Shown: piece by piece, positions 1 through 64,000 of the stretch
Position numbering within the stretch: the stretch's first letter is position 1
Layout of the letters: each line of letters opens with the position of its first letter
Assembly (NCBI GenBank): GCA_028285595.1
Contig: JANQOW010000066.1
Span: 350-64,349 of the forward strand
DNA from: Hyphomicrobiales bacterium
GTDB lineage: Bacteria > Pseudomonadota > Alphaproteobacteria > Rhizobiales > CAJQND01
Length of the DNA stretch: 64,000 nucleotides
Direction: 5' to 3'
Notes under the pieces: model-generated
Seen by the model: the letters and a program-made list of their open reading frames with translations, nothing else
The model's database searches: none
Told to the model about the DNA's origin: nothing
Position numbers and translations under genes: made by a program

Positions 1-1
1 G

Positions 2-274
2 ACCAACTTCGGCACCCGCGGTAAGATGGACAAATGCACCTTCTGTGCAGGCGGTCCGGAAACGGCCCATTCCGATGCGGAGTTCAAGAAGTACGGCCGC
101 AACCGGATGGCTGAAGGCAAGCTGCCTTTGTGCGCAGAAATGTGCGCAACCAAAGCCCTCCTGGGCGGTGACGGCGACCAGCTGTCCGACATCTACCGCG
201 AGCGTGTGATCGCCCGCGGCTTCGGGTCGGGCGCCTGGGGCTGGGGCCGCGCCTATCCGGGCGGTGGCTCGTAA
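2..274 (+). CDS. 4Fe-4S iron-sulfur (beta) subunit of a formate dehydrogenase-N-like molybdoenzyme, C-terminal fragment; 5' end lies outside the window
   Basis: Frame of ORF 26..274 stays open back to base 2 (TNFGTRGK-MDKCTFCAGG). Cys clusters CTFCAG and PLCAEMCATKA are typical of DMSO-reductase-family FeS subunits. The next gene is an FDH-gamma-like cytochrome b. Confidence 0.7.
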   Translation, partial: TNFGTRGKMDKCTFCAGGPETAHSDAEFKKYGRNRMAEGKLPLCAEMCATKALLGGDGDQLSDIYRERVIARGFGSGAWGWGRAYPGGGS

Positions 275-298
275 GGTAGCCTCGTAGCACTCAACGGG

Positions 299-330
299 CG
301 GGGCGGCTCCACCAGCGGGCCGCCCCGTTT
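299..330 (+). terminator. GC-rich hairpin plus short T run between the FeS-subunit and cytochrome b genes (possible intrinsic terminator or attenuator)
   Basis: CGGGGCGGC (299-307) pairs with GCCGCCCCG (319-327) across an 11-nt loop, followed by TTT (328-330). Confidence 0.45.
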
Positions 331-415
331 CGCACCTTTGTTCTTTTGATCCTTTTTTGGTGGGACCGCTTTTTCGCGTAGCCCATATTGTTATTTTACG
401 CTCAAGGAGAGTGGG

Positions 416-1519
416 ATGACCAAGATCCTCGCCGCACTCAACATCCGATACTGGCTCACCGCACTTTTGTTTGTGGTGTTTGCCGCGATGGGCTCCACCA
501 TGGCCACAGCCGACGTGCGCGGGCCCGAGCCTCCCAAGCAGGATCTGCAATATCTCGATGAAGACAGCGACATCTGGAGCAAGATCAGACACGGCTACGA
601 AGGCCGCGGCGGTGTTCTCATCCAATCCCAGGGCGAAGACTGGCGCATTTTGCGCGAAGGCCCGCTGTTGCGCTACACCGCAACCGCTCTCTTGGTCACG
701 GTTGTGCTGCTGGCGCTCTTCTTTGCGGCCCGCGGACGTATCAAGATTGAGCATGGCTGGTCGGGTTGGACCATTGAGCGGTTCAACATGCCCGAACGCA
801 TGGGGCACTGGATCTTGGCCGTTTCGTTCATCATCCTCGCGATCACCGGGGCGAACATCAGTTACGGCAAATTCGTACTGATGCCCATCTTGGGCAAAGA
901 CATCTTTGCCGCGCTCTCAATCGGCGGCAAGTATCTGCACAACTATGTGGCCTTTGCGTTCATCCTGGGTCTGGTGTGGGTGTTCGTCGCCTGGATCAAG
1001 GACAACTTCCCCCGCAGGGCGGACCTCACCTGGCTGATGCAGGGCGGCGGCCTGTTTGTGAAAGGTGTCCACCCGCCCTCCCACAAATTCAACGCAGGCC
1101 AAAAGGTCATCTTCTGGATGACCATCCTCACCGGCATCTCCATTTCCCTGTCCGGCTGGGCGCTCCTGTTCCCGTTTGAAACCCAGATGTTCGCCAAGAC
1201 CTTCGCGATGATCAACGCGGTCGCCGGCACAGAATTGCCCACCACGCTGACCGGCATTCAAGAACAGCAATACGCGGTCACCTGGCACAAGATCATGGCG
1301 ATCTTCATGATCTGCATCATCATGGCCCATATCTATATCGGATCGGTGGGGATGCAGGGCGCCTTCGCGGCCATGGGATCCGGCCGGGTCGATCTGAACT
1401 GGGCCAAAGAGCATCATTCCCTCTGGGTGAAGAAGCTGGAGGATGAGGACAAGCTCGGCAAGCAGCCCGATGATGAGCATCAGGCTGAGGCCGGCGCCAA
1501 AGCGCAGCCCGCAGAATAA
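416..1519 (+). CDS. formate dehydrogenase gamma-subunit-like membrane cytochrome b
   Basis: 367 aa. GGAGAG Shine-Dalgarno-like sequence before ATG 416. Hydrophobic N-terminus followed by several TM helices carrying conserved His (HWILAVSF, HNYVAFAF, WHKIMAIFMI, AHIYIG). Sits directly after the FeS subunit. Confidence 0.7.
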   Translation: MTKILAALNIRYWLTALLFVVFAAMGSTMATADVRGPEPPKQDLQYLDEDSDIWSKIRHGYEGRGGVLIQSQGEDWRILREGPLLRYTATALLVTVVLLALFFAARGRIKIEHGWSGWTIERFNMPERMGHWILAVSFIILAITGANISYGKFVLMPILGKDIFAALSIGGKYLHNYVAFAFILGLVWVFVAWIKDNFPRRADLTWLMQGGGLFVKGVHPPSHKFNAGQKVIFWMTILTGISISLSGWALLFPFETQMFAKTFAMINAVAGTELPTTLTGIQEQQYAVTWHKIMAIFMICIIMAHIYIGSVGMQGAFAAMGSGRVDLNWAKEHHSLWVKKLEDEDKLGKQPDDEHQAEAGAKAQPAE

Positions 1520-1529
1520 CGGGCTGGCC

Positions 1530-2918
1530 ATGCTTGAGCGCAGGACCACCGCCCGCGTCTTGCTCTTGGTGATGTTCACGCTGGCCGGCATTTTCTCGGC
1601 CGCAGCGACAGGAAACCTGAAAGGCCATGGCGGCCCCGTGAAGGCCATCACCGTCTCTGAGGACGGCACCCGGGTGCTCTCCGGCAGCTTCGATTACTCC
1701 ATGATCCTCTGGGATCTGACCGGTGCTGAGCCCAAGGAGCTGCACAGTTTCGATGATCATGATGGCGCGGTGAATGACGCCGCGTTCTTACCCGGCATGA
1801 CGCGCGCCCTCTCCGCCAGCGATGATGGCACGGTGAGCCTATGGGACCTGGAAACCCGCTCCCTGATCAAGCGCTTCAAAGGCCATAGCCACAAGGTGGT
1901 GAAGCTTGCGCTCAATGGGGATGGGACAAAGGCCGTCTCCGCCTCTTGGGATCGCACGGCCAGGATTTGGGATCTCAAGACCCAGGAGCCAGGTCCGGTG
2001 CTGAAGGGGCACCGCAACACCATCAACGATGTCACCTTCTCTACCGACGGCGCGCATGTGTTCACGGCAGGCTATGACGGCACCATCCGTCAGTGGCGCA
2101 CGGACACCGGCGAAGAGGTGGGCGAGCTGTTCAGCCATGGCTGGGGCGTCAACGTATTGGCCGCCCTGCCAAACGGCGAGCAGCTCATGTTTGGCGGGCT
2201 CAACGGCTTCGTCGGGCTCGTGAACATCAAGACGGGCAAGATCGACCGGCCCTTGCGGCCCTCTGAACGTCCCTTCCTGTCGATGACCGTAAACCCCAAG
2301 CTGGGCCTTGCGGCAGCCGGCGCCGGGGACGGCCGTATCTCCGTTTGGGAGCTGGAGACGTGGAAAGAGAAGTTCTCTTACGACAACCCCTTCGGCCCGG
2401 CCTGGGCCCTGGCGTTCCGCCCCGACGGAAAGTCGCTTTATTTCGGCAGCTTGGATGACGAGGTGATTTTATGGCAGATGGAACCGGCCAAGCCGTTCGA
2501 GGTGGCCGAAGGCAAGTTCCCGCGCCGGTTCCAAATCACCGAGGGTATTGATCCCGGCGCTTTACAGTTCGCCCGCAAATGTTCCATCTGCCACACCCTG
2601 ACACCCGACACGGCCAACCGGGCCGGCCCCACGCTTTACAAAGTGTTCGGCCGCAAGGTGGGCACGCTGCCGGGCTACAGCTATTCCAAGGCGCTGAAGG
2701 ACCGCGATTTCATCTGGACGCCTGAAACGGTGGAAGCACTGTTTGCCGAAGGACCGGAAAACTATGTGCCGGGCACCAAGATGCCGCTGCAGAAGATGAC
2801 CAACGAGGAAGAGCGCAAAGCACTGATCGCCTTCCTCAAGCATGCCACCGAAACCGGCAAGCCCGCTGCTGAGGCCTATGTCTCCTACGAGGCGGCCAAG
2901 AAGAAGCAGAAGAACTAG
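1530..2918 (+). CDS. WD40-repeat beta-propeller protein with C-terminal class I c-type cytochrome domain
   Basis: ATG 1530 lies 10 nt after the upstream stop. N-terminal hydrophobic anchor (ARVLLLVMFTLAGIFSAAA). Repeated WD-like units ending LWDL, LWDL, IWDL, QWR, VWEL, LWQM. C-terminal CSICH haem-binding motif with a downstream GTKMP Met-ligand motif. Confidence 0.8.
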   Translation: MLERRTTARVLLLVMFTLAGIFSAAATGNLKGHGGPVKAITVSEDGTRVLSGSFDYSMILWDLTGAEPKELHSFDDHDGAVNDAAFLPGMTRALSASDDGTVSLWDLETRSLIKRFKGHSHKVVKLALNGDGTKAVSASWDRTARIWDLKTQEPGPVLKGHRNTINDVTFSTDGAHVFTAGYDGTIRQWRTDTGEEVGELFSHGWGVNVLAALPNGEQLMFGGLNGFVGLVNIKTGKIDRPLRPSERPFLSMTVNPKLGLAAAGAGDGRISVWELETWKEKFSYDNPFGPAWALAFRPDGKSLYFGSLDDEVILWQMEPAKPFEVAEGKFPRRFQITEGIDPGALQFARKCSICHTLTPDTANRAGPTLYKVFGRKVGTLPGYSYSKALKDRDFIWTPETVEALFAEGPENYVPGTKMPLQKMTNEEERKALIAFLKHATETGKPAAEAYVSYEAAKKKQKN

Positions 2919-2954
2919 CCTCCCCCTTCCCGGCACGGGTCCAACGAACCTCGC

Positions 2955-2990
2955 CGCGTTCCTGCGAAAGCAGGAACCTTCTCTGCCAGT
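2955..2990 (+). repeat. intergenic GAAA-tetraloop hairpin element, copy A
   Basis: GTTCCTGC-GAAA-GCAGGAAC (2958-2977) followed by CTTCTCTGC, 40 nt after the stop of the WD40-cytochrome c gene. Near-identical cores occur at 24367-24386 and 42218-42237. Confidence 0.7.
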
Positions 2991-3084
2991 GGACCGATCG
3001 CGCCGACTCGACTACTGACAGAAAGATGTCAGCACCCCCCGCGCTATAACGCTCCCGCACCCCGCACCAAACAGGAGCTCTCCC

Positions 3085-3372
3085 ATGTTCGTCATCCTTC
3101 TAAAGTTCTCCGACAACAAAGCCGAGGCCGGCACCCACATGGACGGCCACAATCAGTGGCTGAAGCAGGGCTTTGACGACGGCGTCTTCCTCCTGGCCGG
3201 CAGCATCAAGCCAGGCCTCGGCGGCGCCATCCTTGCCCACAACATCGCAGCAGAGGCGCTCCAAACCCGCGTTCAGCAAGACCCCTTCGTTGCGCAGAAT
3301 GTGGTCAGCGCCGACATCCTGGAGATCGCCCCAGCCAAGGCCGATAAGCGCTTGGAGTTCCTGCTCTCTTAA
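3085..3372 (+). CDS. YciI-like family protein
   Basis: 95 aa. MFVILLKFSDNKAEAG...H..WLKQG...GVFLLAGS...DPF pattern typical of YciI/DGPF small alpha+beta proteins. AGGAG precedes the ATG. Confidence 0.65.
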   Translation: MFVILLKFSDNKAEAGTHMDGHNQWLKQGFDDGVFLLAGSIKPGLGGAILAHNIAAEALQTRVQQDPFVAQNVVSADILEIAPAKADKRLEFLLS

Positions 3373-3434
3373 TGACAATCCGGCCCGGAGGCGGTAAAAC
3401 AAAGCCCAAGAACGTCCACGTTGCAGAGGATCAA

Positions 3435-3560
3435 ATGAAGGCTTTTATCGCAGCGCTCGCCGTGATCGGCATCGTCAGCACGATTGCCGCAGTTACCTTG
3501 GAAAACTTTGCCGGGTCGACCGAGAGCGTCAACACTTCAAACGCCGTGCGTTTGGACTGA
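3435..3560 (+). CDS. small single-pass membrane protein, hypothetical
   Basis: ATG 3435 preceded by GCAGAGGA. MKAFIAALAVIGIVSTIAAV forms a TM helix. No family recognised. Confidence 0.35.
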   Translation: MKAFIAALAVIGIVSTIAAVTLENFAGSTESVNTSNAVRLD

Positions 3561-3569
3561 GCCAAAGCA

Positions 3570-4520
3570 GTGAAGCGCACCAGTCTTGGTGGCCTTCTGG
3601 GCGCACTGGCCTTGACCGGGCTCGTGCTCCTCACCCCTGCACGGGCCGACAATGTGGAAGGTCTGCGCAATGTGATGGGCTCGGTGGTCTCCGTGTTACC
3701 GCGCACGGCACCAGGCAACGCCAACAAGGATGAACCGGAAGGCTCCGGAGTGGTGATCTTCGACGGCCGCCACATCCTCACGGCCCGGCATGTCCTGACC
3801 AATGCAGAAGAGATTGTGGTGAGAACCTTCGACGGTGTCGTTCACCGGGCCATATTGCGCGGACAGGACCCTGCCACCGATCTCGCCCTGTTGGAGATCG
3901 AAACCAAACTGAAGCCCATCGAACTGGGCGATGATGCCAAGATCGGCGAACAGGCCTGCGCCATTGGAAACGCCTTCGGTCTTGGCCTGTCGCTCACCTG
4001 CGGCATGGTGTCGGCGGTCCATCGCACCGGCACGGGCTTCAACCCGGTGGAAGATTTCGTGCAGACCGACGCCGCCGTGAACCCGGGCTCGTCCGGCGGC
4101 GCACTGGTGAGCAAGTCCGGAAGACTGATTGGCTTGCTCTCCGCCATCTTCACAAAGTCGGCTGATGCCAATATCGGCGTGAACTTTGCGATTTCGACCG
4201 CCTTGGCCTTAAGGGTCGCCACAGATCTGCGCACGGGCAAGCGGCCAAGGTGGGCGTTCGGCGGGGCTGGCCTTGGCACTGTCCCGGGCCGCGGCGGTCT
4301 GGGACGCATGGGCGCTGAAGTGCTGCGGCTCAGACCGGGTGGTGCGGCGGAGAAAGCCGGCCTGAAACCCGGCGACATCATCCGCTATGTGGACCGTCGG
4401 CGCATCAAAACACCGCGAGACTTCCGCTCGGCCATGGCGCGGCTTTTGCCAGGCGACAAGGTTGAGGTCGGTTTTGAGCGGGACGGCAAAGAAGAACGCG
4501 CCACCCTCACGGCGCAATAG
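3570..4520 (+). CDS. trypsin-like (S1C, DegP/HtrA-type) serine protease with one C-terminal PDZ domain, secreted
   Basis: Signal peptide (LGALALTGLVLLTPARA). Catalytic triad contexts TARHVL, DLALLE and NPGSSGGALV. PDZ-like GLKPGDIIRYVDRRRI. Confidence 0.8.
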   Translation: MKRTSLGGLLGALALTGLVLLTPARADNVEGLRNVMGSVVSVLPRTAPGNANKDEPEGSGVVIFDGRHILTARHVLTNAEEIVVRTFDGVVHRAILRGQDPATDLALLEIETKLKPIELGDDAKIGEQACAIGNAFGLGLSLTCGMVSAVHRTGTGFNPVEDFVQTDAAVNPGSSGGALVSKSGRLIGLLSAIFTKSADANIGVNFAISTALALRVATDLRTGKRPRWAFGGAGLGTVPGRGGLGRMGAEVLRLRPGGAAEKAGLKPGDIIRYVDRRRIKTPRDFRSAMARLLPGDKVEVGFERDGKEERATLTAQ

Positions 4521-4553
4521 AACGCTTAACATTCCAAGAAAGAAGGTAGACCC

Positions 4554-4745
4554 ATGGACGACGAAAAATTCAACATGTCGATGCGCAAATTTCTCAAGCA
4601 GGTGGGTGTGACGTCCCAGCAGCAGATCGAGAAAGCCGTGCGCGACAGCGGCAAAAGCTCCGGCACCGTGGCCGTCAAGGTCGTGCTCAGCGGCCCGGAC
4701 GTGGGCCTTGAGCACACGGTCGAAGGCGAGATTGACTTAGGCTGA
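4554..4745 (+). CDS. small conserved hypothetical protein (63 aa)
   Basis: AGAAGG Shine-Dalgarno-like sequence before ATG 4554. First ORF of a tightly packed same-strand gene series. No motif recognised. Confidence 0.5.
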   Translation: MDDEKFNMSMRKFLKQVGVTSQQQIEKAVRDSGKSSGTVAVKVVLSGPDVGLEHTVEGEIDLG

Positions 4746-4760
4746 CGCAAGGCCAGGCGC

Positions 4761-5498
4761 ATGCATCTGCCCGACCCCACATTCCCCCCTCTCCTCACCG
4801 GCCACGATGTGAAGGGAAAGCCCGGCCCGTTCGAGCTGGCCTGCGCCAAGGCGGCAGCGGGCGAAGCCGGCGCGGGTGATGTGTTTTGGGCCCGCGACAC
4901 TGCGCGCCTGGACTGGGCCTGCGTCCTGGAACCGGAGGTGGCAACAGCGCGTGCCTTGCAGATGCACTTCGTCGCCATGCTGGCGTTTGGCGATGCGTTC
5001 GGCGCAATCTCACCGCCTGAAATCGCGCTCCACTTCCGCTGGCCGTCTGACCTGTTGGTCAATGGCGGCAAGGCCGGTCAGGCCAAGGTGGCGGTGGGGC
5101 CGGAAAACGCAGAAGGCATAGCCGACTGGATGGCGGTCGGCATCACGCTCACGATCAAGCGCGACACAACCGGCTTTGAACCGGGCGATGCGCCGGAGGA
5201 AACCGCGCTCAATGAAGAAGGCTGCGGCGAGATCACCAGAACCGAATTGGTGAACTCCCTGTCGCGCCATTTCCTCAATTGGGTCCACACCTGGAACGAG
5301 GAAGGCTTTAAGGGCGTCCATGAAGGCTGGCTCGCCAAGGCGGAAAACTGGCAGCACGAGGTAAGCCTCACCTGGGACGGCGCCCGGCACACCGGGACCT
5401 TTGTGACCATTGACGACGAAGGCAACCTGCTTTTGAAAACCGATGACGGCATGATCTCCTTACCAATCGCCAAAGCCGTGGAGGCTGGGCCGGCATGA
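4761..5498 (+). CDS. biotin/lipoate protein ligase (BPL/LplA/LipB) superfamily-like protein, function unknown
   Basis: 245 aa. The N-terminal pattern (LPPTFPPLLTGH ... D.ARLD.A.VLEPE) resembles proteins I recall being annotated as biotin/lipoate--protein ligase family in alphaproteobacteria. This is recognition from memory and needs an HMM check. Its stop overlaps the next start (ATGA at 5495-5498). Confidence 0.5.
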   Translation: MHLPDPTFPPLLTGHDVKGKPGPFELACAKAAAGEAGAGDVFWARDTARLDWACVLEPEVATARALQMHFVAMLAFGDAFGAISPPEIALHFRWPSDLLVNGGKAGQAKVAVGPENAEGIADWMAVGITLTIKRDTTGFEPGDAPEETALNEEGCGEITRTELVNSLSRHFLNWVHTWNEEGFKGVHEGWLAKAENWQHEVSLTWDGARHTGTFVTIDDEGNLLLKTDDGMISLPIAKAVEAGPA

Positions 5499-5986
5499 AG
5501 TTCTTCAAGGCCATCCGGTTTGACGGATCAGACGACAATGTGTTCCCCAAGGGGGCGGAACCGGACGAGTGGACCGTGTCGGGGAGCTTTGCGTTCGGCG
5601 ATATGGAACCGGCCCAACTCACCGGAAAGATGAAACAGGCCTTTGCCAACGGTCTGCTCGGCCTTAGGAGCGGCGGACACACGACTTTCGTCACCGTGTC
5701 CGACATGACGGAGAGCGAATATGAGGAGGCGGTTCAGCTTTTGATAGAGCATTTTATGACCGCGTATGGGGCTCCTTCAACCGAGGCCGCCGAGCCGTAC
5801 GCCCGCGAGGAAATCGACTTCATCGCCGAGCTCTGTTCGGAAAAGCCGGTGAACACGCTTTTTGCCGTCAGCCGCGAAGTGGATGAGGAGGGCAATCTGC
5901 GCGAGGCCTTCCACGAGATCAAGCGGGGCAATCCGTCCGAAGCCGATCACGCGAAAATCTGGGAGGTGGTGCCCGATGACGGTTGA
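5495..5986 (+). CDS. conserved hypothetical protein (163 aa, acidic; DUF6505-like from memory)
   Basis: ATGA start/stop overlap with the upstream gene and an 11-nt overlap with the downstream gene. No catalytic motif recognised. Confidence 0.55.
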   Translation: MKFFKAIRFDGSDDNVFPKGAEPDEWTVSGSFAFGDMEPAQLTGKMKQAFANGLLGLRSGGHTTFVTVSDMTESEYEEAVQLLIEHFMTAYGAPSTEAAEPYAREEIDFIAELCSEKPVNTLFAVSREVDEEGNLREAFHEIKRGNPSEADHAKIWEVVPDDG

Positions 5987-7013
5987 ACAGGTCACCGCAC
6001 CCGACTTTTGGCTCACCTCGGGCTATCATCTTTTGAACGAGAACGAAGATGGTTCGCTGGCCCTGAGCGAGGACTATCTGCGCGCCTATCTGAAACGCGC
6101 AGAGCTGGCACCGGTCGAAGAAAGCTGCGCCAATGAGCGCACGCTTCACGCCAGTTTGCTGGACGATCCCTTCCAGACCGTTGAGGCGGCGCGTCTTTCC
6201 AGCCTGGCTGATGAGGACATGCAGCACAATTTTGGTGTGTTTCTGGGTTTTAGGGATTTCGTTCAAGACGCCGGCTCGCTGGAGGCGGCTTATCTCGCCA
6301 TTGCCCGCGGCAAGGCGCCCCTAGCGGTGCCTCCCCTGTTCGTGGATCAGATGGTCCATGCCATCCTGCGCAACGTTCTGCGCGAAGTGGGCGACCCCTT
6401 GCGCCTTCGGGCAGCAGAACTCTTTTTCCGCGATCAGAACGTTTCGACCGAAGAGGGCATCGTCATGCTGGCCGATGACGAGACCGTGGAGATGTTCGCT
6501 GAAACCGGTGGTTTCGGTTCACTGGGCCAGCTCATCAAGGAGGCCAATACGTCGCTCAGGCAAGTGCAACTCGATGTCTTGCACGAAGACAACAGCGCGC
6601 TCTACTGGCCGCGCTCGGACCGCTTTGACACCGTCATCGATTTCCGGTTCCTGCAACCGGCCAACGATGCCTTTTGCCGGGTCTTGGAGGCCTGGATGGC
6701 TCACTTCCTGGATCTCACCGTCAGCGTTCAACCCAAGCCGCGCATCGACGACGAGCGCTGGACCTGGCATATTGGGCTGGATGCGGAAGCCACCCGCATC
6801 CTGAACGCCCTGTATGAGGGCCACGAGGTGGGAGAGGCCGAGCTTGAGCAGATCATCGGCCTGTTTGAGATGCATGTGAAAGACAAAGGCGCGCTCAGCC
6901 CTGCGGTGGAGGGCCGGCCGATCTATCTGGGTCTTGCGAAAACCAAAAGCGGCAAGCTGAAGATGAAACCGCAAAACCTCTTGACCAACCTGCCCCTGGC
7001 GGCGGAGGCGTGA
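5976..7013 (+). CDS. conserved hypothetical protein (345 aa; DUF6352-like from memory)
   Basis: The internal ATG 5976 (MTVEQVTAPDFWLTSGYHLL) gives a coupled start. The longer track ORF from 5862 would overlap the previous gene by 125 nt. Confidence 0.55.
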   Translation: MTVEQVTAPDFWLTSGYHLLNENEDGSLALSEDYLRAYLKRAELAPVEESCANERTLHASLLDDPFQTVEAARLSSLADEDMQHNFGVFLGFRDFVQDAGSLEAAYLAIARGKAPLAVPPLFVDQMVHAILRNVLREVGDPLRLRAAELFFRDQNVSTEEGIVMLADDETVEMFAETGGFGSLGQLIKEANTSLRQVQLDVLHEDNSALYWPRSDRFDTVIDFRFLQPANDAFCRVLEAWMAHFLDLTVSVQPKPRIDDERWTWHIGLDAEATRILNALYEGHEVGEAELEQIIGLFEMHVKDKGALSPAVEGRPIYLGLAKTKSGKLKMKPQNLLTNLPLAAEA

Positions 7014-7019
7014 ACGATC

Positions 7020-7316
7020 ATGGCCGAGCCTGACAGCGTCCTAGATGGCCGAGGCTCCCGGATCGCAGCCGGGCTTCTGTGCGCCGTTTGCATCGGCCTG
7101 ATCGTCTTCCTCAATTGGCACGTGATGTTTCCCCCGCCGGTCAAGAAAGGCGAGGACGATGCCAAGCTGAACCCGGAGTATGTCGCCTGCCGCGACGCGC
7201 GCCTGGTGACGGTTCAGAAGATGAAGGATGATGGCGTCATCAACGAGGCGCAGTTTACGCAGTTCTCTGCCCGCGCGGAGGAAACCTGCGCCGGCCAGTT
7301 TCCACCTGGCGGCTAG
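7020..7316 (+). CDS. small single-pass membrane protein, hypothetical
   Basis: 98 aa. TM helix AAGLLCAVCIGLIVFLNW. Starts 6 nt after the upstream stop. Its TAG stop shares the tetranucleotide CTAG with the stop of the convergent NRPS-like gene. Confidence 0.45.
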   Translation: MAEPDSVLDGRGSRIAAGLLCAVCIGLIVFLNWHVMFPPPVKKGEDDAKLNPEYVACRDARLVTVQKMKDDGVINEAQFTQFSARAEETCAGQFPPGG

Positions 7317-10024
7317 CGACTCTCTTCCAAAGCCGATCTGACCAGATCCGCAAGCACGGCGAGATATCTCCCGCGGGTCATGGAGAAGTGTGATCCGGGA
7401 ACCCAATGGGTCCGAACCTGGCGCGCCAAGGCGGCCCAGCCCAGGGTGTCCTCGGCGAACCCTTGTGTTTCTGCCGAAGCCTGCTGGGCCCGGAACAAGT
7501 TGAGACGACCGCCATAGCCTTCAGGCAGGTAGGCCCGGCGGGCTTTGTCGTGGAGGCCGGTGAGCTGGATTGAGCGCCGAATTCCAGGCTGACGCATCAT
7601 CAAAAGACGCGAATTGCGGTCCACCGCCGAGGCCAGGCCGGACGCTTTGTGGAATGTGCGAAACATCGCATTGGTCCAAAGAGCGCTAAGCGTGGCCCCC
7701 CCCTCGCCTTTTGCTCGCTGGTAGCGCGCTTCGGCGCCGAACAAGACATAGAGCCCGTCCAGCGCCATGGGCCCGGCTTGGGTGAGAATCTGACCGAAAA
7801 ACCGCAGTTCACGCCAGGTGTTCTTGAGCGCCGGCAAGACACCCCGCCCCGTGCTGGATCGCGGCGGTGTGGGGGTATCGATCAGACCGAGGAACGAAAC
7901 AGCCTGTCCCTCGCGCTCAAGCTGCACGGCCATCTCATAGGCGAGCAAGCCGCCAAAGGAATGGCCACACAGCCGGTAGGGACCCAGGGGCTGCACAGTG
8001 CGGATTTGCTCGATCAAACTTACGGCCATGGCGGGCACCGTGCGTTGTGGCTCGGTGGCAAGGTCGCAAGCAGGGTCCTGCACGGCAAACACCGGAAAGT
8101 CGCCGCCCACGGCCTGGCCCAGCTCAAACACGGTGAACGCGAGACCTCCCGCACCATGGATTAAGAAGAGCGGCGGACCGTTGCCATCGGTCCGCAGGCT
8201 GACCAGCGCCGTTGACGGGCGAAAGGCCCTGGCTTCATTTATGGAGCGCGCCAGCGCTTCAACTGTAGGCTCCTCCAAAAAGCTGTTCAGCTCGATTTTC
8301 GCATCCAAGGTGGTCTCCAAAGCCAGGAGAAACTCCACCGTCATTAAGCTGTCACCGCCCAGATCAAAGAAGCTGTCGCATATCCCCACTGGCTTGACCT
8401 TCAACGCTTCGGCCATGAGCGTGGCCAGCCGCAACTCCAGCGCATCACGCGGCGCGATGTACGCCGTGGCAAGGTCCGGCCGAATGCTCTCCGGCGCAGG
8501 AAGCGCGTTACGGTCGATTTTGCCGGACGGGGTCAACGGCAGATCGCTCACCTCAACAAACTGCGCCGGACACATGGCGGCCGGCAGATGGGTCCTGGCG
8601 AGCTGCTGCAGCGCCGACGTTAGGGTTTCATCACCACCTCTCCCCGCGGCGGGCACAATGTAGGCCACCAAGCGCTTGGTCTCCTCATCGCCCTTCAGCG
8701 CCACGATCGCTTCACGCACGCCGGCATGGCGCAGCAGGACCGCCTCGATTTCAGCCGGTTCAATCCGCACGCTGTTGATCTTGATCTGATTGTCGATGCG
8801 CCCGTGGAAGCTGAGTTGACCATCGGTCCTGACCGCCACCCGGTCACCGGTCCGATAAGCTGTGCCTTGCGGCAGTTGCACGAAGCGCTCCGCCGTTAAG
8901 GCAGGCTGAGCCACATATCCCCGAGACAGCGTCGGACCCAGGAGCCAGAGTTCTCCCACGTCTCCATGGTTCACCGGCTTTCGGGCGTCATCCAAGATCA
9001 GCGTTTCGAAATGGGCAAGCGGCTTGCCAATGGGGATGCTGCCCTGCTCGACATCATCATCGGTAATCTCGCCCGCCGTTGCCCACAAGGTGGTCTCCGT
9101 CGGCCCATAGAGGTTCCAAACGCTCTTGGCACGCGCTTTCAGCTCGCCCGCCATGCGCGGACTGATCGCCTCAGCGCCGGTCAAAAGGGTCAACGCCGCA
9201 TCGCCTTGCCAGCCGGCCGCGAGCAGCAATCGCCAGGTTGCCGGTGTGGCTTGCAAAAGACTTGGCTGCTCAGCCTCAATGCGGCTTATCAGGCGACGCC
9301 CGTCGCGCGCTTCGCCGGCGGTGGCAAGCACCACGGTTCCCCCGGCCTGGAACGTTAAGAACAGATCGAGCAACGAGATATCAAAGCTCGGCGAACTGAC
9401 CGACAAAACGGACGCTAGCGCCTCGCTGGGCAAGACCGCAGCCATGGAGGTCAGGTAGGTGATCAGGGCCTTGTGATGGATTTGGATCCCTTTGGGCCGA
9501 CCGGTGGAGCCTGAGGTGTAGATGATATAGGCAAGATCATCGCCCTGTGCGCGCCACTTTGGAGAGCCTGAACTGCGCTCAGGTGGAGCTCCCTCGTTCG
9601 CCCCCACATACACGGTCGCTGCCCGGCAATTGAGGGCCAATGGATCTGTGTCCCGGGCCACCAGCAAGAGCTTGATCCCCACCTCATCGGCCATAGCGCG
9701 GAGCCGGGCTTTGGGATAGGCCGGATCCAAGGGCAGCCAGGCGCCGCCGGCCAGGGTGACCGCGAGGATCGCAATGACGCACTCAGCAGAGCGCCCCAAG
9801 TAGATCCCGCACACATCCCCTGCCTGGAGCCCCGCCCCATGCAGTTCCGCCGCCAGAGCACGGGCCCTGAGATCGAGCTCATCGTAGGAATACGTGGTCT
9901 CTTTGACCTTGATCGCCGTTCGGGTCCTGAACGCGGCGTGAGCCGTTGTCCAGAGTGCACCGAGAGTATCACCGGCCGTGGTCTCATCCAGGGTGAAAGG
10001 CAGAGAAGCAGCAAACGTCGCCAT
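7313..10024 (-). CDS. single-module NRPS-like enzyme: adenylation - peptidyl carrier - thioesterase (A-T-TE), no condensation domain
   Basis: A-domain motifs YIIYTSGSTGRPKG, YRTGD, GRIDNQIKINSVRIEPAEIE and PLTPSGKIDR. Carrier motif FFDLGGDSLM. Thioesterase GHSFGGLLAYEMA. ATG 10024 is chosen over GTG 10060, so the start is uncertain. Confidence 0.85.
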   Translation of the reverse strand: MATFAASLPFTLDETTAGDTLGALWTTAHAAFRTRTAIKVKETTYSYDELDLRARALAAELHGAGLQAGDVCGIYLGRSAECVIAILAVTLAGGAWLPLDPAYPKARLRAMADEVGIKLLLVARDTDPLALNCRAATVYVGANEGAPPERSSGSPKWRAQGDDLAYIIYTSGSTGRPKGIQIHHKALITYLTSMAAVLPSEALASVLSVSSPSFDISLLDLFLTFQAGGTVVLATAGEARDGRRLISRIEAEQPSLLQATPATWRLLLAAGWQGDAALTLLTGAEAISPRMAGELKARAKSVWNLYGPTETTLWATAGEITDDDVEQGSIPIGKPLAHFETLILDDARKPVNHGDVGELWLLGPTLSRGYVAQPALTAERFVQLPQGTAYRTGDRVAVRTDGQLSFHGRIDNQIKINSVRIEPAEIEAVLLRHAGVREAIVALKGDEETKRLVAYIVPAAGRGGDETLTSALQQLARTHLPAAMCPAQFVEVSDLPLTPSGKIDRNALPAPESIRPDLATAYIAPRDALELRLATLMAEALKVKPVGICDSFFDLGGDSLMTVEFLLALETTLDAKIELNSFLEEPTVEALARSINEARAFRPSTALVSLRTDGNGPPLFLIHGAGGLAFTVFELGQAVGGDFPVFAVQDPACDLATEPQRTVPAMAVSLIEQIRTVQPLGPYRLCGHSFGGLLAYEMAVQLEREGQAVSFLGLIDTPTPPRSSTGRGVLPALKNTWRELRFFGQILTQAGPMALDGLYVLFGAEARYQRAKGEGGATLSALWTNAMFRTFHKASGLASAVDRNSRLLMMRQPGIRRSIQLTGLHDKARRAYLPEGYGGRLNLFRAQQASAETQGFAEDTLGWAALARQVRTHWVPGSHFSMTRGRYLAVLADLVRSALEESR

Positions 10025-10146
10025 GGGCTCAAGTCTTAGATAGTCAAACCAGCCGCCCACGCTAACGCATCAGCGCGCACACGTGCGCACACGAAGTTTA
10101 ATGTTTTCGTGAGGCGCGAGTGCGCGCGACTTGAGACCGTTTCAAG

Positions 10147-10965
10147 TCAGGTCCCGGTCTTGACCGCCTTCCAATACTGCTGATTGAGGTAGTCGACCAG
10201 GCCGTCATGCTTCTCCTGAAGGCACTTCTTCAGGCTAATCCTGCGATTCACACTGGTGACATAGCGGCACAGCTCAAGCGCGCCACGCGCTTTATCGCGG
10301 GCTTCCGGCGTAAGCGGCTTTCCGGGTGCGGCGGCCGCGGTTGTGGCGCGGCGCCACATGGGCTCCACCTGATTTCGCTTGCTGCCACGATCGGGCAACA
10401 GATTGATCATGCGAGATGTGATGCGGGCAGCCTGCATGCGCGAAGAGTTGCTGTCCACGATCTGGCTCCCAAGCTTGCGCAAGGGCCCGGTGAAGAGATC
10501 AGCTTCAGCCTTCCCGATGGCGGTAGGATCCGCGCGGGTGGGCAGAGGCAGAAGCGCCGCATGGGCGGCCACGTGGACCGAAACATGAGTCAGGCCGTAA
10601 GACTTCAGCTTGGCCCGGTCAATGCTGACACGCACCGCCAAATGGCGCCGCTGGGAGACGAAGCGCGCAACTTGGCCGGCATCCAGTGAAATGCTCCGCC
10701 CGTCCGGCGTGGTCCCCACCAGTTGCACCAGACCTTCGGTGGCCAACTCATACTCGGTGCCCTTTGGCGGCGAGATGCGACTGGAATCAAGACAGAACGA
10801 TGTGAGTTCGGCGCTGCAGGTCGCACCGGCGCAGGCCAGATCGATGGTACCGCCGGTTTCCACCAACGCCAACGCCTGCGGTGCCGCAGCCGCCCCCGGT
10901 GCCCCCGCCACAAGGCCCGACAAGACTAATCCGGTGATCGCAAAGCAATGTTGGATGGACTTCAT
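10147..10965 (-). CDS. secreted hypothetical protein (272 aa)
   Basis: ATG 10965 is preceded by GAGGAGG. Signal peptide MKSIQHCFAITGLVLSGLVAGAPGAAAA. The upstream part of the track ORF (to 11241) has no coding character. Confidence 0.55.
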   Translation of the reverse strand: MKSIQHCFAITGLVLSGLVAGAPGAAAAPQALALVETGGTIDLACAGATCSAELTSFCLDSSRISPPKGTEYELATEGLVQLVGTTPDGRSISLDAGQVARFVSQRRHLAVRVSIDRAKLKSYGLTHVSVHVAAHAALLPLPTRADPTAIGKAEADLFTGPLRKLGSQIVDSNSSRMQAARITSRMINLLPDRGSKRNQVEPMWRRATTAAAAPGKPLTPEARDKARGALELCRYVTSVNRRISLKKCLQEKHDGLVDYLNQQYWKAVKTGT

Positions 10966-11142
10966 GTGCAAAACCTCCTCGTTAGAGCCATGTGGAGGGT
11001 GAATGCTAGCCACGATTCGGAAGCTGTTCAATGGTAAGAGCCGCCCTGGCTCATCAACTCTTGAGCTGAGGGCACGGCGTGTAACGGCTGCGATAGGGGT
11101 GAAACGGATGAAGACCGGCTTCGGTTGCAGGGTCCGGTGCCC

Positions 11143-11173
11143 TGAACAACAAACGGACGCCCCCGGCGTCCGT
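11143..11173 (-). terminator. rho-independent terminator downstream of the corrinoid-protein gene
   Basis: ACGGACGCC (11153-11161) pairs with GGCGTCCGT (11165-11173) across a 3-nt loop. On the minus strand the hairpin is followed by TTGTTGTT. Confidence 0.6.
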
Positions 11174-11256
11174 CCGTTTGCTTCCCTCCCCACCTGAGGG
11201 AATGGCGGCCCCACCCGCCGAGTGTTCAAAGCCCGGCTCAAAAGCCGGACGAGAGC

Positions 11257-11958
11257 TTAACCAGCAGCCAAGACGTTGTGCTTGCGGGTCATGAACTCTT
11301 TAGCTGTTTCTACCGCGACAGCTGCGTCGCGGCAATAGGCATCAGCACCAATGGCGTCCGCAAACTCTTCGTTCAGCGGGGCCCCCCCCACAAGCACGAT
11401 ATAGTCTTCGCGCATGCCTTTTTCTTTCAAGGTGTCGATGACCACCTTCATGTAAGGCATGGTGGTGGTCAGGAGAGCCGACATGCCCAAGATGTCAGGC
11501 TTGTGCTCTTCGAGCGCCTCCAAATAGTTCTCAACCGGGTTGTTGATGCCAATGTTGATGACCTCAAACCCGGCGCCTTCCATCATCATCGCCACCAGGT
11601 TCTTGCCGATGTCGTGGATGTCGCCCTTCACGGTGCCGATCACCATCTTACCCACACGCGGGGCGCCGGTTTCTGCGAGCAGCGGGCGCAAGATAGCCAT
11701 CCCGGCCTTCATGGCGTTGGCCGCCAAGAGCACCTCCGGAACGAACAGGATGCCATCGCGGAAGTCGATGCCCACGATGCGCATGCCCTCCACCAGGGCC
11801 TTTGTCAGAATGTCATAAGGCGTCCATTCGCGCTTTAAGAGAATGTGCACGGCCTCTTCGATTTCCTCTTTGAGGCCATCGTAGAGATCGTCATGCATCT
11901 GTTGGACAAGTTCGTCATCATCCAACGAATTGAGATCGAGATCTTCTTCCTCGCTCAT
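11257..11958 (-). CDS. cobalamin (B12)-binding corrinoid protein, MtbC/MttC/MetH-cap-plus-Rossmann type
   Basis: ATG 11958 with GGAG upstream. Helical cap region followed by the DIHDIGKNLV (DxHxxG) lower-ligand motif, then MSALLTTT and VGGAP motifs. Very acidic N-terminal tail. Confidence 0.8.
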   Translation of the reverse strand: MSEEEDLDLNSLDDDELVQQMHDDLYDGLKEEIEEAVHILLKREWTPYDILTKALVEGMRIVGIDFRDGILFVPEVLLAANAMKAGMAILRPLLAETGAPRVGKMVIGTVKGDIHDIGKNLVAMMMEGAGFEVINIGINNPVENYLEALEEHKPDILGMSALLTTTMPYMKVVIDTLKEKGMREDYIVLVGGAPLNEEFADAIGADAYCRDAAVAVETAKEFMTRKHNVLAAG

Positions 11959-12099
11959 AGCGCGCACTCCGTTTGGGGGCGGTCACATTCCGCCAACCCC
12001 TTATAGACGCATAAAAATACTGGGAACAGGTAAAATTCCGAGGGCCAGTCGCGACTTTTTTAGGGCGGAAATCGACATTGGCCGCAGCTCCGGCGCAGC

Positions 12100-13341
12100 C
12101 TACACAGCGCAATGATGGATCAATTGCCCACCGCCGTGTCGCCCTTGAGCCATAGTTTCGCGGTTGAGCCAAATGGAAAACCCGTAATCGTGTTCCGTTT
12201 CAGTTCCAACCAGCGGATCTGCCGCTATAGAGATCAGTGGATCTTGCCCGCGCAAATCCTCAAAATTGTTGGGAAATTCCGGCTCCAAGCCGAAGAGCCG
12301 ATGACCGCGCCAGTCGGTAATCTTTGCTTCGACAAACGGGCGGAACTCCGGCGGAATTGATGAGAAATCATGGTTCTTTTGCTCAGCCGGCATCTGTTTC
12401 AAGATCTCCGTCCACACCATGTGGGCGTTCCCGCCCATCAGATGCTTCGTCCCGTAGTTGTTCTGCATCTTCCCGGACAGGCTCATGCGGGCAGATAGGA
12501 CCGCTGCAAGTTCTTCTTGATCCACGGGCCCTTCTTTAGGCATGGAAACGGCCCGATCATGCCAGGCCTGGAGCGCTGCCATAACGTTTGGAGCATTCTC
12601 CTTCATCATGATCCAGTGGGCATGTTGCTGTTCAGCGTGGGCGGGCCAATTGCCGCCATTTCCCTCAGCCTCTCGCTTCCTGCGGAGCTCTGCTCTGCTC
12701 TCCAACATCCGAAGCTCTTTCTCCAAAGCCTGGACCACGACACCGGCTTCAAGAGCGGCAAGCCCCCAAGTTCCAATCCACTGGCTGGGCTGCGCAAAAG
12801 GATCAGGGAAAGCGGACGGCCGGATCTCCCCGTTGCGGCTGATAAAGGGAACCGGATCAACGGCCCAGGCATTGAACCTGTTACCCTGGCCCCAATAGCC
12901 CAGATCCTTCAAATCAGGCAGTCCCCAGGGCGGGCTTACCGGCTGGCTCTGCTCCACTTCAGCGCTGCTCAGGACCTGGACCGCATAGCCATCACCCGTG
13001 AACACCAAAAGCGCGCCCGCTTCAGGCAGGCCCGGTGCATCCGCCATTGCACTCAGATCGATTTGCGCAACAAAGCTCAGCGGACGTCCGTTGTCTCCTT
13101 TAGGCCAGGAGAAGGATCTTGGCGCACGTGGCACACCGCCCAGCCAACTGGTGGGCGCTGGATAGCTTTTGAACGGGGACCTGAACAACAACGCCCAAGC
13201 CGGCAGCTCGGCCGCCCGGGTGTCGGCGCCTGTGCGGGCGCGCATCTCTTCCAGAATGGCGTCGGTATCCATCACCGGCTTTGCGGGCGCCTCCGGCTGG
13301 GGCGCGGATTGCTTCTTCCATCCGAACAGTTTGAACACCAT
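12100..13341 (-). CDS. DUF1963 (YwqG)-like domain protein
   Basis: 413 aa. The pattern SWLGGVP..P....WP......PLSFVAQIDL in the N-terminal part resembles the YwqG family. Recognition from memory. Confidence 0.5.
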   Translation of the reverse strand: MVFKLFGWKKQSAPQPEAPAKPVMDTDAILEEMRARTGADTRAAELPAWALLFRSPFKSYPAPTSWLGGVPRAPRSFSWPKGDNGRPLSFVAQIDLSAMADAPGLPEAGALLVFTGDGYAVQVLSSAEVEQSQPVSPPWGLPDLKDLGYWGQGNRFNAWAVDPVPFISRNGEIRPSAFPDPFAQPSQWIGTWGLAALEAGVVVQALEKELRMLESRAELRRKREAEGNGGNWPAHAEQQHAHWIMMKENAPNVMAALQAWHDRAVSMPKEGPVDQEELAAVLSARMSLSGKMQNNYGTKHLMGGNAHMVWTEILKQMPAEQKNHDFSSIPPEFRPFVEAKITDWRGHRLFGLEPEFPNNFEDLRGQDPLISIAADPLVGTETEHDYGFSIWLNRETMAQGRHGGGQLIHHCAV

Positions 13342-13404
13342 GGCGGGTCTCCTCTTTCAGCCGGAGAAGTTGACGCCATTTGTCTCAAAAAACGCTTAAA
13401 CCGG

Positions 13405-14121
13405 TCAGGCTTCCCGGAACACCCCGTCCTGCGCCGCGACGCGGCCAAACCAGGGATGGTCCACATCCATGGTGAAGCGGAACTTGCCGCCCCCCTCACA
13501 CTTTTGCACCACGTGCAGTGTGCCGGGGCTGACCGCCATGGGCAAAACCAGCTTCCAATTGCCCGTCCGCAAGAAGAAATCTTCCGACTTAAAGTGCAGT
13601 TCGCCGTTCTCCTCAAAGACCTTCAACGTCATGCCCGCATGACGGCCAAAGCACTCCAACAGGCGCCCGCGGCCGTCGCAGCGTTTGGTGGTTTTGGCAA
13701 CAATCTCCCGCACGCCGGTGAAGGCATAGCGCCGCTCCCAAACCACGCCGCCGTCGGGGTCTGCGTAGACATGCACATCGCACGGCACGTTGCGCCCGGT
13801 CTTCCAGGCCATGGGCGCGCCCAGAAAGCGGCCCACATGCGCCAGGGCCAGACCAAACCAGGTGCAGGCCACTTTCTCCATAATGCCGCGGTAGATACGC
13901 ACCTCCCCCTCTTTGGGGCTCGTGCCAAAGCGCGCCTTGATCGCCGGCGCCAGACGGGTCCATGCGGCCGGTCCAATCAGGGTGCGGATACCCATGCCGT
14001 CGCTTTCATATCCGCTTTTCAGGCTCAAGGCCTCCAGGACCCGGTCGGCTGCATCCAGGCCTAAACGCTTCCTGGGGCGCGTGAAGGTATGAACCTTTTC
14101 AAACCGCTCAACAGCCCACAT
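13405..14121 (-). CDS. DUF4166-like domain protein
   Basis: 238 aa. LIGPAAWTRLAPAIKARF ... GIMEKV ... resembles stand-alone DUF4166 proteins. Recognition from memory. Confidence 0.5.
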   Translation of the reverse strand: MWAVERFEKVHTFTRPRKRLGLDAADRVLEALSLKSGYESDGMGIRTLIGPAAWTRLAPAIKARFGTSPKEGEVRIYRGIMEKVACTWFGLALAHVGRFLGAPMAWKTGRNVPCDVHVYADPDGGVVWERRYAFTGVREIVAKTTKRCDGRGRLLECFGRHAGMTLKVFEENGELHFKSEDFFLRTGNWKLVLPMAVSPGTLHVVQKCEGGGKFRFTMDVDHPWFGRVAAQDGVFREA

Positions 14122-14206
14122 TGCTCTTTCCTCCTACTCGTTTGCTCACCCTCGCTTTGCTCGCAGAAAGGTGTGCAGGTCCGTTTGGGAAATTGTGCAG
14201 AAGCGC

Positions 14207-14734
14207 CTATTTTTTCTTCACCAATTTCCCCACTTTTGCGCCCATTTTCATGAGCTTGATCAGAACCGGCTTGGGCAGCCGGCTGACCTGGCCGTACCAG
14301 TCGTTCATAGACTCCACAAACTCCAGCATGTCCTCCATGCGTTCGCGGGCCACGGACGGCGTGTTCTTCTCATCGCGCGCGTCCAGAACCGCCCTGCGCA
14401 TCATGGAGAGCGTGGGATCAATCTCGCGCTTCTTACGCCCATCCACCACGGTAAGGAGAATGTCCCAGAGATCGGATTTGGCCTCAAAGAAGTCGCGCCG
14501 CTCGCCCATAGCGTGGGTCATGGAGATGAGATCCCAGCTTTGCAGCTCCTTCAAGCTGGTGGACACATTCGAGCGGGCAATGCCCAGGGTCTCCACTATC
14601 TCATCGGCGCTGAGCGGACGGTCGGCCAGATAGAGCAACGCATGCACCTGGGCGACAGACCGGTTTACACCCCACCTGGAGCCCATTTCACCCCAGTGCA
14701 GGATGTAACGTTCCATGGCAGGTGTGAGGTTCAT
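14207..14734 (-). CDS. GbsR/MarR-family winged-helix transcriptional regulator
   Basis: ATG 14734 with GGAGA 7 nt upstream. ERYILHWGEMGSRWGVNRSVAQVHALLYL...PLSADEIVETLGIARSNVSTSLKEL matches the GbsR-type wHTH pattern. Confidence 0.75.
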   Translation of the reverse strand: MNLTPAMERYILHWGEMGSRWGVNRSVAQVHALLYLADRPLSADEIVETLGIARSNVSTSLKELQSWDLISMTHAMGERRDFFEAKSDLWDILLTVVDGRKKREIDPTLSMMRRAVLDARDEKNTPSVARERMEDMLEFVESMNDWYGQVSRLPKPVLIKLMKMGAKVGKLVKKK

Positions 14735-14755
14735 AGCGGTCTCCAAATTTCTCTA

Positions 14756-14775
14756 ATTTCTGTCTTAACAGAAAT
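14756..14775. promoter_or_regulatory. inverted repeat ATTTCTGT-N4-ACAGAAAT, candidate operator upstream of the GbsR-like gene
   Basis: Perfect 8-bp arms at 14756-14763 and 14768-14775, 22 nt upstream of the regulator start. Flanked by a direct AATTTCT repeat. Confidence 0.45.
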
Positions 14776-14830
14776 ATGAGAAATCAAAACCGATTTGTCA
14801 AGGTGCACGCGGCTCCCCGCCAAATGTTGG

Positions 14831-16060
14831 TTAAACCATTGCTATGCAATCGATTTCGATCAACATGTCCTTGTAAGCCAGGTACTCAAACGGAATGCCC
14901 GTAGAGACCGGACCGGGGTCCCGGTAGTAGCCGGCACGCACGCTGACGTTCTTTAGGAGATCCTCCTGGCCTTTCTCGCCCGCATAGAAGGTGTTGACCT
15001 TCACAAGGTGCTCAAAGTCCAGGCCGAACTCCTGCAGCACCTTTTGGATGTTCTGCATCGATGTGTGGGTCTGGGCCTGCACATCGCCCGGATCGATCAC
15101 GGCCCCTTCCGGCGTCAACGACACTTGGCCGCCCAGGAAAATGAGATCGCCCACTTTCAACCCATGTCGATAGGGCAGATGCACAGGCCAGTCCCAGTGG
15201 CCAGTGGGCCACACACCCTCGCGGTGCAAGCGGGCACCATCCGTGCCGCGCATGGCAATCACGTCATAGCGCACCATGGCGTCAGACTTGGGCAAACGGG
15301 TGAGCGAGAGGCCCGTGGCCGCGGGGCCAGGCTCCTTGTAGTAGCTCGCCCGGACGAGCGCGGCCTCTTTCCACTCCTCCTGATCACCAGGCTCCACATT
15401 GAACACATTGGCCTTGACCGCGTCATGAAGATCGGCGCCAAGGCCGGCCAGAAGGCGCTGCAGCTTGTCGAGCACCACATGGCTCTGGGCGGCCAGGCTG
15501 CCCGGGCTCTGCATGGCGCCGGTGACATCTTCTGCCGTCTGGCCGCTGGTGAAGATCATCTCCTCGCACCGCACCGCGTGGCTGAAGGTTGATGGAAGAT
15601 CAGGCCCGTCCGGGATCCAGGAGGCCGTGCGCGCGAGCCGCTCCCCATTGTGGCCGCGCATGGCGATGGCCTCGATCTCGATGGTCAGCCCGTCAAAGCA
15701 GTTGGTTTCAATCGGCACCAGCGTCACCGCCGGTCCGGGGCCCGCAAGCGGGCCCAACGTCTCCGCCATGGTCTCCAAGATCAGGCGCTCATCGGGCTTG
15801 TCGCCCAACACATAAAAGGCCGTGAGCTTCACCAGATCGCTGGGCTCGGCCTCCATGCCGGCCAGCACAGTCTTCACCCCTTCCATAGCCATACGGGTCT
15901 GCACCGCCACCTCGCCGGGCCGGGTGACCTTGGCGTCGGCGTTGATATCGGCCTGGCCGCCAATGAAGATCATCTGGCCAACGTTCAGCCCATGGGAATG
16001 GTTGAGATCGATACCGATCGACAAATGGTCTTTGGGATGGAAACGCTTACGGGGGAGCAT
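14831..16060 (-). CDS. triple-domain RidA/YjgF/L-PSP family protein (three tandem RidA-like domains in one chain)
   Basis: ATG 16060 with AAGGA upstream. Three units of about 137 aa each end in IEIEAIAMR, RYDVIAMR and IEIDCIAMV, and each carries the internal (I/L)F(I/T/L)(G/S)GQ motif. Confidence 0.8.
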   Translation of the reverse strand: MLPRKRFHPKDHLSIGIDLNHSHGLNVGQMIFIGGQADINADAKVTRPGEVAVQTRMAMEGVKTVLAGMEAEPSDLVKLTAFYVLGDKPDERLILETMAETLGPLAGPGPAVTLVPIETNCFDGLTIEIEAIAMRGHNGERLARTASWIPDGPDLPSTFSHAVRCEEMIFTSGQTAEDVTGAMQSPGSLAAQSHVVLDKLQRLLAGLGADLHDAVKANVFNVEPGDQEEWKEAALVRASYYKEPGPAATGLSLTRLPKSDAMVRYDVIAMRGTDGARLHREGVWPTGHWDWPVHLPYRHGLKVGDLIFLGGQVSLTPEGAVIDPGDVQAQTHTSMQNIQKVLQEFGLDFEHLVKVNTFYAGEKGQEDLLKNVSVRAGYYRDPGPVSTGIPFEYLAYKDMLIEIDCIAMV

Positions 16061-16076
16061 AAACAAAAGTCCTTTT

Positions 16077-17354
16077 CTAGCCGAGGGCGTCGCGGAGGCG
16101 ATAGTAGAGCATGCCCAGAACCAGCGCCGGGGTGCGCAAAGGACCGCCTGGGAACGGCTGGTGCTTGAACTGGGCCATCACATCAAAGCGCTCGGCCTGA
16201 CCGGCAATGGCCTCGGCCATCAGCTTGCCGCACATACCTGACAGCGCCACCCCCTGACCGGAATAGCCTTGCGCAAAATAGACCTTCTCGCCGATCCGCC
16301 CCACATGCGGGATGCGGTTCATGGTGATGCCGATATAGCCGCCCCAGGCGTAATCGATCTTCACGTCCTCCAGCTCGGGGAACACATTGGTCATGCGCGG
16401 GCGCATGAACGCGCCCAGATCCTTAGGCTCCAAAGTGGAATAGCTGCAACGCCCGCCGAACAGCATGCGGTGATCAGCGGAAAGGCGGTAGTAGTCCACA
16501 ATGAAGTTGGTGTTGGACACGGCCTCATCGCCGGCGATCAGGGCCCGGGCCCGATTCTCGCCCAGAGGTTCTGTGGCCAGAATAAAGGACCCACACGGCA
16601 TCAGCCGCTGATAGAGCGGTTTCACCAGTTTGCCCAAATAGGCATTGCCGCCCACCACCATGAATTTGGCTTTGACCGTACCCAGTTCTGTCTTGGCGGA
16701 CGGGTTGGCGCCGGTGTCCAGCTCCAGGGCTGGGGAATGCTCAAAGATCTTGGCGCCCGCCTTGGTGGCCGCATCGGCCAGGCCCAGGCAATAGTTGAGG
16801 GGATGAAGGTGGCCCGCGCCCTCCTCGCGGATCCCGCCATGATAGCGGGTGGAGCCCAAGCGCTCCTCCAGAGCTTGCTTGTCGAGGAAGGTCGCGCCCT
16901 TAGCCCCAAACCCTTCCAGATGTTCAACCTCATGGCGCAACGCGTCCACTTCGCCGGCATTCTCTGTGGCGTGCAGGTACCCCCATTTCAGATCACATTC
17001 GATCTCATGGGTCTGAACGCGAGAGCTGATCAGGCTCTTGGCCTCCTCGGAAATGTCGAAAACCTTTTGCGCTGCTTCGCGCCCCGCCACTTTCTCGATC
17101 TTCTCCATACCGCAGGAGACCCCGGTGCAGATCTGCCCGCCATTGCGACCCGAGGCGCCCCAGCCCACCACATCAGCCTCCAACACGATCACATCGTAGC
17201 CGCGCTCAGCCAATTCGAGCGCCGCGGAGAGCCCGGTGTACCCCGCCCCGATCACGCACACATCGCAGGTGTGATCGCCTTGCAGCTTCGGGTGCTCATA
17301 GGATGGATTGGCCGTGGCCCGGTAGTAGGACAGACCGTCAGATGGCCGCGTCAT
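16077..17354 (-). CDS. FAD-dependent oxidoreductase, gamma-glutamylputrescine oxidase (PuuB)-like DAO family
   Basis: DVCVIGAGYTGLSAALELAERG dinucleotide-binding motif with a DAO-family layout. ATG 17354 has GAGGA 5 nt upstream; the alternative ATG 17372 does not. Confidence 0.75.
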   Translation of the reverse strand: MTRPSDGLSYYRATANPSYEHPKLQGDHTCDVCVIGAGYTGLSAALELAERGYDVIVLEADVVGWGASGRNGGQICTGVSCGMEKIEKVAGREAAQKVFDISEEAKSLISSRVQTHEIECDLKWGYLHATENAGEVDALRHEVEHLEGFGAKGATFLDKQALEERLGSTRYHGGIREEGAGHLHPLNYCLGLADAATKAGAKIFEHSPALELDTGANPSAKTELGTVKAKFMVVGGNAYLGKLVKPLYQRLMPCGSFILATEPLGENRARALIAGDEAVSNTNFIVDYYRLSADHRMLFGGRCSYSTLEPKDLGAFMRPRMTNVFPELEDVKIDYAWGGYIGITMNRIPHVGRIGEKVYFAQGYSGQGVALSGMCGKLMAEAIAGQAERFDVMAQFKHQPFPGGPLRTPALVLGMLYYRLRDALG

Positions 17355-17467
17355 GGGCGTCCTCAAATTCATGCCATTAAGATCGAACGCAGAGTTTTAC
17401 CCCTAATTGGCCCGGTTGTGGTAGAGAGAAATCACGAGACGACTGAGACTTTCCAAGCAGACCCACC

Positions 17468-18817
17468 ATGTCCAAAAACAAACTCCAAGACTGGATCACA
17501 GAACGCGGCATTGAAGAGGTAGAGTGCCTCGTGCCCGACATGGGCGGGGTGGCCCGTGGCAAGATCATTCCGGCCAAGAAATTCCTCTCTGCCATCGGCA
17601 CGCAAGGCCTTAGGATGCCTGAGGAGATCTTCATTCTCACCGTCACCGGCCGCTATGTGCAAGAAGCGAACGTCACCAGCCAGGCCGCGTCGGACATCTA
17701 CCTGAAGCCGGATATGGATTCGATCCGGATGGTCCCGTGGTACTCTGAGCCAACCGCTCAGGTGATCTGCGATTGTTACTATCTGAACGATGAGCCCGTG
17801 GATATCTCGCCACGCTTCGTCTTGAAGAAGATCCTGGAGCTTTACGACGAGAAGGGCTGGAAGCCGGTGGTGGCGCCGGAACTGGAATTCTATCTGGTGG
17901 AGAAGAACACCGACCCGGACTATCCTCTGGAGCCGCCCGTCGGGCGTTCGGGACGCAAGGAGGCCGGCGGCCAGGCCTACGGCATCGACAGCGCCAACGA
18001 GTTCGATCCCATCGTTGAAGACATTTACGATTATTGCGAACCACACGGCATCAATATCGGCACCTTGAGCCACGAGAGCGGTCCTGCCCAGCTTGAAATC
18101 AATTTCGACCATGGCGACCCCATGGATCTGGCTGACCAGGTTTTCCTGTTCAAACGCGCCGTGCGCCAAGCCGCGATCAAGCATGATGTCTATGCGACTT
18201 TCATGGCCAAGCCGCATGAAAGCGAGCCGGGCTCGTCCATGCATATTCACCAATCGCTTGTGGATGCGAAAACGGGCAGGAACCTGTTCGCCACCAAGGC
18301 GGGCAAGCAGTCCCGTCTGCTGCTGTCCCACATCGCGGGTTTGCAGCGCTATCTGTCAGGCTGCATGCCGTTCTTTGCGCCCAGCGTGAACTCTTACCGG
18401 CGCCTGGTGCCCTATGCGGACGCGCCCACCAACTCCCACTGGGGCATTGATAACAGGACGGTGTCTTTGCGCGTGCCTGCGTCCGATCCGGCCGCAATGC
18501 GGGTGGAGAACCGGGTCCCGGGGGCAGATTCGAACCCCTACCTCGCATTGGCGGCCACTTTGGCCTGCGGCTATCTGGGGATGACGGAAAAGCTCAAACC
18601 CACCTCCCCGGTGGAAGGCTCCGCATATCGCTACGCCCACACGCTCCCGCTCAACCTGGAAGAGGCCATGAGCAAGCTGAATTACACCAAGCCCTTAAAG
18701 CAGGTCTTCGGCGAACGCTTCATTGAAGTCTACCAGGAAGTGAAGGATTATGAGATGCAGCAGTATCGCCGGGTGATCAGTTCGTGGGAGCGGGAGTATC
18801 TCCTGCTCAATGTCTAG
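17468..18817 (+). CDS. glutamine synthetase family protein, gamma-glutamyl-amine synthetase (PuuA)-like
   Basis: 449 aa. GS catalytic-domain motifs (PELEFYL, HESGPAQLEINF, KPHESEPGSSMHIHQSL, NSYRRL, ENRVPGADSNPYLA). Confidence 0.8.
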   Translation: MSKNKLQDWITERGIEEVECLVPDMGGVARGKIIPAKKFLSAIGTQGLRMPEEIFILTVTGRYVQEANVTSQAASDIYLKPDMDSIRMVPWYSEPTAQVICDCYYLNDEPVDISPRFVLKKILELYDEKGWKPVVAPELEFYLVEKNTDPDYPLEPPVGRSGRKEAGGQAYGIDSANEFDPIVEDIYDYCEPHGINIGTLSHESGPAQLEINFDHGDPMDLADQVFLFKRAVRQAAIKHDVYATFMAKPHESEPGSSMHIHQSLVDAKTGRNLFATKAGKQSRLLLSHIAGLQRYLSGCMPFFAPSVNSYRRLVPYADAPTNSHWGIDNRTVSLRVPASDPAAMRVENRVPGADSNPYLALAATLACGYLGMTEKLKPTSPVEGSAYRYAHTLPLNLEEAMSKLNYTKPLKQVFGERFIEVYQEVKDYEMQQYRRVISSWEREYLLLNV

Positions 18818-18841
18818 GCTCTCCAAGCATCGAGGTGTGCT

Positions 18842-20386
18842 GTGCTGACAGGGCAAATGCTGGAACGCTCTGCCAAGAGGTTCCCCGACAAGCCGGCGAT
18901 TATCTGCGCTGACACCGAACTCAGCTACCGTGCCCTGGACCAAAAGGCCAACCAACTGGCGAATGCGCTGCTGGACCTCGGCCTGGGCAAGGGCGCCAAG
19001 ATCGCCATGCTCAGCCGCAATCTCACCGAGTATGGCATTGTCTTCTTTGGCGTTGCGCGGACCGGCTATGTGCTCACCAATGTCTCAGTGCTCTATGCGC
19101 CCGATGAGTTGGTCTTTGTGCTGAACAAGGCCGATGTGGAGGTGCTGATCTTCGATGGCGCCTTTGCAGAGAAGGTGGCAGGCGTTCACGACAAGCTGCC
19201 AAAGCTGATGCATCTCATCGGCTTCGGCGATGGGGAGATGCCGGCCGGCACGCGCCGCCTTGACGAGGTGATCGCCTCTGCGCCCGAGACCCCGCCAGCG
19301 GTCGACTTACACGAGCAAGACGCGTTCTGCATGACCTATACCGGTGGCACCACCGGGCGCCCGAAAGGTGTTCTGTGCAACCACCGGGCCCGCGCCGTCA
19401 CCGCCCATACGGTGATGGTGGAAGAAGCGCTTGATGAGCGCGACCGGGTGGCCATTGTCACCCCTCTCTTCCATGTGGCGGCGCTCAACATCATGTTTCA
19501 GCCGGCGATCTTGGCCGGGGCCACCACGCTCTTCTTGCCCAAGTGGGATCCGGCCGCGTTCATGGACCTGGCAGAGCGTCACCAGATGACTGCCACCTTC
19601 ATGGTGCCCACCCAAGCAGGCATGCTGTTGAACCACGACGGTTTCGATCCTGGCCCGTTTAAGTCCTGGCGCAAACTCAGCTTTGCCGGCGCGCCAATGC
19701 CCGATTGGGTTCAGGTGGAGCTCATGAAGCGGTTGCCTGACCTGGCGCTCACTCAGATCTATGGCCAATCGGAGATGGGCGTGATTGCGGCTCTACGCCC
19801 CTGGTATCTGCCCGCCAAGCTGGGAAGCGTGGGCCGTCAACCTTACAACGTGGACACCCGGGTGGTCGACCAGGAGGGCCGAGATGTAGCACCTGGAGAG
19901 ATCGGCGAGATCGTCACCAAGGGCGATAACGTGATGCTGGAGTACTACGGCGAACCGGAACAGACAAAGGCGTTCTTCAAACTGGGCGATGGTTGGGGCT
20001 GGTCGGGAGATGTGGGCACCATCGACGCAGAGGGTTTCATCACGCTTATCGACCGCTCCAAGGACATGATCATCTCCGGCGGCGAGAACATCTACCCTAA
20101 GGAGATCGAAGAGGTGATCTACGAGCTTGAGCCCGTGGCGGAATGTGCGGTGTTCGGCATTCCTCATGACAAGTGGGGCGAAACGCCTGCAGCCTACGTG
20201 ATGATGAAGCCCGATGAGAGGATAAGCGAGAACGAGATCATCCAGCACTGCGAGCAGAAGCTGGCGCCCTTCAAGCGGCCGCAACTGGTGAGGTTCGTGG
20301 AGGATTTCCCCAGAACGCCCATCGGAAAGATACAGAAGAACATTCTGAAGGAGGCGTTCTGGAGCGAGCGCGAAAAGAAGATCTGA
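18842..20386 (+). CDS. AMP-dependent acyl-CoA synthetase/ligase (class I adenylate-forming enzyme)
   Basis: YTGGTTGRPKGV, YGQSE, GWSGDVG and the terminal PIGKIQK motifs. GTG start 18842 has GAGG 7 nt upstream; an alternative ATG lies at 18857. Confidence 0.8.
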   Translation: MLTGQMLERSAKRFPDKPAIICADTELSYRALDQKANQLANALLDLGLGKGAKIAMLSRNLTEYGIVFFGVARTGYVLTNVSVLYAPDELVFVLNKADVEVLIFDGAFAEKVAGVHDKLPKLMHLIGFGDGEMPAGTRRLDEVIASAPETPPAVDLHEQDAFCMTYTGGTTGRPKGVLCNHRARAVTAHTVMVEEALDERDRVAIVTPLFHVAALNIMFQPAILAGATTLFLPKWDPAAFMDLAERHQMTATFMVPTQAGMLLNHDGFDPGPFKSWRKLSFAGAPMPDWVQVELMKRLPDLALTQIYGQSEMGVIAALRPWYLPAKLGSVGRQPYNVDTRVVDQEGRDVAPGEIGEIVTKGDNVMLEYYGEPEQTKAFFKLGDGWGWSGDVGTIDAEGFITLIDRSKDMIISGGENIYPKEIEEVIYELEPVAECAVFGIPHDKWGETPAAYVMMKPDERISENEIIQHCEQKLAPFKRPQLVRFVEDFPRTPIGKIQKNILKEAFWSEREKKI

Positions 20387-20407
20387 CCCTCAGAGGCAGG
20401 AGACCCG

Positions 20408-21580
20408 ATGACCAATCCCCTCCCCCGGCGCGATGTGCCCTTAGACGATGTGTTGGCCGAGCTCAACGCCGCCGCGCAACAGCCCTTTGAAGCCGCAAAC
20501 CCGATCCCCCCTGCCGTCAACCACTCTGAAGCGTTCTTCGCCCATGAGCGCCGGCAGGTGTTTATGCGCGAATGGATCTGCGCGGGCCGGGCCGATGAGC
20601 TGCCGGACGCTGGCGATTACATGACCCATCAGGTTGCCGATGTGCCCCTGCTGATCGTCCGCCAGGAGGACGGGACCTTAAGCGCCTTCATCAACGCCTG
20701 CGCTCACCGGTTTGCGCAATTGGTGGCAGAGGGCAAGGGCCACGCGCGCAAGTTCACCTGTCCTTATCACGCCTGGACCTATGCGCCGAACGGCCGCCTC
20801 GTGCGCGCGCCCTATATGGAGATGAAGCCGGACTTCGATGTAAACGACCACAGACTGAGCCAAGTACCTTTGGAGGTCTGGGAGGGTTTCATCTACGTGA
20901 CCCTCAATCCGGACCCCCCTCTCACGGTCGCTGAGCGCGTGCAGGCCCTGCGCGATGAAGTGGTCGGCCGCTACGATATGGCCTGCTACAAAACGGTGAT
21001 CCGCGAGACCATGACCTGGAACGCCAACTGGAAAAACCTTATCGAGAATTTCACCGAGAGCTACCACGTGCCCATCGCGCATGGGCAAACCTTCGCTCAG
21101 CACAACAAGCCTTTGGACGACTATGTCTGCGGCGATGACAATCCCTATTTCGGCTACCATCGCGCACCCCAGGCGGCAGAAAGCGGATTGGGCGCCGCCC
21201 ACCCCGGAAATGACCGGCTGGAGGGCGCGTGGCGGCGGATGATGGTAGATTTCTGCGTCTTCCCCTGCCATCTGGTGACGTTGATGCCGGACTATGTGTG
21301 GTGGATCTCCGTTCAACCTGAGGGCATTAGCCAAATGCGCGCCACATGGGGCGCTGCCGTGCCACCGGAAGTTTTGGCTGATATTCCCGAGGGGGGCTAC
21401 GAGACCTGGCTGCAGGACTTCAAGACCTATCTGGACGTGGCCAATGCGGAAGATAAAGGCCTGGTAGAGGCGCTGCACCGGGGGTCCACCTCGCCGATCC
21501 TGCCGGAGGGGACCTTCCATCCGATTGAACGGAACCTGTGGCAGTTCACCAAGTATCTGGCGGCGACGTGTGCGGCTTAA
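20408..21580 (+). CDS. Rieske [2Fe-2S] aromatic-ring-hydroxylating-type oxygenase, alpha subunit
   Basis: CAHRFAQ...CPYHAW Rieske motif. ESYHVPIAH mononuclear-iron region. 390 aa. Confidence 0.8.
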   Translation: MTNPLPRRDVPLDDVLAELNAAAQQPFEAANPIPPAVNHSEAFFAHERRQVFMREWICAGRADELPDAGDYMTHQVADVPLLIVRQEDGTLSAFINACAHRFAQLVAEGKGHARKFTCPYHAWTYAPNGRLVRAPYMEMKPDFDVNDHRLSQVPLEVWEGFIYVTLNPDPPLTVAERVQALRDEVVGRYDMACYKTVIRETMTWNANWKNLIENFTESYHVPIAHGQTFAQHNKPLDDYVCGDDNPYFGYHRAPQAAESGLGAAHPGNDRLEGAWRRMMVDFCVFPCHLVTLMPDYVWWISVQPEGISQMRATWGAAVPPEVLADIPEGGYETWLQDFKTYLDVANAEDKGLVEALHRGSTSPILPEGTFHPIERNLWQFTKYLAATCAA

Positions 21581-21601
21581 GCCAGCGGTGCTCAAGCTCC
21601 C

Positions 21602-22558
21602 CTACCCCTGAAAGCGCCGCCGGTATTCCAACGGGCTGACCCCGAGGCTCTTGCGGAAGTGATAGCGCAAGGCTTCCGCCGTGCTCATTCCGACCGTATC
21701 ACTGATCGCCTCAACGCTGAGATCGGTGGTCTCCAGCAGTGTGCACGAGCGGGCCACCCGCTCCTGGGTCAACCATTGCATGGCGGGCACACCGGTGAGG
21801 CCTAGGAAACGCCGCTGAAAGGTGCGCGGGGACATGCCGGCCTGGCGGGCCATCGTCTCGATCCGATGAGCACCGGCAAGACTTTTGCGCACCTCATCCA
21901 TCATCACTGACAACCGATGCTGGCCGCCGGTCTTCGGCATGGGCTGCTCGATAAACTGAGCTTGCCCGCCCTGGCGGTGCGCGTGCATGACCAGGCGCCG
22001 GGCTACCGAATTGGCAACCTTGGAGCCATAGTCAGCGCGCACGATGTGCAGGCACGCATCAATCCCGGCCGATGATCCGGCCGAACTGATCACCGGTCCG
22101 TCTTCCACATAGAGTTGATCGGCCACCACAGTGACATCAGGAAACCGCGTTGCCAGAGCCTCCGCATAGCGCCAATGTGTGGTCACCTGGCGCCCGCCGA
22201 GCACCCCGGCCGCTGCGAGCACGAACACGCCGGAGCATATGGACAAGAGCCGCGCGCCCCGCCCAAACGCTTTCTGAATCTCTACCCTGATGGCCTGCGG
22301 CACATCTGCGTCCTGCCCCCGCCAGCCCGGCACCACCACGATATCGGCACTGGCAAGCTCTGAACGCTTTCCCGTTGCACGCACCTCAAGCCCGCCCGCC
22401 GCCCGGATGGGACCGTCCTCAAGCGCCACAGAGGAGAAGCGATAGAGATCGCCTCCCAACTCAGGGCGGGGCAGTCCGAATACCTCTGAGACAATCCCAA
22501 ACTCAAACGTACACAGGCCATCATAGACAAGGGCGACGACCTTGAGCGGTTTTGTCAT
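21602..22558 (-). CDS. GlxA-family (DJ-1/PfpI amidotransferase-like domain + AraC HTH) transcriptional regulator
   Basis: N-terminal KVVALVYDG...ICSGVFVLAAAG DJ-1-like domain. C-terminal AraC-type HTH (SPRTFQRRF...SLGVSPLEYRRRF). Start is uncertain: in-frame ATGs at 22558, 22579, 22594 and 22603. Confidence 0.75.
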   Translation of the reverse strand: MTKPLKVVALVYDGLCTFEFGIVSEVFGLPRPELGGDLYRFSSVALEDGPIRAAGGLEVRATGKRSELASADIVVVPGWRGQDADVPQAIRVEIQKAFGRGARLLSICSGVFVLAAAGVLGGRQVTTHWRYAEALATRFPDVTVVADQLYVEDGPVISSAGSSAGIDACLHIVRADYGSKVANSVARRLVMHAHRQGGQAQFIEQPMPKTGGQHRLSVMMDEVRKSLAGAHRIETMARQAGMSPRTFQRRFLGLTGVPAMQWLTQERVARSCTLLETTDLSVEAISDTVGMSTAEALRYHFRKSLGVSPLEYRRRFQG

Positions 22559-22647
22559 TTTTTCCGGCAAATTCGGCATGCTCACCAGTGGCATAATTTC
22601 CATATACAATCAAATACTGCCTCATCATTCACAGCGGAGAACACCTG

Positions 22648-23028
22648 ATGAGCAACACCGATGATCTGTTCGCAGCAGTACAGACCTACTTCGACGCCCT
22701 TTACGAGTGCGACACTCAGAAGCTGAACGCGGTGTTCCATCACCAGTCCAGCTTGTTTGACGGTGATGACGGCAAGATCTTTGTGGAGCCTATTGGGAGT
22801 TTCAGCGACGATGTAGGCGGGCGTATCTCGCCGGCCAGCAAGGGTCAGGTGCGTGAAGATGAGATTTTGATGGTGGATTGGCTCTCGCCCCTAAGCGCCG
22901 TGGTGAAGATCAGGCTGCGTGCCCATCAGAACGTGTTTGTGGACCATTTGGGTTTCGTGAAGGGCCCGGAGGGATGGAAAATCGTCTCCAAGATCTGGCA
23001 CCTGGAGCGGTTGCACGAAGGGCCGTGA
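22648..23028 (+). CDS. NTF2-like (SnoaL/lumazine-binding-like) small protein
   Basis: 126 aa. YFDALYECD...VDHLGFVKGPEGWKIVSKIW pattern of the NTF2-fold family. Recognition by eye. Confidence 0.5.
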   Translation: MSNTDDLFAAVQTYFDALYECDTQKLNAVFHHQSSLFDGDDGKIFVEPIGSFSDDVGGRISPASKGQVREDEILMVDWLSPLSAVVKIRLRAHQNVFVDHLGFVKGPEGWKIVSKIWHLERLHEGP

Positions 23029-23113
23029 GCGATCATGAAGCCGTCACAGGTCCTTTGCATACTTGTCATGGCCCGCGCTCATAACAGGCCGGCTTCAAAT
23101 TCGGGAGATCGTT

Positions 23114-24331
23114 ATGAAGACTACGCTTGCGCTTTCAGCCCTGGCGGCAGCCACCGCCTTCGCCCCGGCCCTCGCTACCGCAGAAACGGTGCAACTTGGC
23201 CCACGACCCTATTACCTGATCGACCGGATGGCCGATGGCGAGCTGAAGAGCAAGCTGGCCGCATGTGCCAAGGGGCCGTTCATGCACACGGACTTCTCCA
23301 TTGGCCATCGCGGCGCACCCATGCAGTTTCCAGAGCACACGGTTGAGTCCTACACCGCCGCCGCGCGCATGGGGGCCGGCATATTGGAATGCGATGTCAC
23401 CTTCACCGCCGACAAAGAGCTGGTCTGCCGCCATGCCCAGAATGATTTGCACACCACCACTAACATTTTGGCCACCGATCTTGCCGGCACCTGCGTGAAG
23501 CCGTTTGCGCCGGCCACGGCCGATAAGGACGCGGTTGCGGAGTGCCGCACCAGCGAGCTGACCCTGGCGCAGTTCAAGACCCTGCAAGGCAAGATGGACG
23601 CGGCCAACAAAAAGGCCACGAGCCTGGAAGGTTATATGGACGGCACCGCAGGCTGGCGTACCGATCTTTATGCAGCCGAGAACGGCACGCTCATGACCCA
23701 CGCGGAATCGATCAAGCTGTTCAAATCCCTCGGCGCAAAGTTTACCCCCGAACTGAAGTCGCCCTCGGTGACCATGCCGTTCAACGGCTTCTCCCAGGAG
23801 GACTATGCCCAAAAGCTGATCGACGAATATAAGGCCGCCGGCGTCCCGGCTACCGACGTATGGCCGCAATCGTTCAATCTGGATGATGTGCTCTACTGGA
23901 TCAAAGCTGAGCCGGAGTTCGGCAGGCAGGCCGTATTCCTCGACAACAACTACAACGATGCCGCGTTCGACCCCATGAAGCCGGAGACCTGGCGCCACAA
24001 GATGGAGGACCTGAAGGCCAAGGGTGTGAACTATCTTGCGCCGCCCATGTGGGTTCTGGTCACGGCCAAAGAGGGCAAGATTGTTCCGTCGGTCTATGCT
24101 GAGATGGCATCAGCCGCCGGCCTGAAGCTCATCACATGGACGCTGGAACGCTCCGGACCTCTGACCACGGGCGGTGGCTGGTACTATCAGTCCATCAAAG
24201 ATCTTACCAAGAGCGATGGCGTGATGTTCGAACTGCTGCACGTGCTGGCCCAGGACGTGGGCGTGGTCGGGGTCTTCAGCGATTGGCCCGCGACGGTCAG
24301 TTACTATGCAAGCTGCATGAAGCTGAAGTGA
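23114..24331 (+). CDS. secreted glycerophosphodiester phosphodiesterase family protein
   Basis: ATG 23114 preceded by GGGAGA. Signal peptide [36 protein letters not shown] (HRG...E) GDPD motif. Confidence 0.75.
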
Positions 24332-24363
24332 CCTGGCGCTTGTGACCCGAAGGCAGCTTGTTG

Positions 24364-24396
24364 CGCGTCCTTGCGAAAGCGAGGACCTTCTTAGCC
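24364..24396 (+). repeat. intergenic GAAA-tetraloop hairpin element, copy B
   Basis: GTCCTTGC-GAAA-GCGAGGAC (24367-24386; one T-G wobble position) followed by CTTCTTAGC, 36 nt after the stop of the phosphodiesterase gene. Confidence 0.65.
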
Positions 24397-24554
24397 AAGA
24401 AAACTGACCGAGCTATGGGCCCCCTCTTTCGCAGGGGCGCGATGAGCATCATTTCCGTACGATCCATCAAGAATCTCGGCCGATCAAGCATACATAGACC
24501 GGCACGGCGGACGCATATTGTGGGCCTTAACGCAACCGAAAAGGACCCATCCCC

Positions 24555-24923
24555 ATGGACCTCAGATTTGTCACCCGCTCCGTCCACGCCTTTCTTGACT
24601 ATCCCGTGGCGCTCTCGCTGATGGCCGCACCGTTCATCCTCGGCCTCGGCGCCTCTCACCCTCTGGCGTTCTGGCTGGCGCTGGTCACCGGCGCAGCAGC
24701 CTTCGTGCTCACCGTCTTCACCGACCATCACCTCGGTCTTGTCCGCGTTTTGCCCTATGGGCTCCACCTGGCGGTCGACCTCGCCGTTGGCCTGGTGTTT
24801 GTGGCAGCGCCCTTCGTGCTTGGGTTCAGCGGGATTGATGCCTGGTACTACTGGCTCAACGGCGCCGCTGTGCTCACGGTGGTGAGCTTGCATAAGCCGG
24901 ACGTGGTACCGGCCCGGGCTTGA
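24555..24923 (+). CDS. small polytopic membrane protein (about 4 TM), hypothetical
   Basis: 122 aa, almost entirely hydrophobic helices (ALSLMAAPFILGL, WLALVTGAAAFVLTVF, LAVDLAVGLVFVAAPFVLGF). Confidence 0.5.
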   Translation: MDLRFVTRSVHAFLDYPVALSLMAAPFILGLGASHPLAFWLALVTGAAAFVLTVFTDHHLGLVRVLPYGLHLAVDLAVGLVFVAAPFVLGFSGIDAWYYWLNGAAVLTVVSLHKPDVVPARA

Positions 24924-24938
24924 CCGTCGCCGCCAAGC

Positions 24939-24965
24939 GGGCCAGAGCGTATCCCCCTCTGGCCC
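24939..24965. terminator. hairpin between convergent genes (possible bidirectional terminator)
   Basis: GGGCCAGAG (24939-24947) pairs with CTCTGGCCC (24957-24965) across a 9-nt loop. No clear T tract on either side. Confidence 0.4.
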
Positions 24966-24968
24966 CAA

Positions 24969-25439
24969 TCACCGGGTGAGAGCTTTCTGCTGCGGCACCC
25001 AAACCGGTTCGAACGCGCCCTTCCAAAAGCCGCGTTTGGCCGCCTTGGCTCCGTTCATCTGGCCCCAATACCGCTGCGGCGCTCCGGCCTGCGGCACTGC
25101 CCAGCCGGTGTAGATCATGTTCTCCGCCAGATCGAAGCCTCCCGACGTACAGTGTGCAAACCCATCTGCGCCCAGCGTGCATCTGATGGCCGCGCCGGCG
25201 GAGAGGTCCATCAGAGAGGCGCGTGAGATCACACCGCAATCGCGCAGCTTGCCCCCCAGTTGGCAAGTGGTGCCTAAAGGCGGTGCGGAGATGTGGCGCA
25301 ACACAACGCGCGTCGACCCGAGCACAATCGTCATCCCATCTTCGACCGTGTATTCGCCCGATGCGGCCTTGATGGGGTCTGCCATCGCAGGCGCGGCCAT
25401 GAGGGCAACAGCCGCAATAAGAGGACTGAAGGATTTCAT
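24969..25439 (-). CDS. secreted thermonuclease (SNase)-like family protein
   Basis: Signal peptide MKSFSPLIAAVALMAAPAMA. SNase-like layout (VVLRHISAPP...C...AENMIYTGWA...AKAAKRGFW). Confidence 0.55.
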   Translation of the reverse strand: MKSFSPLIAAVALMAAPAMADPIKAASGEYTVEDGMTIVLGSTRVVLRHISAPPLGTTCQLGGKLRDCGVISRASLMDLSAGAAIRCTLGADGFAHCTSGGFDLAENMIYTGWAVPQAGAPQRYWGQMNGAKAAKRGFWKGAFEPVWVPQQKALTR

Positions 25440-25451
25440 CTCTCACCAAAT

Positions 25452-25489
25452 CAAAATGCCCGGGCTGGCAGTGAAGCCGGCCCGGGCAT
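25452..25489 (-). terminator. strong rho-independent terminator directly after the CNPC-repeat gene
   Basis: 14-bp stem ATGCCCGGGCTGGC (25456-25469) pairs with GCCGGCCCGGGCAT (25476-25489) across a 6-nt loop. On the minus strand the hairpin is followed by TTTTGATTTGG. Confidence 0.75.
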
Positions 25490-25518
25490 GATTGCTTGTT
25501 ACCGTCGTGCAGGGTTCG

Positions 25519-27594
25519 CTACTTCCGCACTTCTTCGGGCAGGAACAGCATGAAGTCGTTGGCCTCACCGCCCACATGGCAGTCGTGACAGAACTTCAGA
25601 CCCGCTGAGTTCTTGCCACCAGTCAGGCCAAACAGCTTGCCGCCCGGCATCACCATGGCATAGCGCCAGTTCGATGTTTCCGCGTTGAAGCCTCTGACCA
25701 TCTTCTCCATGATGAACAAGGGTCCGAGGGCCACTTTGCCATCGGGCTGGACGACGAAACTGGGTTTCGCCACCGTTGTTCCAATCGGCATCTTGCTGTC
25801 TTGCGCGTCATACTTGGTGTAGGCGCTGAGACCGACCTTGTTCACATGATTGGTCACGAACCGGCCACCATGAGTATCGGAGCGGTAGCCATGCTTGGAG
25901 ACCGTGTTGAAGCGCTTCCAGCGTGCTGTCGCCCAGTGGCCGGACTTGCCGTACGACTTGATCTGCGCCTTGCGGACACAGTCAGCCAGAGCGGCCAGTT
26001 CAGCAGCACTCACGTCAACCGCCGGTGCAGCACCGCAGGCCCCGCACGCTGCAGCGCAGGGATTGCACGCACCGCAGGCTTTCTTAGCCGCACAGGGATT
26101 GCAGGCACCGCAAGCGGCCTTGCACGGATTGCACTTCTTGGCGGCGCAGGGATTGCACGCACCGCAAGGATTGCACTTCTTGGCCGCGCACGGGTTGCAC
26201 GCGCCGCAAGCGGCCTTGCACGGATTGCAGGCACCGCAGGCGGACACCTTCTTAACCGCACAGGGGTTGCAGGCAATGCGCGGAACCACGCATTCCGTCA
26301 GAGCCGCTGCCGAAGCCGCGCCGCAAGGATTGCACGGATTGCAAGCACCGCATGCGCCACACGCCGCTTTACAGGGATTGCAAGCTGCGCAAGGGTTACA
26401 CTTCTTAGCCGCGCACGGGTTGCACGGGTTGCATGCGCCGCAAGCCGCCTTACACGGATTGCACTTCTTGGCAGCGCAAGGGTTGCACGCCGCACAGGCC
26501 GCTTTGCAAGGATTGCACTTGGCCGCTGCACAGGGATTGCAAGCCGCTTTGCACGGATTACACTTAGCTGCTGCACAAGGGTTGCAAGCTGCTTTGCACG
26601 GGTTGCACTTGGCTGCCGCGCAAGGATTGCAGGCCGCTTTACACGGGTTGCACTTGGCTGCCGCGCAAGGGTTGCAGGCCGCTTTGCAAGGATTGCACTT
26701 GGCCGCTGCACAGGGATTGCACGCCGCGCAAGCCGCTTTGCACGGATTGCACTTAGCAGCCGCGCAAGGGTTGCAGGACACGCGCACGCGCTTCACGGCA
26801 AAGCCGTTGCCCTGCTCCAGCGAAGAGCTCTTGCAAGGATTACACTTCTTGGCTTTGCAAGGATTGCACCCGCCACACTTTGCAGCGCAGGGGTTACATT
26901 TCTTGGCCGCACAAGGGTTGCACGCACCGCAAGCCGCTTTGCACGGGTTGCACTTAGCAGCCGCGCAAGGGTTGCAAGAGGTGCGCACGCGCTTCACGGC
27001 AAAGCCGTTGCCTTGCTCCAGCGAAGAGCTCTTGCACGGATTGCACTTCTTAGCCTTGCAAGGATTGCAACCGCCGCACTTTGCAGCGCACGGGTTACAT
27101 TTCTTGGCTGCACAAGGGTTACACGCACCGCAGGCCGCTTTGCACGGATTGCATTTCGCTGCCGCACATGGGTTGCAGGACACGCGCACGCGCTTCACGG
27201 CAAAGCCGTTGCCTTGCTCCAGCGATGAGCTCTTGCAAGGGTTACACTTCTTGGCTTTGCAAGGATTGCAAGCGCCGCAGGCGGCACCGCATGCTGCGCC
27301 GCACGGGTTACACTTCTTGGCAGCGCACGGGCTACATGCGCTTGCCGCACAGGGATTACATTTCTTAGCCGCAGAACAGGGGTTACAGGCGGCGACCCGA
27401 ATGCGCTTCTGCGCCGTCGGATTGCCCGGCTGTCCCGCACGCTTCTGGGCCACCGGGTTTTCACCCGAACGGTTGACAGCAGCCGGATTAGCCTTGCTGG
27501 CATTTGCCGGTCCGGAGACAGACAAGCCAATTGCAACGCCCAAGGCCACTGGCACAACGGCCACAGACGAGAGCAGTTCGTTTTTGCTGATCAT
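25519..27594 (-). CDS. secreted cysteine-repeat (about 45 x CNPC) protein with C-terminal cytochrome P460/c'-beta-like haem domain
   Basis: ATG 27594 preceded by GGGAGGA. Signal-peptide-like MISKNELLSSVAVVPVALGVAIGLSVSGPANA. Residues about 78-529 (track numbering) consist almost only of C/N/P/A/K/G. The C-terminal about 160 aa carry NWRYAMV...FCHDCH...DFMLFLP, the only CXXCH in the protein. Confidence 0.85.
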   Translation of the reverse strand: MISKNELLSSVAVVPVALGVAIGLSVSGPANASKANPAAVNRSGENPVAQKRAGQPGNPTAQKRIRVAACNPCSAAKKCNPCAASACSPCAAKKCNPCGAACGAACGACNPCKAKKCNPCKSSSLEQGNGFAVKRVRVSCNPCAAAKCNPCKAACGACNPCAAKKCNPCAAKCGGCNPCKAKKCNPCKSSSLEQGNGFAVKRVRTSCNPCAAAKCNPCKAACGACNPCAAKKCNPCAAKCGGCNPCKAKKCNPCKSSSLEQGNGFAVKRVRVSCNPCAAAKCNPCKAACAACNPCAAAKCNPCKAACNPCAAAKCNPCKAACNPCAAAKCNPCKAACNPCAAAKCNPCKAACNPCAAAKCNPCKAACAACNPCAAKKCNPCKAACGACNPCNPCAAKKCNPCAACNPCKAACGACGACNPCNPCGAASAAALTECVVPRIACNPCAVKKVSACGACNPCKAACGACNPCAAKKCNPCGACNPCAAKKCNPCKAACGACNPCAAKKACGACNPCAAACGACGAAPAVDVSAAELAALADCVRKAQIKSYGKSGHWATARWKRFNTVSKHGYRSDTHGGRFVTNHVNKVGLSAYTKYDAQDSKMPIGTTVAKPSFVVQPDGKVALGPLFIMEKMVRGFNAETSNWRYAMVMPGGKLFGLTGGKNSAGLKFCHDCHVGGEANDFMLFLPEEVRK
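26497..26721 (-). repeat. in-frame 45-bp tandem repeat x5 (15-aa unit CNPCAAAKCNPCKAA)
   Basis: Units start at 26497, 26542, 26587, 26632 and 26677. The first and last units are nearly identical; the middle units differ at synonymous sites. Confidence 0.85.
26700..27260 (-). repeat. in-frame 201-bp tandem repeat, about 2.7 copies (67-aa unit containing KSSSLEQGNGFAVKRVR plus six CNPC motifs)
   Basis: The phase marker GGTTGCA(G/A)GA recurs at 26769, 26970 and 27171. Two full units differ at 21 of 201 nt by hand alignment but at only one amino acid. Confidence 0.85.
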
Positions 27595-27795
27595 TAGGTT
27601 CCTCCCGAAAATGATCAATTGAGGTCAGTGTGCGAATGCACAAAGGAAAGTCGGTCAGGATGCGGACTATATGTACGCCGGACAACAGAGACGGCCTTCC
27701 GACGGACAACCTATCAAAGCCGTCGCGCACGTGTTTTCACATGAGGAGTTCAGTGGTTCACTAAAGCGTGAGGATTATAAACCGTCCGTAAACGG

Positions 27796-28659
27796 CTATT
27801 CGCGCACCAAACGGAAGCCAACCAAAATGTGCTTAATCGCCTTCGGCCGCCCGTGACGTGCGGCCGGGCGGCAGACGCCGCAGCCGCTGTCATCCCACGA
27901 TCCACCCTTGACCCGGAAGCGGTCTTTGCCCGTCGGCGTCGACGTCCATTCAAACACCTGACCCGCCGCATCCAGCAGACCGAAGGGGCTGGCACCCTTT
28001 GGAAACTTGCCCACGTTCACGGTGTCAAACGGACCCTTATCGTGACTGTTGAGCAGCTTGGCATCATAGGTGTTGCCCCAGGGGAAGTAGCGGCCATCGG
28101 TGCCGCGCGCGGCCTTCTCCCACTCCTTCTCCGTGGGCAGGCGCCACTTATGGCCGGTTTGTTTGGAGAGCCAGGCCGCGTAAGCCTGAACATCGTCGTG
28201 GGACACCATCACCACGGGATGTTCGGCGCGGCCTTCCGGGTAGGTGCCCTTTGACCAGGCGTGGCGCAGCGCCCGCTCATAGGGGTGAATGAGCTTGTAG
28301 GACGCCCAAACGCGCGGCTTCACCCGAGGGATCCGGTGGCCCGTGGCTTTCGTGAAGGCCCGATACTGAGCGTTCGTAATCGCCGACTTGGAAATGGCGA
28401 AGGCCGGCAGACTGATTGTCCGCCGCTTGTCCTCAAAGTCGTACCAGCGCTGCTTGCGGGTCACCGAATGGCCATAGGCTTTCTCGTCCAACCTGTAGGC
28501 AGCCTCACGTTCAGCTTGATCGGATCCGGTGATGAACGCGCCGGCAGGGATGGAGATCACCTCAGGCACCAGCTCTGGGGCGAGGGTGTCGGCACCCGCG
28601 TTGACCGCCAGCCAAATGAGGAGGGCAATGTTCACGGTTATAGATGAAATCAACCGCAC
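27796..28659 (-). CDS. secreted formylglycine-generating-enzyme (FGE/SUMF1/EgtB/PvdO) family protein
   Basis: Signal peptide MRLISSITVNIALLIWLAVNAGA. FGE-sulfatase-fold motifs (IPAGAFITGS, ITNAQYRAFTKATGH, HPVVMVSHDDVQAYAAWL, VFEWTS, VKGGSWDDSGCGVCRPAARHG, VGFRLV). Confidence 0.8.
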   Translation of the reverse strand: MRLISSITVNIALLIWLAVNAGADTLAPELVPEVISIPAGAFITGSDQAEREAAYRLDEKAYGHSVTRKQRWYDFEDKRRTISLPAFAISKSAITNAQYRAFTKATGHRIPRVKPRVWASYKLIHPYERALRHAWSKGTYPEGRAEHPVVMVSHDDVQAYAAWLSKQTGHKWRLPTEKEWEKAARGTDGRYFPWGNTYDAKLLNSHDKGPFDTVNVGKFPKGASPFGLLDAAGQVFEWTSTPTGKDRFRVKGGSWDDSGCGVCRPAARHGRPKAIKHILVGFRLVRE

Positions 28660-28680
28660 CAGATCAGCCGGCCCGGCGCA

Positions 28681-29400
28681 TCAAGCCGCCTTGCCGTGCG
28701 ACAGGATTGCCTGGCGCACCGCGGATATCTGCTTGGGCACATCGATCGACGTCTCCGACGTCACTTCAAGGTCGCGGTCTTCATAGACGTCACGGTCCGG
28801 GTGTTTCTCCTGCCACTCGGCCATCACTTGGTCGCGCTCGCGAATCAGCGCCTCGATCTGCGGGCGGAACAACACCATCATCGAGGAGACCCAGCGGTTG
28901 GTGGCAAGACAGGGATAGGTGTGGTCCATCTTGAACTTGCCAAGCAGTTCGATCGTGTCCTCTGCGGAGTAGTAGCTCTCATCGGTCACCCACCTGTTGG
29001 TGGTGAACAGACCAATGGGCTTGCCCGGCGCGTTCATGGAAATCGCTACGAAGTGGCACAGCGCATCCTTGCCCAGAGGCCGCTCCCCCTCGCCCTCATA
29101 GGGTGCCGGCTGGATACGCTTGGGCATGGCCTTGGCGCGCAGGAACGTATGGAAGTGGCCGTGCTCCTCGTCCCGGTGGGCATGGTAGTAATATTGTGAG
29201 CCATACTGGTCGTCGTAAATGTCGCCCGACGGATAATGGTCGAACTCATAAAACGTGCCCTGATTGGCAAGGCACTGCCCCACCACATTCGCGTTGGTCT
29301 TGCCTAAGAGGCGGTAGCATTCCTCAATCTCCGAACCGGCAGCGGCCATTTCTTCCAGCTGCTCACGAGGCAAATCGCTGAGTTTCACTTTAAGGCTCAT
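28681..29400 (-). CDS. His-rich hypothetical protein (239 aa, no signal peptide)
   Basis: ATG 29400 (MSLKVKLSDLPREQLEEM). Motif FDHYPSGDIYDD..GSQYYYHAHRDEEHGHFHTF suggests a metal site. Its stop is 21 nt from the FGE-like start. Family not recognised. Confidence 0.55.
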   Translation of the reverse strand: MSLKVKLSDLPREQLEEMAAAGSEIEECYRLLGKTNANVVGQCLANQGTFYEFDHYPSGDIYDDQYGSQYYYHAHRDEEHGHFHTFLRAKAMPKRIQPAPYEGEGERPLGKDALCHFVAISMNAPGKPIGLFTTNRWVTDESYYSAEDTIELLGKFKMDHTYPCLATNRWVSSMMVLFRPQIEALIRERDQVMAEWQEKHPDRDVYEDRDLEVTSETSIDVPKQISAVRQAILSHGKAA

Positions 29401-29633
29401 TTTGAGTTTAGGCGTCTTATACGTTGGATTTGCGGACCAATTTACTCCGCCGTGTGCGGACGAACAGCCCCTAGCGATCATATAACGCACAAACTTGCGT
29501 GATCGGCCCCCATGTTTTCGCCATTTTTGGCACAAATGTAGGGAAAACGACTGGCCGTTATGGTTAATAATAGCTTAACAAAAAAGTGGCACCACAGCGG
29601 CAAGGACGGTGGATTGGGAGGAAGGTCAAGCAA

Positions 29634-31280
29634 ATGATAGACAAACCGGTTGGACGCCCGCTTCGAACACTGGCCGCCACTTTGGCGCTGGCAACGCTGA
29701 CAGGTCTCGGCGCCTCCCCGGCGGTCGCGCAAAAGGGCGACAGCTTCTCCACCCGCAATGAAGTTTCTGCTCAGGTGGCCACCATCCTCAATTCTGAGGG
29801 CCGGCTGCCCATGCCCGTTCAAATCGTGCGCCCTGCCCTTACCAAGCACTACGTGGACAATGAGGGGCGTCTGTTCTGGGTCGGCTCGCCGCGGATGGAC
29901 CAGTTGATCGAGCGCCTGTCGAACGCCGCGCGCGACGGCCTCTTCACGCGGGATTACCCGATCGAATATCTCACCACACTCAAAGACAGCCTGCAGGCCG
30001 GCGAAGCGTTCACGGAAGCCTATGCGGAACTCGCCTTCAGTGCGTTCTTTCTGAAATATGCGTCCGATCTGAAAATCGGACGCTTTGTGCCGCGCAAGAT
30101 CGACCCTGAACTGTTTGTCTCCCGTAAGAAGCTGGACCTGGTGCCGGTTCTCGCCAAGCTCAACACCTATCCGTCGCTTGATGCCTTCTTCACCGATTGG
30201 GAACCCCAGAACTCTGAATATCGCACCTTGCGCAACGCGCTGCGCCAATACCAAGCCATCGTGGCTAAGGGTGGCTGGCAGGCGGTGGACCCCGGCGAGA
30301 CCTTAAAGCCCGGCATGATCGACCCACGGGTGGCGCAGGTGCGCGCGCGTCTGATGGCCTCTGGCGACCTCACCCAATCGGCAGATGATCCCAACCTCTA
30401 TGATGAGGGTCTGGAGATTGCCGTGCGCCAGTTCCAAACCGAACATGGGCTGGACAGCGACGGCGTTGTCGGCAAACAGAGCATCTTTGCCATGAACGTT
30501 TCGGCCGAAGAGCGGGTGCGCCAGATCATCGTAAACCTGGAGCGCTGGCGCTGGTTGCCGGAAGACTTGGGCGACCGCCACATTCTGGTGAACGTGGCCA
30601 GCTTTGAGCTGCGCCGCGTGGAGTATGGTTCGCTGCAGGAAGTCATTCGTGTTGTGGTGGGCAAACCCGGCACGCGCACGCCCGTGTTCTCCAACAAGAT
30701 CCGCTATCTGGAGCTGAACCCCACCTGGACCGTGCCGCGCTCCATTGCCACAAAAGAGATGCTGCCGAAGCTGCAAGCCAATCCTGGCTATCTCGGCAAC
30801 AATTTTGAGCTGCTCCAGGGCGGTCAGTCCATTCCGTTCGGGGCGGTCGACTGGGCCTCTGTCACGCGGTCCAACTTCGCGTACACCATTCGCCAGAAAC
30901 CAGGTCCGAAGAACGCGCTGGGCCGGGTCAAGTTCATGTTCCCCAACAAGCATGCGATCTATCTGCATGACACCCCGTCACGCAGCCTGTTCGGCCGCAC
31001 CACACGGGCCTTCTCGCACGGCTGCATCCGTGTCGGCCGCCCGCTCCATCTGGCCAATCAACTGCTTCAGGAGGCGCCGGGTAAATGGTCATTGAAGAAG
31101 ATCCAGACGGTTCTGGACTCTGCCAAGATCACTCGGGTCAATCTGCCCGAGCCCTTGCCGGTGCACCTCACCTATTCCACAGTGTTCCGTGGCCTCAACG
31201 GCGCCATCAACTTTCGGCCGGACATTTATGGCCGCGATAAACGGCTCTATCGTGCCCTCTTTGGCAAACATACCCCCTGA
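29634..31280 (+). CDS. L,D-transpeptidase family protein (YcbB-like: PG-binding domain + YkuD catalytic domain)
   Basis: ATG 29634. Signal peptide LRTLAATLALATLTGLGASPAVA. PG_binding_1-like LEIAVRQFQTEHGLDSDGVVG. Catalytic HDTP...SHGCIRV motif. Confidence 0.85.
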   Translation: MIDKPVGRPLRTLAATLALATLTGLGASPAVAQKGDSFSTRNEVSAQVATILNSEGRLPMPVQIVRPALTKHYVDNEGRLFWVGSPRMDQLIERLSNAARDGLFTRDYPIEYLTTLKDSLQAGEAFTEAYAELAFSAFFLKYASDLKIGRFVPRKIDPELFVSRKKLDLVPVLAKLNTYPSLDAFFTDWEPQNSEYRTLRNALRQYQAIVAKGGWQAVDPGETLKPGMIDPRVAQVRARLMASGDLTQSADDPNLYDEGLEIAVRQFQTEHGLDSDGVVGKQSIFAMNVSAEERVRQIIVNLERWRWLPEDLGDRHILVNVASFELRRVEYGSLQEVIRVVVGKPGTRTPVFSNKIRYLELNPTWTVPRSIATKEMLPKLQANPGYLGNNFELLQGGQSIPFGAVDWASVTRSNFAYTIRQKPGPKNALGRVKFMFPNKHAIYLHDTPSRSLFGRTTRAFSHGCIRVGRPLHLANQLLQEAPGKWSLKKIQTVLDSAKITRVNLPEPLPVHLTYSTVFRGLNGAINFRPDIYGRDKRLYRALFGKHTP

Positions 31281-31318
31281 GCCGACCAGGTCTTAAGGCG
31301 TGGTGCTCAGACTTCAAA

Positions 31319-32104
31319 TCAGCCGAACTGCTGATGGGCTCTCAGCTCGGACGAAGCTGGAACGAAAAGGCAATCAATCTGCCACAGCGCGCCATCCAGT
31401 GGCCGCCGGTGAAATTCGAGAATATCGTATAGTACAAAGCCTCGTTCTGACATGAACTCGATCATTTCATGGAAGATTGGCGCGCCTTTGTTCACGGCGA
31501 TCAATGAGAGCTCAAGCACAACAGCATTGACGCTTGATAGAACGTCTTGAGCCCCCTTCAGAACTTCAAGCTCATATCCTTGAACATCAATCTTCAGGAT
31601 ATCTACCGTCCGTCCGCCAACGAGTTTATCAAGGGCTTGCAAGGTTCGGTGTTCAATTTCCCTGTCGATAGCGCTTTGTTCAGCGTACACAGATGATCCG
31701 GTTTCCATCACGTGAAAATCAACGGCCTCGCCCGACTGCGCTCCCAGAAGCTCGCAAGCAACATCTCCATTGATTTCCTTGGCCACCTTTTCGAGGATCG
31801 GCAGTTTACTCTCATTAGGCTCAATCATGAGGACTGTGGCGGACGGCCATATGCCGTGGATCATCCGCGCCCAATCGCCCTCATAAGCCCCCACATCAAC
31901 CACAAACTCAGGAGAAAAGTTCAATTTGGCCAACGCGCTCAGGGCCTGCGCTTGGTCAGGCGCATTGGCGCGGCGGTGCGCTTCTAACAGAAATTGTTCC
32001 TCTGCCAGGGCGATACCAAGTTTAAGAATGAACTTTCGGATCGAAAATGGAAGTAAAGTGGTTAGCACCCTCACCAGTGTCGTTTTTAAGTTCTGGCTCG
32101 GCAT
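31319..32104 (-). CDS. FkbM-family SAM-dependent methyltransferase
   Basis: VVDVGAYEGDW ... ILKIDVQGYELEVLKG pattern of Methyltransf_21/FkbM. Lower GC than flanking genes. Confidence 0.7.
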   Translation of the reverse strand: MPSQNLKTTLVRVLTTLLPFSIRKFILKLGIALAEEQFLLEAHRRANAPDQAQALSALAKLNFSPEFVVDVGAYEGDWARMIHGIWPSATVLMIEPNESKLPILEKVAKEINGDVACELLGAQSGEAVDFHVMETGSSVYAEQSAIDREIEHRTLQALDKLVGGRTVDILKIDVQGYELEVLKGAQDVLSSVNAVVLELSLIAVNKGAPIFHEMIEFMSERGFVLYDILEFHRRPLDGALWQIDCLFVPASSELRAHQQFG

Positions 32105-32365
32105 GGTTTAGTCTCGAATAGAAGGGTTCAAAATACATGCCTTGTACTCAGCACGTGATTTCGATTTTGGCTTATGGATTTGGGATTGTTAATCCGAACC
32201 ACCGCACGCAATTAGGCGAACCCATATAACAAAGTCAACGCTAATTCCATTGCCGGTCAGAGACGGCCAAGTGGATGGATCAGCGGCGAGATTGTAAATG
32301 TTGCGGCGCGCCCGGCCACCGCCAGCATGCATGGAGTGCGACGGCGGTTTGTCCGCAAGGACGTC

Positions 32366-32404
32366 TCCAAACAAAAGAAAAGCGGCCTCGCGCGGCCGCT
32401 TTTC
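32366..32404 (-). terminator. strong rho-independent terminator after the VPLPA-CTERM protein gene
   Basis: GAAAAGCGGCC (32377-32387) pairs with GGCCGCTTTTC (32394-32404) across a 6-nt loop. On the minus strand the hairpin is followed by TTTTGTTTGG. Confidence 0.8.
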
Positions 32405-32426
32405 CATAGTGTCTTGTGATAAAGGA

Positions 32427-33197
32427 CTAGGCTTTACCGAGCTTCCGCTTGCGCCGCCAGCCCATGAGGCCCATCAGTCCAAGACCACCCGCCAAGAGCG
32501 GCAGAGCGGCCGGGACCGGAACTTCAGGCACATTGTTGCCGGGATCTGTGAAGTCCACCGTGATGGATTTCAACTTCCATTTGTCGTTGCCGTCGAAAGC
32601 GCCGAACATGTACATAGCGCTTTGAACGGTTCCGAAATTCGTGAACGGGTTATCGTCTTGCCTGAAGCTCAGATAGTCGTCCGTTCCGTAAGTCCCGTCG
32701 TCGTTGGCATCGAAGCCCCAACGGAAGTCGTCGCCGTTAGAAGGGTTGAACAACCCAAAAGACACCGATGACATTCCCACGTCTATATCATTGCCGTTGA
32801 AGGTGAAGGCAGCGGTGATGAAGTTGTCCCAGCCGTTACCGTCAACCTGATGATTATCGCCAGGACGTGTTGTAACGCCGGCACCGCCAACGTAACGCCC
32901 GATCCGAATATCACTGGCAGGGTTTAAAGTTTGGTTCGGTCCACCAATGGTGTAACCGTTAGGAATTGGATCAATGTTCCTATTGCCGCCGGTGGCATCC
33001 AAACTATTTGTGAACGCTCCAGCGGTGAACGTACCAGTAAGCCCGCCCACCGTCAGCGAGAACGATTGTGACAGTGAGTTATAGTTCGTCGAATCTTGTT
33101 GGCCTGGTGGTACCGAGAGATCGAAAGTGATAGGCACTGCGCCTACAGCACCAGCAGTCAGCACCAGAAAGGCGCCACTTAACACCATACTTTTCAT
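32427..33197 (-). CDS. secreted protein with C-terminal VPLPA-CTERM-type exosortase sorting signal
   Basis: Signal peptide MKSMVLSGAFLVLTAGAVGA. The C-terminus VPVPAALPLLAGGLGLMGLMGWRRKRK reads as motif, then TM helix, then a basic cluster. Confidence 0.8.
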   Translation of the reverse strand: MKSMVLSGAFLVLTAGAVGAVPITFDLSVPPGQQDSTNYNSLSQSFSLTVGGLTGTFTAGAFTNSLDATGGNRNIDPIPNGYTIGGPNQTLNPASDIRIGRYVGGAGVTTRPGDNHQVDGNGWDNFITAAFTFNGNDIDVGMSSVSFGLFNPSNGDDFRWGFDANDDGTYGTDDYLSFRQDDNPFTNFGTVQSAMYMFGAFDGNDKWKLKSITVDFTDPGNNVPEVPVPAALPLLAGGLGLMGLMGWRRKRKLGKA

Positions 33198-33603
33198 TGG
33201 CTTTCCCCAATAAATTACAACTCAGCTTCCCCGTTAATAAATTGTTAACGGAAAATAGAAAAGAACGCAAGTCTTGAAACACAATAAGTAGACAAAATGC
33301 GATAACCTTAAAATCACCTTTTTAGTGGCATATCATCCAATGCCCATCAGATTAACGATTGTGTTGCGCTCTCTGGAGTAGAAGATCACAGAATTTCACC
33401 CAAGTATGATGCACTTCATACTGCCGGATACATCGACACTCATTCAATAGATACTTAGATATCATAACATATAGCTATCGCATGAACTCTTAGGCGCCAT
33501 GATCATTCGTCGCCCAACTACGTTCCGTCCTTAACTTCGGGAAGTGTCGTGGCTGTTGTCGCCTATCCGCTTAATCTGGGGGCAATCCGTCAGCATGCTT
33601 GGG

Positions 33604-34233
33604 TCATCGCGCCGGCAACGATCCAGCGGCAGATTGAACCCATTCCTCCCGCGTCACCTCAAAGCCGGGACATTGGGTCCCGTACGCCCGGCGCAGGCCC
33701 ACGTCCCTCAATCCTGACTTCTTCAGAACGTTTTGCGAGGCAAAGTTTTCCGGGTCAGTGCAGGCCACAACCTCTTCAAGCGCCGTCATTTCAAAGGCAA
33801 AGCGCAACAGGCGCGTGCACACCTCCGTCGCAATCCCGCGGCCCCAGGCGGAGCGTTTCAGCATGTAACCGATCTCGATCTCGGCATCCGGATAGCGGTC
33901 ATCGACCAAAAGCGACCAATCCGTGTCATCTTCATCGAGAGGCAAGGGTAAGAGCACGCTCGTGCCATACTTTTCCGCCGTCGCCTTGTCTATCACGCAC
34001 CAAACGCCCAGCCGGCCGCCGGCACCTCTCGCCATTGCTGTTTCCAGTTCGCCGGCCACGTCTTCCGGCTTACTCAACCCGCACACATATTTGACAACTT
34101 CCGGGTCAAGAAACAGATCGCGGGCGATATCGATATCGTCCTCACAGAGCGGACGCAGGCGCAGGCGCTCGGTTTCCAGCACCAGAGCACTCGGCTCAAG
34201 CGGCTCAGGGCGTATGTCTGGCAAAGAGGGCAT
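33604..34233 (-). CDS. GNAT-family N-acetyltransferase (RimJ/RimL-like)
   Basis: LRLRPL..DD...... and RGIATE GNAT motif A region. ATG 34233 is preferred over the TTG at 34269. Confidence 0.7.
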   Translation of the reverse strand: MPSLPDIRPEPLEPSALVLETERLRLRPLCEDDIDIARDLFLDPEVVKYVCGLSKPEDVAGELETAMARGAGGRLGVWCVIDKATAEKYGTSVLLPLPLDEDDTDWSLLVDDRYPDAEIEIGYMLKRSAWGRGIATEVCTRLLRFAFEMTALEEVVACTDPENFASQNVLKKSGLRDVGLRRAYGTQCPGFEVTREEWVQSAAGSLPAR

Positions 34234-34305
34234 ACTAAAGCCGTTTATCACGGCCAAGCTTCTGGCCAATCATCATTTGCTGGGCGAAATCGATCAACAA
34301 AGCCT

Positions 34306-35961
34306 CTACCCGCTTAGCTTCGATAGCGTGGTGAAAGCCGATAGAGATTCCTTGCTCGACATGACCTCCACCACAACCGGTCCCTCATTATAGTCCATAG
34401 CCTGCTGCACCACATCATCCACATCCCCATCAGCGGCAACGCGGAACGCCTTGGCGCCGAAGCTCTCCGCCCACCTGCAGAAGTCCGGATTGGTGAGATC
34501 CGTCGCCGATACCCGCTTGGGGTAGAACTTCTCCTGATGCAGCCGGATGGTGCCGTAGGAGCCGTTGTTGGAGATCACGATCTTCGGCGCCGCGCCGATA
34601 TGCATCGCGGTGGCGATTTCCTGACCGGTCATCATGGTGCCTCCGTCTCCCACCACCACGATGGCCGGACGGTCCGGATTCAGATAACTCGCCGCGGTTG
34701 CCGCCGGCACCCCAATGCCCATGGCTCCGGCAATCGCGCCGATCAGCGTATTATCCGGCGTCATCTTCCAATACCGATGCACCCAGCTTGAGAAGTTGCC
34801 GGCATCGGTGAGCACAATGGCATCCTTTGGCGCAAGCCGGGCAAAGGCGTCCACCACACGGCCATAATCCACTCCATCCTCCGTCTCGCGCGGGACAAAG
34901 GCTGTAAAGCCGGAGATGAAGCTGTTCACCTCCTCTACCCACGACGCGCGGTTCTCTGGAACCTCGACAGCCGCTGCTGCCAGCATTTCAAGGAAGGCCA
35001 CCGGGTCGCCCGCCACGGCCACGTCGGTTCGGAAGTTCCGGCCAATGGTGTCAGCATCTTCATGCACGTGCACCAGCGTTTGCTCCGGCTCCGGTGATTT
35101 GGGCAGCTTGTAGTTTTGGGTGGCAACGTCCCCCAACCGCGTTCCCACAGCCACGATGAGATCAGTCTGGCTGAGAAGCGCAAGGTGATCGGCCGGCGTG
35201 CCGAAGCCCAGATGGCCCGCGTAGAGGGGTGAGAAGTTGTCGAAGAGATCCTGATGCTTCCACATGGCTGCCACCGGCACCTGGTGGGCCTCAGCGGCCG
35301 CCGCCAGAGCCTCCACCCCGCCGGCAGCTCTGAGCGATCCGCCCGCCATTAAAACCGGACGCTCCGCCTTTGCGATCAGGGCGGCCACCTCGGCCACCGT
35401 GGCCGCGTCGGGTGCCGCAGGCGCCGCAATCTCCAGTGCCCGCGGAGTGCCCGCAGCAGCATCCTTCAGCATGTCTTCAGGCACCGAAATCACCACCGGG
35501 CCGGGCGTTCCGCCCATGGCGGTCTCAAACGCCTCGGCCATCACGGGCACAATGTCCTGAGCTTGGGTGATCTCCCAAACGCCCTTGGCAATGGAACCGA
35601 AGAACTCCTGATAGTCGATCTCCTGCCAGGATCCCTTCCCGCGCTCATGGCGCGCCACCTGACCGATAATGTGGATGATGGGCGTTGCGTCCTGTTCGGC
35701 AACATGGAGGGCGATGGAACCATTGGTGGCACCGGGTCCGCGGCTCACCATGTAGACGGCGGGCTTGCGCGTCAGCTTGGCCTCGGCAACGGCCATGAAG
35801 CCCGCGCCGGATTCGTGCCGGCAGGGAATGGTCTCAATCTTGCCCGTGCCGTGCAGCGCATCAAGCAGCGCCAGGTAGCTCTCGCCGGGCACGCACCACA
35901 CGCGCTCCACCCCATAGGCCTCCAAGGCCTCTACAATCAAATCTGCTGCCCGCTTGGCCAT
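34306..35961 (-). CDS. thiamine-diphosphate-dependent enzyme, acetolactate-synthase-large-subunit-like
   Basis: 551 aa. N-terminal TPP-pyrimidine domain (AADLIVEALEAYGVERVWCVPGES) and C-terminal GDGG...NNGSYG TPP-binding motif. Confidence 0.8.
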   Translation of the reverse strand: MAKRAADLIVEALEAYGVERVWCVPGESYLALLDALHGTGKIETIPCRHESGAGFMAVAEAKLTRKPAVYMVSRGPGATNGSIALHVAEQDATPIIHIIGQVARHERGKGSWQEIDYQEFFGSIAKGVWEITQAQDIVPVMAEAFETAMGGTPGPVVISVPEDMLKDAAAGTPRALEIAAPAAPDAATVAEVAALIAKAERPVLMAGGSLRAAGGVEALAAAAEAHQVPVAAMWKHQDLFDNFSPLYAGHLGFGTPADHLALLSQTDLIVAVGTRLGDVATQNYKLPKSPEPEQTLVHVHEDADTIGRNFRTDVAVAGDPVAFLEMLAAAAVEVPENRASWVEEVNSFISGFTAFVPRETEDGVDYGRVVDAFARLAPKDAIVLTDAGNFSSWVHRYWKMTPDNTLIGAIAGAMGIGVPAATAASYLNPDRPAIVVVGDGGTMMTGQEIATAMHIGAAPKIVISNNGSYGTIRLHQEKFYPKRVSATDLTNPDFCRWAESFGAKAFRVAADGDVDDVVQQAMDYNEGPVVVEVMSSKESLSAFTTLSKLSG

Positions 35962-35975
35962 ATGTGGCTCCTCAA

Positions 35976-36773
35976 CTAGCGCGGTGAAAGGAAACCGATA
36001 ACCTGGGTGCGGAATGTCTCCTTCCGCGTCATCGGGTAAAAGTGGCCGCCGCTTGGAATAAGGTCGAGCTCGGCACCCGGGATAAGATGTGCAAGTTCCA
36101 CCGAAAGATGTTTCGGCGTCACCAGATCATCTTCCGCGCACGCCACAAGCGTCGGCACGTCAAGCCCCGGCAGGTCCGCCCGCCGGTCAAAGGCGCGGAT
36201 CGCATCCATGCGTGCGGCAAAGCAGGTGACATCCGGCACCGCCAAGGCCACATCTTCAGGGCTCGGCGCAAGGCTGATCTCGGGGTTGTCGCGCAGCCAG
36301 TCCGCCGGATAGCCGATAATGGAGAGCGTGCGTACATATTCATCCGGTCCAAGTTCCAAGATCATGCGCTTGCGCGAACGGAACAGCTCCTCAAAGTAAG
36401 GGTCTTTGCCGCCCCAACTTGACGCCAGCATAAGCCGCGACACCCGGCCGGGATAATCGAGCGCCAGCGCCTGTCCAATGGCCCCACCTGTGGAATGGCC
36501 AATGAAAGCTGCGCTCTCAACTCCCAAATGGTCCAAGAGTGCAGCCACATCGCCGGCCATCTGCTCAACCGAATACTCCATATGCGTGAGGCTGGAGTGG
36601 CCGCAGCCACGATGATCATGGAGGATAACGGTGAAGTGCGGTGTCAACGCCTCCAGGTGCGGTTGCCAGAACCCGGCACGTCCCCCCAGCCCGGTCACCA
36701 CCAGCAGGGGCGGTCCTGAGCCGTGTGTCTCATAGTAAAGCTGATCGCCGTCCGGCAGGGATGTGAAAGGCAT
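35976..36773 (-). CDS. alpha/beta-fold hydrolase
   Basis: HGSGPPLLVVTGLGG and the nucleophile elbow GHSTGG. 265 aa. 14 nt upstream of the TPP enzyme gene on the same strand. Confidence 0.75.
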   Translation of the reverse strand: MPFTSLPDGDQLYYETHGSGPPLLVVTGLGGRAGFWQPHLEALTPHFTVILHDHRGCGHSSLTHMEYSVEQMAGDVAALLDHLGVESAAFIGHSTGGAIGQALALDYPGRVSRLMLASSWGGKDPYFEELFRSRKRMILELGPDEYVRTLSIIGYPADWLRDNPEISLAPSPEDVALAVPDVTCFAARMDAIRAFDRRADLPGLDVPTLVACAEDDLVTPKHLSVELAHLIPGAELDLIPSGGHFYPMTRKETFRTQVIGFLSPR

Positions 36774-36904
36774 GTGTTAAGCGGTTGGCCTGAAAAGATC
36801 GCGTGGGGTGGCTCCATCTATTGAACTGTTTTTCCTGGTTTTCAAGGTCCGTTTATGCCTTTTTCGCCCCAACAGCCGACAGCAGCGGATTTTAGGGCAA
36901 ACCG

Positions 36905-37858
36905 ATGGATATTCTTGAGCGCTCCAAGCAACAGATCAAAGGCACCGGCAAGCGGGTGGCTCTGCCGGAAAGCAGCGATGAGCGGATCCTCACGGCAGCC
37001 CGGCGCTTAATCGATGAAGATCTGGCTATTCCGGTTTTAAGCGCGGACGGCGAGCGGATCAAAGGCGCTGAATATATTGATCCCGTTACAGACCCACGCC
37101 GGGCGGGTTACGCGGAAAGTCTTGCTGCCGGCAGCAAGAAGCTCGATGCGGCGGGCGCCGGGGCGCTGCTGGAAGATCCGCTCTATTTCACCGGAATGAT
37201 GGTCCGCGAGGGCGAGGCCGATGCCCTGATTGCCGGCGCCGCCGCCCCCACCGCCGATGTGCTGCGGGCGGGCCTGCGAACCGTCGGCCTGGCAGAGGGC
37301 ATCCGCCGCATGTCGAGCTACTTTCTGATGGAGGTGCCCAACTTCCTCGGCGAAGGACCGGCGAGCTTCATCTTTGCCGATTGCGCCGTGAACATCGATC
37401 CTACTGCCGATGATCTCGCTGACATCGCCATCGCCTCGGCGGCCAGTGCCGCCAAGCTCTTGGACGAGGAGCCATGCATCGCCCTCTTGTCATTCTCTAC
37501 AATGGGCAGCGCGCAGCATGAGTTGATTGACAAAGTCACCGCAGCCCTCGCCATCATCAAGGAGCGCGCGCCGGATCTGGTTGTGGACGGCGAGTTTCAG
37601 GCCGACACAGCGCTGGTCCCTCGGGTTGCGGCCACCAAAGTAAAGCGTGACAGTGCGGTTGCGGGCCGGGCCAACGTGCTGATCTTCCCCGATCTCAACT
37701 CCGGCAATATCGGCTACAAGCTCACCCAATACATGGCCGGCGCCCAGGCCATAGGCCCGCACCTTCAGGGCTTTGCCAAGCCGGTCTGCGATCTCTCCCG
37801 CGGGGCCAGCGTAGACGACATCGTTGCCGCCACCTCAATCACTTTGGCCAATTGCTGA
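36905..37858 (+). CDS. pta: phosphate acetyltransferase (short PTA_PTB type)
   Basis: 317 aa. RVALPESSDERIL..A and FPDLNSGNIGYKL motifs typical of Pta. Confidence 0.75.
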   Translation: MDILERSKQQIKGTGKRVALPESSDERILTAARRLIDEDLAIPVLSADGERIKGAEYIDPVTDPRRAGYAESLAAGSKKLDAAGAGALLEDPLYFTGMMVREGEADALIAGAAAPTADVLRAGLRTVGLAEGIRRMSSYFLMEVPNFLGEGPASFIFADCAVNIDPTADDLADIAIASAASAAKLLDEEPCIALLSFSTMGSAQHELIDKVTAALAIIKERAPDLVVDGEFQADTALVPRVAATKVKRDSAVAGRANVLIFPDLNSGNIGYKLTQYMAGAQAIGPHLQGFAKPVCDLSRGASVDDIVAATSITLANC

Positions 37859-37941
37859 AAGTTGTGCTATAAAGGGCATACTACCGGGTTGTACTAGACT
37901 GAACGCAAGCGAGGGGACCGCTTGTTCAACACGTTGGCAGC

Positions 37942-38211
37942 GTGGGTGATGGGCTGGTCACAATCGTTATGATCACAGACGACGGCAAAAGGGCGTTTGC
38001 TAAACTCGGACTGCGCACCCAGGCGCATACGCTTGATATGGTGAGCCAGGGCGCACGGCAGATCGAGATTGCCCATAAACTTGGCATCAGCTCAGAAACG
38101 GTGAAACAGCACCTGCAGCGGGGCCGCGCCATTCTGGGCGTTCCCAACACGGTGGCCTTGGCAGCCGTGGTTGTGCAACAAGGCTGGGTCAAAGTTGACC
38201 GCTTGACTTGA
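37942..38211 (+). CDS. stand-alone LuxR/FixJ-type HTH DNA-binding protein (no receiver or ligand domain)
   Basis: 89 aa. L...LDMVSQGARQIEIAHKLGISSETVKQHLQRGRAILGVPN matches the LuxR C-terminal HTH. Confidence 0.6.
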   Translation: MGDGLVTIVMITDDGKRAFAKLGLRTQAHTLDMVSQGARQIEIAHKLGISSETVKQHLQRGRAILGVPNTVALAAVVVQQGWVKVDRLT

Positions 38212-38263
38212 AGGCGTTTCGGCAAACAGTTGCAGTTTCAGGAAAATCCCCTAATCTGTTGCA

Positions 38264-39694
38264 ATGCAGCAGAATGCCAGTTTTTTTGACGAGATGTTTC
38301 AGCCCGGGGAAGACGAACCGCGCGAGCCCTACCGGAACTACAAGGCCTGGATCAACCAGGAGAACCCGGCACACCTGAAACGCAAGGCCTCTGAGGCGGA
38401 AACCTTCTTCCGGCGCACCGGGATCACCTTCAACGTCTATGGAGAGGATGAGGCGACCGAGCGATTGATTCCGTTCGACATTGTGCCGCGCATCATCTCC
38501 GCGCGCGAGTGGTCCAGGCTCTCGCGCGGCATCGAACAGCGCGTGCGCGCCATCAACGCTTTCCTTCATGACATTTATCACCGCCAGGAGATCCTGCGCG
38601 CCGGCCGCGTCCCGGCCCGCCTGATCGCAGAGAACGAGGCCTTCCTGCCGCAGATGATCGGCGTCTCACCCCCCGGCGGTGTTTACACGCACGTGGTCGG
38701 CGTGGACTTAGTGCGCACCGGAGCTGATGAGTTCTATGTACTGGAGGACAACGCCCGCACCCCTTCCGGTGTCTCCTATATGCTGGAGAACCGGGAGACC
38801 ATGTTGCAGATGTTCCCAGAGCTCTTCAGCGCCAACAAGGTGGTGCCGGTGGGCAGCTATCCTCAGAACCTGCGCCGCTCGCTGGCGGCCAGCACGCCCG
38901 GAAAGCATGACGGCAAGCCGGTGATCGCCGTGCTCACCCCCGGCATTCACAACTCGGCCTATTTCGAGCACTCTTTCCTGGCCGATCAGATGGGCACCGA
39001 GCTGGTGGAAGGCCATGACCTTAAGCTGGTCGACGGGCGCATCGCCATGCGCACCGTGCGCGGCTACAAGCCTATCGACGTGCTCTATCGGCGGGTGGAT
39101 GATGACTTCCTCGATCCGCTCAACTTCAACCCGGACTCTGTCCTGGGCGTCCCCGGCATCATGGACGTCTACCGCGCCGGCAACATCACACTCGCCAACG
39201 CGCCGGGCACCGGGATCGCCGACGACAAGGCAATCTACTCCTATATGCCCGACATCGTGGAGTTCTACACCGGTGAGAAGGCTCTGCTGCAGAACGTGCC
39301 CACCTGGCGCTGCTCAGAAGCAGATTCACTCGCCTACGTGCAGGAGCATCTGTCCGAACTGGTGGTCAAGGAAGTGCACGGCTCCGGCGGCTATGGCATG
39401 CTGGTGGGCCCGGCCGCCAGCAAGAAGGAGCTCTCTTCCTTCGCCAAGAAGCTGGCAAAGGATCCTGCCAACTACATCGCCCAACCCACTTTGGCGCTCT
39501 CCACCGTGCCTATTCTCACGCAGAAGGGTCTGGCGCCGCGCCACGTGGACTTGCGGCCCTTTGTGCTGGTCTCGCCGGAGAACATCAAAATCACCCCGGG
39601 CGGCCTCACACGAGTTGCCCTGAAGCAAGGCTCCCTGGTGGTAAATTCCAGCCAAGGCGGCGGCACCAAAGACACTTGGGTGCTGGAGGAGTAG
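38264..39694 (+). CDS. circularly permuted type-2 ATP-grasp protein (DUF404/DUF407 type)
   Basis: 476 aa. Layout and motifs (YVLEDNARTPSGVSYMLENR, VVKEVHGSGGYGM) match the CP-ATP-grasp family that heads Anbu-type operons. Confidence 0.75.
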   Translation: MQQNASFFDEMFQPGEDEPREPYRNYKAWINQENPAHLKRKASEAETFFRRTGITFNVYGEDEATERLIPFDIVPRIISAREWSRLSRGIEQRVRAINAFLHDIYHRQEILRAGRVPARLIAENEAFLPQMIGVSPPGGVYTHVVGVDLVRTGADEFYVLEDNARTPSGVSYMLENRETMLQMFPELFSANKVVPVGSYPQNLRRSLAASTPGKHDGKPVIAVLTPGIHNSAYFEHSFLADQMGTELVEGHDLKLVDGRIAMRTVRGYKPIDVLYRRVDDDFLDPLNFNPDSVLGVPGIMDVYRAGNITLANAPGTGIADDKAIYSYMPDIVEFYTGEKALLQNVPTWRCSEADSLAYVQEHLSELVVKEVHGSGGYGMLVGPAASKKELSSFAKKLAKDPANYIAQPTLALSTVPILTQKGLAPRHVDLRPFVLVSPENIKITPGGLTRVALKQGSLVVNSSQGGGTKDTWVLEE

Positions 39695-39697
39695 CGC

Positions 39698-40639
39698 ATG
39701 CTGGGCAAAACCGCAGGCGGGCTCTTCTGGATGTTCCGCTATTTGGAGAGAAGCGAGAACACGGCCCGGCTGCTGGAGGCTGGCTTCCGTATGTCCCTGA
39801 CACGGTCAGCGGTCGGAGAAGACGAGTGGCGGTCCATTGTCAGTGCAGCAGGCGTGCGCAGCCAGTTCGAAGAGCGTCACAACAGCTATGCAACGCGGAA
39901 CGTAATCGACTTCCTGTTGCGCGATCCGGCCAACCCTTCGAGCGTCAAATCCTCTATTGAGGCGGCCCGTATCAACGCCCGCATGGTCCGCATTGCGCTC
40001 ACACGTGAGGTCTGGGAGGCCACCAATGAAAGCTGGATGACCCTCACCAAGCTGCTTGCCGACCCCATCCGCGAGCGCGACCTGCCGGCGGTGCTGGGCA
40101 CCATTCGCCAGCAGAGTGCCCTGGTGCGAGGCGCCCTGCATGGCACCATGCTGAGGAACGACATCTACGACTTCGCCCGCATCGGCACCTTTCTGGAACG
40201 GGGCGACAGCACGGCGCGCATCTTGGATGTGAAGTACTACGTTCTGCTGCCTTCCATTTCCTTTGTGGGCAGCTCGCTGGACAATGTGCAGTGGGAAACC
40301 ATCCTACGCTCCGTCTCCGCCCACCGCTCCTACCGCTGGCTCAATGGTGGAGAAATTACGCCAAAGGGCATTGCCAATTTCCTCATCCTGGATCGCCGCA
40401 TGCCGCGGTCCCTGGCCTTTTGCGCGGCCAAGCTGGCGGACAATCTGGGCTATCTGGAGGGCGACTATCAGACCCGCCTCCCCTGCCACGATCTGGCCGA
40501 ACACCTGCGCGACCGCCTGCGCAACAATACCATCGACATGATCATGGAAGACGGCCTGCATGAGTTTGTGCAAGGCTACATCCGAGACAATCTCGCCATC
40601 GGCAATGAGATCGAACGCAACTACCGGTTCACCGGATAG
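39698..40639 (+). CDS. alpha-E domain protein (DUF403)
   Basis: MLGKTAGGLFWMFRYLERSENTARLL is the classic alpha-E N-terminus. Starts 3 nt after the ATP-grasp stop. Confidence 0.75.
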   Translation: MLGKTAGGLFWMFRYLERSENTARLLEAGFRMSLTRSAVGEDEWRSIVSAAGVRSQFEERHNSYATRNVIDFLLRDPANPSSVKSSIEAARINARMVRIALTREVWEATNESWMTLTKLLADPIRERDLPAVLGTIRQQSALVRGALHGTMLRNDIYDFARIGTFLERGDSTARILDVKYYVLLPSISFVGSSLDNVQWETILRSVSAHRSYRWLNGGEITPKGIANFLILDRRMPRSLAFCAAKLADNLGYLEGDYQTRLPCHDLAEHLRDRLRNNTIDMIMEDGLHEFVQGYIRDNLAIGNEIERNYRFTG

Positions 40640-40643
40640 CACG

Positions 40644-41444
40644 ATGCTTCTGAAAATCGCACATACCACCCGCTACACCTATGATGCACCTGTCCCGTAT
40701 GGCATGCAGCAGGTGCGTCTGACCCCCAAAACGCGCGCCAGCCAGAAGATTATCGACTGGTCTGTGGACACCGAAGGCGGTCAGGTGCAATTGCAGTTCG
40801 AAGATCAGCACCGCAACACAGTGCTGCTGGTGGTGTTCGAGCCGGACCGGAGTGAGATCACCATTCGTTGCACCGGTGAAGTTGAAACCTCTGACAGCAG
40901 CGGCGTGATGGGCGAACATCGGGGCTATGCCCCGCTCTGGTACTTCAAGCGCACCACCGACCTCACCCGGGCAGGACGCGGGGTGAAAGCCCTGGCCGCC
41001 GCGGTGGACAATGCTGGCGATGATGCCATTGCCCAGCTTCATGCCCTGTCGACCGAGGTCTTGACCAGGGTGGCCTACGAGCCCGGCGAAACACATGTAA
41101 GCACCTCCGCTGAACGCGTTCTGGAGCAGGGCAAGGGCGTTTGCCAGGACCACGTGCATGTGTTCCTGAGCGCTGCACGGTTGCTGGGATTTCCGGCGCG
41201 TTATGTCAGCGGCTATCTTATGATGAACGACCGGGTGGCTCAGGACGCCACCCATGCTTGGGCTGAGGTATATGTGAAGAATGTGGGGTGGATCGGCTTC
41301 GATATCTCCAACGCCATTTCGCCGGATGAGCGTTATGTCTGCGCTGCCACCGGGCTCGACTATCTGGAAGCCGCTCCGGTGTCGGGCATGAGGCTTGGGG
41401 ATGGAAACGAATCCCTTTACGTGGACCTGCAGGTGCAGCAATAG
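40644..41444 (+). CDS. transglutaminase-like cysteine protease family protein
   Basis: ATG 40644 (MLLKIAHTTRYTYD, Bact_transglu_N pattern). Catalytic core GKGVCQDHVHVFLSAARLLGFPARYVSGY...HAWAEVY..GWIGFD. Confidence 0.8.
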   Translation: MLLKIAHTTRYTYDAPVPYGMQQVRLTPKTRASQKIIDWSVDTEGGQVQLQFEDQHRNTVLLVVFEPDRSEITIRCTGEVETSDSSGVMGEHRGYAPLWYFKRTTDLTRAGRGVKALAAAVDNAGDDAIAQLHALSTEVLTRVAYEPGETHVSTSAERVLEQGKGVCQDHVHVFLSAARLLGFPARYVSGYLMMNDRVAQDATHAWAEVYVKNVGWIGFDISNAISPDERYVCAATGLDYLEAAPVSGMRLGDGNESLYVDLQVQQ

Positions 41445-41479
41445 TTGCGCGCTGAGTTAGACGGGTCTGGCAACGCTCT

Positions 41480-42208
41480 ATGACGTATTGTGTGGGATTG
41501 AAATTGAAGCGCGGCTTGGTGTTCATGTCGGACACCATGACCAATGCCGGCGTGGATAATGTCTCCAGGTTCAAGAAGATGTTCACCTGGGCCAGCGAAG
41601 GCGAGCGGGTGATCACGCTGATGACCGCCGGCAATCTCGCCACCACGCAAGCCGTTGCCAGCATTCTGGATGAACGCACGAAAGCGCCCGAAGAGCGCAA
41701 GCCTTCCATCTTGGAACTCCCGTCCATGTTCCAGGTGGCCCAACTGGTGGGGGAAACTCTGCGCGACGTGATTGCTGCCAACGAAGGCCATGGCCAATCG
41801 GCTGATGCGTTCAACGCCAGCATCATTGTCGGCGGGCAAATTGGCCAGAGCGCCCCTCGGCTGTTCCTGATCTATCCTGAAGGCAACTTCATTGAAGCCT
41901 CCGACGATACACCGTTCTTCCAGATTGGCGAGACCAAGTATGGCCGCCCCATCCTGGTGCGCGCCTACAATGCAGAGATGAGCTTTGAGGAAGCGGTGAA
42001 GCTGTTGATGGTGTCGTTTGATTCGACGCTGAAAGCCAATCTGTCCGTCGGCCTGCCGTTTGACTTACAGACCTATGACACGGGCAGTTTGAAGGTGGGC
42101 CACGAGATGAGGATTGAGGAGGATGATCCCTACTACCAGGCGATCTCCTCAGGCTGGGGCGAAGCGCTGAAGCAGGCCTTCGCGTCGTTGCCGGGATTCA
42201 AATTTTAG
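41480..42208 (+). CDS. proteasome-type protease, Anbu (ancestral beta subunit) family
   Basis: MTYCVGLKLKRGLVFMSDT (Thr after Met as the Ntn nucleophile context). 242 aa. Fourth gene of the ATP-grasp / alpha-E / TGase operon. Confidence 0.75.
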   Translation: MTYCVGLKLKRGLVFMSDTMTNAGVDNVSRFKKMFTWASEGERVITLMTAGNLATTQAVASILDERTKAPEERKPSILELPSMFQVAQLVGETLRDVIAANEGHGQSADAFNASIIVGGQIGQSAPRLFLIYPEGNFIEASDDTPFFQIGETKYGRPILVRAYNAEMSFEEAVKLLMVSFDSTLKANLSVGLPFDLQTYDTGSLKVGHEMRIEEDDPYYQAISSGWGEALKQAFASLPGFKF

Positions 42209-42213
42209 CTTGC

Positions 42214-42250
42214 CCGCATTCCTGCGAAAGCGGGAATCTTCTCTGCGAAC
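42214..42250 (+). repeat. intergenic GAAA-tetraloop hairpin element, copy C
   Basis: ATTCCTGC-GAAA-GCGGGAAT (42218-42237; T-G wobble at the same position as copy B) followed by CTTCTCTGC, 10 nt after the Anbu stop. A second hairpin GGCCCT-N10-AGGGCC follows. Confidence 0.65.
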
Positions 42251-42299
42251 GGAAAGGGGCTGGCAATAGGCCCTCGCGTTCGCAAGGGCCCGAAGCTTT

Positions 42300-42923
42300 C
42301 TAAGGCTCCAACTCGCTGTCCCAGTAGAGGTAGTCCATCCAGCTCTCATGCAAATAGTTCGGCGGGAAGAGCCGCCCGTTGGCGTGGAGTTGATAGACTG
42401 TCGGCTGCACCGGATGTTGACGCGGCCACATCTGCGCGTCTTCGGGCATCTTGCCCCCTTTACGCAAGTTACAGGGCGAACAGGCCGCCACCACATTGTT
42501 CCATAAGGTCTTACCGCCCAGCGACCGTGGGATAACATGGTCGAAGGTAAGATCTTCGGCGGCTCCGCAATATTGGCATTGAAACTTATCGCGCAGGAAC
42601 ACGTTGAAGCGAGTGAATGCAGGGTATTTTGCCGGCTTCACGTAATTCTTCAAGGACACAACGCTGGGCAGTTTGAACTCAACGCTTGGACTGTGAATGA
42701 CCTTCTCGTAGTGCGAGACAATGTTCACCCGATCAAGGAACACCGCCTTGATCGCATCCTGCCAGTTCCACAAAGACAGTGGGTAGTAGCTGAGCGGACG
42801 AAAATCCGCATTCAGCACGAGAGCCGGACAGCTTTCCGGCGAAACGGATTGGGGGTCTGGAATATCCCTTACAGCTACGTTCACGGCGCCTCCTATGCCA
42901 GAGGGTAGTGGGCCCTCGAGCAC
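42300..42923 (-). CDS. HNH endonuclease family protein
   Basis: CQYCG....LTFDHVIPRSLGG...WNNVVAACSPCNLRKG. The start is a GTG and is uncertain. Confidence 0.75.
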   Translation of the reverse strand: MLEGPLPSGIGGAVNVAVRDIPDPQSVSPESCPALVLNADFRPLSYYPLSLWNWQDAIKAVFLDRVNIVSHYEKVIHSPSVEFKLPSVVSLKNYVKPAKYPAFTRFNVFLRDKFQCQYCGAAEDLTFDHVIPRSLGGKTLWNNVVAACSPCNLRKGGKMPEDAQMWPRQHPVQPTVYQLHANGRLFPPNYLHESWMDYLYWDSELEP

Positions 42924-43194
42924 ACCCTGTTGATCGAACCATCTGCCGCTGACCGCCCGCAGCCGCCGCCTGCATCAACAGGCAAAAGCTCAAGTGAATC
43001 AGCTGCCTCGTTCTTACTATATCCGGTGTGACAGTTCCTTGAAAGCCTCATGGACGGCATGTCACATCCGGTGTGGGGATCCTCAGTTCACGTCTTATTT
43101 CTGCCAAAAGTTAACGGCAACAATTGACTCAGATGACCGGGATGAGTCATCTTTTTGGTACATTGCCGGAAAAACCGTTGGAGAGGGGAATCTC

Positions 43195-43959
43195 ATGCCG
43201 GTTTTGTCACGTGCACGTTGTGTGGTGTCTGCCGTTGCCGTCGCGTTGGCCTTGCAAGTGGGGCCGGCCAATGCTGAGCCTTTGACAAAGGAACGGTTTG
43301 AGCAGGCGATGGAAGACGTCTTCTCAGGCAAAATCTTCGAAGCCGCCGTCAAGCAGGTTCGTGAAGCCCATCAGAAGTATGTTGTTAAGCCGGCCAGCAA
43401 AAACAGTAACTGGCCGTTTTATATACCTGATCAAACCGACAAACCTGTACGGCTCGTCCCCAAACCTGCTCCGACCGCGGCAGCCGTTCAACCCCCTAAA
43501 GCCAAACCTATTGTGGCCGACCCAAAGGTGCGCCGCATGCAAAGCGCCTTGAACACTCTTGGATATGATGCAGGTGCGCCCGACGGGATCTATGGACGCA
43601 AAACCGCGCAAGCTGTGGAACGCTATCAAAGCACTATTGGAGAAGAGGTGACGGGCTCGTTGACGGACGATCAAAGCGCTCTGCTGTTGTCCTCGGCGCA
43701 AAACAAACGTCGAATCGCAGCGGTCCAGCCCAAAGATCAGCCCGCAACCGGCGGCCATACCGTGGTTATGAAGCAGACCGACACCTTGACCGTTCCCCGA
43801 CCATCAGGGGCAAGCAAGCAAGCACGGACCATTGGTGTGAAGTCGGCAAAGAATGGACCGGTTCCGGTTGACGATGCCAAGTCAACCCTGCCGCAAAACT
43901 CCGATGCCAATCCCTTTGATGCGGACGATCCGGACGACGTGCTTGAGCCGACCCAATAG
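43195..43959 (+). CDS. secreted peptidoglycan-binding (PG_binding_1) domain protein
   Basis: ATG 43195 preceded by GGAGAGGGG. Signal peptide ...AVAVALALQVGPANA. RRMQSALNTLGYDAGAPDGIYGRKTAQAVERYQ. Confidence 0.7.
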   Translation: MPVLSRARCVVSAVAVALALQVGPANAEPLTKERFEQAMEDVFSGKIFEAAVKQVREAHQKYVVKPASKNSNWPFYIPDQTDKPVRLVPKPAPTAAAVQPPKAKPIVADPKVRRMQSALNTLGYDAGAPDGIYGRKTAQAVERYQSTIGEEVTGSLTDDQSALLLSSAQNKRRIAAVQPKDQPATGGHTVVMKQTDTLTVPRPSGASKQARTIGVKSAKNGPVPVDDAKSTLPQNSDANPFDADDPDDVLEPTQ

Positions 43960-43965
43960 GCTCCG

Positions 43966-44607
43966 TCAAAGCCCCTGATCCTGACGGCCCGCCATCAGAG
44001 CATAGTAGGCCCAAAGCACCCGCGCCGCGACGCTACGCCAAGGACGCCAAGCTTCGGCCATCTCTGCCATCACCTTTGCATCTGGCCTGGCAGCCAGTCC
44101 GAACGCCTCAGCCGCAGCAATCTGCAAGGCGAGATCACCCCCAGGCCACGCATCACGCCGCCCAAGACACGTAAGCAGGTAAACCTCCGCCGACCAGGGG
44201 CCGATGCCCTTGAGCGCGCACAGGCTGTCTGACACGGCTTGGTCGTCCTCGGCCTCCAATGCCTCAAAGTCCAAATCGCCCTGCGTAATCGCCTCCGTCA
44301 GCGCCTTCACAGCCTTGATCTTCGGGCCCGACAGACCTGCTGCCCGGAAGGCCGCCTCATCCAGCTTGGCCACATGGCCTGGCTCCATGGGGGCCAGCGC
44401 CTCTTCCATTCTAACCCAAATAGCGGCAGCGCTGGCTTTGGAGACCTGTTGTCCGGCAATAATCTTCATCACACCACGGTATCCGGCTTCTGAGCGGCGC
44501 AAGGGTGGGCACCCGGTCTTGGCGACCACGGGCTCAAACCGGGCATCGGCCCTCACGAGAGCGGCGATGCCCCGTTCCAAATCAGCAATATCATCAATTA
44601 TGTGCAT
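43966..44607 (-). CDS. DNA-3-methyladenine glycosylase II (AlkA-like, HhH-GPD superfamily)
   Basis: LKGIGPWSAEVYLL helix-hairpin-helix followed by AWPGGDLAL, the catalytic Asp context. Confidence 0.75.
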   Translation of the reverse strand: MHIIDDIADLERGIAALVRADARFEPVVAKTGCPPLRRSEAGYRGVMKIIAGQQVSKASAAAIWVRMEEALAPMEPGHVAKLDEAAFRAAGLSGPKIKAVKALTEAITQGDLDFEALEAEDDQAVSDSLCALKGIGPWSAEVYLLTCLGRRDAWPGGDLALQIAAAEAFGLAARPDAKVMAEMAEAWRPWRSVAARVLWAYYALMAGRQDQGL

Positions 44608-44654
44608 GATTGAGAATTGACCTGGATGGTGTGACTGAAGGATATAGCCATGAA

Positions 44655-45536
44655 ATGAGCGCTGCAGAAAAGCAACCCGTATTCCGATTTGCCCCCAGTC
44701 CCAACGGCCGGCTGCATCTGGGTCACGCCTATTCGGCTCTCTTCACCGCAGCCGAAGCCAAGAAGGCAGACGGGCGCTTTCTGCTCCGCATTGAGGACAT
44801 TGACCTTGTGCGGTGCCGCTCTGAATTTGTGGACGGTATCTTGGAAGATCTCGCCTGGCTTGGCCTGTGCTGGGACGTGCCGGTGCGCCGCCAATCAGAG
44901 CATTTTGAAACCTACTTCAAAGCGCTCGACACTCTAGAGGAACTCGGCGCCCTCTATCCCTGTTACGCCACACGTTCTGAAATCCGCGCGGCGGTCGAGA
45001 GCAAGGCGGATCATCCACGCGATCCTAACGGGGCACCGGTCTATCCCGGTCTTTACCGGAACGCTTCTGCGCGTGCGGAGCCGGAGCGGCCATACGCCCT
45101 TCGGCTGAACCATGCCCTTGCACTAAAGCTTGTACGAGAGAAGCTGGGGCATCGTCCCAGTTTTCAGGAGCTTGGGTGCGGGCCGTCCGGTGAGAGCGGC
45201 TCCTTGCCAGTCACTCCGGAAATCTGGGGGGATGTGGTGCTGGCCCGAAAGGACATCCGCACCAGCTATCATATTGCCGTGGTGGTGGATGACGCACTTC
45301 AGGGTGTTACCCACGTCACCCGCGGGCAGGACCTTTTTGCCGCCACACATATTCACCGGGTGCTGCAAGTCTTGTTAGACCTGCCCGAACCCATCTATTG
45401 CCATCATCCCCTGATCAGCGACGATACTGGAAGAAAGCTTGCCAAGAGCGCGAACGATCAAAGCCTTGCCAGCTTACGCGAAAGCGGTGTGAGCGCAGAC
45501 GAGATCAAACAGGAGCTGGGGTTCGCTGGCCTTTGA
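44655..45536 (+). CDS. gluQ: tRNA glutamyl-Q(34) synthetase
   Basis: FRFAPSPNGRLHLGHAYSA (HIGH-type motif), RIEDID, and a truncated GluRS-like length (293 aa) with no anticodon-binding domain. Confidence 0.8.
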   Translation: MSAAEKQPVFRFAPSPNGRLHLGHAYSALFTAAEAKKADGRFLLRIEDIDLVRCRSEFVDGILEDLAWLGLCWDVPVRRQSEHFETYFKALDTLEELGALYPCYATRSEIRAAVESKADHPRDPNGAPVYPGLYRNASARAEPERPYALRLNHALALKLVREKLGHRPSFQELGCGPSGESGSLPVTPEIWGDVVLARKDIRTSYHIAVVVDDALQGVTHVTRGQDLFAATHIHRVLQVLLDLPEPIYCHHPLISDDTGRKLAKSANDQSLASLRESGVSADEIKQELGFAGL

Positions 45537-45545
45537 CCACGCCGA

Positions 45546-46520
45546 TCAGGCAGCCACCAGATCCATGGCCTGAGCAGCCTCTTCCAGCACCGAGACCGTT
45601 GCCCCGTCCCGGTGCATGTGCTGAGACAAGTAACGGCGCCAATGCCGTGCGCCAGGCTCTCCCTGGAACAGGCCGAGCAGATGTCGGGCGATGTGATGCA
45701 GCCGGGCACCGGCTGCCACCTGGGCATCCACATAAGGCAAGAAACGCTCCAGTGCTTCGCGTCGCGCGGTGACTTGGGGCGTGTCTCCAAACACGCGTCT
45801 GTCTACATCCGCGAGAAGCCACGGGGTCTGGTAGGCCGCCCGTCCGACCATCACCCCGTCCACGACATCAAGCTGATCAAGCGTCTCATCAAGGCTCACA
45901 ATCCCACCATTAATGGCAATCTGTAGATCAGGCCGGCGGGCCTTCAGCCGGTGGACACGGGCGTAGTTGAGCGGCGGTATATCCCGGTTCTCCTTGGGGC
46001 TCAGCCCCTGGAGCCAAGCCTTGCGGGCATGCACGATAAAGGTGGAGCAGCCCGCCTCAGACACGGTGTCGATAAAGGTGTTGAAGTCTTCTTCTTCGTC
46101 CTGATCGTCGATCCCGATCCGGCATTTCACCGTGACCGGGACGGTTACTTTTGACAGCATCTCCGACACGCAGGCCCCCACCAGCTCCGGCTCTGCCATG
46201 AGGCAGGCCCCGAAGCGGCCCGATTGAACCCGGTCCGACGGACAGCCGACGTTTAGGTTGATCTCATCATATCCCCAGTCTGCCCCGATCTTTGCCGCCT
46301 CGGCACACTCTCCAGGCTCCGAACCGCCGATCTGAAGGGCAACGGGATGTTCGGCGGGCGCGAAGTCCAACAACCTGTCTCTGGGGCCGTGCAGGAGCGC
46401 GCCTGTTGTCACCATCTCGGTGTAGAGCAAGGCACGGCGCGTCAAGACGCGGTGGAACGCCCGGCAGTGCCGGTCGGTCCAATCCATCATGGGCGCGATG
46501 GAAAAGGCATGGGCCTGCAT
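45546..46520 (-). CDS. dusA: tRNA-dihydrouridine(20/20a) synthase
   Basis: FSIAPMMDWTDRHCR, EINLNVGCPS and VTVKCRIG motifs plus the DusA-type C-terminal helical domain. ATG 46520 is preferred. Confidence 0.85.
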   Translation of the reverse strand: MQAHAFSIAPMMDWTDRHCRAFHRVLTRRALLYTEMVTTGALLHGPRDRLLDFAPAEHPVALQIGGSEPGECAEAAKIGADWGYDEINLNVGCPSDRVQSGRFGACLMAEPELVGACVSEMLSKVTVPVTVKCRIGIDDQDEEEDFNTFIDTVSEAGCSTFIVHARKAWLQGLSPKENRDIPPLNYARVHRLKARRPDLQIAINGGIVSLDETLDQLDVVDGVMVGRAAYQTPWLLADVDRRVFGDTPQVTARREALERFLPYVDAQVAAGARLHHIARHLLGLFQGEPGARHWRRYLSQHMHRDGATVSVLEEAAQAMDLVAA

Positions 46521-46788
46521 GTGAGAGCAACGAGATTTTACCATACCGTCAAAGGCCTGAATTGAGCGCACGCAGTCTTTTGATCTTGCTATGCCGCGAT
46601 CGAATATCGTGGTTCGGAACGTCGTTGCTCGCGCTTATAGCAGATATTGTTTTGAAGCTGGCAAACTGTGATTATTCTTCAAGGCGGCCGGTGGCGCCGT
46701 AAGCATTCTGCCGTTCCAGCCAAAAATCCGCTATGCTATGCCACCATGAACGGCAGACTAGACCGACGGAATGAGAGCACTTTTATAG

Positions 46789-48939
46789 ATGATCCATCGC
46801 AATTCGTGCCGAATATCGGAAGTTGTATGTCCACATAGCTTCCGTAGCGCCGTTAAATTGAGCTGCACCAAACTGGTAATTTGGTGTGTGCTGGTGTTGC
46901 TTGCAGGCGCACAAACCCCGGCCAGCGCGGCGGCTAAAGACGAGGAACCGTCGTTAAATCTGTTCCGGATGCCAGAATACGCAGTTCAACAGGCTAACTT
47001 GGCGCGCCGTTTGGGGCCACTTTTTCGACAGGGAAAGTTTGCCGAAGCTGAGAAAGCTCTCCGGAACATTCTGGCAAGTCATCCGTATTGGCCGGTTCAT
47101 CATTACATGCTTGGCGCGGCGCTGGCCCATCAAGGAAAGATTGAAGGGGCGTTTGAAAGTCTCGAATCCGCGAAAACTCTTGGTTTCTCGAATGCTGCGA
47201 TGTTGCAACGAGATAGTAGTTTTCTCTTGCTGAGAGGCCATCAAAGGTTCCGAGAGCTGTTGGCAGAGATTGCAGATCCAAACAGACCAGTGCCCGATGC
47301 CTTTCAAAAGAACAAGATCCCAGGGAAAGTCTCGGGGGGACGTGCCCTTGTTGAGAGTTCGAACACTGTCTGGGACCCACGCAACAATCTGCTTCTATCG
47401 GCTTTTCAGTTTCCTAACTCCGAGAAACCTGAAACTGTCTACACCGGCTCCAATCCAGAGCTGAAACTCCTGAACCAATTGTACAAGGAGGGAAAGTCAG
47501 CTGGGAATTACGGGGATCTGTACGACAATCGAGACAATGACCATTCCTCGCTCTCGCAGAAAACGTTTCAGCAGCTTACACACGTTGAATATAGCAAGCC
47601 GGCGAAAGCCGTGCGGCGCCACTACGGCTTAAACTCGAACCAGATGTTTAACGCCATCACAATTGGAAACTCTTCCACTGCCGTAACCGGACAGTATTGG
47701 AGGAGCCAAGCAAGATTGATGCTATCGTCGCCAACTCTGGCCGCCCACGCCTATCGTCAGTATGCGAACAATCAACTTTACGTCTATCCAGAACACCAGG
47801 ATCACGACCCAGAGCGCGGAGATCTGTTCCCGGTGAACACGCCCTATTTGTTGATATCGCAAGGCTCGTCAGGTTCTGATCAACCTTTCTTGCAAGCGCT
47901 TGCTGCGATACTTGCAGCACTTCCGCCTGATGTGAAGCCATGGTTGAGACAGCGAAGGTTAGTTGCGCCAACTCTTCAATGGATATTCAGAAAAGGATTG
48001 AAAACCGTCCGGTCAACAGGTGATTACTTAAGCGCAAGGGCGCATCCCACGGTCTTCGATGCCAACGAAATAGATTTAGGTCGCATGATCGAATTTGCCA
48101 GCAATCTGCGCTCAGATGTGGTGCCGCCCAGTGTCCAGCTACGCGTTCAGTCGGAGAGCACACCAACTCCCGGGCTGAACTATTTTGGCCCTTCGAGACG
48201 AGACGAAGTCTTGTTCAATACCCCCAGCGCAATTGCGCGAATACACAGATCAACGACTCAGGAACGAGTGATGATCGTAAGCGCGGAAGCGACTCAAGAT
48301 CCAAATGGGAGGGCGCTCAAATATTCATGGAAACTGCTACGCGGTGACCCGGACAAGGTCTCAATCACGCCACTAGGGAACAGTGGGGCGAAAGCCGAAA
48401 TCCGTATCAAGTGGCACGCTCAAAATCTGGTGCCATTTCGCGGAGAGCTCAGAACACACAGAGTAGATATTGGCGTATTCGCTCACAATGGTGTCAATTA
48501 CTCGAGCCCCGCATTCGTCACCGTTTACAACGCGCCTAATCAGTTTCGCAGATACGACGATGAGGGCCGAGTTATGCAAATTACGTATGACGCCGCCCTG
48601 CTCTCAGACCGGTACGTGGACCCAACGTTGTTCGCCAGTCGAAATTGGCAAGATCACTACAGCTACACAGAACAAAACGAGTTGATCGGATGGCAGCGTA
48701 AGTCTGATGAAGGTACTCAGACGTTTACGCGCCATGGGGCGCGGGCCGTCGCATTTGACGGAGCCGGCAGACCGATTAGGGCTGAACTCATCACGTATCG
48801 CAGAACAAGCATCGCAAATGCAAAAGGGATTGTCCAAATGGTTCCGCAAAACCGATTTGTTCACTATCGTTATAGGGATGCGTCGGATCGCCTTGGAGTC
48901 GCAACCTTCTGTGGTCAACCCATTTGCAACCATCACTAA
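46789..48939 (+). CDS. large secreted hypothetical protein with N-terminal TPR-like repeat region
   Basis: 716 aa. Signal-like LVIWCVLVLLAGAQTPASA. TPR-like AEKALRNILASHPYWPVHHYMLGAALAHQGKIEGAFESL. The remainder is unrecognised. Start uncertain. Confidence 0.55.
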   Translation: MIHRNSCRISEVVCPHSFRSAVKLSCTKLVIWCVLVLLAGAQTPASAAAKDEEPSLNLFRMPEYAVQQANLARRLGPLFRQGKFAEAEKALRNILASHPYWPVHHYMLGAALAHQGKIEGAFESLESAKTLGFSNAAMLQRDSSFLLLRGHQRFRELLAEIADPNRPVPDAFQKNKIPGKVSGGRALVESSNTVWDPRNNLLLSAFQFPNSEKPETVYTGSNPELKLLNQLYKEGKSAGNYGDLYDNRDNDHSSLSQKTFQQLTHVEYSKPAKAVRRHYGLNSNQMFNAITIGNSSTAVTGQYWRSQARLMLSSPTLAAHAYRQYANNQLYVYPEHQDHDPERGDLFPVNTPYLLISQGSSGSDQPFLQALAAILAALPPDVKPWLRQRRLVAPTLQWIFRKGLKTVRSTGDYLSARAHPTVFDANEIDLGRMIEFASNLRSDVVPPSVQLRVQSESTPTPGLNYFGPSRRDEVLFNTPSAIARIHRSTTQERVMIVSAEATQDPNGRALKYSWKLLRGDPDKVSITPLGNSGAKAEIRIKWHAQNLVPFRGELRTHRVDIGVFAHNGVNYSSPAFVTVYNAPNQFRRYDDEGRVMQITYDAALLSDRYVDPTLFASRNWQDHYSYTEQNELIGWQRKSDEGTQTFTRHGARAVAFDGAGRPIRAELITYRRTSIANAKGIVQMVPQNRFVHYRYRDASDRLGVATFCGQPICNHH

Positions 48940-49373
48940 ACCTGCTGATCGCTCCATTCAGACGTCATGCCTGCGGGCGCGCAATTGCGAACCGGAGATG
49001 TATAGGCACCGATCCGCTCACACATGAACCCAAAGAGAGCAACACAAGCTCGGCCTAAACTATATGACAAAGCATTCGCGCTTAGTCGCGGCTTCGGCGA
49101 TCGCAAACATTTTAATTGGACAGATGTTTGATAACATTGGCAAAGTCTACTAAGACTCGCCAAGAAACAATTGGGGAGCATTCACCTCTAAAGTGGGAGC
49201 CAGGTTCGAAATTTATTGCCACAGGTAGGACTGCCCGCTCGTGCATCAATGAATCATAGGCCCCGCCGAAGACTTCTTTGCCCAAAATCTCGCAACGGTC
49301 AGAATGCTGCGGACCAAGTTTAATCCGTGTACAACCATTGCCGAGATGCTGAAAACAGATGATTGGAAGTAAG

Positions 49374-50330
49374 ATGAGTAAACTTAGCTTCAGCAGGAAG
49401 CGTGTCCTCGTGACTGGAGGTGCCGGATTTCTCGGCTCGCACCTGACAGACCGCCTGCTGAATGACGGGCACGAAGTGCTCTGCCTCGACAACCTCTTTA
49501 CAGGCAGCAAGCGCAATGTGGAGCATCTGCACCAACACCCGCGTTTTGAGTTCATGCGGCACGATGTGTGCTTTCCGCTCTACGTTGAGGTGGACGAGAT
49601 CTACAACTTAGCCTGCCCGGCTTCCCCAGTTCATTATCAGCACGACCCGGTTCAAACGACCAAGACATCCGTGCATGGCGCCATAAACATGCTGGGTTTG
49701 GCGAAACGTCTTAAGTGCAAGATATTCCAAGCGTCCACGAGTGAAGTGTACGGAGACCCAACCGTTCACCCGCAACCAGAACGTTATTGGGGAAATGTCA
49801 ATCCGTTGGGACCGCGTGCCTGCTACGACGAAGGCAAGCGTTGTGCAGAAACCTTATTCTTTGACTACCATCGTCAGCACAAGCTGGAGATCAAGATCGC
49901 CAGAATTTTCAATACTTATGGCCCTCGCATGCATCCAAACGATGGCCGCGTTGTGTCCAATTTCATTATGCAAGCGTTGATGGGGGAGCCCCTCACCATA
50001 TTCGGCGATGGCACTCAAACGCGATCATTCTGTTATGTCGACGATCTGGTCGATGGCTTTGTCAGGCTCATGGATACGGATGAATCCGTTACGGGCCCAA
50101 TCAACCTCGGCAATCCGACTGAATTCACAATGATTGAGTTGGCAGACAATATTCTGTCCCTGACCGGTTCAAAGTCAGAACTGGTGCACATGCCTCTACC
50201 TCAAGATGACCCCAAGCAACGTCGCCCAGACATTTCGCTGGCAAACAGCGAGCTGAGCTGGACCCCGAAAGTTGCATTAAAAGAGGGACTTAAGGAAACC
50301 ATCGCCTATTTCAGAACAGTAATTGGTTAA
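49374..50330 (+). CDS. UDP-glucuronate decarboxylase (UDP-xylose synthase), SDR family
   Basis: [21 protein letters not shown] and the CYDEGKR (YxxxK) motif. N-terminal region [21 protein letters not shown] is typical of UXS. Confidence 0.85.
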
Positions 50331-50367
50331 GTCTGCGATTATGTGGATGGGACCATTTCGGCTGGCC

Positions 50368-51510
50368 TCATCTAACGAAAGGATAGCGCTGTAGCAGTTT
50401 GAGCCGCTCGTCATTGAGGACCTCTGCTTTGCGCTCCAAACCTCTCGCGATGAGTTCTAGGAACTTGGGATCAGGGAACCAATGGGCATGATGGACCACC
50501 TGGGGTAAGAAGCCTCTGGCCACCTTATGTTGACCTTTCGCCCCAGCATCAATGAAGTCCAAACCATCCGCCAGCGCGATGTCAATTGCCTGATAGTACG
50601 CTGACTCATAGTGCGCGAATTTCACATAGCTGGAATACCCCCAATGCTGAGCGTATAGTCCGCGCCTGCTTCGAAAATAGAATGTTCCGCATATATACTC
50701 ACCTTCGCGCTTTCCGAGCACCAGCAGCACATTTTCGGGCATTTTCTCAGCCAATTTCACGAAGTACTCTTTGTTTACAAAAGCTTTTTCACCGTTTCTT
50801 TGGTGGGTCGATTGATAGAATCCCAGCATTCTATCCGCAACATCACTGGAAAGCTCGTTCCCGGTCAGCCGCTCCCACGTTAAACCGGTTGTTCCCAGTC
50901 GACGCCGTTCGCTGCTCACCATTTGCCGTGGCTTTCGCTTCAGGTTTGCGAAGTAGTCATCTAGGTCTTGATAGCCATTGTTGCGCCAAATGAACTGTGT
51001 TCCCTGCCCTGGAACCAGGCCCATTTTCGCTGCCAGCTGTTGCTCTTCTGCCCGCATGTACGTGATGTGCAGCGATGAAAGATTGAGCTGATCGCTGATT
51101 GCGATTAATTCTCGAACGAGCCTTTCACGAAGCTTCTCTTCGGAACAACCAGCTCGAACGAGCAGCCGTGAGCCGGGAAACGGACAAAAGGGCACTTCCA
51201 CTTGCAGCTTCGGATAGTAGGGACCGCCGGCTCTCTCATAAGCCAGGCTCCAGCCCATATCTGCGCCCAGTTCCGCATGGGAGTGCTCTTTGACATAAGC
51301 CGGCGCCGCCGCAACCACTTCACCTTTGTTGTCTCGCAACACCAGATGATTGGGCTTGAAGCCGGTCGCCGGAGATACGCAGTCACTGCTCTCAAGGGCG
51401 TGAAGATGTGCGTGGCAGACAAAGGGATCATCGCCGGCGCAGGCATCCCAATCTTCGGCTTCGATGTCCGATATGCTGTCGAGAGTTAGTGCTGTGTAGT
51501 TCTGTTTCAT
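50368..51510 (-). CDS. FemAB_like (DUF482-type) GNAT-fold acyl/aminoacyl-transferase
   Basis: WDACAGDDPFVCHAHLHALESS...TGFKPNHLVL...APAYVKEHSHAELG...YYPKLQVEVPFCPFPG matches the FemAB_like family pattern from memory. Confidence 0.7.
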   Translation of the reverse strand: MKQNYTALTLDSISDIEAEDWDACAGDDPFVCHAHLHALESSDCVSPATGFKPNHLVLRDNKGEVVAAAPAYVKEHSHAELGADMGWSLAYERAGGPYYPKLQVEVPFCPFPGSRLLVRAGCSEEKLRERLVRELIAISDQLNLSSLHITYMRAEEQQLAAKMGLVPGQGTQFIWRNNGYQDLDDYFANLKRKPRQMVSSERRRLGTTGLTWERLTGNELSSDVADRMLGFYQSTHQRNGEKAFVNKEYFVKLAEKMPENVLLVLGKREGEYICGTFYFRSRRGLYAQHWGYSSYVKFAHYESAYYQAIDIALADGLDFIDAGAKGQHKVARGFLPQVVHHAHWFPDPKFLELIARGLERKAEVLNDERLKLLQRYPFVR

Positions 51511-51930
51511 GTTTGTTTTCGACAAGCGGCCTCGTCTCAAAGGCCTACCTTTTCAGTTTCGATATTCCTGCATCTCCCAACAGTTGAATTCGGTTGCTCT
51601 CAGACCTCCTAGTCCATGCCAACTGTGTGTCGCAAGGGCGGAAGCTGGCCACACGCCCCAACAAAACGCTCCAGCCGGTCAAGTTGGAGGTCTTCGGCCC
51701 GGTTCTTGCTTAGCCAGCGAGTCAATTAAATAAACTGACATAGAGAGTATCTTTGTAATGCGAGATCAATGGTCCATCCAATAGGTAGAAAGCTTGCCCG
51801 TTTTTCAGTACAACTTTTGCAACAAGTGGTTAACTTTAACAATTTGTATGCGATAGACTTTCCAACGGTTAAACGGCTTGGTCTTAGTGACCGATAAACT
51901 CGCAGGAAAACATCAACCGGGGCTGGAGCT

Positions 51931-53748
51931 GTGGAGTTGAACACGATAACGAACGAAAACTCGAGCATGATAAGGGACATCGACAAGGTGCTCGCACGGG
52001 TTGACGCGGACCGGCCCCTGATGATGTCACCGGATGGCGTTCTCACGTACGGAAATCTGAAGAAACGAATAAGCAAGCTGCGTGGTTTGTTCGGAGCATT
52101 GGGCCTTACGCCCGGCAACCGTGTGGTTATCGCCTCAGACAACGATGAGACCGTTGTTACTGTCTTCTTTGCACTTCTGACATCGGGTTTGACCGCAATC
52201 ATTAGTGATGGACGAACAACTCCGCACGAATTGTCCACTCTCATCGCCTCGGCAGATCCAGCCGCTGTTTTTGTCGATGAGGATCTGTTGGCCGAATTCT
52301 CCAAGCACCACCAGTTCCCTGCGTCTAAGACAGTGTGCCTCAATGCCCGGGAAAACCAAGGGGCAAGAGCAACTCACGCGGGCAAGGTATACCCGGACGT
52401 CCTGAACGAGGTGCCCGAGGTTGCCCAGTCTCCTCACGTCGCGCCGGACACCCTCGCCCTCATCGTGTTCACATCGGGCACAACATCCAATCCAAAAGGA
52501 GTTTGCCTTAGCCACGCTAACCTCCAGGCACAGCTTGAAACGTTTCGGGAAATCTATGGTTTTGACGCAAAGTCCAGGCTCCTGAACATATTGCCCCTTC
52601 ATCACGTCGACGGGCTGATCCGTGGACCATTGGCTGCGCTTTGGTTCAACGCTCAATTGTTCCGCCCCATGCGGTTTGGCGTGACGGAAACGGGAAATCT
52701 GCTGGACGTCATACTTGCCGAACAGATTACGCATTTCATCACTGTTCCGGCACTGTTAACGCTCGTAGACAGGTTGGGATCCGCCGCGGCAGGCGCCTTC
52801 AGCGGACCAGATTTTCGCTACATAATCTCTAGTGCGGACGCGCTGGACACCAATCTATGGACGCGCCTCGAAGCTCGCCTGGGGACCAAGATCGTCAATG
52901 CATACGGCTTGAGCGAGGTGGTTTGCGACGCTCTCTTCTGTGGACCGAATGAAGCTTCGCGCAAGGTCGGCACGCTGGGCAAGCCTGTTGGCTGCAAAGC
53001 ACAAATCGTTGATCTCGATGGTGCCGAGGCTGGTGTAGGCGTAACGGGCGAGCTCATATTGAGTGGCCCCATGGTGATGCAAGGATACTTCCGTTCTCAG
53101 GCGGACACAGATCGGGTGTTGAGAAACGGCTGGTTCTATACCGGGGATTTGGTGAGCTGTGATGGTGAAGGCTTCTATCACTTCAAAGGCCGCAAGAAAT
53201 CGGTCATTGTCTCGCGCGGCGTGACCATCTATCCCGAAAGCATAACCAATGCTGTCTTGAAAATGCCTGGCATCGCAGAGGCGGTGAGTTTCGGCGTTGA
53301 CGACGAATTATGGGGGCAGAGCGTCGTCGCTTGTGTCGTAACGGCAGCCGGCGCAAATATCAGCAAGATCGATGTCATCGACCACTGCCGCACACATCTG
53401 TCGCCGGAGAAGATCCCGTCCGACGTCTATTTTCTTGATGAGCTTCCCAGAGGCCCCTCCGGGAAAATTAAGCTCGACTTGATCCGGCATACGGCAAAAG
53501 CTGCTGAACCCTCGTCGGATCCATCGCAAGATGTGTTTCAAATCGCGGCTGACTGTTTCAACGTCCCACGGGAGAGCCTGTCTCTGGAATCGAGCCCCTA
53601 TAACACAGAAGGCTGGGACTCCCCGGCTCATCTCGACTTCATTATTCGATTGGAAACACATTTTGGTGTCAGTCTGTCGCCTGAAGACATCATCGAATTG
53701 GGAACATTAGCGGATGCCGAAACCAAAATTCAGCACCTCTTGTCTTAA
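51931..53748 (+). CDS. adenylate-forming (acyl-CoA-ligase-like) enzyme fused to a C-terminal acyl carrier protein domain
   Basis: FTSGTTSNPKGV, YGLSE, YTGDL and PRGPSGKIK motifs. The C-terminal about 80 aa carry GWDSPAHLDFIIRLE, a candidate phosphopantetheine Ser. GTG 51931 or ATG 51967 start. Confidence 0.8.
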   Translation: MELNTITNENSSMIRDIDKVLARVDADRPLMMSPDGVLTYGNLKKRISKLRGLFGALGLTPGNRVVIASDNDETVVTVFFALLTSGLTAIISDGRTTPHELSTLIASADPAAVFVDEDLLAEFSKHHQFPASKTVCLNARENQGARATHAGKVYPDVLNEVPEVAQSPHVAPDTLALIVFTSGTTSNPKGVCLSHANLQAQLETFREIYGFDAKSRLLNILPLHHVDGLIRGPLAALWFNAQLFRPMRFGVTETGNLLDVILAEQITHFITVPALLTLVDRLGSAAAGAFSGPDFRYIISSADALDTNLWTRLEARLGTKIVNAYGLSEVVCDALFCGPNEASRKVGTLGKPVGCKAQIVDLDGAEAGVGVTGELILSGPMVMQGYFRSQADTDRVLRNGWFYTGDLVSCDGEGFYHFKGRKKSVIVSRGVTIYPESITNAVLKMPGIAEAVSFGVDDELWGQSVVACVVTAAGANISKIDVIDHCRTHLSPEKIPSDVYFLDELPRGPSGKIKLDLIRHTAKAAEPSSDPSQDVFQIAADCFNVPRESLSLESSPYNTEGWDSPAHLDFIIRLETHFGVSLSPEDIIELGTLADAETKIQHLLS

Positions 53749-53938
53749 TGCTCTCGTCGCGAGTGTGATTGGACATGCTGATTGACCGCGCGCTTCCGGT
53801 GAACCCTGGCTGCAGATTATGTGTCTTCACGGCTACCTCCAGGCAAGGGCCAGTGCGCCGGGTCCATCCGCAGCGCCAGGCTCCCTTCAGACAGTATTCC
53901 AGCGAACAAATGGTCCACCAAAATCATGAGAGACAGCT

Positions 53939-54751
53939 ATGAGCAGTGTTCCCGATCATAGTTCCTCTCAATCCACCCTGCTTTGCATAAGAAAGGGCGA
54001 GCCGAACGTTTGCGTCATTTTTGCACCGGATATTGGAGGCGGTGTCATTTATTCACGCAAGATCCTCTCTCAAATCGACGATAGCATAAGTGCGCATGGC
54101 TTCAGGCTCACACCAGATTTGGTGCAATCGCTTCCGCAACTTTCGATACAGGACATTGCCAAGCGATTTGCGACCGATCTAAGGGCTTCCGCGCTTCCTG
54201 AGCCTTATCACCTTGTTGGACACTCGTTTGCCGGGCTGTTGGCGTACGAGATTGCCTGCCACCTGCATGAGCTTGGTTCAGAGGTTGGTGTGGTGGCCCT
54301 GTTGGATACCGCAGCGCCCACACAATTCTATACAGGATATTGGTTTCGTTTCGTGGCCAGCGCGCGCAGATTGAGAGACAAACTTCATAGATTTGTTCTG
54401 ACAAGTCGCTTGTTCCAGTCGCCCGAAAAGGCTGCGACGATCAAGTTATACCCAGGTTTCATTCTTCTGGATTTGTCGAAACACACGGCCTCTCATGTCT
54501 TCATTATCGAGAATTTGTATGATTCCCTGGTGCGGTACAAACCAAGCCGCTCAGATTTCAGAATCTCAATATTTGCATCACAAACGCTATGGCGGAGAAG
54601 TTTGTATCCAAAATACTTAGGATGGGAAGTGTTCTCCACGAACAAAGAACTGATTGGACTCAATTTCGGCCATAACGATTTCGTTGGCAGTGATATTGCC
54701 GCTCAGCAGGTTGCTGCCCATCTACAATCGCTGGTAAAGCAAAGGTGCTGA
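53939..54751 (+). CDS. stand-alone thioesterase-like alpha/beta hydrolase
   Basis: GHSFAGLLAYEIA nucleophile elbow followed by LLDTAAP. Resembles the TE domain of the 915-aa NRPS-like protein (GHSFGGLLAYEMA ... LIDTPTP). Confidence 0.7.
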   Translation: MSSVPDHSSSQSTLLCIRKGEPNVCVIFAPDIGGGVIYSRKILSQIDDSISAHGFRLTPDLVQSLPQLSIQDIAKRFATDLRASALPEPYHLVGHSFAGLLAYEIACHLHELGSEVGVVALLDTAAPTQFYTGYWFRFVASARRLRDKLHRFVLTSRLFQSPEKAATIKLYPGFILLDLSKHTASHVFIIENLYDSLVRYKPSRSDFRISIFASQTLWRRSLYPKYLGWEVFSTNKELIGLNFGHNDFVGSDIAAQQVAAHLQSLVKQRC

Positions 54752-55067
54752 GAGCTAACCAACAAACCGCACGCGTTGCCACGATTGCATCCTGGTCCAC
54801 AACCGTGCGCGAAGAGGATGAGAGTACGTCAAGCACCAATCTTAAACCTATCAACAATTGATATGGAGAACCGTAGTCAATATGGCATGCCGGAAATGTC
54901 TTTAAGAATGCGTGGCCTTTCGGCTTCCGTTAAGTGTCAGATTTACAATAGCACAGCTACTCAACCATCGTTCTGGAGCGTCGGCCAGCTTGAGGCGGCA
55001 CGCAATCAGATAACTCCAACAGACCTCCAAACATAAACAGCTCTGCAGAGATGCGCTGCACAACACG

Positions 55068-56390
55068 TCATAGGTCGCCCGTCTCGAAAACTGAATTTGA
55101 GAGGGCACGCGCCAACTGCCGGCCTTCTCGGATCGCATAGTTTGTACCACGGTCTTCGGGATAAATCTGCGCCATCGAACAAATGTATAGACCCGGCGCC
55201 GGCGCCTCTATCGCGGGAATAAGCCGAGAATAGTATCTTTCAACGATCGGCTGCGCCCATCTCGCCTTCCAGACGTGCCAATTGCGGATCCAGTCGCGGG
55301 AAAATTCTGGAAACATGCACCGGATATGAGGAATTGAAAACTCTAGTATTTCCTCATCGGACATACCATAGAGCGTCTCCGTGTGGGGTAGATACCGTGA
55401 CAGGTAGACAACGTGATCACCACCATAGTCACTGGGATTCTGGAAGTTGGTGTGTTCGATCACGCCCACATATGGAAAGCTCGTGTCGTTCACGTTAAGC
55501 CAGTAGGTCGAGGAAAGCGACCTGTCCAGCCTGAGCACCAGACAGACATTCGCCAAATATTCGATGCGCCTTAACTCTGCGATATACTCAGAGCTCGACC
55601 AGCCCTCAATCATATCGGCTATGACGGGTAGAGCCGGAGTGGCGATCACAACATCGCTTTCGCGCTGACCCCATGCCCCGCTCGCAAGCCACCGACCTGT
55701 GGCCGAATCCCGAGTGAGCCGTTTTACAGTTCTATCCGTGCAAACCACGCCGCCATGGCCTTCCACCGCGCTGGCAACCGCTTCTGCAAGACGGGCAAAG
55801 CTGCCCTTGAAATATGCCAGTCGCTCCTCTCCCCCCCTTCCTCGGGAGCCTCCTCGCAGCTTGATCTTGTTCCAGAACCAAACCGCGGAAACTGACTCCG
55901 CGTGGGGCCCAAATTTGCCCTTCAAGAGCGGCTCCCACATCACATCATACACCCGCTGACCACCAAGTTCGCGAAGCCAGTCAGCAGCGGTCACACCTTC
56001 CAGGGATCGCCAGTCAGTCACACGGCGGGCTTTGAGCGTGAGAAGACCGAGGCGAATTCGATCAAGGAGCGTCAGAGGTTTGAATTTCAACAGATCGAGC
56101 GGCGTGGACAGCTTCAGAATGCTGTTGGCATAGTAGACTCCGGTATTCGTAGGGCTGGTCACCACCTGATCCTCAAGACCGAGTTCTTTGATCAAACCCA
56201 TGACTTCGAGATCGTTGGTGAACCAGTGGTGATAAAAACGATCCAGACGTTCTCCGTCGGTTTCAAAAGCGCCTGCGAGACCGCCCACAGAGCTATCAGC
56301 CTCAAGTACGGTTACATTGTGCCCTCGACGCACCAAGTCATAAGCCGCAGAAAGACCGCTAAATCCTGCACCAATGATGGTGATCTCCAT
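55068..56390 (-). CDS. NAD(P)/FAD-dependent oxidoreductase (amine-oxidase / phytoene-desaturase superfamily)
   Basis: MEITIIGAGFSGLSAAYDLVRRGHNVTVLEADSSVGGLAG dinucleotide motif. 440 aa. Confidence 0.7.
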   Translation of the reverse strand: MEITIIGAGFSGLSAAYDLVRRGHNVTVLEADSSVGGLAGAFETDGERLDRFYHHWFTNDLEVMGLIKELGLEDQVVTSPTNTGVYYANSILKLSTPLDLLKFKPLTLLDRIRLGLLTLKARRVTDWRSLEGVTAADWLRELGGQRVYDVMWEPLLKGKFGPHAESVSAVWFWNKIKLRGGSRGRGGEERLAYFKGSFARLAEAVASAVEGHGGVVCTDRTVKRLTRDSATGRWLASGAWGQRESDVVIATPALPVIADMIEGWSSSEYIAELRRIEYLANVCLVLRLDRSLSSTYWLNVNDTSFPYVGVIEHTNFQNPSDYGGDHVVYLSRYLPHTETLYGMSDEEILEFSIPHIRCMFPEFSRDWIRNWHVWKARWAQPIVERYYSRLIPAIEAPAPGLYICSMAQIYPEDRGTNYAIREGRQLARALSNSVFETGDL

Positions 56391-56410
56391 TGCGCGGCGC
56401 CCCCGGAGCA

Positions 56411-57424
56411 TTACTGAGTGGACGCTGCCACTTTTGTTGCACTGCCGCCATTACGATAGACGATCCAAATCAGAATACTTATTCCGCCTGCCAATGTGGC
56501 CGTAATCCACAAGATCATGTGTACCAGTACAGCGAATGCAAAAGCAGCGGCGGGCGGATTGCCGGCAAGTTCGGCCATGCGGATTGCAAAGAAATCGAAT
56601 GTTCCCAAATAGCCGGGCGCAGAGGGCAGCAACGTCGCGAGCGTCGCAACGGGAAAGGCGAGAACTGCACCAGCCAACTCGGTAATCGCTGGCAGAGCGC
56701 GGCCCGCGGCGTAGAACACGGCTCCTTCCAACATCCAGGCCAAAGCTGACCAGGTCATCAGCTTTAGCATCTGTTTGCCTTTCGCCTGATGCTGAAGAGT
56801 TTCGAGCATCTGGTCAAAAACCCGACCGAGCCGGGCCCCATACCGCGCACTAATGTGGTTGGTAATGATGACCATCACATGGGCCGGGCCAGCAAAGAGT
56901 CTTGGATAAAGCAACAGCACCAATATCGCGAGCGCACCTATTGTAAGCAAATGACCACCTACCCCGAGAATGTTCCATGCCCCGTGTAAATCCTGAGCCA
57001 ATAGCCTCAAAACTAGAGCGGCGCAGACCAGCAGACTCAAAAGGTCAAGCATGCGTTCAACAAACAACGTTGCGATCACCCTAGAAGTACCAACACCAAG
57101 CCACTTGCTGAAAGCGAAGGCGCGCAAAGCATCACCTGCGCGGAACGGGAGGACATTGTTTGTCGCAACTGAAGCCAAAAGCGGTACGGCAGATCTCCAG
57201 AAGCCAACTTTGGAACCACTAGACAACAGCATAACACGCCAACGTTGAACCCTGCACGCATATGCGAAAACAAACAACACGACGGCAATGCTAACCCACC
57301 ACGAAGACGCATCCGCCAAGGACAACAGAAACGCATCCCAATCGAGATTACGCGCCGCTAAGTATGCAAAGCCCAGCGAAAAGCCGAGCCCCAAAATCAG
57401 TTTCAGGAACTGGCGTGGTGTCAT
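56411..57424 (-). CDS. flippase-like polytopic membrane protein (LPG_synthase_TM / UPF0104 type)
   Basis: ATG 57424 lies 4 nt after the GT2 stop. Multiple TM helices. The RVQRWRVML motif after TM2 is typical of UPF0104. Confidence 0.6.
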   Translation of the reverse strand: MTPRQFLKLILGLGFSLGFAYLAARNLDWDAFLLSLADASSWWVSIAVVLFVFAYACRVQRWRVMLLSSGSKVGFWRSAVPLLASVATNNVLPFRAGDALRAFAFSKWLGVGTSRVIATLFVERMLDLLSLLVCAALVLRLLAQDLHGAWNILGVGGHLLTIGALAILVLLLYPRLFAGPAHVMVIITNHISARYGARLGRVFDQMLETLQHQAKGKQMLKLMTWSALAWMLEGAVFYAAGRALPAITELAGAVLAFPVATLATLLPSAPGYLGTFDFFAIRMAELAGNPPAAAFAFAVLVHMILWITATLAGGISILIWIVYRNGGSATKVAASTQ

Positions 57425-57428
57425 TAGC

Positions 57429-58445
57429 TCATGCACCGCGCTGCCGACGTAAAATTGTAGGCTCTTGGGTTTCTGCCGGCGTTGGGAGACAGTCCGCTGA
57501 GGAGAAGCCATAGCTGGCGCGCTCGTCCACAACATACAGCGGTCGAGATTTTGTCTCCGTGTAAACGCGAGCCAGATACTCCCCAATCACGCCGAGGGCA
57601 ATCAATTGAATTCCGCCAATGAACAGGACCGCGATCATTAATGCTGTCCAACCTTCCACCCAGGCAGCGGTGAAGATTCGCATGTAGAATGCGTACACAA
57701 TTCCAAAACAAGCCAGAAACGACGAAATAATGCCCAGCATCATCGCCAATCGCAGGGGTTTTGAGGAAAAGGAAAGTATGCCGTCTAGCGCAAAAGCTAT
57801 CATCTTCCTGAGTGGATACTTTGATATGCCAGCCAGGCGTTCGGCTCTCTCATACGGCAATTCTATCTGTCGAAATCCGACCCACGTGACCATGCCGCGG
57901 ATAAAGCGATGGCGTTCTGGCATGGACTTCAACACATCTACCACACCACGGTCCATTAAGCGGAAGTCTCCGGTATCTAGGGGGATCGGGATCTCCGATA
58001 AACGGTTCAATAATCGGTAGAAACAGCGCGCCGTTGCAAGCTTGAAAGCGCTCTCGCCGGAGCGGGAGATCCGAGTTCCATACACCACATCGTAGCCTTC
58101 CTCCCAGCGCGAGATCATTTGCGGAATGACTTCTGGGGGATCCTGCAGATCGGCGTCAATGAGCACAACGGCATCTCCGCGTGCAGCGTCAATGCCAGCC
58201 GTTACTGCGATCTGATGACCAAAATTGCGAGCCAGCGCCACAACGTGAACCGTTCTGTTATCTTCGGATATTCGCCTTAGAATTTCCCTTGTCTTATCAG
58301 AACTGCCATCATCGACAAAGATCAATTCGAACTGGTACTTCTTCAGGCCGGCGGCCATCTTGCCCAGTCTCTCTATTGTGTTCGCCACTACCTCCTCTTC
58401 ATTGTAGCAGGGAACAACCACAGAGATAATCTTTTGACCAGTCAT
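57429..58445 (-). CDS. family-2 glycosyltransferase with C-terminal TM helices (polyprenyl-phosphate sugar synthase, ArnC/GtrB/DPM1-like)
   Basis: VVVPCYNEE and DADLQDPP (DxD) motifs, plus two C-terminal TM helices. Confidence 0.8.
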   Translation of the reverse strand: MTGQKIISVVVPCYNEEEVVANTIERLGKMAAGLKKYQFELIFVDDGSSDKTREILRRISEDNRTVHVVALARNFGHQIAVTAGIDAARGDAVVLIDADLQDPPEVIPQMISRWEEGYDVVYGTRISRSGESAFKLATARCFYRLLNRLSEIPIPLDTGDFRLMDRGVVDVLKSMPERHRFIRGMVTWVGFRQIELPYERAERLAGISKYPLRKMIAFALDGILSFSSKPLRLAMMLGIISSFLACFGIVYAFYMRIFTAAWVEGWTALMIAVLFIGGIQLIALGVIGEYLARVYTETKSRPLYVVDERASYGFSSADCLPTPAETQEPTILRRQRGA

Positions 58446-58678
58446 GCAATCTATACCTAAACCAAGTTAGTGTTAATATGCAGTATCGAAACGATTTTTT
58501 GAATACCCCACTGGCTAAATTATAAATTTTGACGTAGATAAGCCTCTATAAAACCTGAACTTTAATCGGTGAATAGGGAGAGTATCTTGTGTCACCCAGT
58601 GAATTCTGTGGAGGCTCAGTTGCGTACGTGCCTTTCTGAGATAGAGGCAATCGTTGATCCCGTTCAAGTAAGGCTGCG

Positions 58679-60220
58679 ATGATGCTGCGCGTAATCTCGG
58701 GGCTTTCGATTGCCGGGCTCGCGTTTCTCTTACTTCTCATGCCTGCTCTATACAATGGGTCCCCAATTTATTGGTACGATTCCATGGCGTATCTTCACGG
58801 CGGCAGTTCCGCGCTAAACACAACCATTGGTTTTGAGACCCGATTTAGAAACATGGAGCGGGCAACGCCTCCCAAGTTGGAGATAGCTGGATCGCAACAC
58901 AAGGACGCAAAACGCGAGCCTTCTTCCTCAGCGGCGACCGAGTCCCATGCGCCGGAGACGGAGTACCGGATATCTATGGCTCGGTCCCCTTACTACTCGG
59001 CGATCTTGGTGTTCTTGTCTGGAACTTACGGACCGTTCGCACCCGTCGCCGGGAAAGCACTCCTTATTGTAGCGATCGGATTCTTGTTGCTCCGAGCTGT
59101 GTTCAAGAGCCGGATTACGACGCCAGCATTGTATCTCCTGGCAGCATTATCCGTTAGCACGGCAGGCGTGTTTTGCGCCACGCTCTTGCCGGATATACTT
59201 GCGCCAGTAGGAATAATATCAGTTGCGGTTTTGTTTTGCTTTTACGACAACCTAAGCAACCTGGACAGAGGATTATGGTTCGGTATCCTTGTGTTCTCAA
59301 TTGTGTCGCATACTTCACACATCGCGATCACCTTCATTCTCATTCCAATCGGCGTTGTTTTGGCGGTGCTGCGCCAAAACGGTCGCGCACGTGCTCCATT
59401 GCTGATCTGCCTGCTTGCAGTCGCTGTTGGGTTTTTGAGCCTTCAGACGTTCTCTCGAGCAGTCGAGAGCATTTACGGGTATAAGCCGCGACCATTTCCA
59501 ATGATTGCCGCAAGCGTTATCGTTGATGGGCCTGGGCTGAACTACTTAATGTCAACTTGCCCTGAAAACGGTTACGTCTACTGCGACTACATTGATACCA
59601 AAGCGCAGAATATCGACGAGTTTCTCTGGTCGACGGATAAAGCCACGGGCGTGTACGTCTTAGCTGACCGGGAGGCCCGCACCCAAATGTCAGATCAGCA
59701 AGTTCAGTTTCTTATCGACGTACTAACCTTTGATTTTGCGGCGCAGTTCCGAGCCTCCTTCGAGCGCTTTCTCGAGCAACTTCAAAAAAACTCCCTCGCC
59801 CATTTGACGTATACCAAAAGCCTTACGAAGGAGCTGACACGTGTTCTACCAAACCCCGAGCGTCAGTTGCTGGTTGAAAGTGCCGCCTACTTCGACCGTT
59901 TTCCGTTCAGGGGATTTAGTATTCTGACACAGGTATTCTCAGTTCTGGCACTTATCGGCACGCTGATCGTACTCGCCAGAGCGAGAAGCCTTGGCACCTC
60001 AAATGGCTCATCCATCCTCGTCCCGCCATTGGCTGTAATGATTTCATTCGTAGTTATCGTGCTTTGCGGCATTGTTGCCAATGCTGGCATTACAGGCGTC
60101 GTGTCTAATCCACAGGGACGGTACGGGGCGCGTGTCATATGGCTTCTGCTCGTAATGTTTGCCGTGGTATTGGCCTGGTACCACCGCAACTCGGAGCGCG
60201 AAGCAAAAACGATCGACTAA
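58679..60220 (+). CDS. large polytopic membrane protein (513 aa, 10 or more TM), hypothetical; possible GT-C-type glycosyltransferase or polymerase
   Basis: Hydrophobic helices throughout, with a soluble loop of about 130 aa (residues about 290-420). Divergent from the GT2 operon. No motif recognised. Confidence 0.55.
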   Translation: MMLRVISGLSIAGLAFLLLLMPALYNGSPIYWYDSMAYLHGGSSALNTTIGFETRFRNMERATPPKLEIAGSQHKDAKREPSSSAATESHAPETEYRISMARSPYYSAILVFLSGTYGPFAPVAGKALLIVAIGFLLLRAVFKSRITTPALYLLAALSVSTAGVFCATLLPDILAPVGIISVAVLFCFYDNLSNLDRGLWFGILVFSIVSHTSHIAITFILIPIGVVLAVLRQNGRARAPLLICLLAVAVGFLSLQTFSRAVESIYGYKPRPFPMIAASVIVDGPGLNYLMSTCPENGYVYCDYIDTKAQNIDEFLWSTDKATGVYVLADREARTQMSDQQVQFLIDVLTFDFAAQFRASFERFLEQLQKNSLAHLTYTKSLTKELTRVLPNPERQLLVESAAYFDRFPFRGFSILTQVFSVLALIGTLIVLARARSLGTSNGSSILVPPLAVMISFVVIVLCGIVANAGITGVVSNPQGRYGARVIWLLLVMFAVVLAWYHRNSEREAKTID

Positions 60221-60699
60221 GCAGAACCTCGTACGCGTTACGCGAAAACAGACACAAGATTCGCGCGCGCCAATTCGATTTGGCCCTGACCCGGCCTCGT
60301 GATTGCCGTGTCTGTCTTTCCACTCACATCTGTTGGCGACCGCGTAAAGCACGAAAGTTGGTTGACATAATGCACCCAATCTCGCGTCACGTGATCTAGC
60401 ACATCCCACCACATGCCAGCCGTGTTTCTTCAAGCATTATGCCTGCAGAACGAACAATCATCGAGATCCCAATGCGAGACTGCCACTCGATTTGAACGCA
60501 ACCTACACGCAGAGCTGTGAAATTTTCGGATTTAGTTAAGCTATGGTAAACGCCGATCAATGCTATTTCGCTTTTGTGCATATGGTTACTATGCTGACTA
60601 CTTGCGCTGTAAACTTTAATCAAAAAAAATTCCACTTAGAGCTTCAAGAGTTGGCATAAACTGATATAGGTATCAGGTAATTAGTATTTCGGTGCAAGT

Positions 60700-62304
60700 A
60701 TGGCTCAGATTTCGGAAGTGTCCGATGAAACACCGAGGGAAAGCGGTTCGTGGGTAGCGCCGGGCTTGTTTTGGCTCGCCGTCGCCTCTTTGGGCGCCGC
60801 AGTGTTCTTCGCAGATGGGCTTGACGCGCTTTTTGTCGCTTGGTCCCTGCCAGAGTATTCACACGGACCGCTGATTCCCGTTCTCTCAGCACTCCTTTTT
60901 CTTCGCCAGCTCAAATCATTTCCGCCCGAGCCGGGACCAATACGCAATCGATGGATCGGAGTGACAATCATTGTTGTGTCGCTTGCCATGGCAGTTCTTG
61001 GCAAGCTGTCGAATATTTCCGACGTGGTGGCCTACGCAACCATTGTCTGGGTCGGCGGTATCCTGCTGGTCGGATTTGGGTGGTCCACCGGCAAGCACTT
61101 CTGGCCGCCCGTGCTGCACCTCGTCTACATGTTGCCGCTGCCAGGCGTGATCTACTACAAGATGACAACGTGGTTGCAGTTCGTTTCGTCAGAATTGGGT
61201 GTCTACTTCCTCCGGCTGCTATCCATTCCGGTTTTTCTCGACGGAAACATCATCGATTTGGGGATTACTAAGCTACACGTTGCCGAAGCGTGCTCTGGAT
61301 TGCGGTACCTGTTTCCCATTTTATCATTCAGCTATGTCTTCGCGGTGCTTTACAAGGGCCCAACTTGGCACAAGGCGGTTCTGTTGGTTTCAGCGGCACC
61401 CATCACGGTGTTCATGAATTCGGTCCGGATTGCAGTGGCCGGTGTAATTGTGGAGTACTGGGGCCTGGATTGGCTGGAGGGCTTCACACACTTTTTCGAA
61501 GGCTGGGTGATCTTTATCGCCTGCATACTGATACTCTTCGCATTGGCTCGGGTCATGCTCTTGTTCAATAAAGAGAAGATGAGCCTCCCGGAAGCGTTAG
61601 ATCTCGACACGAGCGGACTGTGGCCCCAGGCGAAACGACTTCAGTTCACCCAAGCTTCGAGGGCAATGGTTGCAAGTGCGCTTCTAATGTCAGCGGCCGC
61701 GCTGGGATGGCAGACCATTCCTGACCGCGAGGTGAGTACGGTGACCCGAGAAAGCTTCGTCTTGTTCCCCCGCCAGTTAGGTGACTGGCGTCAGCAGGGA
61801 TCGCCGCGAGCGCTGTCACAAGCCGTTGCCCGGGTGTTGGCAGCCGACGATTATCACTCGGTCAACTTCCATAAGCCAGGTGCCGCAGCCACCGTTGAGT
61901 TCTTCTCCGCATGGTATAGCGATCAAAGCAAGGGTGGCGTGCATTCGCCCGAAATCTGTTTACCTGGAGGGGGATGGGAGATCGCTTGGCTTGAGCGCAC
62001 GGATCTGACCGAAACATTGGGCTGGAAAACACCCTTTAAAATCAATCGAGCGATTATCCAAAAGGGCACCAACCGGATGATGGTCTATTACTGGTTTGAC
62101 CAGAAAGGCCGGAACGTTGCCTGGGACTTAGCCGCCAAATTCTATCTGCTTGTTGATGGGGTGCGGACGGGACGAACTGATGGCGGGCTTGTGCGTCTGA
62201 CGACTAAGATCATGCCTGGTGAAACTGATGCCGCCGCTGAGGCGCGTTTAATCAACTTGATGCGCGAGGCGCTTAAATCGATTGATCGGTTTATACCGTC
62301 CTGA
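60700..62304 (+). CDS. xrtD: exosortase fused to an EpsI-family C-terminal domain, XrtD (VPLPA-CTERM-specific) type
   Basis: Exosortase motifs AEACSGLRYL (Cys), NSVRIAVAG (Arg) and FTHFFEGW (His) in a polytopic N-terminal half. C-terminal about 200-aa periplasmic EpsI-like domain. A VPLPA-CTERM substrate gene lies at 32427-33197. Confidence 0.8.
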   Translation: MAQISEVSDETPRESGSWVAPGLFWLAVASLGAAVFFADGLDALFVAWSLPEYSHGPLIPVLSALLFLRQLKSFPPEPGPIRNRWIGVTIIVVSLAMAVLGKLSNISDVVAYATIVWVGGILLVGFGWSTGKHFWPPVLHLVYMLPLPGVIYYKMTTWLQFVSSELGVYFLRLLSIPVFLDGNIIDLGITKLHVAEACSGLRYLFPILSFSYVFAVLYKGPTWHKAVLLVSAAPITVFMNSVRIAVAGVIVEYWGLDWLEGFTHFFEGWVIFIACILILFALARVMLLFNKEKMSLPEALDLDTSGLWPQAKRLQFTQASRAMVASALLMSAAALGWQTIPDREVSTVTRESFVLFPRQLGDWRQQGSPRALSQAVARVLAADDYHSVNFHKPGAAATVEFFSAWYSDQSKGGVHSPEICLPGGGWEIAWLERTDLTETLGWKTPFKINRAIIQKGTNRMMVYYWFDQKGRNVAWDLAAKFYLLVDGVRTGRTDGGLVRLTTKIMPGETDAAAEARLINLMREALKSIDRFIPS

Positions 62305-62756
62305 TCATCGTCCCGCACAAATGCGCTGAGACTGTCTTCCAGCGCTCTGATAGAAATCCGTCAAACCCAGCGACAAAAAACCCAGACGCAAAGTTTTCAG
62401 AGCAACTGGATTTAGGTGCATCTGATAGCTGACGTCACCGCGTTTCCATTCCCTAACCAAACTCGGAATTACGCCCGGGCCATGTTTCACTTCACTTGAA
62501 GCTTTGTATCTAGGTCAATGCAGGCATTGATCTCTGACCCGAGCAGCCAACGATACATCATCCGACTGCGCGGGGTCTTGGGCACGCACCACCGGCGACT
62601 GCGATTACATTGTCGCGACTAACCGTAAAGCAGGGCCTCGCAAAAGGAGTCCGAATGGCAGGGGCATGGTGCTGCCAACAATCCACTTCGGACGCAATAA
62701 GGAGGCCGCCACCGTCCGTGCGTGTAGCGGCGCCAAACAGAGCGGCGCCTATTCAC

Positions 62757-64000
62757 TTAGTAGGCATGTTTACCAAACAAGCACACCACGACGGTTCGAA
62801 TGAGAATTTGAACATCCAGCGACAGGGACCAATTCTCTGCATAAACGTTATCGCTTCGAATGCGGCCCTCTAACTTTTCGTCTGTGTCTGTCGGACCGCG
62901 AAAGCCTCTTACCTGAGCCAATCCTGTAATCCCCGGCTTAACCCGATGACGGGCAAAGTATTCCTTTGTACGCCGAGAGAACTCATCATTGTGATCAAGC
63001 GCGTGGGGGCGCGGTCCAACCAGCGACATGGTGCCACCGAGGACATTGAACAGTTGCGGCAGCTCGTCCAGGCTCCATCGTCTGAGGAACTTGCCAAACC
63101 TCGTGACACGCGGATCGTCTTCAGTGGCTTGAACGGTTACGGCTACGGGTTCTGTTTCGCATCGCATCGTTCGAAACTTCAATACCTCGAACTCTTCATT
63201 GTTGAACCCCAGACGCTTCTGCCGAAAGAGGATCGGCCTGCCACTGTCGATCCAAACTCCAATCGCAATGAGCAGGAGCAGCGGTGCAATGGGGATAAGA
63301 ATTAACGTGGCCAAGACATAGTCCTCGACCGCCTTGATCACCGCATCCCATCCCGCCACAGGTTTACCAACAACCTGATACAAAGGCGCAGCGCCAAAAT
63401 GACTGGGCGGTTTCCTGAATTGAGCGCGATAGCCGATGAGATCTGTGCCCAAGTAAATGTTAACCGGCAGCTCCCTCAGTTTGGAGATAGCTCCAGCAAT
63501 ACGCTCCTCTTCTGCCCAAGGCATGGCGATAATCACGTCATCAATCAGCCCGCTTCTGGCCTCGCGCATGAGATCATTCAAGCTTCCTCGTACCAACACA
63601 CCTTCTGGCAGCGCCTCCTCCAACGCTGCATCCGGCCGCATCAAATCATCATAGATACCTTGGATTTGAACAACTTGGCGACTTTCGTGCGAAAGGACAT
63701 CAACCAGCTTAGAGCATTGCTTGCCGGCACCAAGAATCGCGATCGAGCGCTTGCTGGCAACTTCGCCCCAAAGCTTGCTGACGGCAATTGAAAATCCCAG
63801 GCGAACCACAATGAGCGATACAAAACTCGAGGCCGCAAAGGCGATAAACCAGATCCGTGAGAAGGTCTCCGCCACCTTAATCGAAAACGCTGCAGCCAGC
63901 AGAAAGAAGTACGCGGTGATGACCGCAACAAAAATGCCAGACAGAAACTTCAGTGGTTTCGAAACCGCATCATGACGATACAGTCCGCCAAAATGCATCA
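62757..64000 (-). CDS. polyprenyl-phosphate hexose-1-phosphate (priming) sugar transferase, WcaJ/EpsB-like; 5' end probably outside the window
   Basis: C-terminal bacterial sugar transferase domain ([46 protein letters not shown]), central Rossmann-like domain and N-terminal TM helices. Confidence 0.85.

What the first reader, a model, noticed from the sequence alone, without database searches (positions are those of the whole stretch)
4554..7316. Translationally coupled five-gene operon of uncharacterised proteins including a biotin/lipoate-ligase-fold member, downstream of the formate dehydrogenase genes
Seen directly: five same-strand ORFs are packed with gaps of 15 nt, -4 nt (ATGA at 5495-5498), -11 nt (ATG 5976 inside the ORF ending 5986) and 6 nt. 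A secreted DegP-like protease ends 33 nt upstream. None of the five has a recognisable catalytic motif. One (4761-5498) resembles proteins annotated as biotin/lipoate--protein ligase family; the next two resemble DUF-only families. Both calls are from memory and need confirmation. Inference: a ligase-fold protein with no obvious acceptor, tightly coupled to two unknown cytoplasmic proteins and a small membrane protein, could be an unrecognised protein- or cofactor-modification system. It may relate to maturation of the adjacent respiratory enzyme.
Basis: partly seen in the sequence, partly recalled or inferred. Interest (0 to 1): 0.6.

Follow-up and report, generated by a model that had tools for sequence, protein, structure and literature searches.

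The report
Dead biotin-ligase-like module beside formate dehydrogenase
Five tightly packed genes of unknown function, one a biotin-ligase look-alike that lacks the ligase's working residues, travel with one type of periplasmic formate dehydrogenase in hundreds of bacterial genomes and are most likely untested helpers that build or service that metal enzyme.

Summary
Five same-strand ORFs lie at 4554-7316 with junctions of +15, -4, -11 and +6 nt. They are DUF6494, a BPL_LplA_LipB_2 protein (closest structure PDB 3BFM, function unknown), DUF6505, DUF6352 and a conserved 98-aa membrane protein with two cysteines.

The ligase-like protein is not a working BirA. It lacks the GRGRxGR loop. The catalytic lysine position is Lys in only 5 of 86 orthologues. 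A true BirA is encoded elsewhere in the genome.

The link to formate dehydrogenase is strong.
- In 58 full 20-kb loci, the BPL-like/DUF6505 pair has the polyferredoxin, DUF3305 and DUF3306 within 10 kb in 57 and the Tat-exported Cys-type alpha subunit in 55.
- In 401 sampled genomes, all 22 with DUF6505 and all 16 with DUF6352 fall among the 45 with DUF3305.
- That FDH type almost never co-occurs with FdhE (1 genome in common).

DUF6505 and DUF6352 give confident models with no PDB relative.

Best reading (about 0.55): a cytoplasmic, non-catalytic assembly or cofactor-loading module for this FDH. No experiment exists. This scan noted the same module four times before in other genomes.

The parts
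2..274 (+). 3' part of the FDH beta (4Fe-4S) subunit gene; the gene starts before the window
   Evidence: 74-84% identical to FdhB in related loci. The full gene is C14:30-605. Contig C163 (reverse complement) overlaps the head of C14 by 99 nt and carries TorD-like FdhT, small Tat protein FdhX and FdhA with a Tat motif (RRTFLK) and a Cys-His active site (ARICHSTT).
416..1519 (+). FDH gamma (cytochrome b) subunit with an N-terminal extension of about 120 aa
   Evidence: TIGR01583 139.5 bits (cut-off 115.85); PF01292.
1530..2918 (+). WD40 propeller fused to a class I cytochrome c, a probable periplasmic electron acceptor
   Evidence: WD40 Pfam hits plus a cytochrome c-550-like C-terminus. Syntenic with the FDH genes in the 12 same-order loci of the first 20 loci (L026, L033, L034, L036-L042) and in L144.
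2958..2986 (+). GAAA-tetraloop hairpin after the WD40-cytochrome c gene; a possible partial terminator that may separate two transcription units
   Evidence: An 8-bp stem GUUCCUGC/GCAGGAAC in the MFE and centroid folds; the whole 176-nt region has z = -1.9. The T-tract is weak.
3085..3372 (+). YciI-like small protein, a local addition
   Evidence: PF03795 E 1.7e-4, below the cut-off. Found only in the nearest relatives L045 and L046.
3372..3560 (+). 62-aa protein with one hydrophobic helix
   Evidence: ORF; KD19 maximum 2.49; present in L045 and L046.
3570..4520 (+). DegP/HtrA-like serine protease with one PDZ domain and a signal-like N-terminus
   Evidence: Trypsin_2 and PDZ_2; TIGR02037 214 bits, below its cut-off. 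Same position in L042, in L045 and L046 and in L144.
4554..4745 (+). DUF6494, a 63-aa acidic soluble protein
   Evidence: PF20104 98 bits; in 48 of 58 full loci; no PDB sequence relative.
4761..5498 (+). BPL-fold pseudo-ligase (BPL_LplA_LipB_2 plus BPL_C), 245 aa
   Evidence: PF16917 210.7 bits; PDB 3BFM E 7.5e-39. GRGRxGR loop deleted; catalytic Lys position not conserved; family invariants P58 W94 N101 G102 G106 W123 T148 L150 E153 G154 C155 R169 H170 D218.
5495..5986 (+). DUF6505, 163 aa, acidic, soluble
   Evidence: PF20115 179 bits. AF2 pLDDT 88.9, pTM 0.80. No Foldseek PDB hit below E 0.29. 733 clusters at 50% identity, essentially all single-domain.
5976..7013 (+). DUF6352, 345 aa, acidic, soluble
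   Evidence: PF19879 294 bits. AF2 pLDDT 85.5, pTM 0.84. No Foldseek PDB hit below E 0.5. More than 5,594 clusters at 90% identity.
7020..7316 (+). 98-aa protein with one transmembrane helix and a conserved domain holding two invariant cysteines
   Evidence: KD19 maximum 2.37 at residues 15-33. Homologues follow DUF6352 or DUF6494 in L039, L045, L046, L131 and L144. Invariant N51 P52 C57 R61 M68 G72 F82 R85 A86 C90.

Best explanation
The five genes are a cytoplasmic accessory module of a Tat-exported, cysteine-type, FdnGHI-like formate dehydrogenase. This is the FDH3 / Shewanella So_4507-4511 type: FdhT (TorD-like), FdhX (small Tat protein), FdhABC, plus DUF3305, DUF3306 and a roughly 690-aa polyferredoxin, and no FdhE.

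Shown:
- The genes are real, translationally coupled and conserved.
- They are bound to this FDH type by both synteny and phyletic pattern.
- The BPL-like protein has lost the residues that make BirA a ligase.
- DUF6494, the BPL-like protein, DUF6505 and DUF6352 are acidic and lack hydrophobic segments.
- The fifth protein has one transmembrane helix.

Inferred:
- The BPL-fold protein acts as a non-catalytic binding scaffold (for a ligand or a partner protein), in complex with DUF6505 and, in this order, DUF6352.
- The complex works before Tat export, together with the TorD-like chaperone, the polyferredoxin (NapF-like role) and, in many lineages, a dedicated Mrp/ApbC Fe-S carrier encoded in the same operon.
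- Its job is to load or proof-read the Fe-S clusters and/or the Mo/W-bisPGD cofactor of FdhAB.
- The small membrane protein may tie the process to the membrane or to Tat.
For: (1) Synteny. Among 58 full 20-kb loci around DUF6505 from named genomes, BPL-like is present in 58, Mrp 57, polyferredoxin 57, DUF3305 57, DUF3306 57, TorD-like 56, FDH alpha 55 and the small Tat protein 53. The same genes appear in different orders in the 20 loci.

(2) Phyletic pattern. In one sample of 401 genomes, DUF6505 occurs in 22 and DUF6352 in 16, all inside the 45 that have DUF3305. This includes 4 genomes where DUF6352 lies 97 kb to 2.8 Mb away from the FDH cluster or DUF6505.

(3) Independent rearrangements keep the link. 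Family f34 has BPL-like, DUF6352, DUF6494 and the small protein beside the polyferredoxin, without DUF6505. Family f23 has a shortened BPL-like gene beside DUF3305. In L135 the two overlap by 4 nt. In L142 the DUF3305 gene is followed by DUF3306, TorD and FDH alpha/beta/gamma.

(4) Coupling. The BPL-like to DUF6505 junction is -4 nt in 53 of 78 loci. The Mrp to BPL-like junction is -4 nt in 30. The Mrp in the cluster is an extra paralogue in f17 and f62 genomes.

(5) The ligase is dead and a true BirA exists elsewhere in the genome.

(6) The window's own FDH is complete once contigs are joined, and FdhE is absent.

(7) A complete 5.58-Mb genome shows the same gene order, including the fifth gene.
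Against: No experiment bears on any of the five proteins, and no paper in the library names DUF6505, DUF6352 or DUF6494. Neither DUF has a structural or profile relative that would indicate a chaperone or carrier. There are no conserved Cys or His clusters for metal binding in the soluble proteins. Beta- and gammaproteobacterial clusters of the same FDH type lack the BPL-like protein and DUF6505, and Shewanella FdhAB is made from fdhT-fdhX-fdhAB in its native host (PMC13066108). The module is therefore not universally needed. Related genomes are not independent samples, so the counts overstate the statistical weight.
Confidence: 0.55

Rival explanations
1. The BPL-fold protein is still an enzyme with a new chemistry. 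It would use the family-specific conserved residues (E153, C155, R169, H170, D218) to modify FdhA/FdhB, the small Tat protein or a cofactor covalently, with DUF6505 and DUF6352 as substrate-presenting or carrier subunits.
For: The fold is that of acyl-adenylate and acyl-transfer enzymes. A set of polar residues is nearly invariant across 86 orthologues, including a Cys in 78 of 86. By recall, LipB of the same superfamily uses a Cys-Lys dyad. DUF6352 has many invariant charged and aromatic residues, as enzymes do.
Against: All three BirA signatures are missing or unconserved: STN, GRGRxGR and the catalytic Lys. The conserved Cys is replaced by F, A or G in 8 of 86 and by F in the f23 short form. 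There is no hit to LplA or LipB models. No candidate acceptor with a conserved lysine-bearing domain is encoded nearby.
Confidence: 0.15
2. The module belongs to a separate cytoplasmic redox or sensing system built around the polyferredoxin, DUF3305 and DUF3306. Examples would be an electron-input or repair route, or a regulator of FDH expression, rather than assembly of the exported enzyme.
For: The polyferredoxin carries several 4Fe-4S motifs and has no signal peptide. A short BPL-like gene is translationally coupled to DUF3305 in f23. In L135 the BPL-like/DUF3305/DUF3306 trio stands without FDH genes within 10 kb.
Against: No DNA-binding or sensor domain occurs in any of the five proteins. 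No flavin- or NAD-binding partner is encoded nearby. The same set is found only in genomes with this FDH type. Neighbouring genes are typical maturation functions: TorD-like, FdhD, MoeA, MobA/B, Mrp and TupABC.
Confidence: 0.12
3. The linkage is historical only. The genes were carried along with a mobile FDH gene island and act in an unrelated process.
For: DUF6352 sits far from the FDH cluster, with unrelated neighbours, in four sampled genomes (G024, G027, G298, G331). A Burkholderiales MAG contig of 8.5 kb that carries DUF6352 holds no FDH gene. The module is missing from many clusters of the same FDH type.
Against: Gene order has been reshuffled repeatedly while the association persists. 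The unlinked DUF6352 copies are still confined to DUF3305-positive genomes, 16 of 16. Overlapping start and stop codons with Mrp, and with DUF3305 in L135 (and probably L142), indicate co-translation with maturation genes.
Confidence: 0.08

Closest known systems
PDB 3BFM, 'biotin protein ligase-like protein of unknown function' (structural-genomics entry); Pfam PF16917 BPL_LplA_LipB_2
   Same: Direct homologue of the 245-aa protein, E 7.5e-39 over residues 7-236. Same two-domain layout. The chain likewise has Arg, not Lys, at the BirA catalytic position.
   Different: Nothing is known about its function. The depositors' name is purely descriptive. The link to FDH is not part of the entry name or of any paper found.
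BirA-type biotin protein ligases (own-genome BirA on contig C25; S. aureus BirA 3V7C/4DQ2/6NDL)
   Same: Same fold and C-terminal BPL_C domain. Retained structural motifs: the W of KWPND and N-G...G around the catalytic strand.
   Different: The GRGRxGR loop is deleted and the STN motif is absent. The catalytic Lys position is variable across orthologues (K in 5 of 86). The protein scores 36.7 bits against TIGR00121's cut-off of 83.1, while the true BirA scores 137. Public records nevertheless name some members 'biotin-(acetyl-CoA carboxylase) ligase' or 'BirA'.
Shewanella oneidensis fdh cluster So_4507-So_4511 (FdhT chaperone, FdhX, FdhABC), with the adjacent DUF3305/DUF3306/Fe-S genes; fer4-DUF3305-DUF3306-TorD-fdhTAT-fdhGHI operons described by Bay et al. 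2015
   Same: Same FDH type and the same core accessory genes. TorD-like, small Tat protein, DUF3305, DUF3306 and polyferredoxin are all present in this genome.
   Different: The sampled beta- and gammaproteobacterial clusters of this FDH type lack the BPL-like protein and DUF6505. Those proteins are an add-on found mainly in Alphaproteobacteria. Neither paper mentions them.
Redox enzyme maturation proteins and helpers of Tat molybdoenzymes: TorD/NarJ family, FdhE, FdhD, NapD, NapF
   Same: Proposed working analogy: cytoplasmic, soluble, encoded with their enzyme and acting before export. The polyferredoxin resembles NapF in motif content (TIGR00402 E 2.5e-10, below its cut-off).
   Different: There is no sequence or profile relation between any of the five proteins and the TorD-like family (hhalign probabilities below 1%). 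FdhE is absent from this genome and from 44 of the 45 sampled DUF3305 genomes.

Membership tests
BirA-type biotin protein ligase | BPL_LplA_LipB catalytic-domain fold plus BPL_C domain | tested here: met
   PF16917 210.7 bits and PF02237 28.4 bits. PDB BirA chains match at E about 5e-6.
BirA-type biotin protein ligase | GRGRxGR biotin/ATP-binding loop | tested here: not met
   An alignment of 86 orthologues with the genome's own BirA (GRGRLGR) shows the loop deleted. The window has ...DVFWARDTARLDWACVL....
BirA-type biotin protein ligase | Catalytic lysine (E. coli K183 equivalent) conserved | tested here: not met
   The window has K104, but the column is K in only 5 of 86 orthologues (R 30, A 12, S 12, L 10, T 6). 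3BFM has Arg there.
BirA-type biotin protein ligase | Score above the curated equivalog cut-off (TIGR00121) | tested here: not met
   36.7 bits against a cut-off of 83.1. The true BirA on contig C25 scores 137.1.
LplA / LipB lipoate or octanoyl transferases | Match to LplA or LipB models, with a conserved Lys (and Cys in LipB) dyad | tested here: not met
   No LplA or LipB model appears among NCBIfam or Pfam hits. The Lys column is not conserved. A family Cys (C155) is present in 78 of 86, but its equivalence to LipB's catalytic Cys was not tested structurally.
TorD/NarJ-type redox enzyme maturation proteins | Homology to PF02613 (Nitrate_red_del) | tested here: not met
   No Pfam hit for any of the five proteins. 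hhalign against the cluster's own TorD-like family gives probabilities of 0.5% or less.
FDH3 / So_4509-type formate dehydrogenase gene cluster (context of the module) | Tat-signal alpha subunit with a Cys-His active site, beta and gamma subunits | tested here: met
   The reverse complement of C163 joins C14 by a 99-nt overlap. FdhA has RRTFLK and ARICHSTT. Beta and gamma are in the window.
FDH3 / So_4509-type formate dehydrogenase gene cluster (context of the module) | TorD-like FdhT, small Tat protein FdhX, DUF3305, DUF3306 and polyferredoxin present; FdhE absent | tested here: met
   TorD-like and the Tat protein are on C163. The polyferredoxin and DUF3305 are on C126. DUF3306 itself was not looked for in the own genome. 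PF04216 (FdhE_N only) was not found in a 99.4%-complete genome.
FDH3 / So_4509-type formate dehydrogenase gene cluster (context of the module) | Enzyme actually oxidises formate | not testable with these tools
   Only sequence-level similarity is available. A related FDH alpha (from L030) scores 476 bits against TIGR01591, below the cut-off of 666. The window genome's own alpha was not scored.

The most novel reading that the evidence does not exclude
The BPL-fold protein has been repurposed from an acyl-adenylate enzyme into a holder of a nucleotide-bearing pterin (adenylylated molybdopterin, or Mo/W-bisPGD), or into an enzyme with a new chemistry on FdhA or its cofactor. With DUF6505 and DUF6352 (two folds without solved relatives) it would form a previously unknown cofactor-delivery machine, specific to O2-tolerant periplasmic formate dehydrogenases of aerobic Alphaproteobacteria.
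Probability: 0.12. Interest if true: 0.8.

Novelty: new variant of a known kind. Interest (0 to 1): 0.55.

Why it matters
Metal-dependent formate dehydrogenases are sought-after catalysts for CO2/formate interconversion. The Shewanella enzyme of this same type is reported to be O2-tolerant (PMC13066108). According to two recent papers seen only as abstracts (PMC13396061, PMC13714276), heterologous production of such enzymes is limited by maturation of the catalytic subunit.

A conserved but untested set of helper genes is therefore a concrete candidate list for the missing maturation factors. DUF6505 was found in at least 540 places in a collection of one genome per species. DUF6352 has more than 5,594 clusters at 90% identity.

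The work also gives three Pfam DUFs a testable context. It flags a systematic mis-annotation, since these proteins are named biotin ligase or BirA in public records. It shows that FdhE-dependent and DUF3305-type FDH systems are near-exclusive alternatives.

Tried and rejected
(1) FdhE replacement. I tested whether the BPL-like/DUF6505 module specifically replaces FdhE. FdhE_N is absent from all 22 DUF6505 genomes, but also from 22 of the 23 DUF3305 genomes that lack DUF6505. The anticorrelation therefore belongs to the FDH type, not to this module.

(2) Fold clues. Both AF2 models are confident, but Foldseek against the PDB gives nothing better than E 0.29 and 0.5. Profile searches of PDB sequences give nothing meaningful.

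(3) Hidden homology among the accessory families. hhalign all-against-all (BPL-like, DUF6505, DUF6352, DUF6494, DUF3305, DUF3306, TorD-like) gives probabilities below 9%.

(4) Rosetta-stone fusions.
- Long open frames in high-GC loci (900 aa in G220, 563 aa in G048) are spurious upstream extensions.
- The 427-aa 'DUF6505-DUF6352' protein P0384 is a frameshift artefact with Arg-rich out-of-frame stretches.
- P0340 and P0369 (ATP-synthase or FMN_bind tails) look like chimeric calls.
- No fusions appear among 120 BPL-like homologues.

(5) Conserved partners of unlinked DUF6352 copies. None was found.

(6) Literature. No paper holds DUF6505, DUF6352, DUF6494 or TM1040_0394, and the single '3BFM' hit is an unrelated paper.

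(8) The first search for related loci attempt, with a diverse alignment, failed for lack of a conserved stretch. A narrower alignment worked.


Full report
OBSERVATION

The five ORFs exist as described.

| Coordinates | Length | Identity |
|---|---|---|
| 4554-4745 | 63 aa | DUF6494 (PF20104, E 3e-28) |
| 4761-5498 | 245 aa | BPL_LplA_LipB_2 (PF16917, E 2e-62) plus BPL_C |
| 5495-5986 | 163 aa | DUF6505 (PF20115, E 5e-53) |
| 5976-7013 | 345 aa | DUF6352 (PF19879, E 2e-87) |
| 7020-7316 | 98 aa | no Pfam family |

I read the junctions base by base:
- 33 nt after the DegP-like stop, with a GAAGG ribosome-binding site;
- then +15 nt;
- ATGA overlap at 5495-5498;
- an 11-nt overlap (ATG 5976, TGA 5984-5986, GGGAGG upstream);
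- then +6 nt.

The first four proteins are acidic (pI 4.4-5.2) and have no hydrophobic segment. The fifth has one clear transmembrane helix at residues 15-33.

Upstream lie the FDH beta fragment, FDH gamma (TIGR01583 above its cut-off), a WD40-cytochrome c fusion, a hairpin, a YciI-like gene, a 62-aa membrane peptide and a DegP-like protease.

THE FDH IN THIS GENOME

The window starts 349 nt into contig C14. The reverse complement of contig C163 ends with 99 nt identical to the head of C14. It carries a TorD-like gene, the small 'formate dehydrogenase region TAT target' protein and FdhA, which has a twin-arginine motif (RRTFLK) and a Cys-His active site (ARICHSTT). Contig C126 carries the roughly 690-aa polyferredoxin, divergent from DUF3305. 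FdhD, MobA, MobB and MoeA are together on C85, and TupABC is on C31. FdhE (PF04216) was not found in this 99.4%-complete genome.

The adjacent enzyme is therefore a periplasmic, Cys-type, FdnGHI-like FDH of the kind described for Shewanella So_4507-4511 (PMC13066108). It matches the fer4-DUF3305-DUF3306-TorD-fdhTAT-fdhGHI operons of Bay et al. 2015 (PMC4464133).

IS THE BLOCK CONSERVED AND LINKED TO FDH?

Yes.

First sample. I took 20 loci of 19-20 kb around DUF6505 from a phylum-wide genome sample.
- The BPL-like and DUF6505 genes are adjacent in 18 of 20. In L038 a 428-aa ORF lies between them, and L035 shows no BPL-like gene.
- DUF6352 follows in all 12 loci of the window's own order.
- FDH alpha lies within the locus in 18 of 20.
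- Pfam and NCBIfam scans of the recurrent neighbours gave TorD/NarJ-like, DUF3305, DUF3306, polyferredoxin, Mrp/ApbC, FdhD, MoeA, MobA/B, the formate-TAT protein and TupA.

Second sample. A search of one genome per species found at least 540 encoding places. The best 80 are mostly Rhodobacteraceae/roseobacters, Roseibium/Labrenzia and Hyphomicrobiales. Counts among the 58 loci with full flanks:

| Gene | Loci out of 58 |
|---|---|
| BPL-like | 58 |
| Mrp | 57 |
| polyferredoxin | 57 |
| DUF3305 | 57 |
| DUF3306 | 57 |
| TorD-like | 56 |
| FDH alpha | 55 |
| small Tat protein | 53 |
| DUF6494 | 48 |
| TupABC components | 31-36 |

The common layout there is [FdhB FdhA FdhX FdhT DUF3306 DUF3305] on one strand. 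Divergent from it come [polyferredoxin], a c-type cytochrome on the first strand, then [DUF6494 Mrp BPL-like DUF6505], with TupABC convergent at the end.

Junction sizes are conserved. BPL-like to DUF6505 is -4 nt in 53 of 78 loci. Mrp to BPL-like is -4 nt in 30.

A complete 5.58-Mb genome (L144) has exactly the window's order, including DegP and a 97-aa fifth gene that overlaps DUF6352 by 4 nt.

PHYLETIC PATTERN

All searches used the same 401-genome sample.

| Family | Genomes with a match |
|---|---|
| DUF3305 | 45 |
| DUF6505 | 22 |
| DUF6352 | 16 |
| FdhE_N | 49 |

All 22 DUF6505 genomes and all 16 DUF6352 genomes lie inside the 45 DUF3305 genomes. This includes four genomes (G024, G027, G298, G331) where DUF6352 is 97 kb to 2.8 Mb from the FDH cluster or DUF6505 and has unrelated neighbours.

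FdhE and DUF3305 share only one genome (G349). Within families f2 and f3, genomes have one or the other. The two accessory systems are therefore near-exclusive alternatives. However, FdhE is missing just as much from DUF3305 genomes that lack DUF6505. The idea that this module specifically replaces FdhE is thus not supported. Genomes are related, so these counts are descriptive and not a test.

MOSAIC MAKE-UP

- The DUF3305-type clusters sampled outside Alphaproteobacteria (families f46, f56, f57, f61, f87) carry (Mrp)-DUF3305-DUF3306-polyferredoxin-TorD-FdhABC, with FdhD nearby, but no BPL-like protein or DUF6505.
- The four f17 and f62 genomes searched lack DUF6352.
- Family f34 has BPL-like, DUF6352, DUF6494 and the small membrane protein next to the polyferredoxin, with no DUF6505.
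- Family f23 has a shortened BPL-like gene next to DUF3305. In L135 its stop overlaps the DUF3305 start (9299-9838, then 9835-10323). In L142 a BPL-like match ends about 40 nt before the DUF3305 match, and DUF3306, TorD and FdhABC follow.
- In f17 and f62 the Mrp in the operon is an additional paralogue.

Repeated reshuffling with retained association argues for function rather than inertia. It also shows that the module is an add-on and not a universal requirement.

THE LIGASE-LIKE PROTEIN

It is a clear homologue of PDB 3BFM ('biotin protein ligase-like protein of unknown function', E 7.5e-39) and a distant one of BirA (E about 5e-6). I aligned 86 orthologues with the genome's own BirA, which has GRGRLGR and the GEKSAGIL lysine and scores 137 bits on TIGR00121. 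The alignment shows the following:
- The GRGRxGR loop is deleted.
- The STN motif is absent.
- The column of the catalytic lysine is K in only 5 of 86 (R 30, A 12, S 12, L 10, T 6).

The window protein scores 36.7 bits against TIGR00121's cut-off of 83.1.

Family-specific invariants are P58, W94, N101, G102, G106, W123, T148, L150, E153, G154, C155 (78 of 86), R169, H170 and D218. This is consistent with a retained pocket or interface of a different specificity. Public records often name these proteins biotin ligase or even BirA, which is misleading.

THE TWO DUFs AND THE SMALL PROTEINS

AlphaFold2 models built from alignments:

| Protein | pLDDT | pTM | Best Foldseek PDB E-value |
|---|---|---|---|
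| DUF6352 | 85.5 | 0.84 | 0.5 |
| DUF6505 | 88.9 | 0.80 | 0.29 |

PDB profile searches and hhalign among all accessory families were also negative. DUF6505 is essentially always a single-domain protein of about 160 aa: 733 clusters at 50% identity. Apparent fusions are frameshift or chimeric gene calls.

DUF6352 has many invariant Arg, Asp, Glu, Trp and His residues and no conserved Cys.

The fifth protein is conserved in four families, counting the window's own. It has invariant NP...C...R...M..G...F..RA...C after the membrane helix.

INTERPRETATION

Best-supported reading (about 0.55): a cytoplasmic, non-catalytic assembly or cofactor-loading module for the Tat-exported FdhAB. The BPL fold would serve as a binding scaffold in a complex with DUF6505 (and DUF6352). 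It would work alongside FdhT, the NapF-like polyferredoxin and a dedicated Mrp.

Shown: gene reality, coupling, conservation, association with this FDH type, and loss of ligase signatures. Inferred: complex formation, timing before export, and what is loaded.

Rivals:
- a new enzymatic modification chemistry (0.15);
- membership of a separate cytoplasmic redox or regulatory system around the polyferredoxin (0.12);
- mere historical linkage (0.08).

PRIOR KNOWLEDGE AND NOVELTY

No paper in the searchable library mentions DUF6505, DUF6352 or DUF6494. Bay et al. describe DUF3305 and DUF3306 with fdhGHI but not this module. The Shewanella work covers only FdhT and FdhX.

This scan's earlier notes record the same module four times in other genomes, with the same tentative conclusion. 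My tests were made independently on this window and agree. New here:
- the near-exclusivity of FdhE and the DUF3305 type;
- the confinement of unlinked DUF6352 copies to DUF3305 genomes;
- the f34 and f23 variants;
- the conserved fifth gene.

I rate it a new variant of a known kind: enzyme-specific accessory genes of a Tat molybdoenzyme, made of proteins unrelated to any known maturation factor. Interest 0.55.

LIMITS

- No multimer prediction was possible.
- Gene calls in related loci rest on tblastn plus simple ORF rules.
- Genome samples are phylogenetically structured.

Noticed in passing
genome-wide (401-genome sample); own genome contigs C126 and C163: FdhE_N (49 genomes) and DUF3305 (45 genomes) share only one genome. 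Within families f2 and f3, genomes carry one or the other. Periplasmic FDHs thus seem to come with two alternative accessory systems. This is at odds with a statement in Bay et al. 2015 that TorD-fdh species have fdhD/fdhE in trans.
   Followed up: partly
L135:9299-10323 and L142 (about 9385-10311): In family f23 a shortened BPL-like gene (179 aa, no C-terminal domain, Phe in place of the family Cys) lies directly before DUF3305. In L135 its stop overlaps the DUF3305 start (ATGA). In L142 the DUF3305 gene is followed by DUF3306, TorD and FdhABC.
   Followed up: partly
window 1530-2918; c14 genes in L048-L124: The window's order uses a WD40-cytochrome c fusion downstream of FdhC. Rhodobacteraceae-type clusters instead carry a roughly 280-aa secreted protein with a CGRCH haem motif between the polyferredoxin and DUF6494. 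Both look like dedicated periplasmic electron acceptors.
   Followed up: no
window 7313-7316: The fifth gene (stop at 7314-7316) and the convergent 915-aa stand-alone A-T-TE (NRPS-like) gene (7313-10060, minus strand) overlap by 4 nt at their 3' ends. The same neighbour is kept in the two closest MAGs (L045, L046).
   Followed up: no
proteins P0181, P0183, P0213, P0237 and others: Public sources name orthologues of the dead BPL-like protein 'biotin-(acetyl-CoA carboxylase) ligase' or 'bifunctional ligase/repressor BirA', a likely systematic mis-annotation.
   Followed up: partly
L048-L124, downstream of DUF6505: A TupA-type tungstate ABC transporter lies convergent to the BPL-like/DUF6505 operon in about 31-36 of 58 loci. 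This hints that the FDH may use tungsten in marine Rhodobacteraceae. In the window's genome TupABC is on another contig (C31).
   Followed up: no
DUF3306 sequences from L045-L142: Many DUF3306 proteins, notably those from beta- and gammaproteobacterial clusters, begin with a conserved basic motif (F-L/W-S-R-W-S/A-R-R-K) that resembles a twin-arginine motif. An acidic low-complexity linker follows. This could be a mimic that engages the TorD-like chaperone.
   Followed up: no
contigs C163 and C14 of the window's genome: The reverse complement of C163 ends in 99 nt identical to the start of C14. The two contigs therefore join, and the FDH operon is continuous: FdhT-FdhX-FdhA-FdhB-FdhC.
   Followed up: yes
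P0384, P0360, P0340, P0369: Metagenomic 'fusion' proteins of DUF6505 with DUF6352, ATP-synthase or FMN_bind pieces look like artefacts. P0384 is shown to be a frameshift. The other three were judged only from their Pfam layout. None should be used as Rosetta-stone evidence.
   Followed up: yes

Follow-up and report, generated by a model that had tools for sequence, protein, structure and literature searches.

Gene organization of the tract-P460 locus

A complete coding sequence for a protein of 691 aa, followed by its stop codon, was located on the minus strand at positions 25,519–27,594 of the window, i.e., of the whole 64-kb stretch of DNA that was analyzed. The encoded protein comprises a signal peptide, a poly-cysteine tract made of N-P-C units and a cytochrome P460 domain (tract-P460). 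In the ORF listing, the frame is initiated by a TTG codon (25,519–27,618, minus strand), and the length of 691 aa is obtained when translation starts at ATG 27,594. This ATG was favoured over the upstream TTG at 27,618 because a Shine–Dalgarno sequence, GGGAGGA (27,600–27,606, minus strand), is positioned 6 nt upstream of it.

The first 32 residues (MISKNELLSSVAVVPVALGVAIGLSVSGPANA, followed by SK; 27,499–27,594, minus strand) were read heuristically as a Sec-type signal peptide with a hydrophobic core at aa 6–22 (Kyte–Doolittle means of ~1.9–2.35 in a 15-aa window) and a subsequent A-N-A, and no twin-arginine motif was found in aa 1–32. A hydrophobic N-terminus of the type K-x-x-LLS(S/T) is common to the homologues. 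The core, the A-x-A site and the homologous N-termini allow us to predict that the protein is Sec-exported and periplasmic, in agreement with the secretion claimed in an earlier note on this DNA. That note also gave the gene its own strong terminator at 25,452–25,489, and an intrinsic-terminator-like element does lie between the tract-P460 gene and the next one (25,456–25,489, minus strand). It consists of a GC-rich hairpin with a perfect 14-bp stem, 29 nt past the stop codon, and the T-rich tail TTTTGATTTGG on the minus strand. Note that the ATG of the next gene (25,439) is only ~17 nt past the hairpin stem, and read-through is therefore possible.

The poly-cysteine tract

Direct counts for the whole protein gave 111 Cys, 64 CXXC and 45 CNPC motifs (overlapping count), which made exact the earlier estimate of about 45 CNPC, well over 100 Cys and three linkers. 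The tract proper (444 aa, aa 70–513) holds 106 of the 111 Cys, and 391 of its residues are A, C, K, N, P or G. It is 24% Cys and strongly cationic (+64/−4), with a Lys/Arg:Cys ratio of 64:106. A segment of degenerate NP(A/V/T)A units (aa 33–69; 27,388–27,498, minus strand) precedes it and ends in KRIRVAAC. In Cys tract I (aa 70–431; 26,302–27,387, minus strand), the CNPC motifs are spaced by 2–4 A/K/G residues. It includes three 67-aa super-repeats (aa 121–321; 26,632–27,234, minus strand), each of which begins with the linker KSSSLEQGNGFAVKRVR, present in three identical copies at aa 121, 188 and 255. The linkers close like the pre-tract segment (KRVRV/TSC vs. KRIRVAAC), and comparable tract starts of the type hydrophobic-x-hydrophobic-A-(A/S)-C occur in both haem families described below. 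Tract I is separated by a conserved single-copy motif, C-V-V-P-R-I (aa 435–440; 26,275–26,292, minus strand), from Cys tract II (aa 440–520; 26,035–26,277, minus strand; delimited by sequence and motif counts). The corresponding pattern C-x-[VI]-P-R-[LI] was found in 64 of 75 tracts.

The residue following CNPC in the window tract is A (21 cases), K (18), G (3), N (2) or S (1), and never R. The 45 motifs are encoded by 19 distinct 12-mers. Among the relatives, tract length is hypervariable, and the units themselves also vary, some being CGAC or PCAPC and others holding only one Cys. Comparison of these sequences indicates that the conserved tract unit is N-P-C, not CXXC. Cys counts were even in 75 cases and odd in 68 (p = 0.62); this absence of an even-number bias speaks against all Cys being paired in one fixed disulfide scaffold.

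Super-repeats 1 and 2 differ by 18 synonymous codons and 1 non-synonymous codon. The earlier note had regarded a frameshifted or missing tract in homologues as speaking against its reading; the tract was in frame before the haem domain in 68 of the 71 related loci in which the ORF starts inside the locus, many more than chance would give. The Shine–Dalgarno site, the signal peptide, the mostly synonymous repeat differences and the retained frame point to a real, translated gene. A separate short-read assembly (L087) matches window positions 27,196–35,400 with 100% identity and is interrupted precisely at the first super-repeat. It thus gives independent confirmation of the 5′ part of the gene, while the number of super-repeats (three) is that of the window assembly alone, since the L087 confirmation stops before them. 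The closest relative, L003, has one such linker only, compared with three in the window.

The haem domain

The last 166 aa are an ordinary globular sequence with the strings NWRYAMV, KFCHDCH and DFMLFLP, as had been described earlier. They constitute the cytochrome P460 domain (aa 526–691; 25,522–26,019, minus strand), which was delimited using an AF2 model, Foldseek, profile searches against the PDB and Pfam. The model (pLDDT 83.6, pTM 0.83) has a beta-sheet-rich fold matching that of cytochrome P460 (Foldseek E 3e-5, TM 0.53/0.62). Foldseek ranks 1–5 were all P460 or cytochrome c′-beta structures with a probability of 1.00, and the probability fell to 0.11 at rank 6. Searching PDB sequences with the profile of the broader family (alignment A3) retrieved 7ead (2.3e-7), 7s5o (2.6e-7) and 9hrk/6hiu (~5e-5), more weakly 2je2/8gar (2e-3) and 6hih (0.02), and nothing outside P460 and c′-beta below E = 1. 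The C-terminal domain of the single window sequence matched PF16694 with 23.2 bits (E 9.5e-5, profile positions 22–122 of 125), which falls below the Pfam gathering cut-off of 27; the whole protein gave no PF16694 match, probably owing to compositional bias. For most homologues, a precomputed match to PF16694 is available. The Pfam check proposed in the earlier note therefore stayed sub-threshold for this sequence on its own, but the P460 relationship is significant with the A3 profile (E 2e-7). The claim of a P460-family haem domain stands, both the predicted fold and the profile matching only P460/c′-beta proteins.

According to a direct count, CHDCH (aa 669–673; 25,576–25,590, minus strand) is the sole c-haem attachment motif and includes the proximal His; its C and H residues are invariant in A3. 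The repeats are thus not haem sites, as had been supposed. Exactly one CXXCH was found in all 71 intact related loci and, among the 120 highest-ranked database proteins with a tract, in 118. Lys610 (in AKPSF; 25,765–25,767, minus strand) is the predicted haem cross-linking lysine from the alignment. Its column contains Lys78 of McP460 (Methylococcus capsulatus) and Lys70 of NeP460 (Nitrosomonas europaea; K96 in the precursor), and Met in NeCP-beta and Phe61 in TtCP-beta (Thermus thermophilus). Glu630 (in MEKM; 25,705–25,707, minus strand), the predicted distal proton-relay carboxylate, is aligned with NeP460 Glu96 and McP460 Asp102. The identities of both columns were taken from Table 2 of PMC11928373. 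Lys610 and Glu630 are both invariant in alignment A1. For the distal capping residue, no single counterpart emerged in the region R578–V580. The C-terminal domain is accordingly assigned, from the model and alignments, to cytochrome P460 with one c-haem on CHDCH, a predicted cross-link at Lys610 and a predicted distal Glu630.

Helix 1 of the domain contains a lone Cys539, which is found specifically in the proteins that carry a tract. All three features (tract, C-x-V-P-R motif and helix-1 Cys) were present in 138 proteins, and none of them in 34 tract-less relatives. This co-occurrence fits a tract that would be docked on the haem domain.

Distribution and annotation of the family

Tract-P460 proteins were found in hundreds of mostly marine alphaproteobacterial species belonging to several alphaproteobacterial orders, and these sequences indicate a large, conserved, unannotated class rather than a one-off. 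Cultured marine carriers include Hoeflea poritis E7-10, Nitratireductor sp. XY-223, Aestuariispira insulae CECT 8488 and Pelagibius sp. Tract-less sister proteins and variants with LysM peptidoglycan-binding domains also occur. A search with the tract sequence returned only unnamed or hypothetical proteins, and comparison of the whole protein with Pfam and NCBIfam gave no match to a metal-binding Cys-rich family (metallothionein, Csp or metal chaperone). A literature search did not find a publication on the P460 plus poly-cysteine tract architecture, which agrees with the earlier view that no characterised protein is built in this way.

Gene callers often leave a P460 stub of 108–166 aa, without a signal peptide, and a spurious opposite-strand ORF; a c-type cytochrome needs a signal peptide. 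The division of the gene in this manner is an annotation blind spot in complete genomes. In addition, short-read assemblies break inside the tract. Surveys of P460 and of nitrogen-cycle genes therefore miscount and mis-describe the tract proteins.

Neighbouring genes and a second haem family

Upstream of the tract-P460 gene is a gene (27,796–28,659, minus strand; 287 aa from the first start) for an exported protein with the fold of the formylglycine-generating enzyme (FGE)-sulfatase family (PF03781, 149.3 bits, full-length profile). Its motif GGSWDDxGCG(V/I)CR contains a CxxC that is retained in 39 of 39 neighbour copies. The active-site loop with this CxxC aligns only with the non-catalytic or non-FGE proteins ToxD, SUMF2, PorK/GldK and EgtB; none of ToxD, SUMF2, PorK and EgtB has the loop Cys of the neighbour, and bona fide FGEs do not align there. 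The second upstream partner (28,681–29,400, minus strand; 239 aa from the ATG of MSLKV) is a DUF6969 protein (PF22308, 270 bits) without a signal peptide. Its invariant residues are H55, H73, H75, H80, H82, H84, H116 and C164. No fold match to its confident predicted model was found in the PDB. With this His cluster and a model lacking a solved structural relative, DUF6969 (>4,600 database clusters) deserves study for its own sake. Among the 56 P460-type loci with adequate flanks, the FGE-fold gene is present in 26 and DUF6969 in 42.

The downstream gene (24,969–25,439, minus strand) encodes a secreted protein of 156 aa, which a tblastn search placed directly downstream in ~25 related loci (offsets +575 to +680, same strand). 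It had no match in Pfam, NCBIfam or the PDB and, judging by this recurrence, might belong to the cluster as its fourth gene. A cupredoxin-like secreted protein recurs in 13 loci (weak match, E = 0.019). Within the 64-kb window, nothing ties the cluster to nitrogen or sulfur metabolism, and copper-resistance or copper-transport genes were not found.

A second family combines the same N-P-C tract with a haem domain of the SoxA/TsdA type, unrelated to P460 (PF21342, 43.3 bits, above the Pfam threshold). In some members of this family, each 8-residue unit (LNPCAAKT) contains a single Cys, and therefore a CXXC dithiol is not universal. The FGE-fold gene adjoins 3 of 6 SoxA/TsdA-type tract genes, DUF6969 adjoins two (L084 and L090), and a Cox11/CtaG copper chaperone adjoins one such locus. 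The tract genes of both haem folds are accompanied in this way by genes for a periplasmic FGE-fold CxxC protein and for DUF6969. P460 and SoxA/TsdA families have ligand-reactive haems, not simple electron-transfer haems, and SoxXA/TsdA perform oxidative coupling of a sulfur nucleophile, including a carrier-protein cysteine. The N-P-C tracts are consistently attached to exactly one ligand-reactive c-haem domain of either type. Their presence on two unrelated haem domains points to a general, undescribed coupling of catalytic haems to cysteine chemistry or metal-thiolate storage.

Possible function of the tract

Our best inference, to which we assign a probability of about 0.4, is that the tract could be a tethered high-capacity thiol/disulfide pool chemically coupled to the catalytic haem. 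The haem would oxidise a small substrate, in the P460 case hydroxylamine or NO. Neighbouring Cys present as disulfides could then be a built-in electron sink for the haem; alternatively, Cys thiolates could be nucleophiles that capture the haem-bound electrophile {FeNO}6 and form S-nitrosothiols. Typical CXXC disulfides have potentials of ~−120 to −270 mV. The potentials of P460 haems, −340 to about −400 mV (PMC11928373), lie below these values, and disulfides would therefore be thermodynamically reachable as an electron sink. As regards the second option, attack of a nucleophile on {FeNO}6 is described for P460 (PMC11928373). For thiosulfate oxidation by the SoxA/TsdA-type members, the electron-sink role is thermodynamically implausible, and so the reversed direction or the nucleophile role would be required there. 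Two observations also count against this explanation: nothing in the window ties the cluster to nitrogen or sulfur metabolism, and some SoxA/TsdA-type members have single-Cys units. Tract length would set the thiol capacity, which would explain its hypervariability. A stoichiometric thiol pool would need a recharging route; the FGE-fold CxxC protein might recharge or process the tract, which is a guess, as is any role of DUF6969.

The composition of the tract, 24% Cys and Lys-rich, would fit a metallothionein-like metal binder equally well as a thiol pool. In the main rival explanation, possible although we hold it to be somewhat doubtful, the tract would act in the periplasm as a sponge or reservoir that binds many ions of a thiophilic metal, with Cu(I) as the likeliest one, in thiolate clusters. 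In that case, the lysines (64 Lys/Arg to 106 Cys) would offset the cluster charge, the haem would gate loading or release, e.g., by oxidising or nitrosating thiolates, and the FGE-fold CxxC protein and the DUF6969 His cluster would handle the metal. The hypervariable length, as expected of a capacity function, and the Cys counts without an even-number bias agree with this, as do the invariant His cluster and the Cys pair kept in the equivalent loop of the neighbour in 39 of 39 copies, the FGE fold being that of a Cu(I)-dependent enzyme family. The cupredoxin-like protein of 13 loci and the Cox11/CtaG chaperone beside one SoxA/TsdA-type locus would also agree with it. Against it, the cupredoxin match is weak (E = 0.019), Cox11 adjacency occurs in that one locus only, and the window is devoid of copper-resistance and transport genes. 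Homology to metallothionein, Csp or metal-chaperone families was not found in Pfam and NCBIfam, known periplasmic copper binders prefer Met and His to Cys, and a metal store leaves the constant attachment of exactly one ligand-reactive haem domain unexplained. It is improbable that the tract is instead a substrate of the adjacent FGE-fold enzyme, in which selected Cys would be converted to formylglycine or cross-linked and the Lys/Ala-rich scaffold, covalently cross-linked or surface-anchored, would position the haem domain in the envelope. C-N-P-C-K does resemble the FGE motif C-x-P-x-R (Pro at +2 from Cys in every CNPC, Lys at +4 in 18 of 45), FGE-fold genes adjoin tract genes of both haem families, the …KR(I/V)RV(A/S)C ends of the pre-tract segment and linkers recur like recognition elements, and LysM variants exist. 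However, bona fide FGEs require Arg at +4, which never occurs in the window tract; C-x-P-x-R is not present there, the single C-V-V-P-R having Pro at +3 and not +2. The neighbour loop has CxxC and not the Cx4C of FGE and aligns only with non-catalytic or non-FGE members, about half of the adequately flanked loci have no FGE-like gene in reach (present in 26/56), and CGAC, PCAPC and single-Cys units still occur.

Finally, the tract might be a low-complexity expansion that is tolerated but has no function, or else an assembly artefact or part of a decaying gene, with the P460 domain alone being of importance. The frequent annotation of the 108–166-aa stub only, the assembly breaks, the tract-less sister proteins and a super-repeat copy number taken from the window assembly would agree with this. 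We find it very improbable because the stubs are devoid of the signal peptide that a c-type cytochrome needs, the reading frame of the tract is kept in 68 of 71 loci from several alphaproteobacterial orders, and synonymous changes strongly predominate among the differences between repeats. Moreover, conservation extends to the C-x-V-P-R motif within the tract and to the helix-1 Cys that co-evolves with it, and the same type of tract was recruited to a second haem fold.

A bolder reading, which we consider rather unlikely, makes the N-P-C tracts the mark of a new “self-carrier” class of haem enzymes, in which a ligand-reactive P460 or SoxA/TsdA c-haem would act on dozens of low-pKa Cys tethered in cis. 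The haem might oxidatively ligate NO+ (from hydroxylamine or NO) onto Cys as an S-nitrosothiol or, in the sulfur version, sulfane sulfur or thiosulfate as a persulfide or thiosulfonate. Alternatively, the Cys might form a rechargeable disulfide relay that would link the low-potential chemistry of the haem to the Dsb/quinone system of the periplasm. In both cases, the FGE-fold CxxC oxidoreductase and the novel-fold DUF6969 would be maturation or recharging factors. If true, such a class would represent previously unrecognised handling of hydroxylamine, NO or reactive sulfur in marine heterotrophs. Since tract-P460 occurs in cultured marine Alphaproteobacteria, it makes the physiological role of P460 beyond nitrifiers and methanotrophs, and the electron partners of the enzyme there, directly accessible to experiment.

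Comparison with known systems

Formylglycine-generating systems are resembled in the FGE-sulfatase fold of the neighbour and in the tract Cys, which have Pro at +2 and in many cases Lys at +4. They differ in the Cu(I)-binding catalytic Cys pair (Cx4C) of FGE, for which the neighbour, with its CxxC, shows no demonstrable counterpart, and in Arg at +4, which the tract lacks. Metallothioneins and copper storage proteins (SmtA, MymT, Csp1) share with the tract a very high Cys content, interspersed Lys/Ala/Gly and the absence of aromatic residues, and Csp1 is extracytoplasmic. Csp proteins, however, are folded four-helix bundles, not low-complexity tracts. The window protein has no sequence or family relationship to these proteins, consists of regular N-P-C units fused to a haem domain and is ~10 times longer than metallothioneins. 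With SoxXA/SoxY and TsdA, the similarity lies in the SoxA/TsdA-type haem domain of the second tract family. Action of a haem on a carrier cysteine is established for SoxXA–SoxY, and TsdA and SoxXA have His/Cys-ligated haems. The window domain, in contrast, is P460, not SoxA, sox genes are not found nearby, and instead of the one Cys of SoxY, a separate protein, dozens of Cys are fused in cis.

The haem domain shares its fold and haem attachment with cytochromes c′-beta (McCP-beta, TtCP-beta and NeCP-beta), from which the best profile matches came (7ead, 7s5o). Nevertheless, c′-beta proteins have Phe or Met at the cross-link column, where the window protein has Lys, and Gly82 (the two Phe-type proteins) or Ala109 (NeCP-beta) at the position of the window Glu. 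The Lys and Glu in place of the c′-beta residues therefore put the window protein on the P460 side and not on the gas-binding c′-beta side. Like NeP460 and McP460, it has a beta-sheet-rich fold, a single C-terminal CXXCH, a predicted periplasmic location, Lys at the cross-link position and a carboxylate at that of the distal proton relay. It differs from them in the low identity of the domain (~17–18%), in the 520-aa N-terminal extension with 108 Cys (the matched solved P460/c′-beta chains are 135–196 aa), in adjoining FGE-fold and DUF6969 genes and in its hosts, which are marine heterotrophic Alphaproteobacteria rather than nitrifiers or methanotrophs. No fused or Cys-rich P460 member is mentioned in the 2025 review of the family (PMC11928373). 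Thus, a P460 with both catalytic hallmarks, as predicted from its sequence, brings with it a pool of more than 100 Cys and two conserved partner genes.

The tract gene and its product

The tract gene occupies an ORF at 25519..27618 on the minus strand, in which the ATG at 27594 is the likely start, since a Shine-Dalgarno sequence (GGGAGGA) lies 6 nt 5' of it; the resulting product is 691 aa long. Its N-terminus contains a hydrophobic core and a predicted A-N-A cleavage site. Direct counting gave 45 CNPC motifs, 64 CXXC motifs and 111 cysteine residues, 106 of which fall within aa 70–513. The linker KSSSLEQGNGFAVKRVR is present in three exact copies (aa 121, 188 and 255) and the single CXXCH is CHDCH (aa 669–673). 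Six kinds of residue (A, C, K, N, P and G) account for 88% of the tract, whose charge balance is +64/−4. Behind the stop codon lies a GC-rich hairpin with a 14-bp stem, which ends in a T-rich tail; a search for a sigma-70-like promoter at the gene did not find one. The earlier note had described about 45 CNPC motifs, more than 100 cysteines, a threefold linker and one CXXCH, and every element proved correct; the signal-peptide-like N-terminus and the terminator that it proposed were also recovered.

The 45 CNPC motifs are encoded by 19 different 12-mers. Of the three 67-aa super-repeats, each of which opens with the linker, the first and second differ at 21 of 201 nt, corresponding to 18 synonymous codon changes and one non-synonymous change. 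This predominance of synonymous differences indicates purifying selection on the peptide and shows that the copies are not identical duplicates. A Logan contig from the short-read run SRR20820731 (L087), which is independent of the window, is 100% identical to positions 27196–35400 (8.2 kb) and ends exactly at the first super-repeat, the number of super-repeats being taken from the window assembly alone. This break illustrates how metagenome assemblies truncate such genes.

Two plus-strand ORFs covering the repeat (475 aa, 25801–27228; 575 aa, 25895–27622) were rejected as by-products of its composition. The only Rfam match was a sub-threshold HDV-like ribozyme within the coding repeat (26396–26477, minus strand; 22.6 bits, gathering score 44, E = 0.53), which is almost certainly due to chance.

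Identity of the haem domain

The C-terminal domain had been proposed to be a P460-like haem domain. When the single sequence was compared with PF16694, nearly the full profile was covered (E = 9.5e-5), and the score of 23.2 bits fell short of the cut-off of 27. Modeling of the last 171 aa using AlphaFold2 led to a confident model (pLDDT 83.6, pTM 0.83). A Foldseek search of the PDB placed cytochrome P460 or cytochrome c'-beta at ranks 1–5, each with a probability of 1.00 (P460 from M. capsulatus and N. europaea, cytochrome c'-beta from T. thermophilus), while rank 6 had a probability of 0.11. Sequence comparison with the PDB required a broader profile, because single-sequence and narrow-profile searches gave nothing useful or only E = 1.1. 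With the broadened profile A3, which takes in tract-less relatives, matches were confined to the P460/c'-beta group, namely TtCP-beta (2.3e-7), NeCP-beta (2.6e-7), McP460 (about 5e-5) and NeP460 (2e-3). Thus, the proposed assignment was upheld by both predicted fold and profile. No NCBIfam model matched the tract protein.

The near-invariant lysine of the AKPSF motif (K610) aligns with Lys78 of McP460, Lys70 of NeP460 (K96 of the precursor), a methionine of NeCP-beta and Phe61 of TtCP-beta, and the near-invariant glutamate of the MEKM motif (E630) aligns with Glu96 of NeP460 and Asp102 of McP460. According to Table 2 of a 2025 review of the family (PMC11928373), the first column is the site of the haem cross-link and the second holds the distal carboxylate of the proton relay; NH2OH-oxidising P460s have both the cross-link lysine and this carboxylate. 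Judged by these residues, the domain is predicted to be a cytochrome P460 proper and not a gas-binding c'-beta. A homologue with 71% identity (P0002, locus L004) has FSKECRV in place of FCHDCHV, with loss of the CXXCH haem site, which makes it a pseudogene or a variant without haem.

Distribution and annotation of the family

An exhaustive search gave 398 clusters at 50% identity (E ≤ 1e-10). A scan of species-representative genomes yielded 497 haem-domain relatives, and 80 loci were retrieved. The carriers are mostly marine Alphaproteobacteria (Hyphomicrobiales, Rhodospirillales, Sneathiellales and Kiloniellales), cultured strains among them. In 68 of the 71 loci with an ORF start inside the locus, an in-frame cysteine tract precedes the haem domain, containing 10–107 cysteines (median 47.5) and 0–52 CNPC motifs; exactly one CXXCH was found in all 71. 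The earlier note had regarded a frameshifted or missing tract in homologues as a sign of decay, and this retention of the reading frame speaks for an intact gene. An artefact or a decaying gene can be considered essentially excluded.

The tract of the window lies near the top of the cysteine range and is exceeded in one locus only. In the closest relative (L003), the haem domain is 90% identical and the locus is fully syntenic, and the tract has 26 CNPC motifs and one linker instead of three, so that tract length evidently changes quickly. The wider subfamily includes tract-less members of 210–240 aa with plain signal peptides, so that the tract is a later addition to a P460 that was already secreted.

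In the databases, the relatives of the haem domain are for the most part 108–166 aa long, lack a signal peptide and start exactly at the end of the tract. In two complete or near-complete genomes, the true ORFs (L001, 516 aa, 4930–6480; L002, 446 aa, 5107–6447) each encode a signal peptide, a tract and a P460 domain. The public calls at these loci consist of a signal-less stub (159 and 148 aa, respectively) and a spurious ORF (299 and 271 aa) that runs antisense through the repeat, equivalent to the plus-strand ORFs rejected in the window. Such splitting affects the annotation of the family systematically. Full-length calls are present in the databases, either unnamed or labelled as hypothetical.

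Organization of the tract

The conserved unit of the tract is N-P-C followed by small residues and lysine; the CNPC form, with cysteine before asparagine, is frequent across tracts and not universal. The 73 cysteines of the L030 tract lie almost entirely in CGAC/CGACGA, with glycine at every third residue and no CNPC. Other tracts are built from PCAPC/PCSPC (L071), (NPC)n (L007 and L048) or LNPCAAKT with one cysteine per unit (P0113). The selected chemistry therefore appears to be spaced cysteines among small residues, not one fixed motif. The number of cysteines showed no bias towards even values (75 even and 68 odd counts, p = 0.62), and an obligate disulfide scaffold was rejected as unsupported on this basis.

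The tract start is in each case preceded by a short motif, hydrophobic-x-hydrophobic-A-(A/S)-C, which recurs at the end of each linker in the window protein. In addition, 64 of 75 tracts are divided by a single conserved C-x-[VI]-P-R-[LI] motif. In 138 proteins, this motif accompanies both the tract and a lone helix-1 cysteine of the haem domain (Cys539), and 34 tract-less relatives have neither the motif nor the helix-1 cysteine. From this co-occurrence we infer that the tract may dock onto the haem domain, perhaps via a Cys435–Cys539 link.

Two P460-type proteins (P0155 and P0162) have a peptidoglycan-binding LysM domain inserted in the tract region, which hints that some tract members are anchored to the cell wall. 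In locus L009, the reading frame ahead of the P460 domain, taken from stop to stop, keeps a C-K-I-P-R-L motif and lacks the cysteine tract; its place is taken by about 450 aa that resemble a TIR-like N-terminal part, a membrane-spanning segment and helical repeats. The domain may be fused to a different partner here, or the ORF may have been extended too far.

A second haem family

When the tract was used as a query, 441 proteins were returned. Among the best 120 matches, 118 contained exactly one CXXCH and about 16 belonged to a different family, in which a signal peptide and a tract are followed by a mono-haem SoxA/TsdA-type cytochrome c domain and a second, C-terminal tract. The members include P0049, P0050, P0054, P0113, P0137, P0152 and P0156 and the loci L083–L086 and L088–L090. 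The SoxA/TsdA-type domain of P0050 scored above the Pfam threshold (43.3 bits); no NCBIfam model matched the family. A conserved cysteine (…EMVNFCM…) is located about 39 residues past the CXXCH histidine. It is a candidate for the axial haem ligand, as in SoxA/TsdA, and alignments to PDB sequences were too weak to match it to that ligand. In locus L086 (9260–10657), the SoxA/TsdA-type tract gene is followed by a gene for a 324-aa Cox11/CtaG copper-chaperone homologue, which has a long N-terminal extension without cysteine, and then by a class-I cytochrome c gene.

Neighbouring genes

Two genes lie upstream of the tract gene on the minus strand, namely a gene for an exported FGE-sulfatase-fold protein (27796..28659; PF03781, 149 bits) and a DUF6969 gene (28681–29400; PF22308, 270 bits). 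They are the only strongly conserved neighbours of P460-type tract genes: among 56 P460-type loci with adequate flanks, DUF6969 was found in 42 and the FGE-fold gene in 26. One or both partners are also directly adjacent in four of six SoxA/TsdA-type loci (both in L084, the FGE-fold gene in L088 and L089, DUF6969 in L090), and the FGE-fold protein of L089 is 68% identical to that of the window. Thus, the partners follow the tract and not the haem fold.

The sequence GGSWDDxGCG(V/I)CR is kept in all 39 copies of the FGE-fold neighbour. Its CxxC loop could be aligned solely with proteins of this fold that are non-catalytic or are not FGEs (ToxD, SUMF2, PorK/GldK and EgtB), none of which has this cysteine pair, whereas real FGEs carry Cx4C and do not align at the loop. 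Orthology to NirV or FGE was rejected on two grounds, the unaligned active-site loop and a tblastn search of plasmids, which gave only generically named relatives with about 30% identity. On sequence grounds, the neighbour is best described as an FGE-fold CxxC protein.

DUF6969 has no signal peptide, is represented by more than 4,600 database clusters and contains an invariant histidine cluster (H55/73/75/80/82/84/116) together with C164. Its AlphaFold2 model was confident (pLDDT 89.6, pTM 0.90). The fold gave no functional lead, because there was neither a sequence match nor a Foldseek match in the PDB (best E = 0.67), and NCBIfam contains no DUF6969 model. The model may represent a new metal-binding fold.

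Downstream of the tract gene, directly after the hairpin, a secreted, cysteine-containing protein of 156 aa is encoded (24969–25439, minus strand), and its position is kept in about 25 loci. No match to it was found in Pfam, NCBIfam or the PDB; a thermonuclease-like identity was rejected, as the Pfam and PDB searches did not support it. An SPW-repeat membrane protein gene (24555–24923, plus strand) adjoins the tract cluster.

No nitrogen-cycle, sulfur-oxidation or copper genes were found elsewhere in the window, the remainder of which consists of housekeeping genes. Other features are a stand-alone NRPS-like A-T-TE protein of 915 aa (7313–10060, minus strand), a circularly permuted ATP-grasp and Alpha-E pair (38264–40639, plus strand) and an exosortase EpsH/DUF3485 fusion (60700–62304, plus strand).

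Possible function of the tract

The strongest constraint on function is that the tracts always occur with exactly one ligand-reactive haem, from two unrelated folds. SoxXA and TsdA carry out the oxidative coupling of sulfur nucleophiles, carrier-protein cysteine included, and typical CXXC disulfide potentials are above those of P460 haems. In P460 chemistry, the {FeNO}6 intermediate of the haem is the target of a nucleophile, and the haem potentials are very low, about −340 to −400 mV (PMC11928373). The constant presence of one ligand-reactive haem, the {FeNO}6 and sulfur chemistry and the low P460 potentials lead us to favour, with a probability of roughly 40%, a haem-coupled pool of tethered thiols and disulfides, whose cysteines would either accept or donate electrons or act as the nucleophile that captures the haem-bound electrophile.

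A metallothionein-like store of Cu(I) or another thiophilic metal is the main rival and seems only somewhat less likely. It would agree with the composition of the tract and its Lys:Cys ratio, with the copper chemistry of the FGE family and with one Cox11 neighbour and a weak cupredoxin-like neighbour; however, it leaves the obligatory haem unexplained. That the FGE-fold protein modifies the tract is conceivable but quite improbable.

Comparison with known systems

Within the searchable library, literature searches for NPCAAK or CNPCNPC as a peptide, for DUF6969 by name and for cytochrome P460 together with "cysteine-rich" found no publications, CNPC matched unrelated acronyms, and a wider search (metallothionein, periplasm, formylglycine) found nothing relevant. 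Fusions are not mentioned in the 2025 P460 family review (PMC11928373) either. The haem domain itself belongs, as a divergent member, to a known family; the tract–haem architecture, its reappearance on another haem fold and the conserved trio of genes seem not to have been described.

Follow-up and report, generated by a model that had tools for sequence, protein, structure and literature searches.

An FGE-fold protein, a DUF6969 protein and a cysteine-repeat haem protein in a conserved proteobacterial gene neighbourhood

The formylglycine-generating enzymes (SUMF1/FGE), known from sulfatase maturation, possess a Cu(I)-binding pair of catalytic cysteines (human C336 and C341, in GGSYMCHRSYCYRYR), and Cys341 is the cysteine that engages the substrate. 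Their fold has many orphan paralogues; ToxD, CalU17, EgtB and PvdO act on small molecules. Cysteine-rich products are also encountered among the bufferin-type RiPP metallophores, in which a Sec-exported cysteine-containing precursor is encoded with MNIO/DUF692 and DUF2063 proteins. On the regulatory side, the palindrome AGTCAC-N6-GTGACT at the S. meliloti srlA promoter is a CenR-dependent, CenR-bound site (PMC9561847, PMC11328730).

Here, we compare these systems with a locus of a Hyphomicrobiales bacterium (contig JANQOW010000066.1), where genes for an FGE-fold protein, a DUF6969 protein and a CNPC-repeat protein with a P460-like haem domain lie side by side; "the window" refers to the whole 64-kb stretch of DNA analysed. 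Literature searches on DUF6969, on CNPC and other repeat strings, and on P460 with formylglycine or cysteine-rich found no papers, those on FGE paralogues with copper found nothing relevant, and that on NirV yielded nothing beyond a T6SS-immunity preprint and a survey of kinases. The gene set thus appears to be undescribed, although it is conserved in many Proteobacteria and apparently co-regulated.

Three minus-strand genes and their products

A sequence-only reading of this DNA had placed the three genes on the minus strand with gaps of 21 nt (28660-28680, DUF6969 to FGE-like) and 201 nt (FGE-like to CNPC), and the ORF list and coordinates agree with it (Table 1). Start codons needed curation. 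The His-rich ORF extends over 28681..29535, and the ATG at 29400 gives the 239-aa product, which is 100% identical to the publicly called protein P0121. The public assembly starts the FGE-like gene at GTG 28635 (279 aa), which explains why an exact look-up of the 287-aa product found no match. The CNPC ORF, if opened at a TTG, spans 25519..27618; a GGAGG precedes the ATG at 27594, which is the likely start. NPC-repeat haem proteins are often mis-called by gene callers.

Table 1. Features of the locus, in window positions
Feature	Position	Strand	Basis or remark
DUF6969 protein, 239 aa	28681..29400	-	Pfam PF22308
His-rich motif YYHAHRDEEHGHFHTF, residues 71-86 of DUF6969	29143..29190	-	Translation
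FGE-fold protein, putatively secreted, 287 aa	27796..28659	-	Pfam PF03781; GTG start
CGVC motif (C260, C263) of FGE-like protein	27871..27882	-	Loop matching the FGE catalytic Cys loop
Intergenic region, FGE-like stop to CNPC start, 201 nt	27595..27795	-	Sequence
Palindrome TCAC-N6-GTGA, candidate operator	27758..27771	.	Core identical to CenR site
CNPC-repeat protein, putatively secreted, 691 aa	25519..27594	-	ORF and motif counts
CNPC repeat region, residues 70-513	26056..27387	-	Translation
CHDCH, c-type haem-binding motif of P460-like domain	25576..25590	-	Translation
VAKPSF with invariant Lys, P460-like domain	25756..25773	-	Profile alignments
SNase-like protein, 156 aa, putatively secreted	24969..25439	-	Immediately 3' of CNPC gene; homologues at other loci

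The His-rich protein, left as an unknown in that reading, can be assigned to DUF6969: PF22308 is matched over its full length (E 1.1e-80; long-ORF residues 65-264 against model positions 2-201 of 201). A search gave 4661 homologues; each of the best 120 listed consists of a single domain and is about 240 aa long. The protein is acidic (pI 5.3), and since it lacks a hydrophobic segment at its N-terminus, it is presumably cytoplasmic. Its AlphaFold model is of high confidence (pLDDT 89.4, pTM 0.90), but Foldseek found no match for it in the PDB (best E 0.85, TM <= 0.19) and the family profile matched none of the PDB sequences, so that a function cannot be borrowed from a relative. Residues invariant among 48 homologues include H55, D60, D63, H73, H75, E79, H80, H82 and H84, and the HxH motifs fall on two adjacent predicted beta-strands (E68-74 and E81-88), which makes this cluster a candidate metal site.

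The FGE-like protein has the FGE fold (PF03781, residues 31-286, E 2.1e-43; AlphaFold pLDDT 89). The sequence MRLISSITVNIALLIWLAVNAGA/DT and an N-terminal helix (residues 2-20 of the model) fit a signal peptide, so the protein is probably secreted; the mature form has a pI of 9.8. The closest structural match is ToxD (7spq, E 6.9e-19, 30% identity), followed by CalU17, EgtB, pFGE and PvdO, with true FGEs at about 1e-14. phmmer (E 7e-28 for ToxD) likewise ranks these five above true FGEs, and against NCBIfam the protein scores far under every equivalog cut-off. One homologue of 496 aa (P0015) was considered as an informative fusion and rejected, being merely two FGE domains in tandem.

The two cysteines had been noted in the region of the copper-binding pair of FGE, which is correct for the loop but not for the individual residues. 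All of the 120 closest homologues retain C260 and C263, within the conserved motif VKGGSWDDxGCGxCRPAAxHxRP, and the two occupy the same loop. When the family profile is aligned by hhalign with human FGE (sequence checked against PDB chains), C260 falls on Cys341, but C263 falls on Tyr344 and Cys336 lies in a two-residue gap; the alignment is short (45 columns) and is anchored by GGSW and AAR...GFR. The catalytic pair is therefore not found in this protein, and the model of the loop is of lower confidence (pLDDT 65 for residues 251-260).

The CNPC protein contains 45 CNPC motifs and 111 cysteines in 691 aa (about 16%). The motifs are followed by A (21), K (18), G (3), N (2) or S (1), never by R. 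Their resemblance to the FGE target CxPxR, noted earlier for CNPC(K/A), thus holds for the C-x-P core and for K and A as the commonest following residues, but fails at the arginine. Moreover, at other loci the repeat also takes forms such as NPCAAK and (NPC)n. C-x-P-x-(K/A) therefore does not define the repeat; judged by these variants, the conserved core is NPC. The repeat DNA has undergone recent tandem duplication (2.9 copies of a 201-nt unit at 26705-27279 and 5.1 copies of a 45-nt unit at 26498-26727), and copy number differs between close relatives, whose proteins measure 691, 645 and 555 aa. Neither a sulfatase signature nor C[STACG]P[STAG]R occurs in the long ORFs of the window; with no sulfatase there and no arginine after any CNPC motif, no C-x-P-x-R substrate was found, and the FGE-like protein is unlikely to be a classical formylglycine generator.

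The C-terminal 165 aa of the CNPC protein form a P460-like c-type haem domain, and the protein looks secreted, with a putative signal peptide. Searched whole, it matches nothing in Pfam or NCBIfam because the repeats mask the haem domain; the isolated domain reaches E 8.9e-5 against PF16694 (23.3 bits, below the gathering threshold of 27). A profile of the domain family matches PDB entries 7s5o (E 5.4e-4), 7ead (5.6e-3) and P460 itself (2je2, 0.83). C143, C146 and H147 of the haem motif are invariant in the domain alignment (A4). VAKPSF contains an invariant lysine. Its counterpart in the alignments with 2je2 and 8gar is the K of TVTVKEL, which we take to be the haem cross-link lysine of N. 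europaea P460; in chains of the c'-beta type the residue is F (7ead) or M (7s5o). Since the profile E-values are weak, we place the lysine at the cross-link position only tentatively.

Conservation of the neighbourhood and a shared palindrome

Synteny was probed from three independent seeds, namely the FGE-like protein, DUF6969 and, in metagenomes, the P460-like domain. With the FGE seed, DUF6969 adjoins in 8/8 contexts and a P460 or NPC gene in at least 7 of the 8, in rearranged order. A genome scan gave at least 586 DUF6969 relatives, from which 80 loci were fetched, 47 with full flanks. An NPC-repeat ORF is present in 62 of the 80; at full-flank loci, an NPC-repeat gene is found in 38 of 47 (81%), no more than 2.7 kb from DUF6969, and an FGE-like gene in 22 of 47, no more than 1.4 kb from it. 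With the P460 seed, DUF6969 is present at 13 and FGE at 11 of 16 full-flank metagenome loci, and almost all of the P460-like domains carry an NPC-rich N-terminus. Together, the three seeds give the same neighbourhood at more than 100 loci, with gene order shuffled between lineages. The co-occurrence of the trio suggested by the sequence-only reading therefore holds in either direction, at loci of Alpha-, Beta- and Gammaproteobacteria (some of the loci carrying beta- or gammaproteobacterial MAG labels).

The members are not equally constant. An FGE-like gene is absent within 10 kb at 20 of the 38 NPC-positive full-flank loci, and is therefore dispensable there or encoded elsewhere in those genomes; some FGE-less loci have repeats of the CNPC type (L046-L049, L061). 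Conversely, four full-flank loci, for example in Sneathiella, have FGE and DUF6969 with no NPC gene within 10 kb. The P460 domain is absent at 9 of the 38. Stand-alone, putatively secreted NPC peptides of about 100 aa adjoin DUF6969 (L014, L048), as do NPC repeats fused to SoxA/TsdA-type cytochrome c domains, which means that the linkage is to the NPC repeats, not to P460. The core is thus DUF6969 plus the NPC repeat; FGE, which about half of the loci possess, is an accessory and the least constant member. The pairing of FGE-like enzyme and CNPC protein that had been proposed stands as a genetic linkage; the constant partner is DUF6969. Where the FGE-like gene is present, the CNPC form of the repeat is commoner (median fraction about 0.93 versus 0.73 without it; p = 0.005, uncorrected for phylogeny), and the three loci with zero CNPC all lack FGE.

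Other neighbours recur less often. SNase-like homologues lie 3' of the P460 gene in 13 of the 80 DUF6969-seeded loci, making this protein a recurrent accessory; the homologue at L031 matches Pfam SNase (PF00565, E 2.2e-6), and the window's own copy has no Pfam match. A secreted accessory of about 150 aa, weakly cupredoxin-like, is present in 14 loci; its identification as a cupredoxin was rejected (best Pfam E 0.012, no PDB match). At single loci, DUF6969 lies beside an operon of MNIO, DUF2063, thioredoxin and DsbD (L059), a YHS-like protein whose match is under threshold is nearby (L058), and there is a rhodanese neighbour (L170). Genes for metal regulators, efflux pumps or chaperones are not recurrent in the clusters.

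The 201-nt gap, which is 83% conserved among close relatives, contains the only exact copy of TCAC-N6-GTGA in the window, centred about 170 nt from the CNPC ATG. Related loci, 1.84 Mb in all, contain 87 copies. Of these, 53 are found upstream of an NPC-repeat ORF at no more than 260 nt (a 26-fold enrichment), and a further 22 or so precede FGE-like or DUF6969 genes, which brings the total to about 75 of 87. The outer positions read CCTCAC...GTGAAC here, as against AGTCAC...GTGACT for CenR. We regard the box as a candidate operator of the CenR type, the regulator being suggested by the match in the core. DUF6969 was considered as the transcription factor for the box and set aside as less likely (pI 5.3, no evident helix-turn-helix in the model, and a box that matches the CenR site).

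An Rfam scan of 27300-29800 found nothing, and the gap is therefore without a known RNA element. It had been said to lack a convincing terminator, and a consensus scan agrees in showing no terminator-like site there, though the scan is weak, with 5 sites in 5 kb where 5.5 would be expected; one such site occurs at the DUF6969/FGE junction (28680->28655). A weak hairpin of 4-5 bp with a T-run directly after the FGE stop was rejected as a conserved terminator since it is found in some relatives (L010, L091) and absent elsewhere. A sigma-70 promoter scan of 25-30 kb gave 0 sites, a result that is uninformative for an alphaproteobacterial promoter. Given the conserved operator-like box in the gap, the CNPC gene is probably expressed from a regulated promoter of its own, not by simple read-through.

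Interpretation and alternative explanations

Synteny and the shared upstream palindrome support a functional link between the three genes. The reading that we prefer, and hold tentatively, is that they form one conserved, co-regulated envelope module in which the FGE-like protein acts on CNPC thiols in the periplasm. Its core would be a Sec-exported (C)NPC-repeat protein paired with the cytoplasmic His-rich DUF6969; in the window, this repeat protein ends in a P460-type haem domain with a lysine tentatively at the cross-link position. The secreted FGE-fold protein would be a frequent accessory, its Cys341-aligned cysteine lying within an invariant CGxC, and would most likely act on the C-N-P-C thiols by oxidation, mixed-disulfide formation or Cu(I)-thiolate handling. 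Such action is plausible from the sequences; the protein would serve no sulfatases and probably makes no formylglycine. Expression would probably proceed from separate promoters with a common TCAC-N6-GTGA operator, one of them in the 201-nt gap.

A more far-reaching version, which we consider doubtful, is that this is an unrecognised post-translational system of the envelope, in which (C)NPC domains, either free or fused to haem domains (P460, SoxA/TsdA), are matured or serviced by two dedicated proteins. These would be a cytoplasmic DUF6969 metalloprotein, with a fold absent from the PDB, and a periplasmic FGE-fold CxxC enzyme, possibly copper-dependent and re-targeted from CxPxR to CNPC. The outcome would be a haem protein rich in thiols that buffers redox state or metals under CenR-type envelope-stress control.

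One should also consider that the proteins may work in parallel: DUF6969 and the FGE-like protein would act on a small molecule or metal ion, and the NPC-haem protein would merely share their CenR-type envelope-stress regulon. We see this as possible. By sequence and by structure, the best matches of the FGE-like protein are paralogues with small-molecule substrates; FGE can be paired with DUF6969 where no NPC gene lies within 10 kb, and DUF6969 with NPC where FGE is missing; and a common box would explain the clustering as co-regulation. The neighbours at L059, L058 and L170 hint at metal or thiol stress. However, the close spacing of NPC genes and DUF6969 in 81% of full-flank loci, despite shuffling, argues for a more direct relation, as do the correlation of FGE with the C-x-P form of the repeat (uncorrected for phylogeny) and the invariant CGxC in the loop of the FGE catalytic cysteines.

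Periplasmic metal buffering is, in our judgement, an unlikely explanation. The NPC repeats would soak up Cu(I) or another thiophilic metal much as a metallothionein does, CGxC and the DUF6969 histidines would bind or deliver the metal, and the haem domain would supply or remove electrons. A repeat protein of 16% cysteine, arranged as CxxC units, is consistent with this, as are the invariant HxH motifs on adjacent strands, the metal-related neighbours at L058 and L059, the weakly cupredoxin-like accessory of 14 loci, and the Cu(I) bis-thiolate nature of true FGE (PDB titles). Yet the cupredoxin and YHS matches are under threshold, no metal regulator, efflux pump or chaperone gene is recurrent, and CxxC units in the periplasm may be mere disulfides.

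That the FGE-like protein is a true FGE, converting the first cysteine of C-N-P-C-(K/A) to formylglycine as the sequence-only reading in its strongest form would have it, is very unlikely. The fold, the C-x-P core, one conserved catalytic cysteine equivalent and the synteny of the genes would be expected of such an enzyme; but it has no Cys336 equivalent, its cysteines are spaced as CxxC and not CxxxxC, arginine at +4 is found in 0/45 motifs, five other paralogue classes outrank true FGEs, and half of the NPC loci have no FGE. Nothing in the data supports the conversion.

Still less probable is that the FGE-like protein, DUF6969 or both mature the P460 cofactor, for example by forming the Lys-haem cross-link, and leave the repeats untouched. 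It was as a set of FGE, DUF6969 and P460 that the trio first came to light, and the haem domain has its invariant lysine aligned, with weak E-values, to the cross-link position. Against this, DUF6969, with or without FGE, also adjoins NPC peptides and NPC-SoxA/TsdA fusions that have no P460, and at L131 a repeat-free and a repeat-bearing P460 paralogue have neither DUF6969 nor FGE within 7 kb. Chance adjacency of unrelated genes is effectively refuted by the agreement of the three seeds at more than 100 rearranged loci and by a cis element common to the genes.

If the FGE-like protein does act on CNPC thiols, it would be a peptide-directed FGE-fold enzyme beyond sulfatase maturation, and its defined substrate would allow the re-targeting of the FGE scaffold to be studied. 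Should the repeats serve as a buffer against metal or redox stress controlled by CenR, this would be a widespread periplasmic defence in marine and sediment Proteobacteria, and CenR control, if true, would provide a conserved target set for a poorly defined regulon. In any case, the data tie DUF6969, a family of 4661 protein clusters and at least 586 scanned genome stretches for which we found neither literature nor a structural relative, and the NPC-repeat haem proteins to a distinct FGE-fold subfamily.

Comparison with known systems

SUMF1/FGE (PDB 1y1e, 5ssz, 6s07, 2q17, 6muj) shares with the FGE-like protein the fold (Foldseek E about 1e-14, TM about 0.6), the GGSW...RxAAR...GFR framework around the active-site loop, a cysteine aligned with human Cys341, a catalytic domain outside the cytoplasm (predicted in our case) and a partner, here putative, with a C-x-P motif. 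The differences are an identity of only 25%, CxxC in place of CxxxxC with no equivalent of Cys336, a partner motif lacking arginine at +4, and a window lacking a sulfatase. The best-matching group is that of ToxD (7spq), CalU17 (6vqp), PvdO (5hha), EgtB (4x8b) and OvsA; PvdO is periplasmic, as the FGE-like protein appears to be, whereas ToxD aligns no cysteine with the invariant CGxC. We know of no paralogue of the ToxD, CalU17, PvdO, EgtB or OvsA type that pairs with a Cys-repeat protein or DUF6969.

The P460/c'-beta family (PF16694; 2je2, 8gar, 7s5o, 7ead) resembles the CNPC haem domain in its CxxCH near the C-terminus, its beta-rich core and, for P460, a lysine at the cross-link position (weak alignment). 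Our protein differs in its N-terminal Cys-repeat extension of 450 residues, which the matched PDB chains (135-196 residues) lack, in its score against the family (23.3 versus 27 bits) and in the genetic tie of its haem domain to DUF6969 and FGE.

Bufferins offer a functional analogy only. DUF6969 has no detectable relation to MNIO, most NPC precursors are large haem-protein fusions, and MNIO (DUF692, PF05114) or DUF2063 is not found among the window's neighbouring genes and lies beside DUF6969 at L059 only. The logic is nevertheless similar: a gene for a Cys-rich secreted product adjoins one for a cytoplasmic protein rich in candidate metal ligands, and some NPC precursors are as short as about 100 aa.

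Finally, in the CenK-CenR regulon, the srlA site lies about 141 nt from the start, compared with about 170 nt here, and its flanking AG and CT are not conserved at the module boxes; the core TCAC-N6-GTGA is the same, and the srlA product is a thioredoxin-fold stress protein.

The three genes and their products

Functional linkage of the DUF6969 (His-rich), FGE-like and CNPC-repeat genes is well supported, and we consider it very probable. The sequence-only reading had placed all three on the minus strand with intergenic gaps of 21 nt (DUF6969-FGE) and 201 nt (FGE-CNPC), an arrangement that was borne out, as were the motifs it quoted at their positions; its remark that the longer gap holds no convincing terminator agrees with a consensus scan, which detected no terminator-like site there, nor was any known RNA family found in that gap. 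Pfam assigned the FGE-like protein to FGE-sulfatase (E 2.1e-43) and the His-rich protein to DUF6969 (E 1.1e-80). In a public assembly of the same sequence the FGE-like start lies 8 codons further in (279 aa), and the names given in public annotations are "formylglycine-generating enzyme family protein" and "hypothetical protein."

Features of the module in the window
Feature	Position	Strand	Remarks
SNase-like secreted protein	24969-25439		downstream of CNPC gene; recurrent neighbour of module loci
CNPC gene	25519-27594	-	probable start ATG 27594, preceded by GGAGG; start most likely, not certain
TCAC-N6-GTGA box	27758-27771		in the 201-nt FGE-CNPC gap; sole exact copy in the 64-kb window
FGE-like ORF	27796-28659	-	GTG start; 287 aa
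His-rich ORF (DUF6969)	up to 29535	-	ATG at 29400 gives 239 aa; 100% identity to P0121, a public protein call

The CNPC protein (691 residues) contains 45 CNPC motifs and 111 Cys. Its gene carries recent tandem duplications (201 nt in 2.9 copies and 45 nt in 5.1 copies), and the repeats give long spurious ORFs at 25801-27622 (+) and, in other frames of the minus strand, at 26010-27557; those on the plus strand over the repeat region measure 475 and 575 aa. In other assemblies, callers chose antisense or frameshifted ORFs over the repeats (e.g., 9036-9803 in L008 and 7188-7523 in L007, two of the fetched related loci), and several "unannotated" or antisense-called ORFs in FGE-seeded loci are CNPC repeats in another frame. 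NPC-repeat proteins are therefore hidden from annotation by such spurious calls.

The whole CNPC protein has no Pfam match; its C-terminal 167 residues alone match PF16694 at E 8.9e-5, under the gathering score. A profile built from 14 haem-domain sequences retrieved P460-family structures, the PDB entries 7s5o (E 5.4e-4), 7ead (E 5.6e-3) and Nitrosomonas europaea P460, 2je2 (E 0.83). CxxCH is invariant in this domain, and an invariant Lys (VAKPSF) falls, in the profile alignment with the weakly scoring 2je2, on the K of TVTVKEL, the haem cross-link lysine of the N. europaea protein; c'-beta-type chains instead have F or M at that position.

A search with DUF6969 returned 4661 homologous clusters, the best 120 of which are all single-domain proteins of about 240 aa, unnamed or "hypothetical." The protein is acidic (pI 5.3), and inspection by eye showed no hydrophobic N-terminal segment. 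Its model is confident (pLDDT 89.4, pTM 0.90), and neither Foldseek (best E 0.85, TM at most 0.19) nor a sequence profile found a match in the PDB. Among the residues that do not vary are H73 and H75, which share a strand, H82 and H84, which share the following one, and also H55, D60, D63, E79 and H80; these His and acidic residues may reasonably be regarded as a candidate metal site.

The cysteine loop of the FGE-like protein

AlphaFold models the FGE-like protein (pLDDT 89) with the FGE fold, and the solved structures closest to it are ToxD (30% identity, E 6.9e-19), CalU17, EgtB, pFGE and PvdO, with true FGEs ranking after these paralogues at about 1e-14, and its NCBIfam scores lie far under all equivalog cut-offs. 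Before the profile alignment, the C-terminal part of human FGE was verified against PDB chains. C260 falls on human Cys341 and C263 on Tyr344, and Cys336 lies in a two-residue deletion. Of the Cys pair earlier proposed for the FGE Cys loop, an invariant CxxC and the Cys341 equivalent thus stand, and the Cys336 equivalent is missing. Across the 120 closest homologues (57-90% identity) neither C260 nor C263 varies, and both stand in the context VKGGSWDDxGCGxCRPAAxHxRP...KHILxGFRL. ToxD lacks Cys at the CGxC position. Because of this alignment, the conservation and the difference from ToxD, the protein is, as judged from sequence, a member of a distinct FGE-fold subfamily with CxxC in the catalytic loop, and is not a canonical FGE. 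No sulfatase signature is encoded in the 64-kb window.

Recurrence of the module and its neighbours

Co-occurrence of the trio was recovered from FGE, DUF6969 and P460 seeds alike. From the FGE seed, close relatives (79-85% identity) keep the gene order of the window, and distant ones (64-69% identity) have the same genes in different orders, with P460 divergent from FGE-DUF6969, or in the series DUF6969, small NPC peptide, FGE, NPC-P460, SNase-like; DUF6969 was adjacent in 8/8 FGE-seeded contexts. The DUF6969-seeded scan, which covered one genome per species, gave at least 586 relatives; cultured carriers include Denitrobaculum tricleocarpae R148, Pelagibius sp., Aestuariispira insulae and Hyphomicrobium sp. 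NDB2Meth4. Of the 80 loci fetched, 62 hold an NPC-repeat ORF. Among the 47 with at least 5 kb on each side, NPC repeats occur in 38 and FGE in 22 (both, 18; NPC without FGE, 20; FGE without NPC, 4; neither, 5). In these DUF6969-seeded loci, NPC genes lie within 2.7 kb of DUF6969 and FGE genes within 1.4 kb. As judged over 10-kb flanks, Hoeflea and Rhizobiaceae are among the carriers that lack FGE.

In the P460-seeded metagenome scan, nearly all subfamily members (41-96% identity) have an NPC-rich N-terminus, and DUF6969 and FGE are present in 13/16 and 11/16 full-flank loci, respectively. Linkage follows the NPC repeats rather than P460. Secreted stand-alone NPC peptides of about 100 aa also adjoin DUF6969, as do fusions of NPC repeats with SoxA/TsdA-type cytochrome c domains; NPCAAK-type repeats carry such a domain (PF21342, E 2.4e-10) in place of P460 at L087 (9157-9918), L055 (10835-11575), L056 and L066. 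Repeat variants include CNPCAAKK, NPCAAK and (NPC)n, with CxACDAC instead in L065 and L068. One exception, L131, has tandem P460-like genes (5258-6130 and 6347-7501), one repeat-free and one (NPC)n, by suf/iscR-like genes, with neither a DUF6969 nor an FGE gene within 7 kb.

Other neighbours recur as well. A secreted protein of about 150 aa, in which three Cys never vary and VSGGGL and SCPLNxTP occur as motifs, is found in 14 loci (e.g., L015 10866-11348, L012 853-1311 and L076 11009-11473); neither Pfam nor the PDB gave a significant match (best Cupredoxin_1, E 0.012), and the protein is missing from the window. A YkuD L,D-transpeptidase gene (Scaffold, PG_binding_1 and YkuD domains; window 29586-31280, +) is divergent from DUF6969 and recurs in 18 DUF6969 loci, among them L019, where FGE and NPC are both lacking; it may reflect lineage synteny or an envelope link. 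In several lineages, glutamine-synthetase-like (Gln-synt_C) genes recur no more than about 10 kb from the module (L001, L002, L007, L008, L019 and L171), several of these loci also having a 2OG-Fe(II) oxygenase gene. FGE and DUF6969 are preceded by a YHS-like protein at L058, and at L170 a rhodanese follows DUF6969. At L059, DUF6969 (10001-10690) is divergent from a minus-strand operon (6083-9464) encoding MNIO (MbnB/TglH, E 1.7e-89), DUF2063, thioredoxin and DsbD_TM, which resembles a bufferin-type gene set.

Elsewhere in the window, 32427-33197 (-) encodes a secreted 256-aa protein with a PEP-CTERM-like tail (VPEVPVPAALPLLAGGLGLMGLMGWRRKRK); it adjoins a gene at 31319-32104, a homologue of which is annotated Methyltransf_21 in L089. 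G+C falls from about 0.60 to 0.51-0.55 across the last 18 kb (46000-64000), which may be an acquired region.

Possible enzyme-substrate link and probable regulation

The sequence-only reading had proposed that the FGE-like enzyme may modify or oxidise the CNPC cysteines or load metal onto them; we find such an enzyme/substrate pairing plausible, at a lower level of support than the functional linkage. Our best reading, held tentatively, is that the FGE-like protein would be an accessory periplasmic enzyme handling thiols or Cu-thiolates and acting on CNPC units, with DUF6969 as the obligatory partner of the NPC repeats. In its favour, the FGE-like and repeat proteins probably share a compartment, and the invariant CxxC in the predicted catalytic-Cys loop retains the C341 equivalent. 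Loci with FGE also have more of their repeats in the C-x-P form, with a median CNPC fraction of 0.93 (n=30) versus 0.73 at loci without it (n=20; one-sided Mann-Whitney p = 0.005, loci counted regardless of kinship), and all three loci with zero CNPC are FGE-less. Against it, roughly half of the loci with NPC repeats lack FGE, some FGE-DUF6969 pairs occur without NPC genes, and the closest characterised FGE-fold relatives act on small molecules. Also against it, the alignment shows no equivalent of Cys336, and the Arg at +4 is absent (each CNPC motif is followed by A, K, G, N or S, and by R in 0/45). That the protein makes formylglycine as such is highly improbable.

A literature search found no mention of DUF6969, of the repeats, or of P460 and FGE in combination. 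Taken together, the module may represent a new kind of system; the FGE fold is known, and the CxxC-loop variant appears to be new.

The palindrome TCAC-N6-GTGA occurs 87 times over 1.84 Mb of fetched loci, and 53 copies fall in the 260 nt that precede NPC-repeat ORFs (1.23 per kb versus 0.047 per kb overall, about 26-fold). About 22 of the other 33 precede FGE-like or DUF6969 genes by 20-200 nt, some of them at loci without an NPC gene. The DUF6969-FGE gap, 21 nt long and box-free in the window, measures about 98 nt and has a box in close relatives. The arms of the box are conserved and its spacer varies, the pattern expected of a protein-binding site. Since the box is shared upstream of all three gene types, these look like one regulon, and since one copy lies in the 201-nt gap, the CNPC gene of the window is probably served by a separate, regulated promoter. 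The box corresponds to the core of the CenR site at srlA of S. meliloti, where an AGTCAC-N6-GTGACT inverted repeat in the promoter is needed for CenK/CenR-dependent activation and is bound by purified CenR (PMC9561847, PMC11328730).
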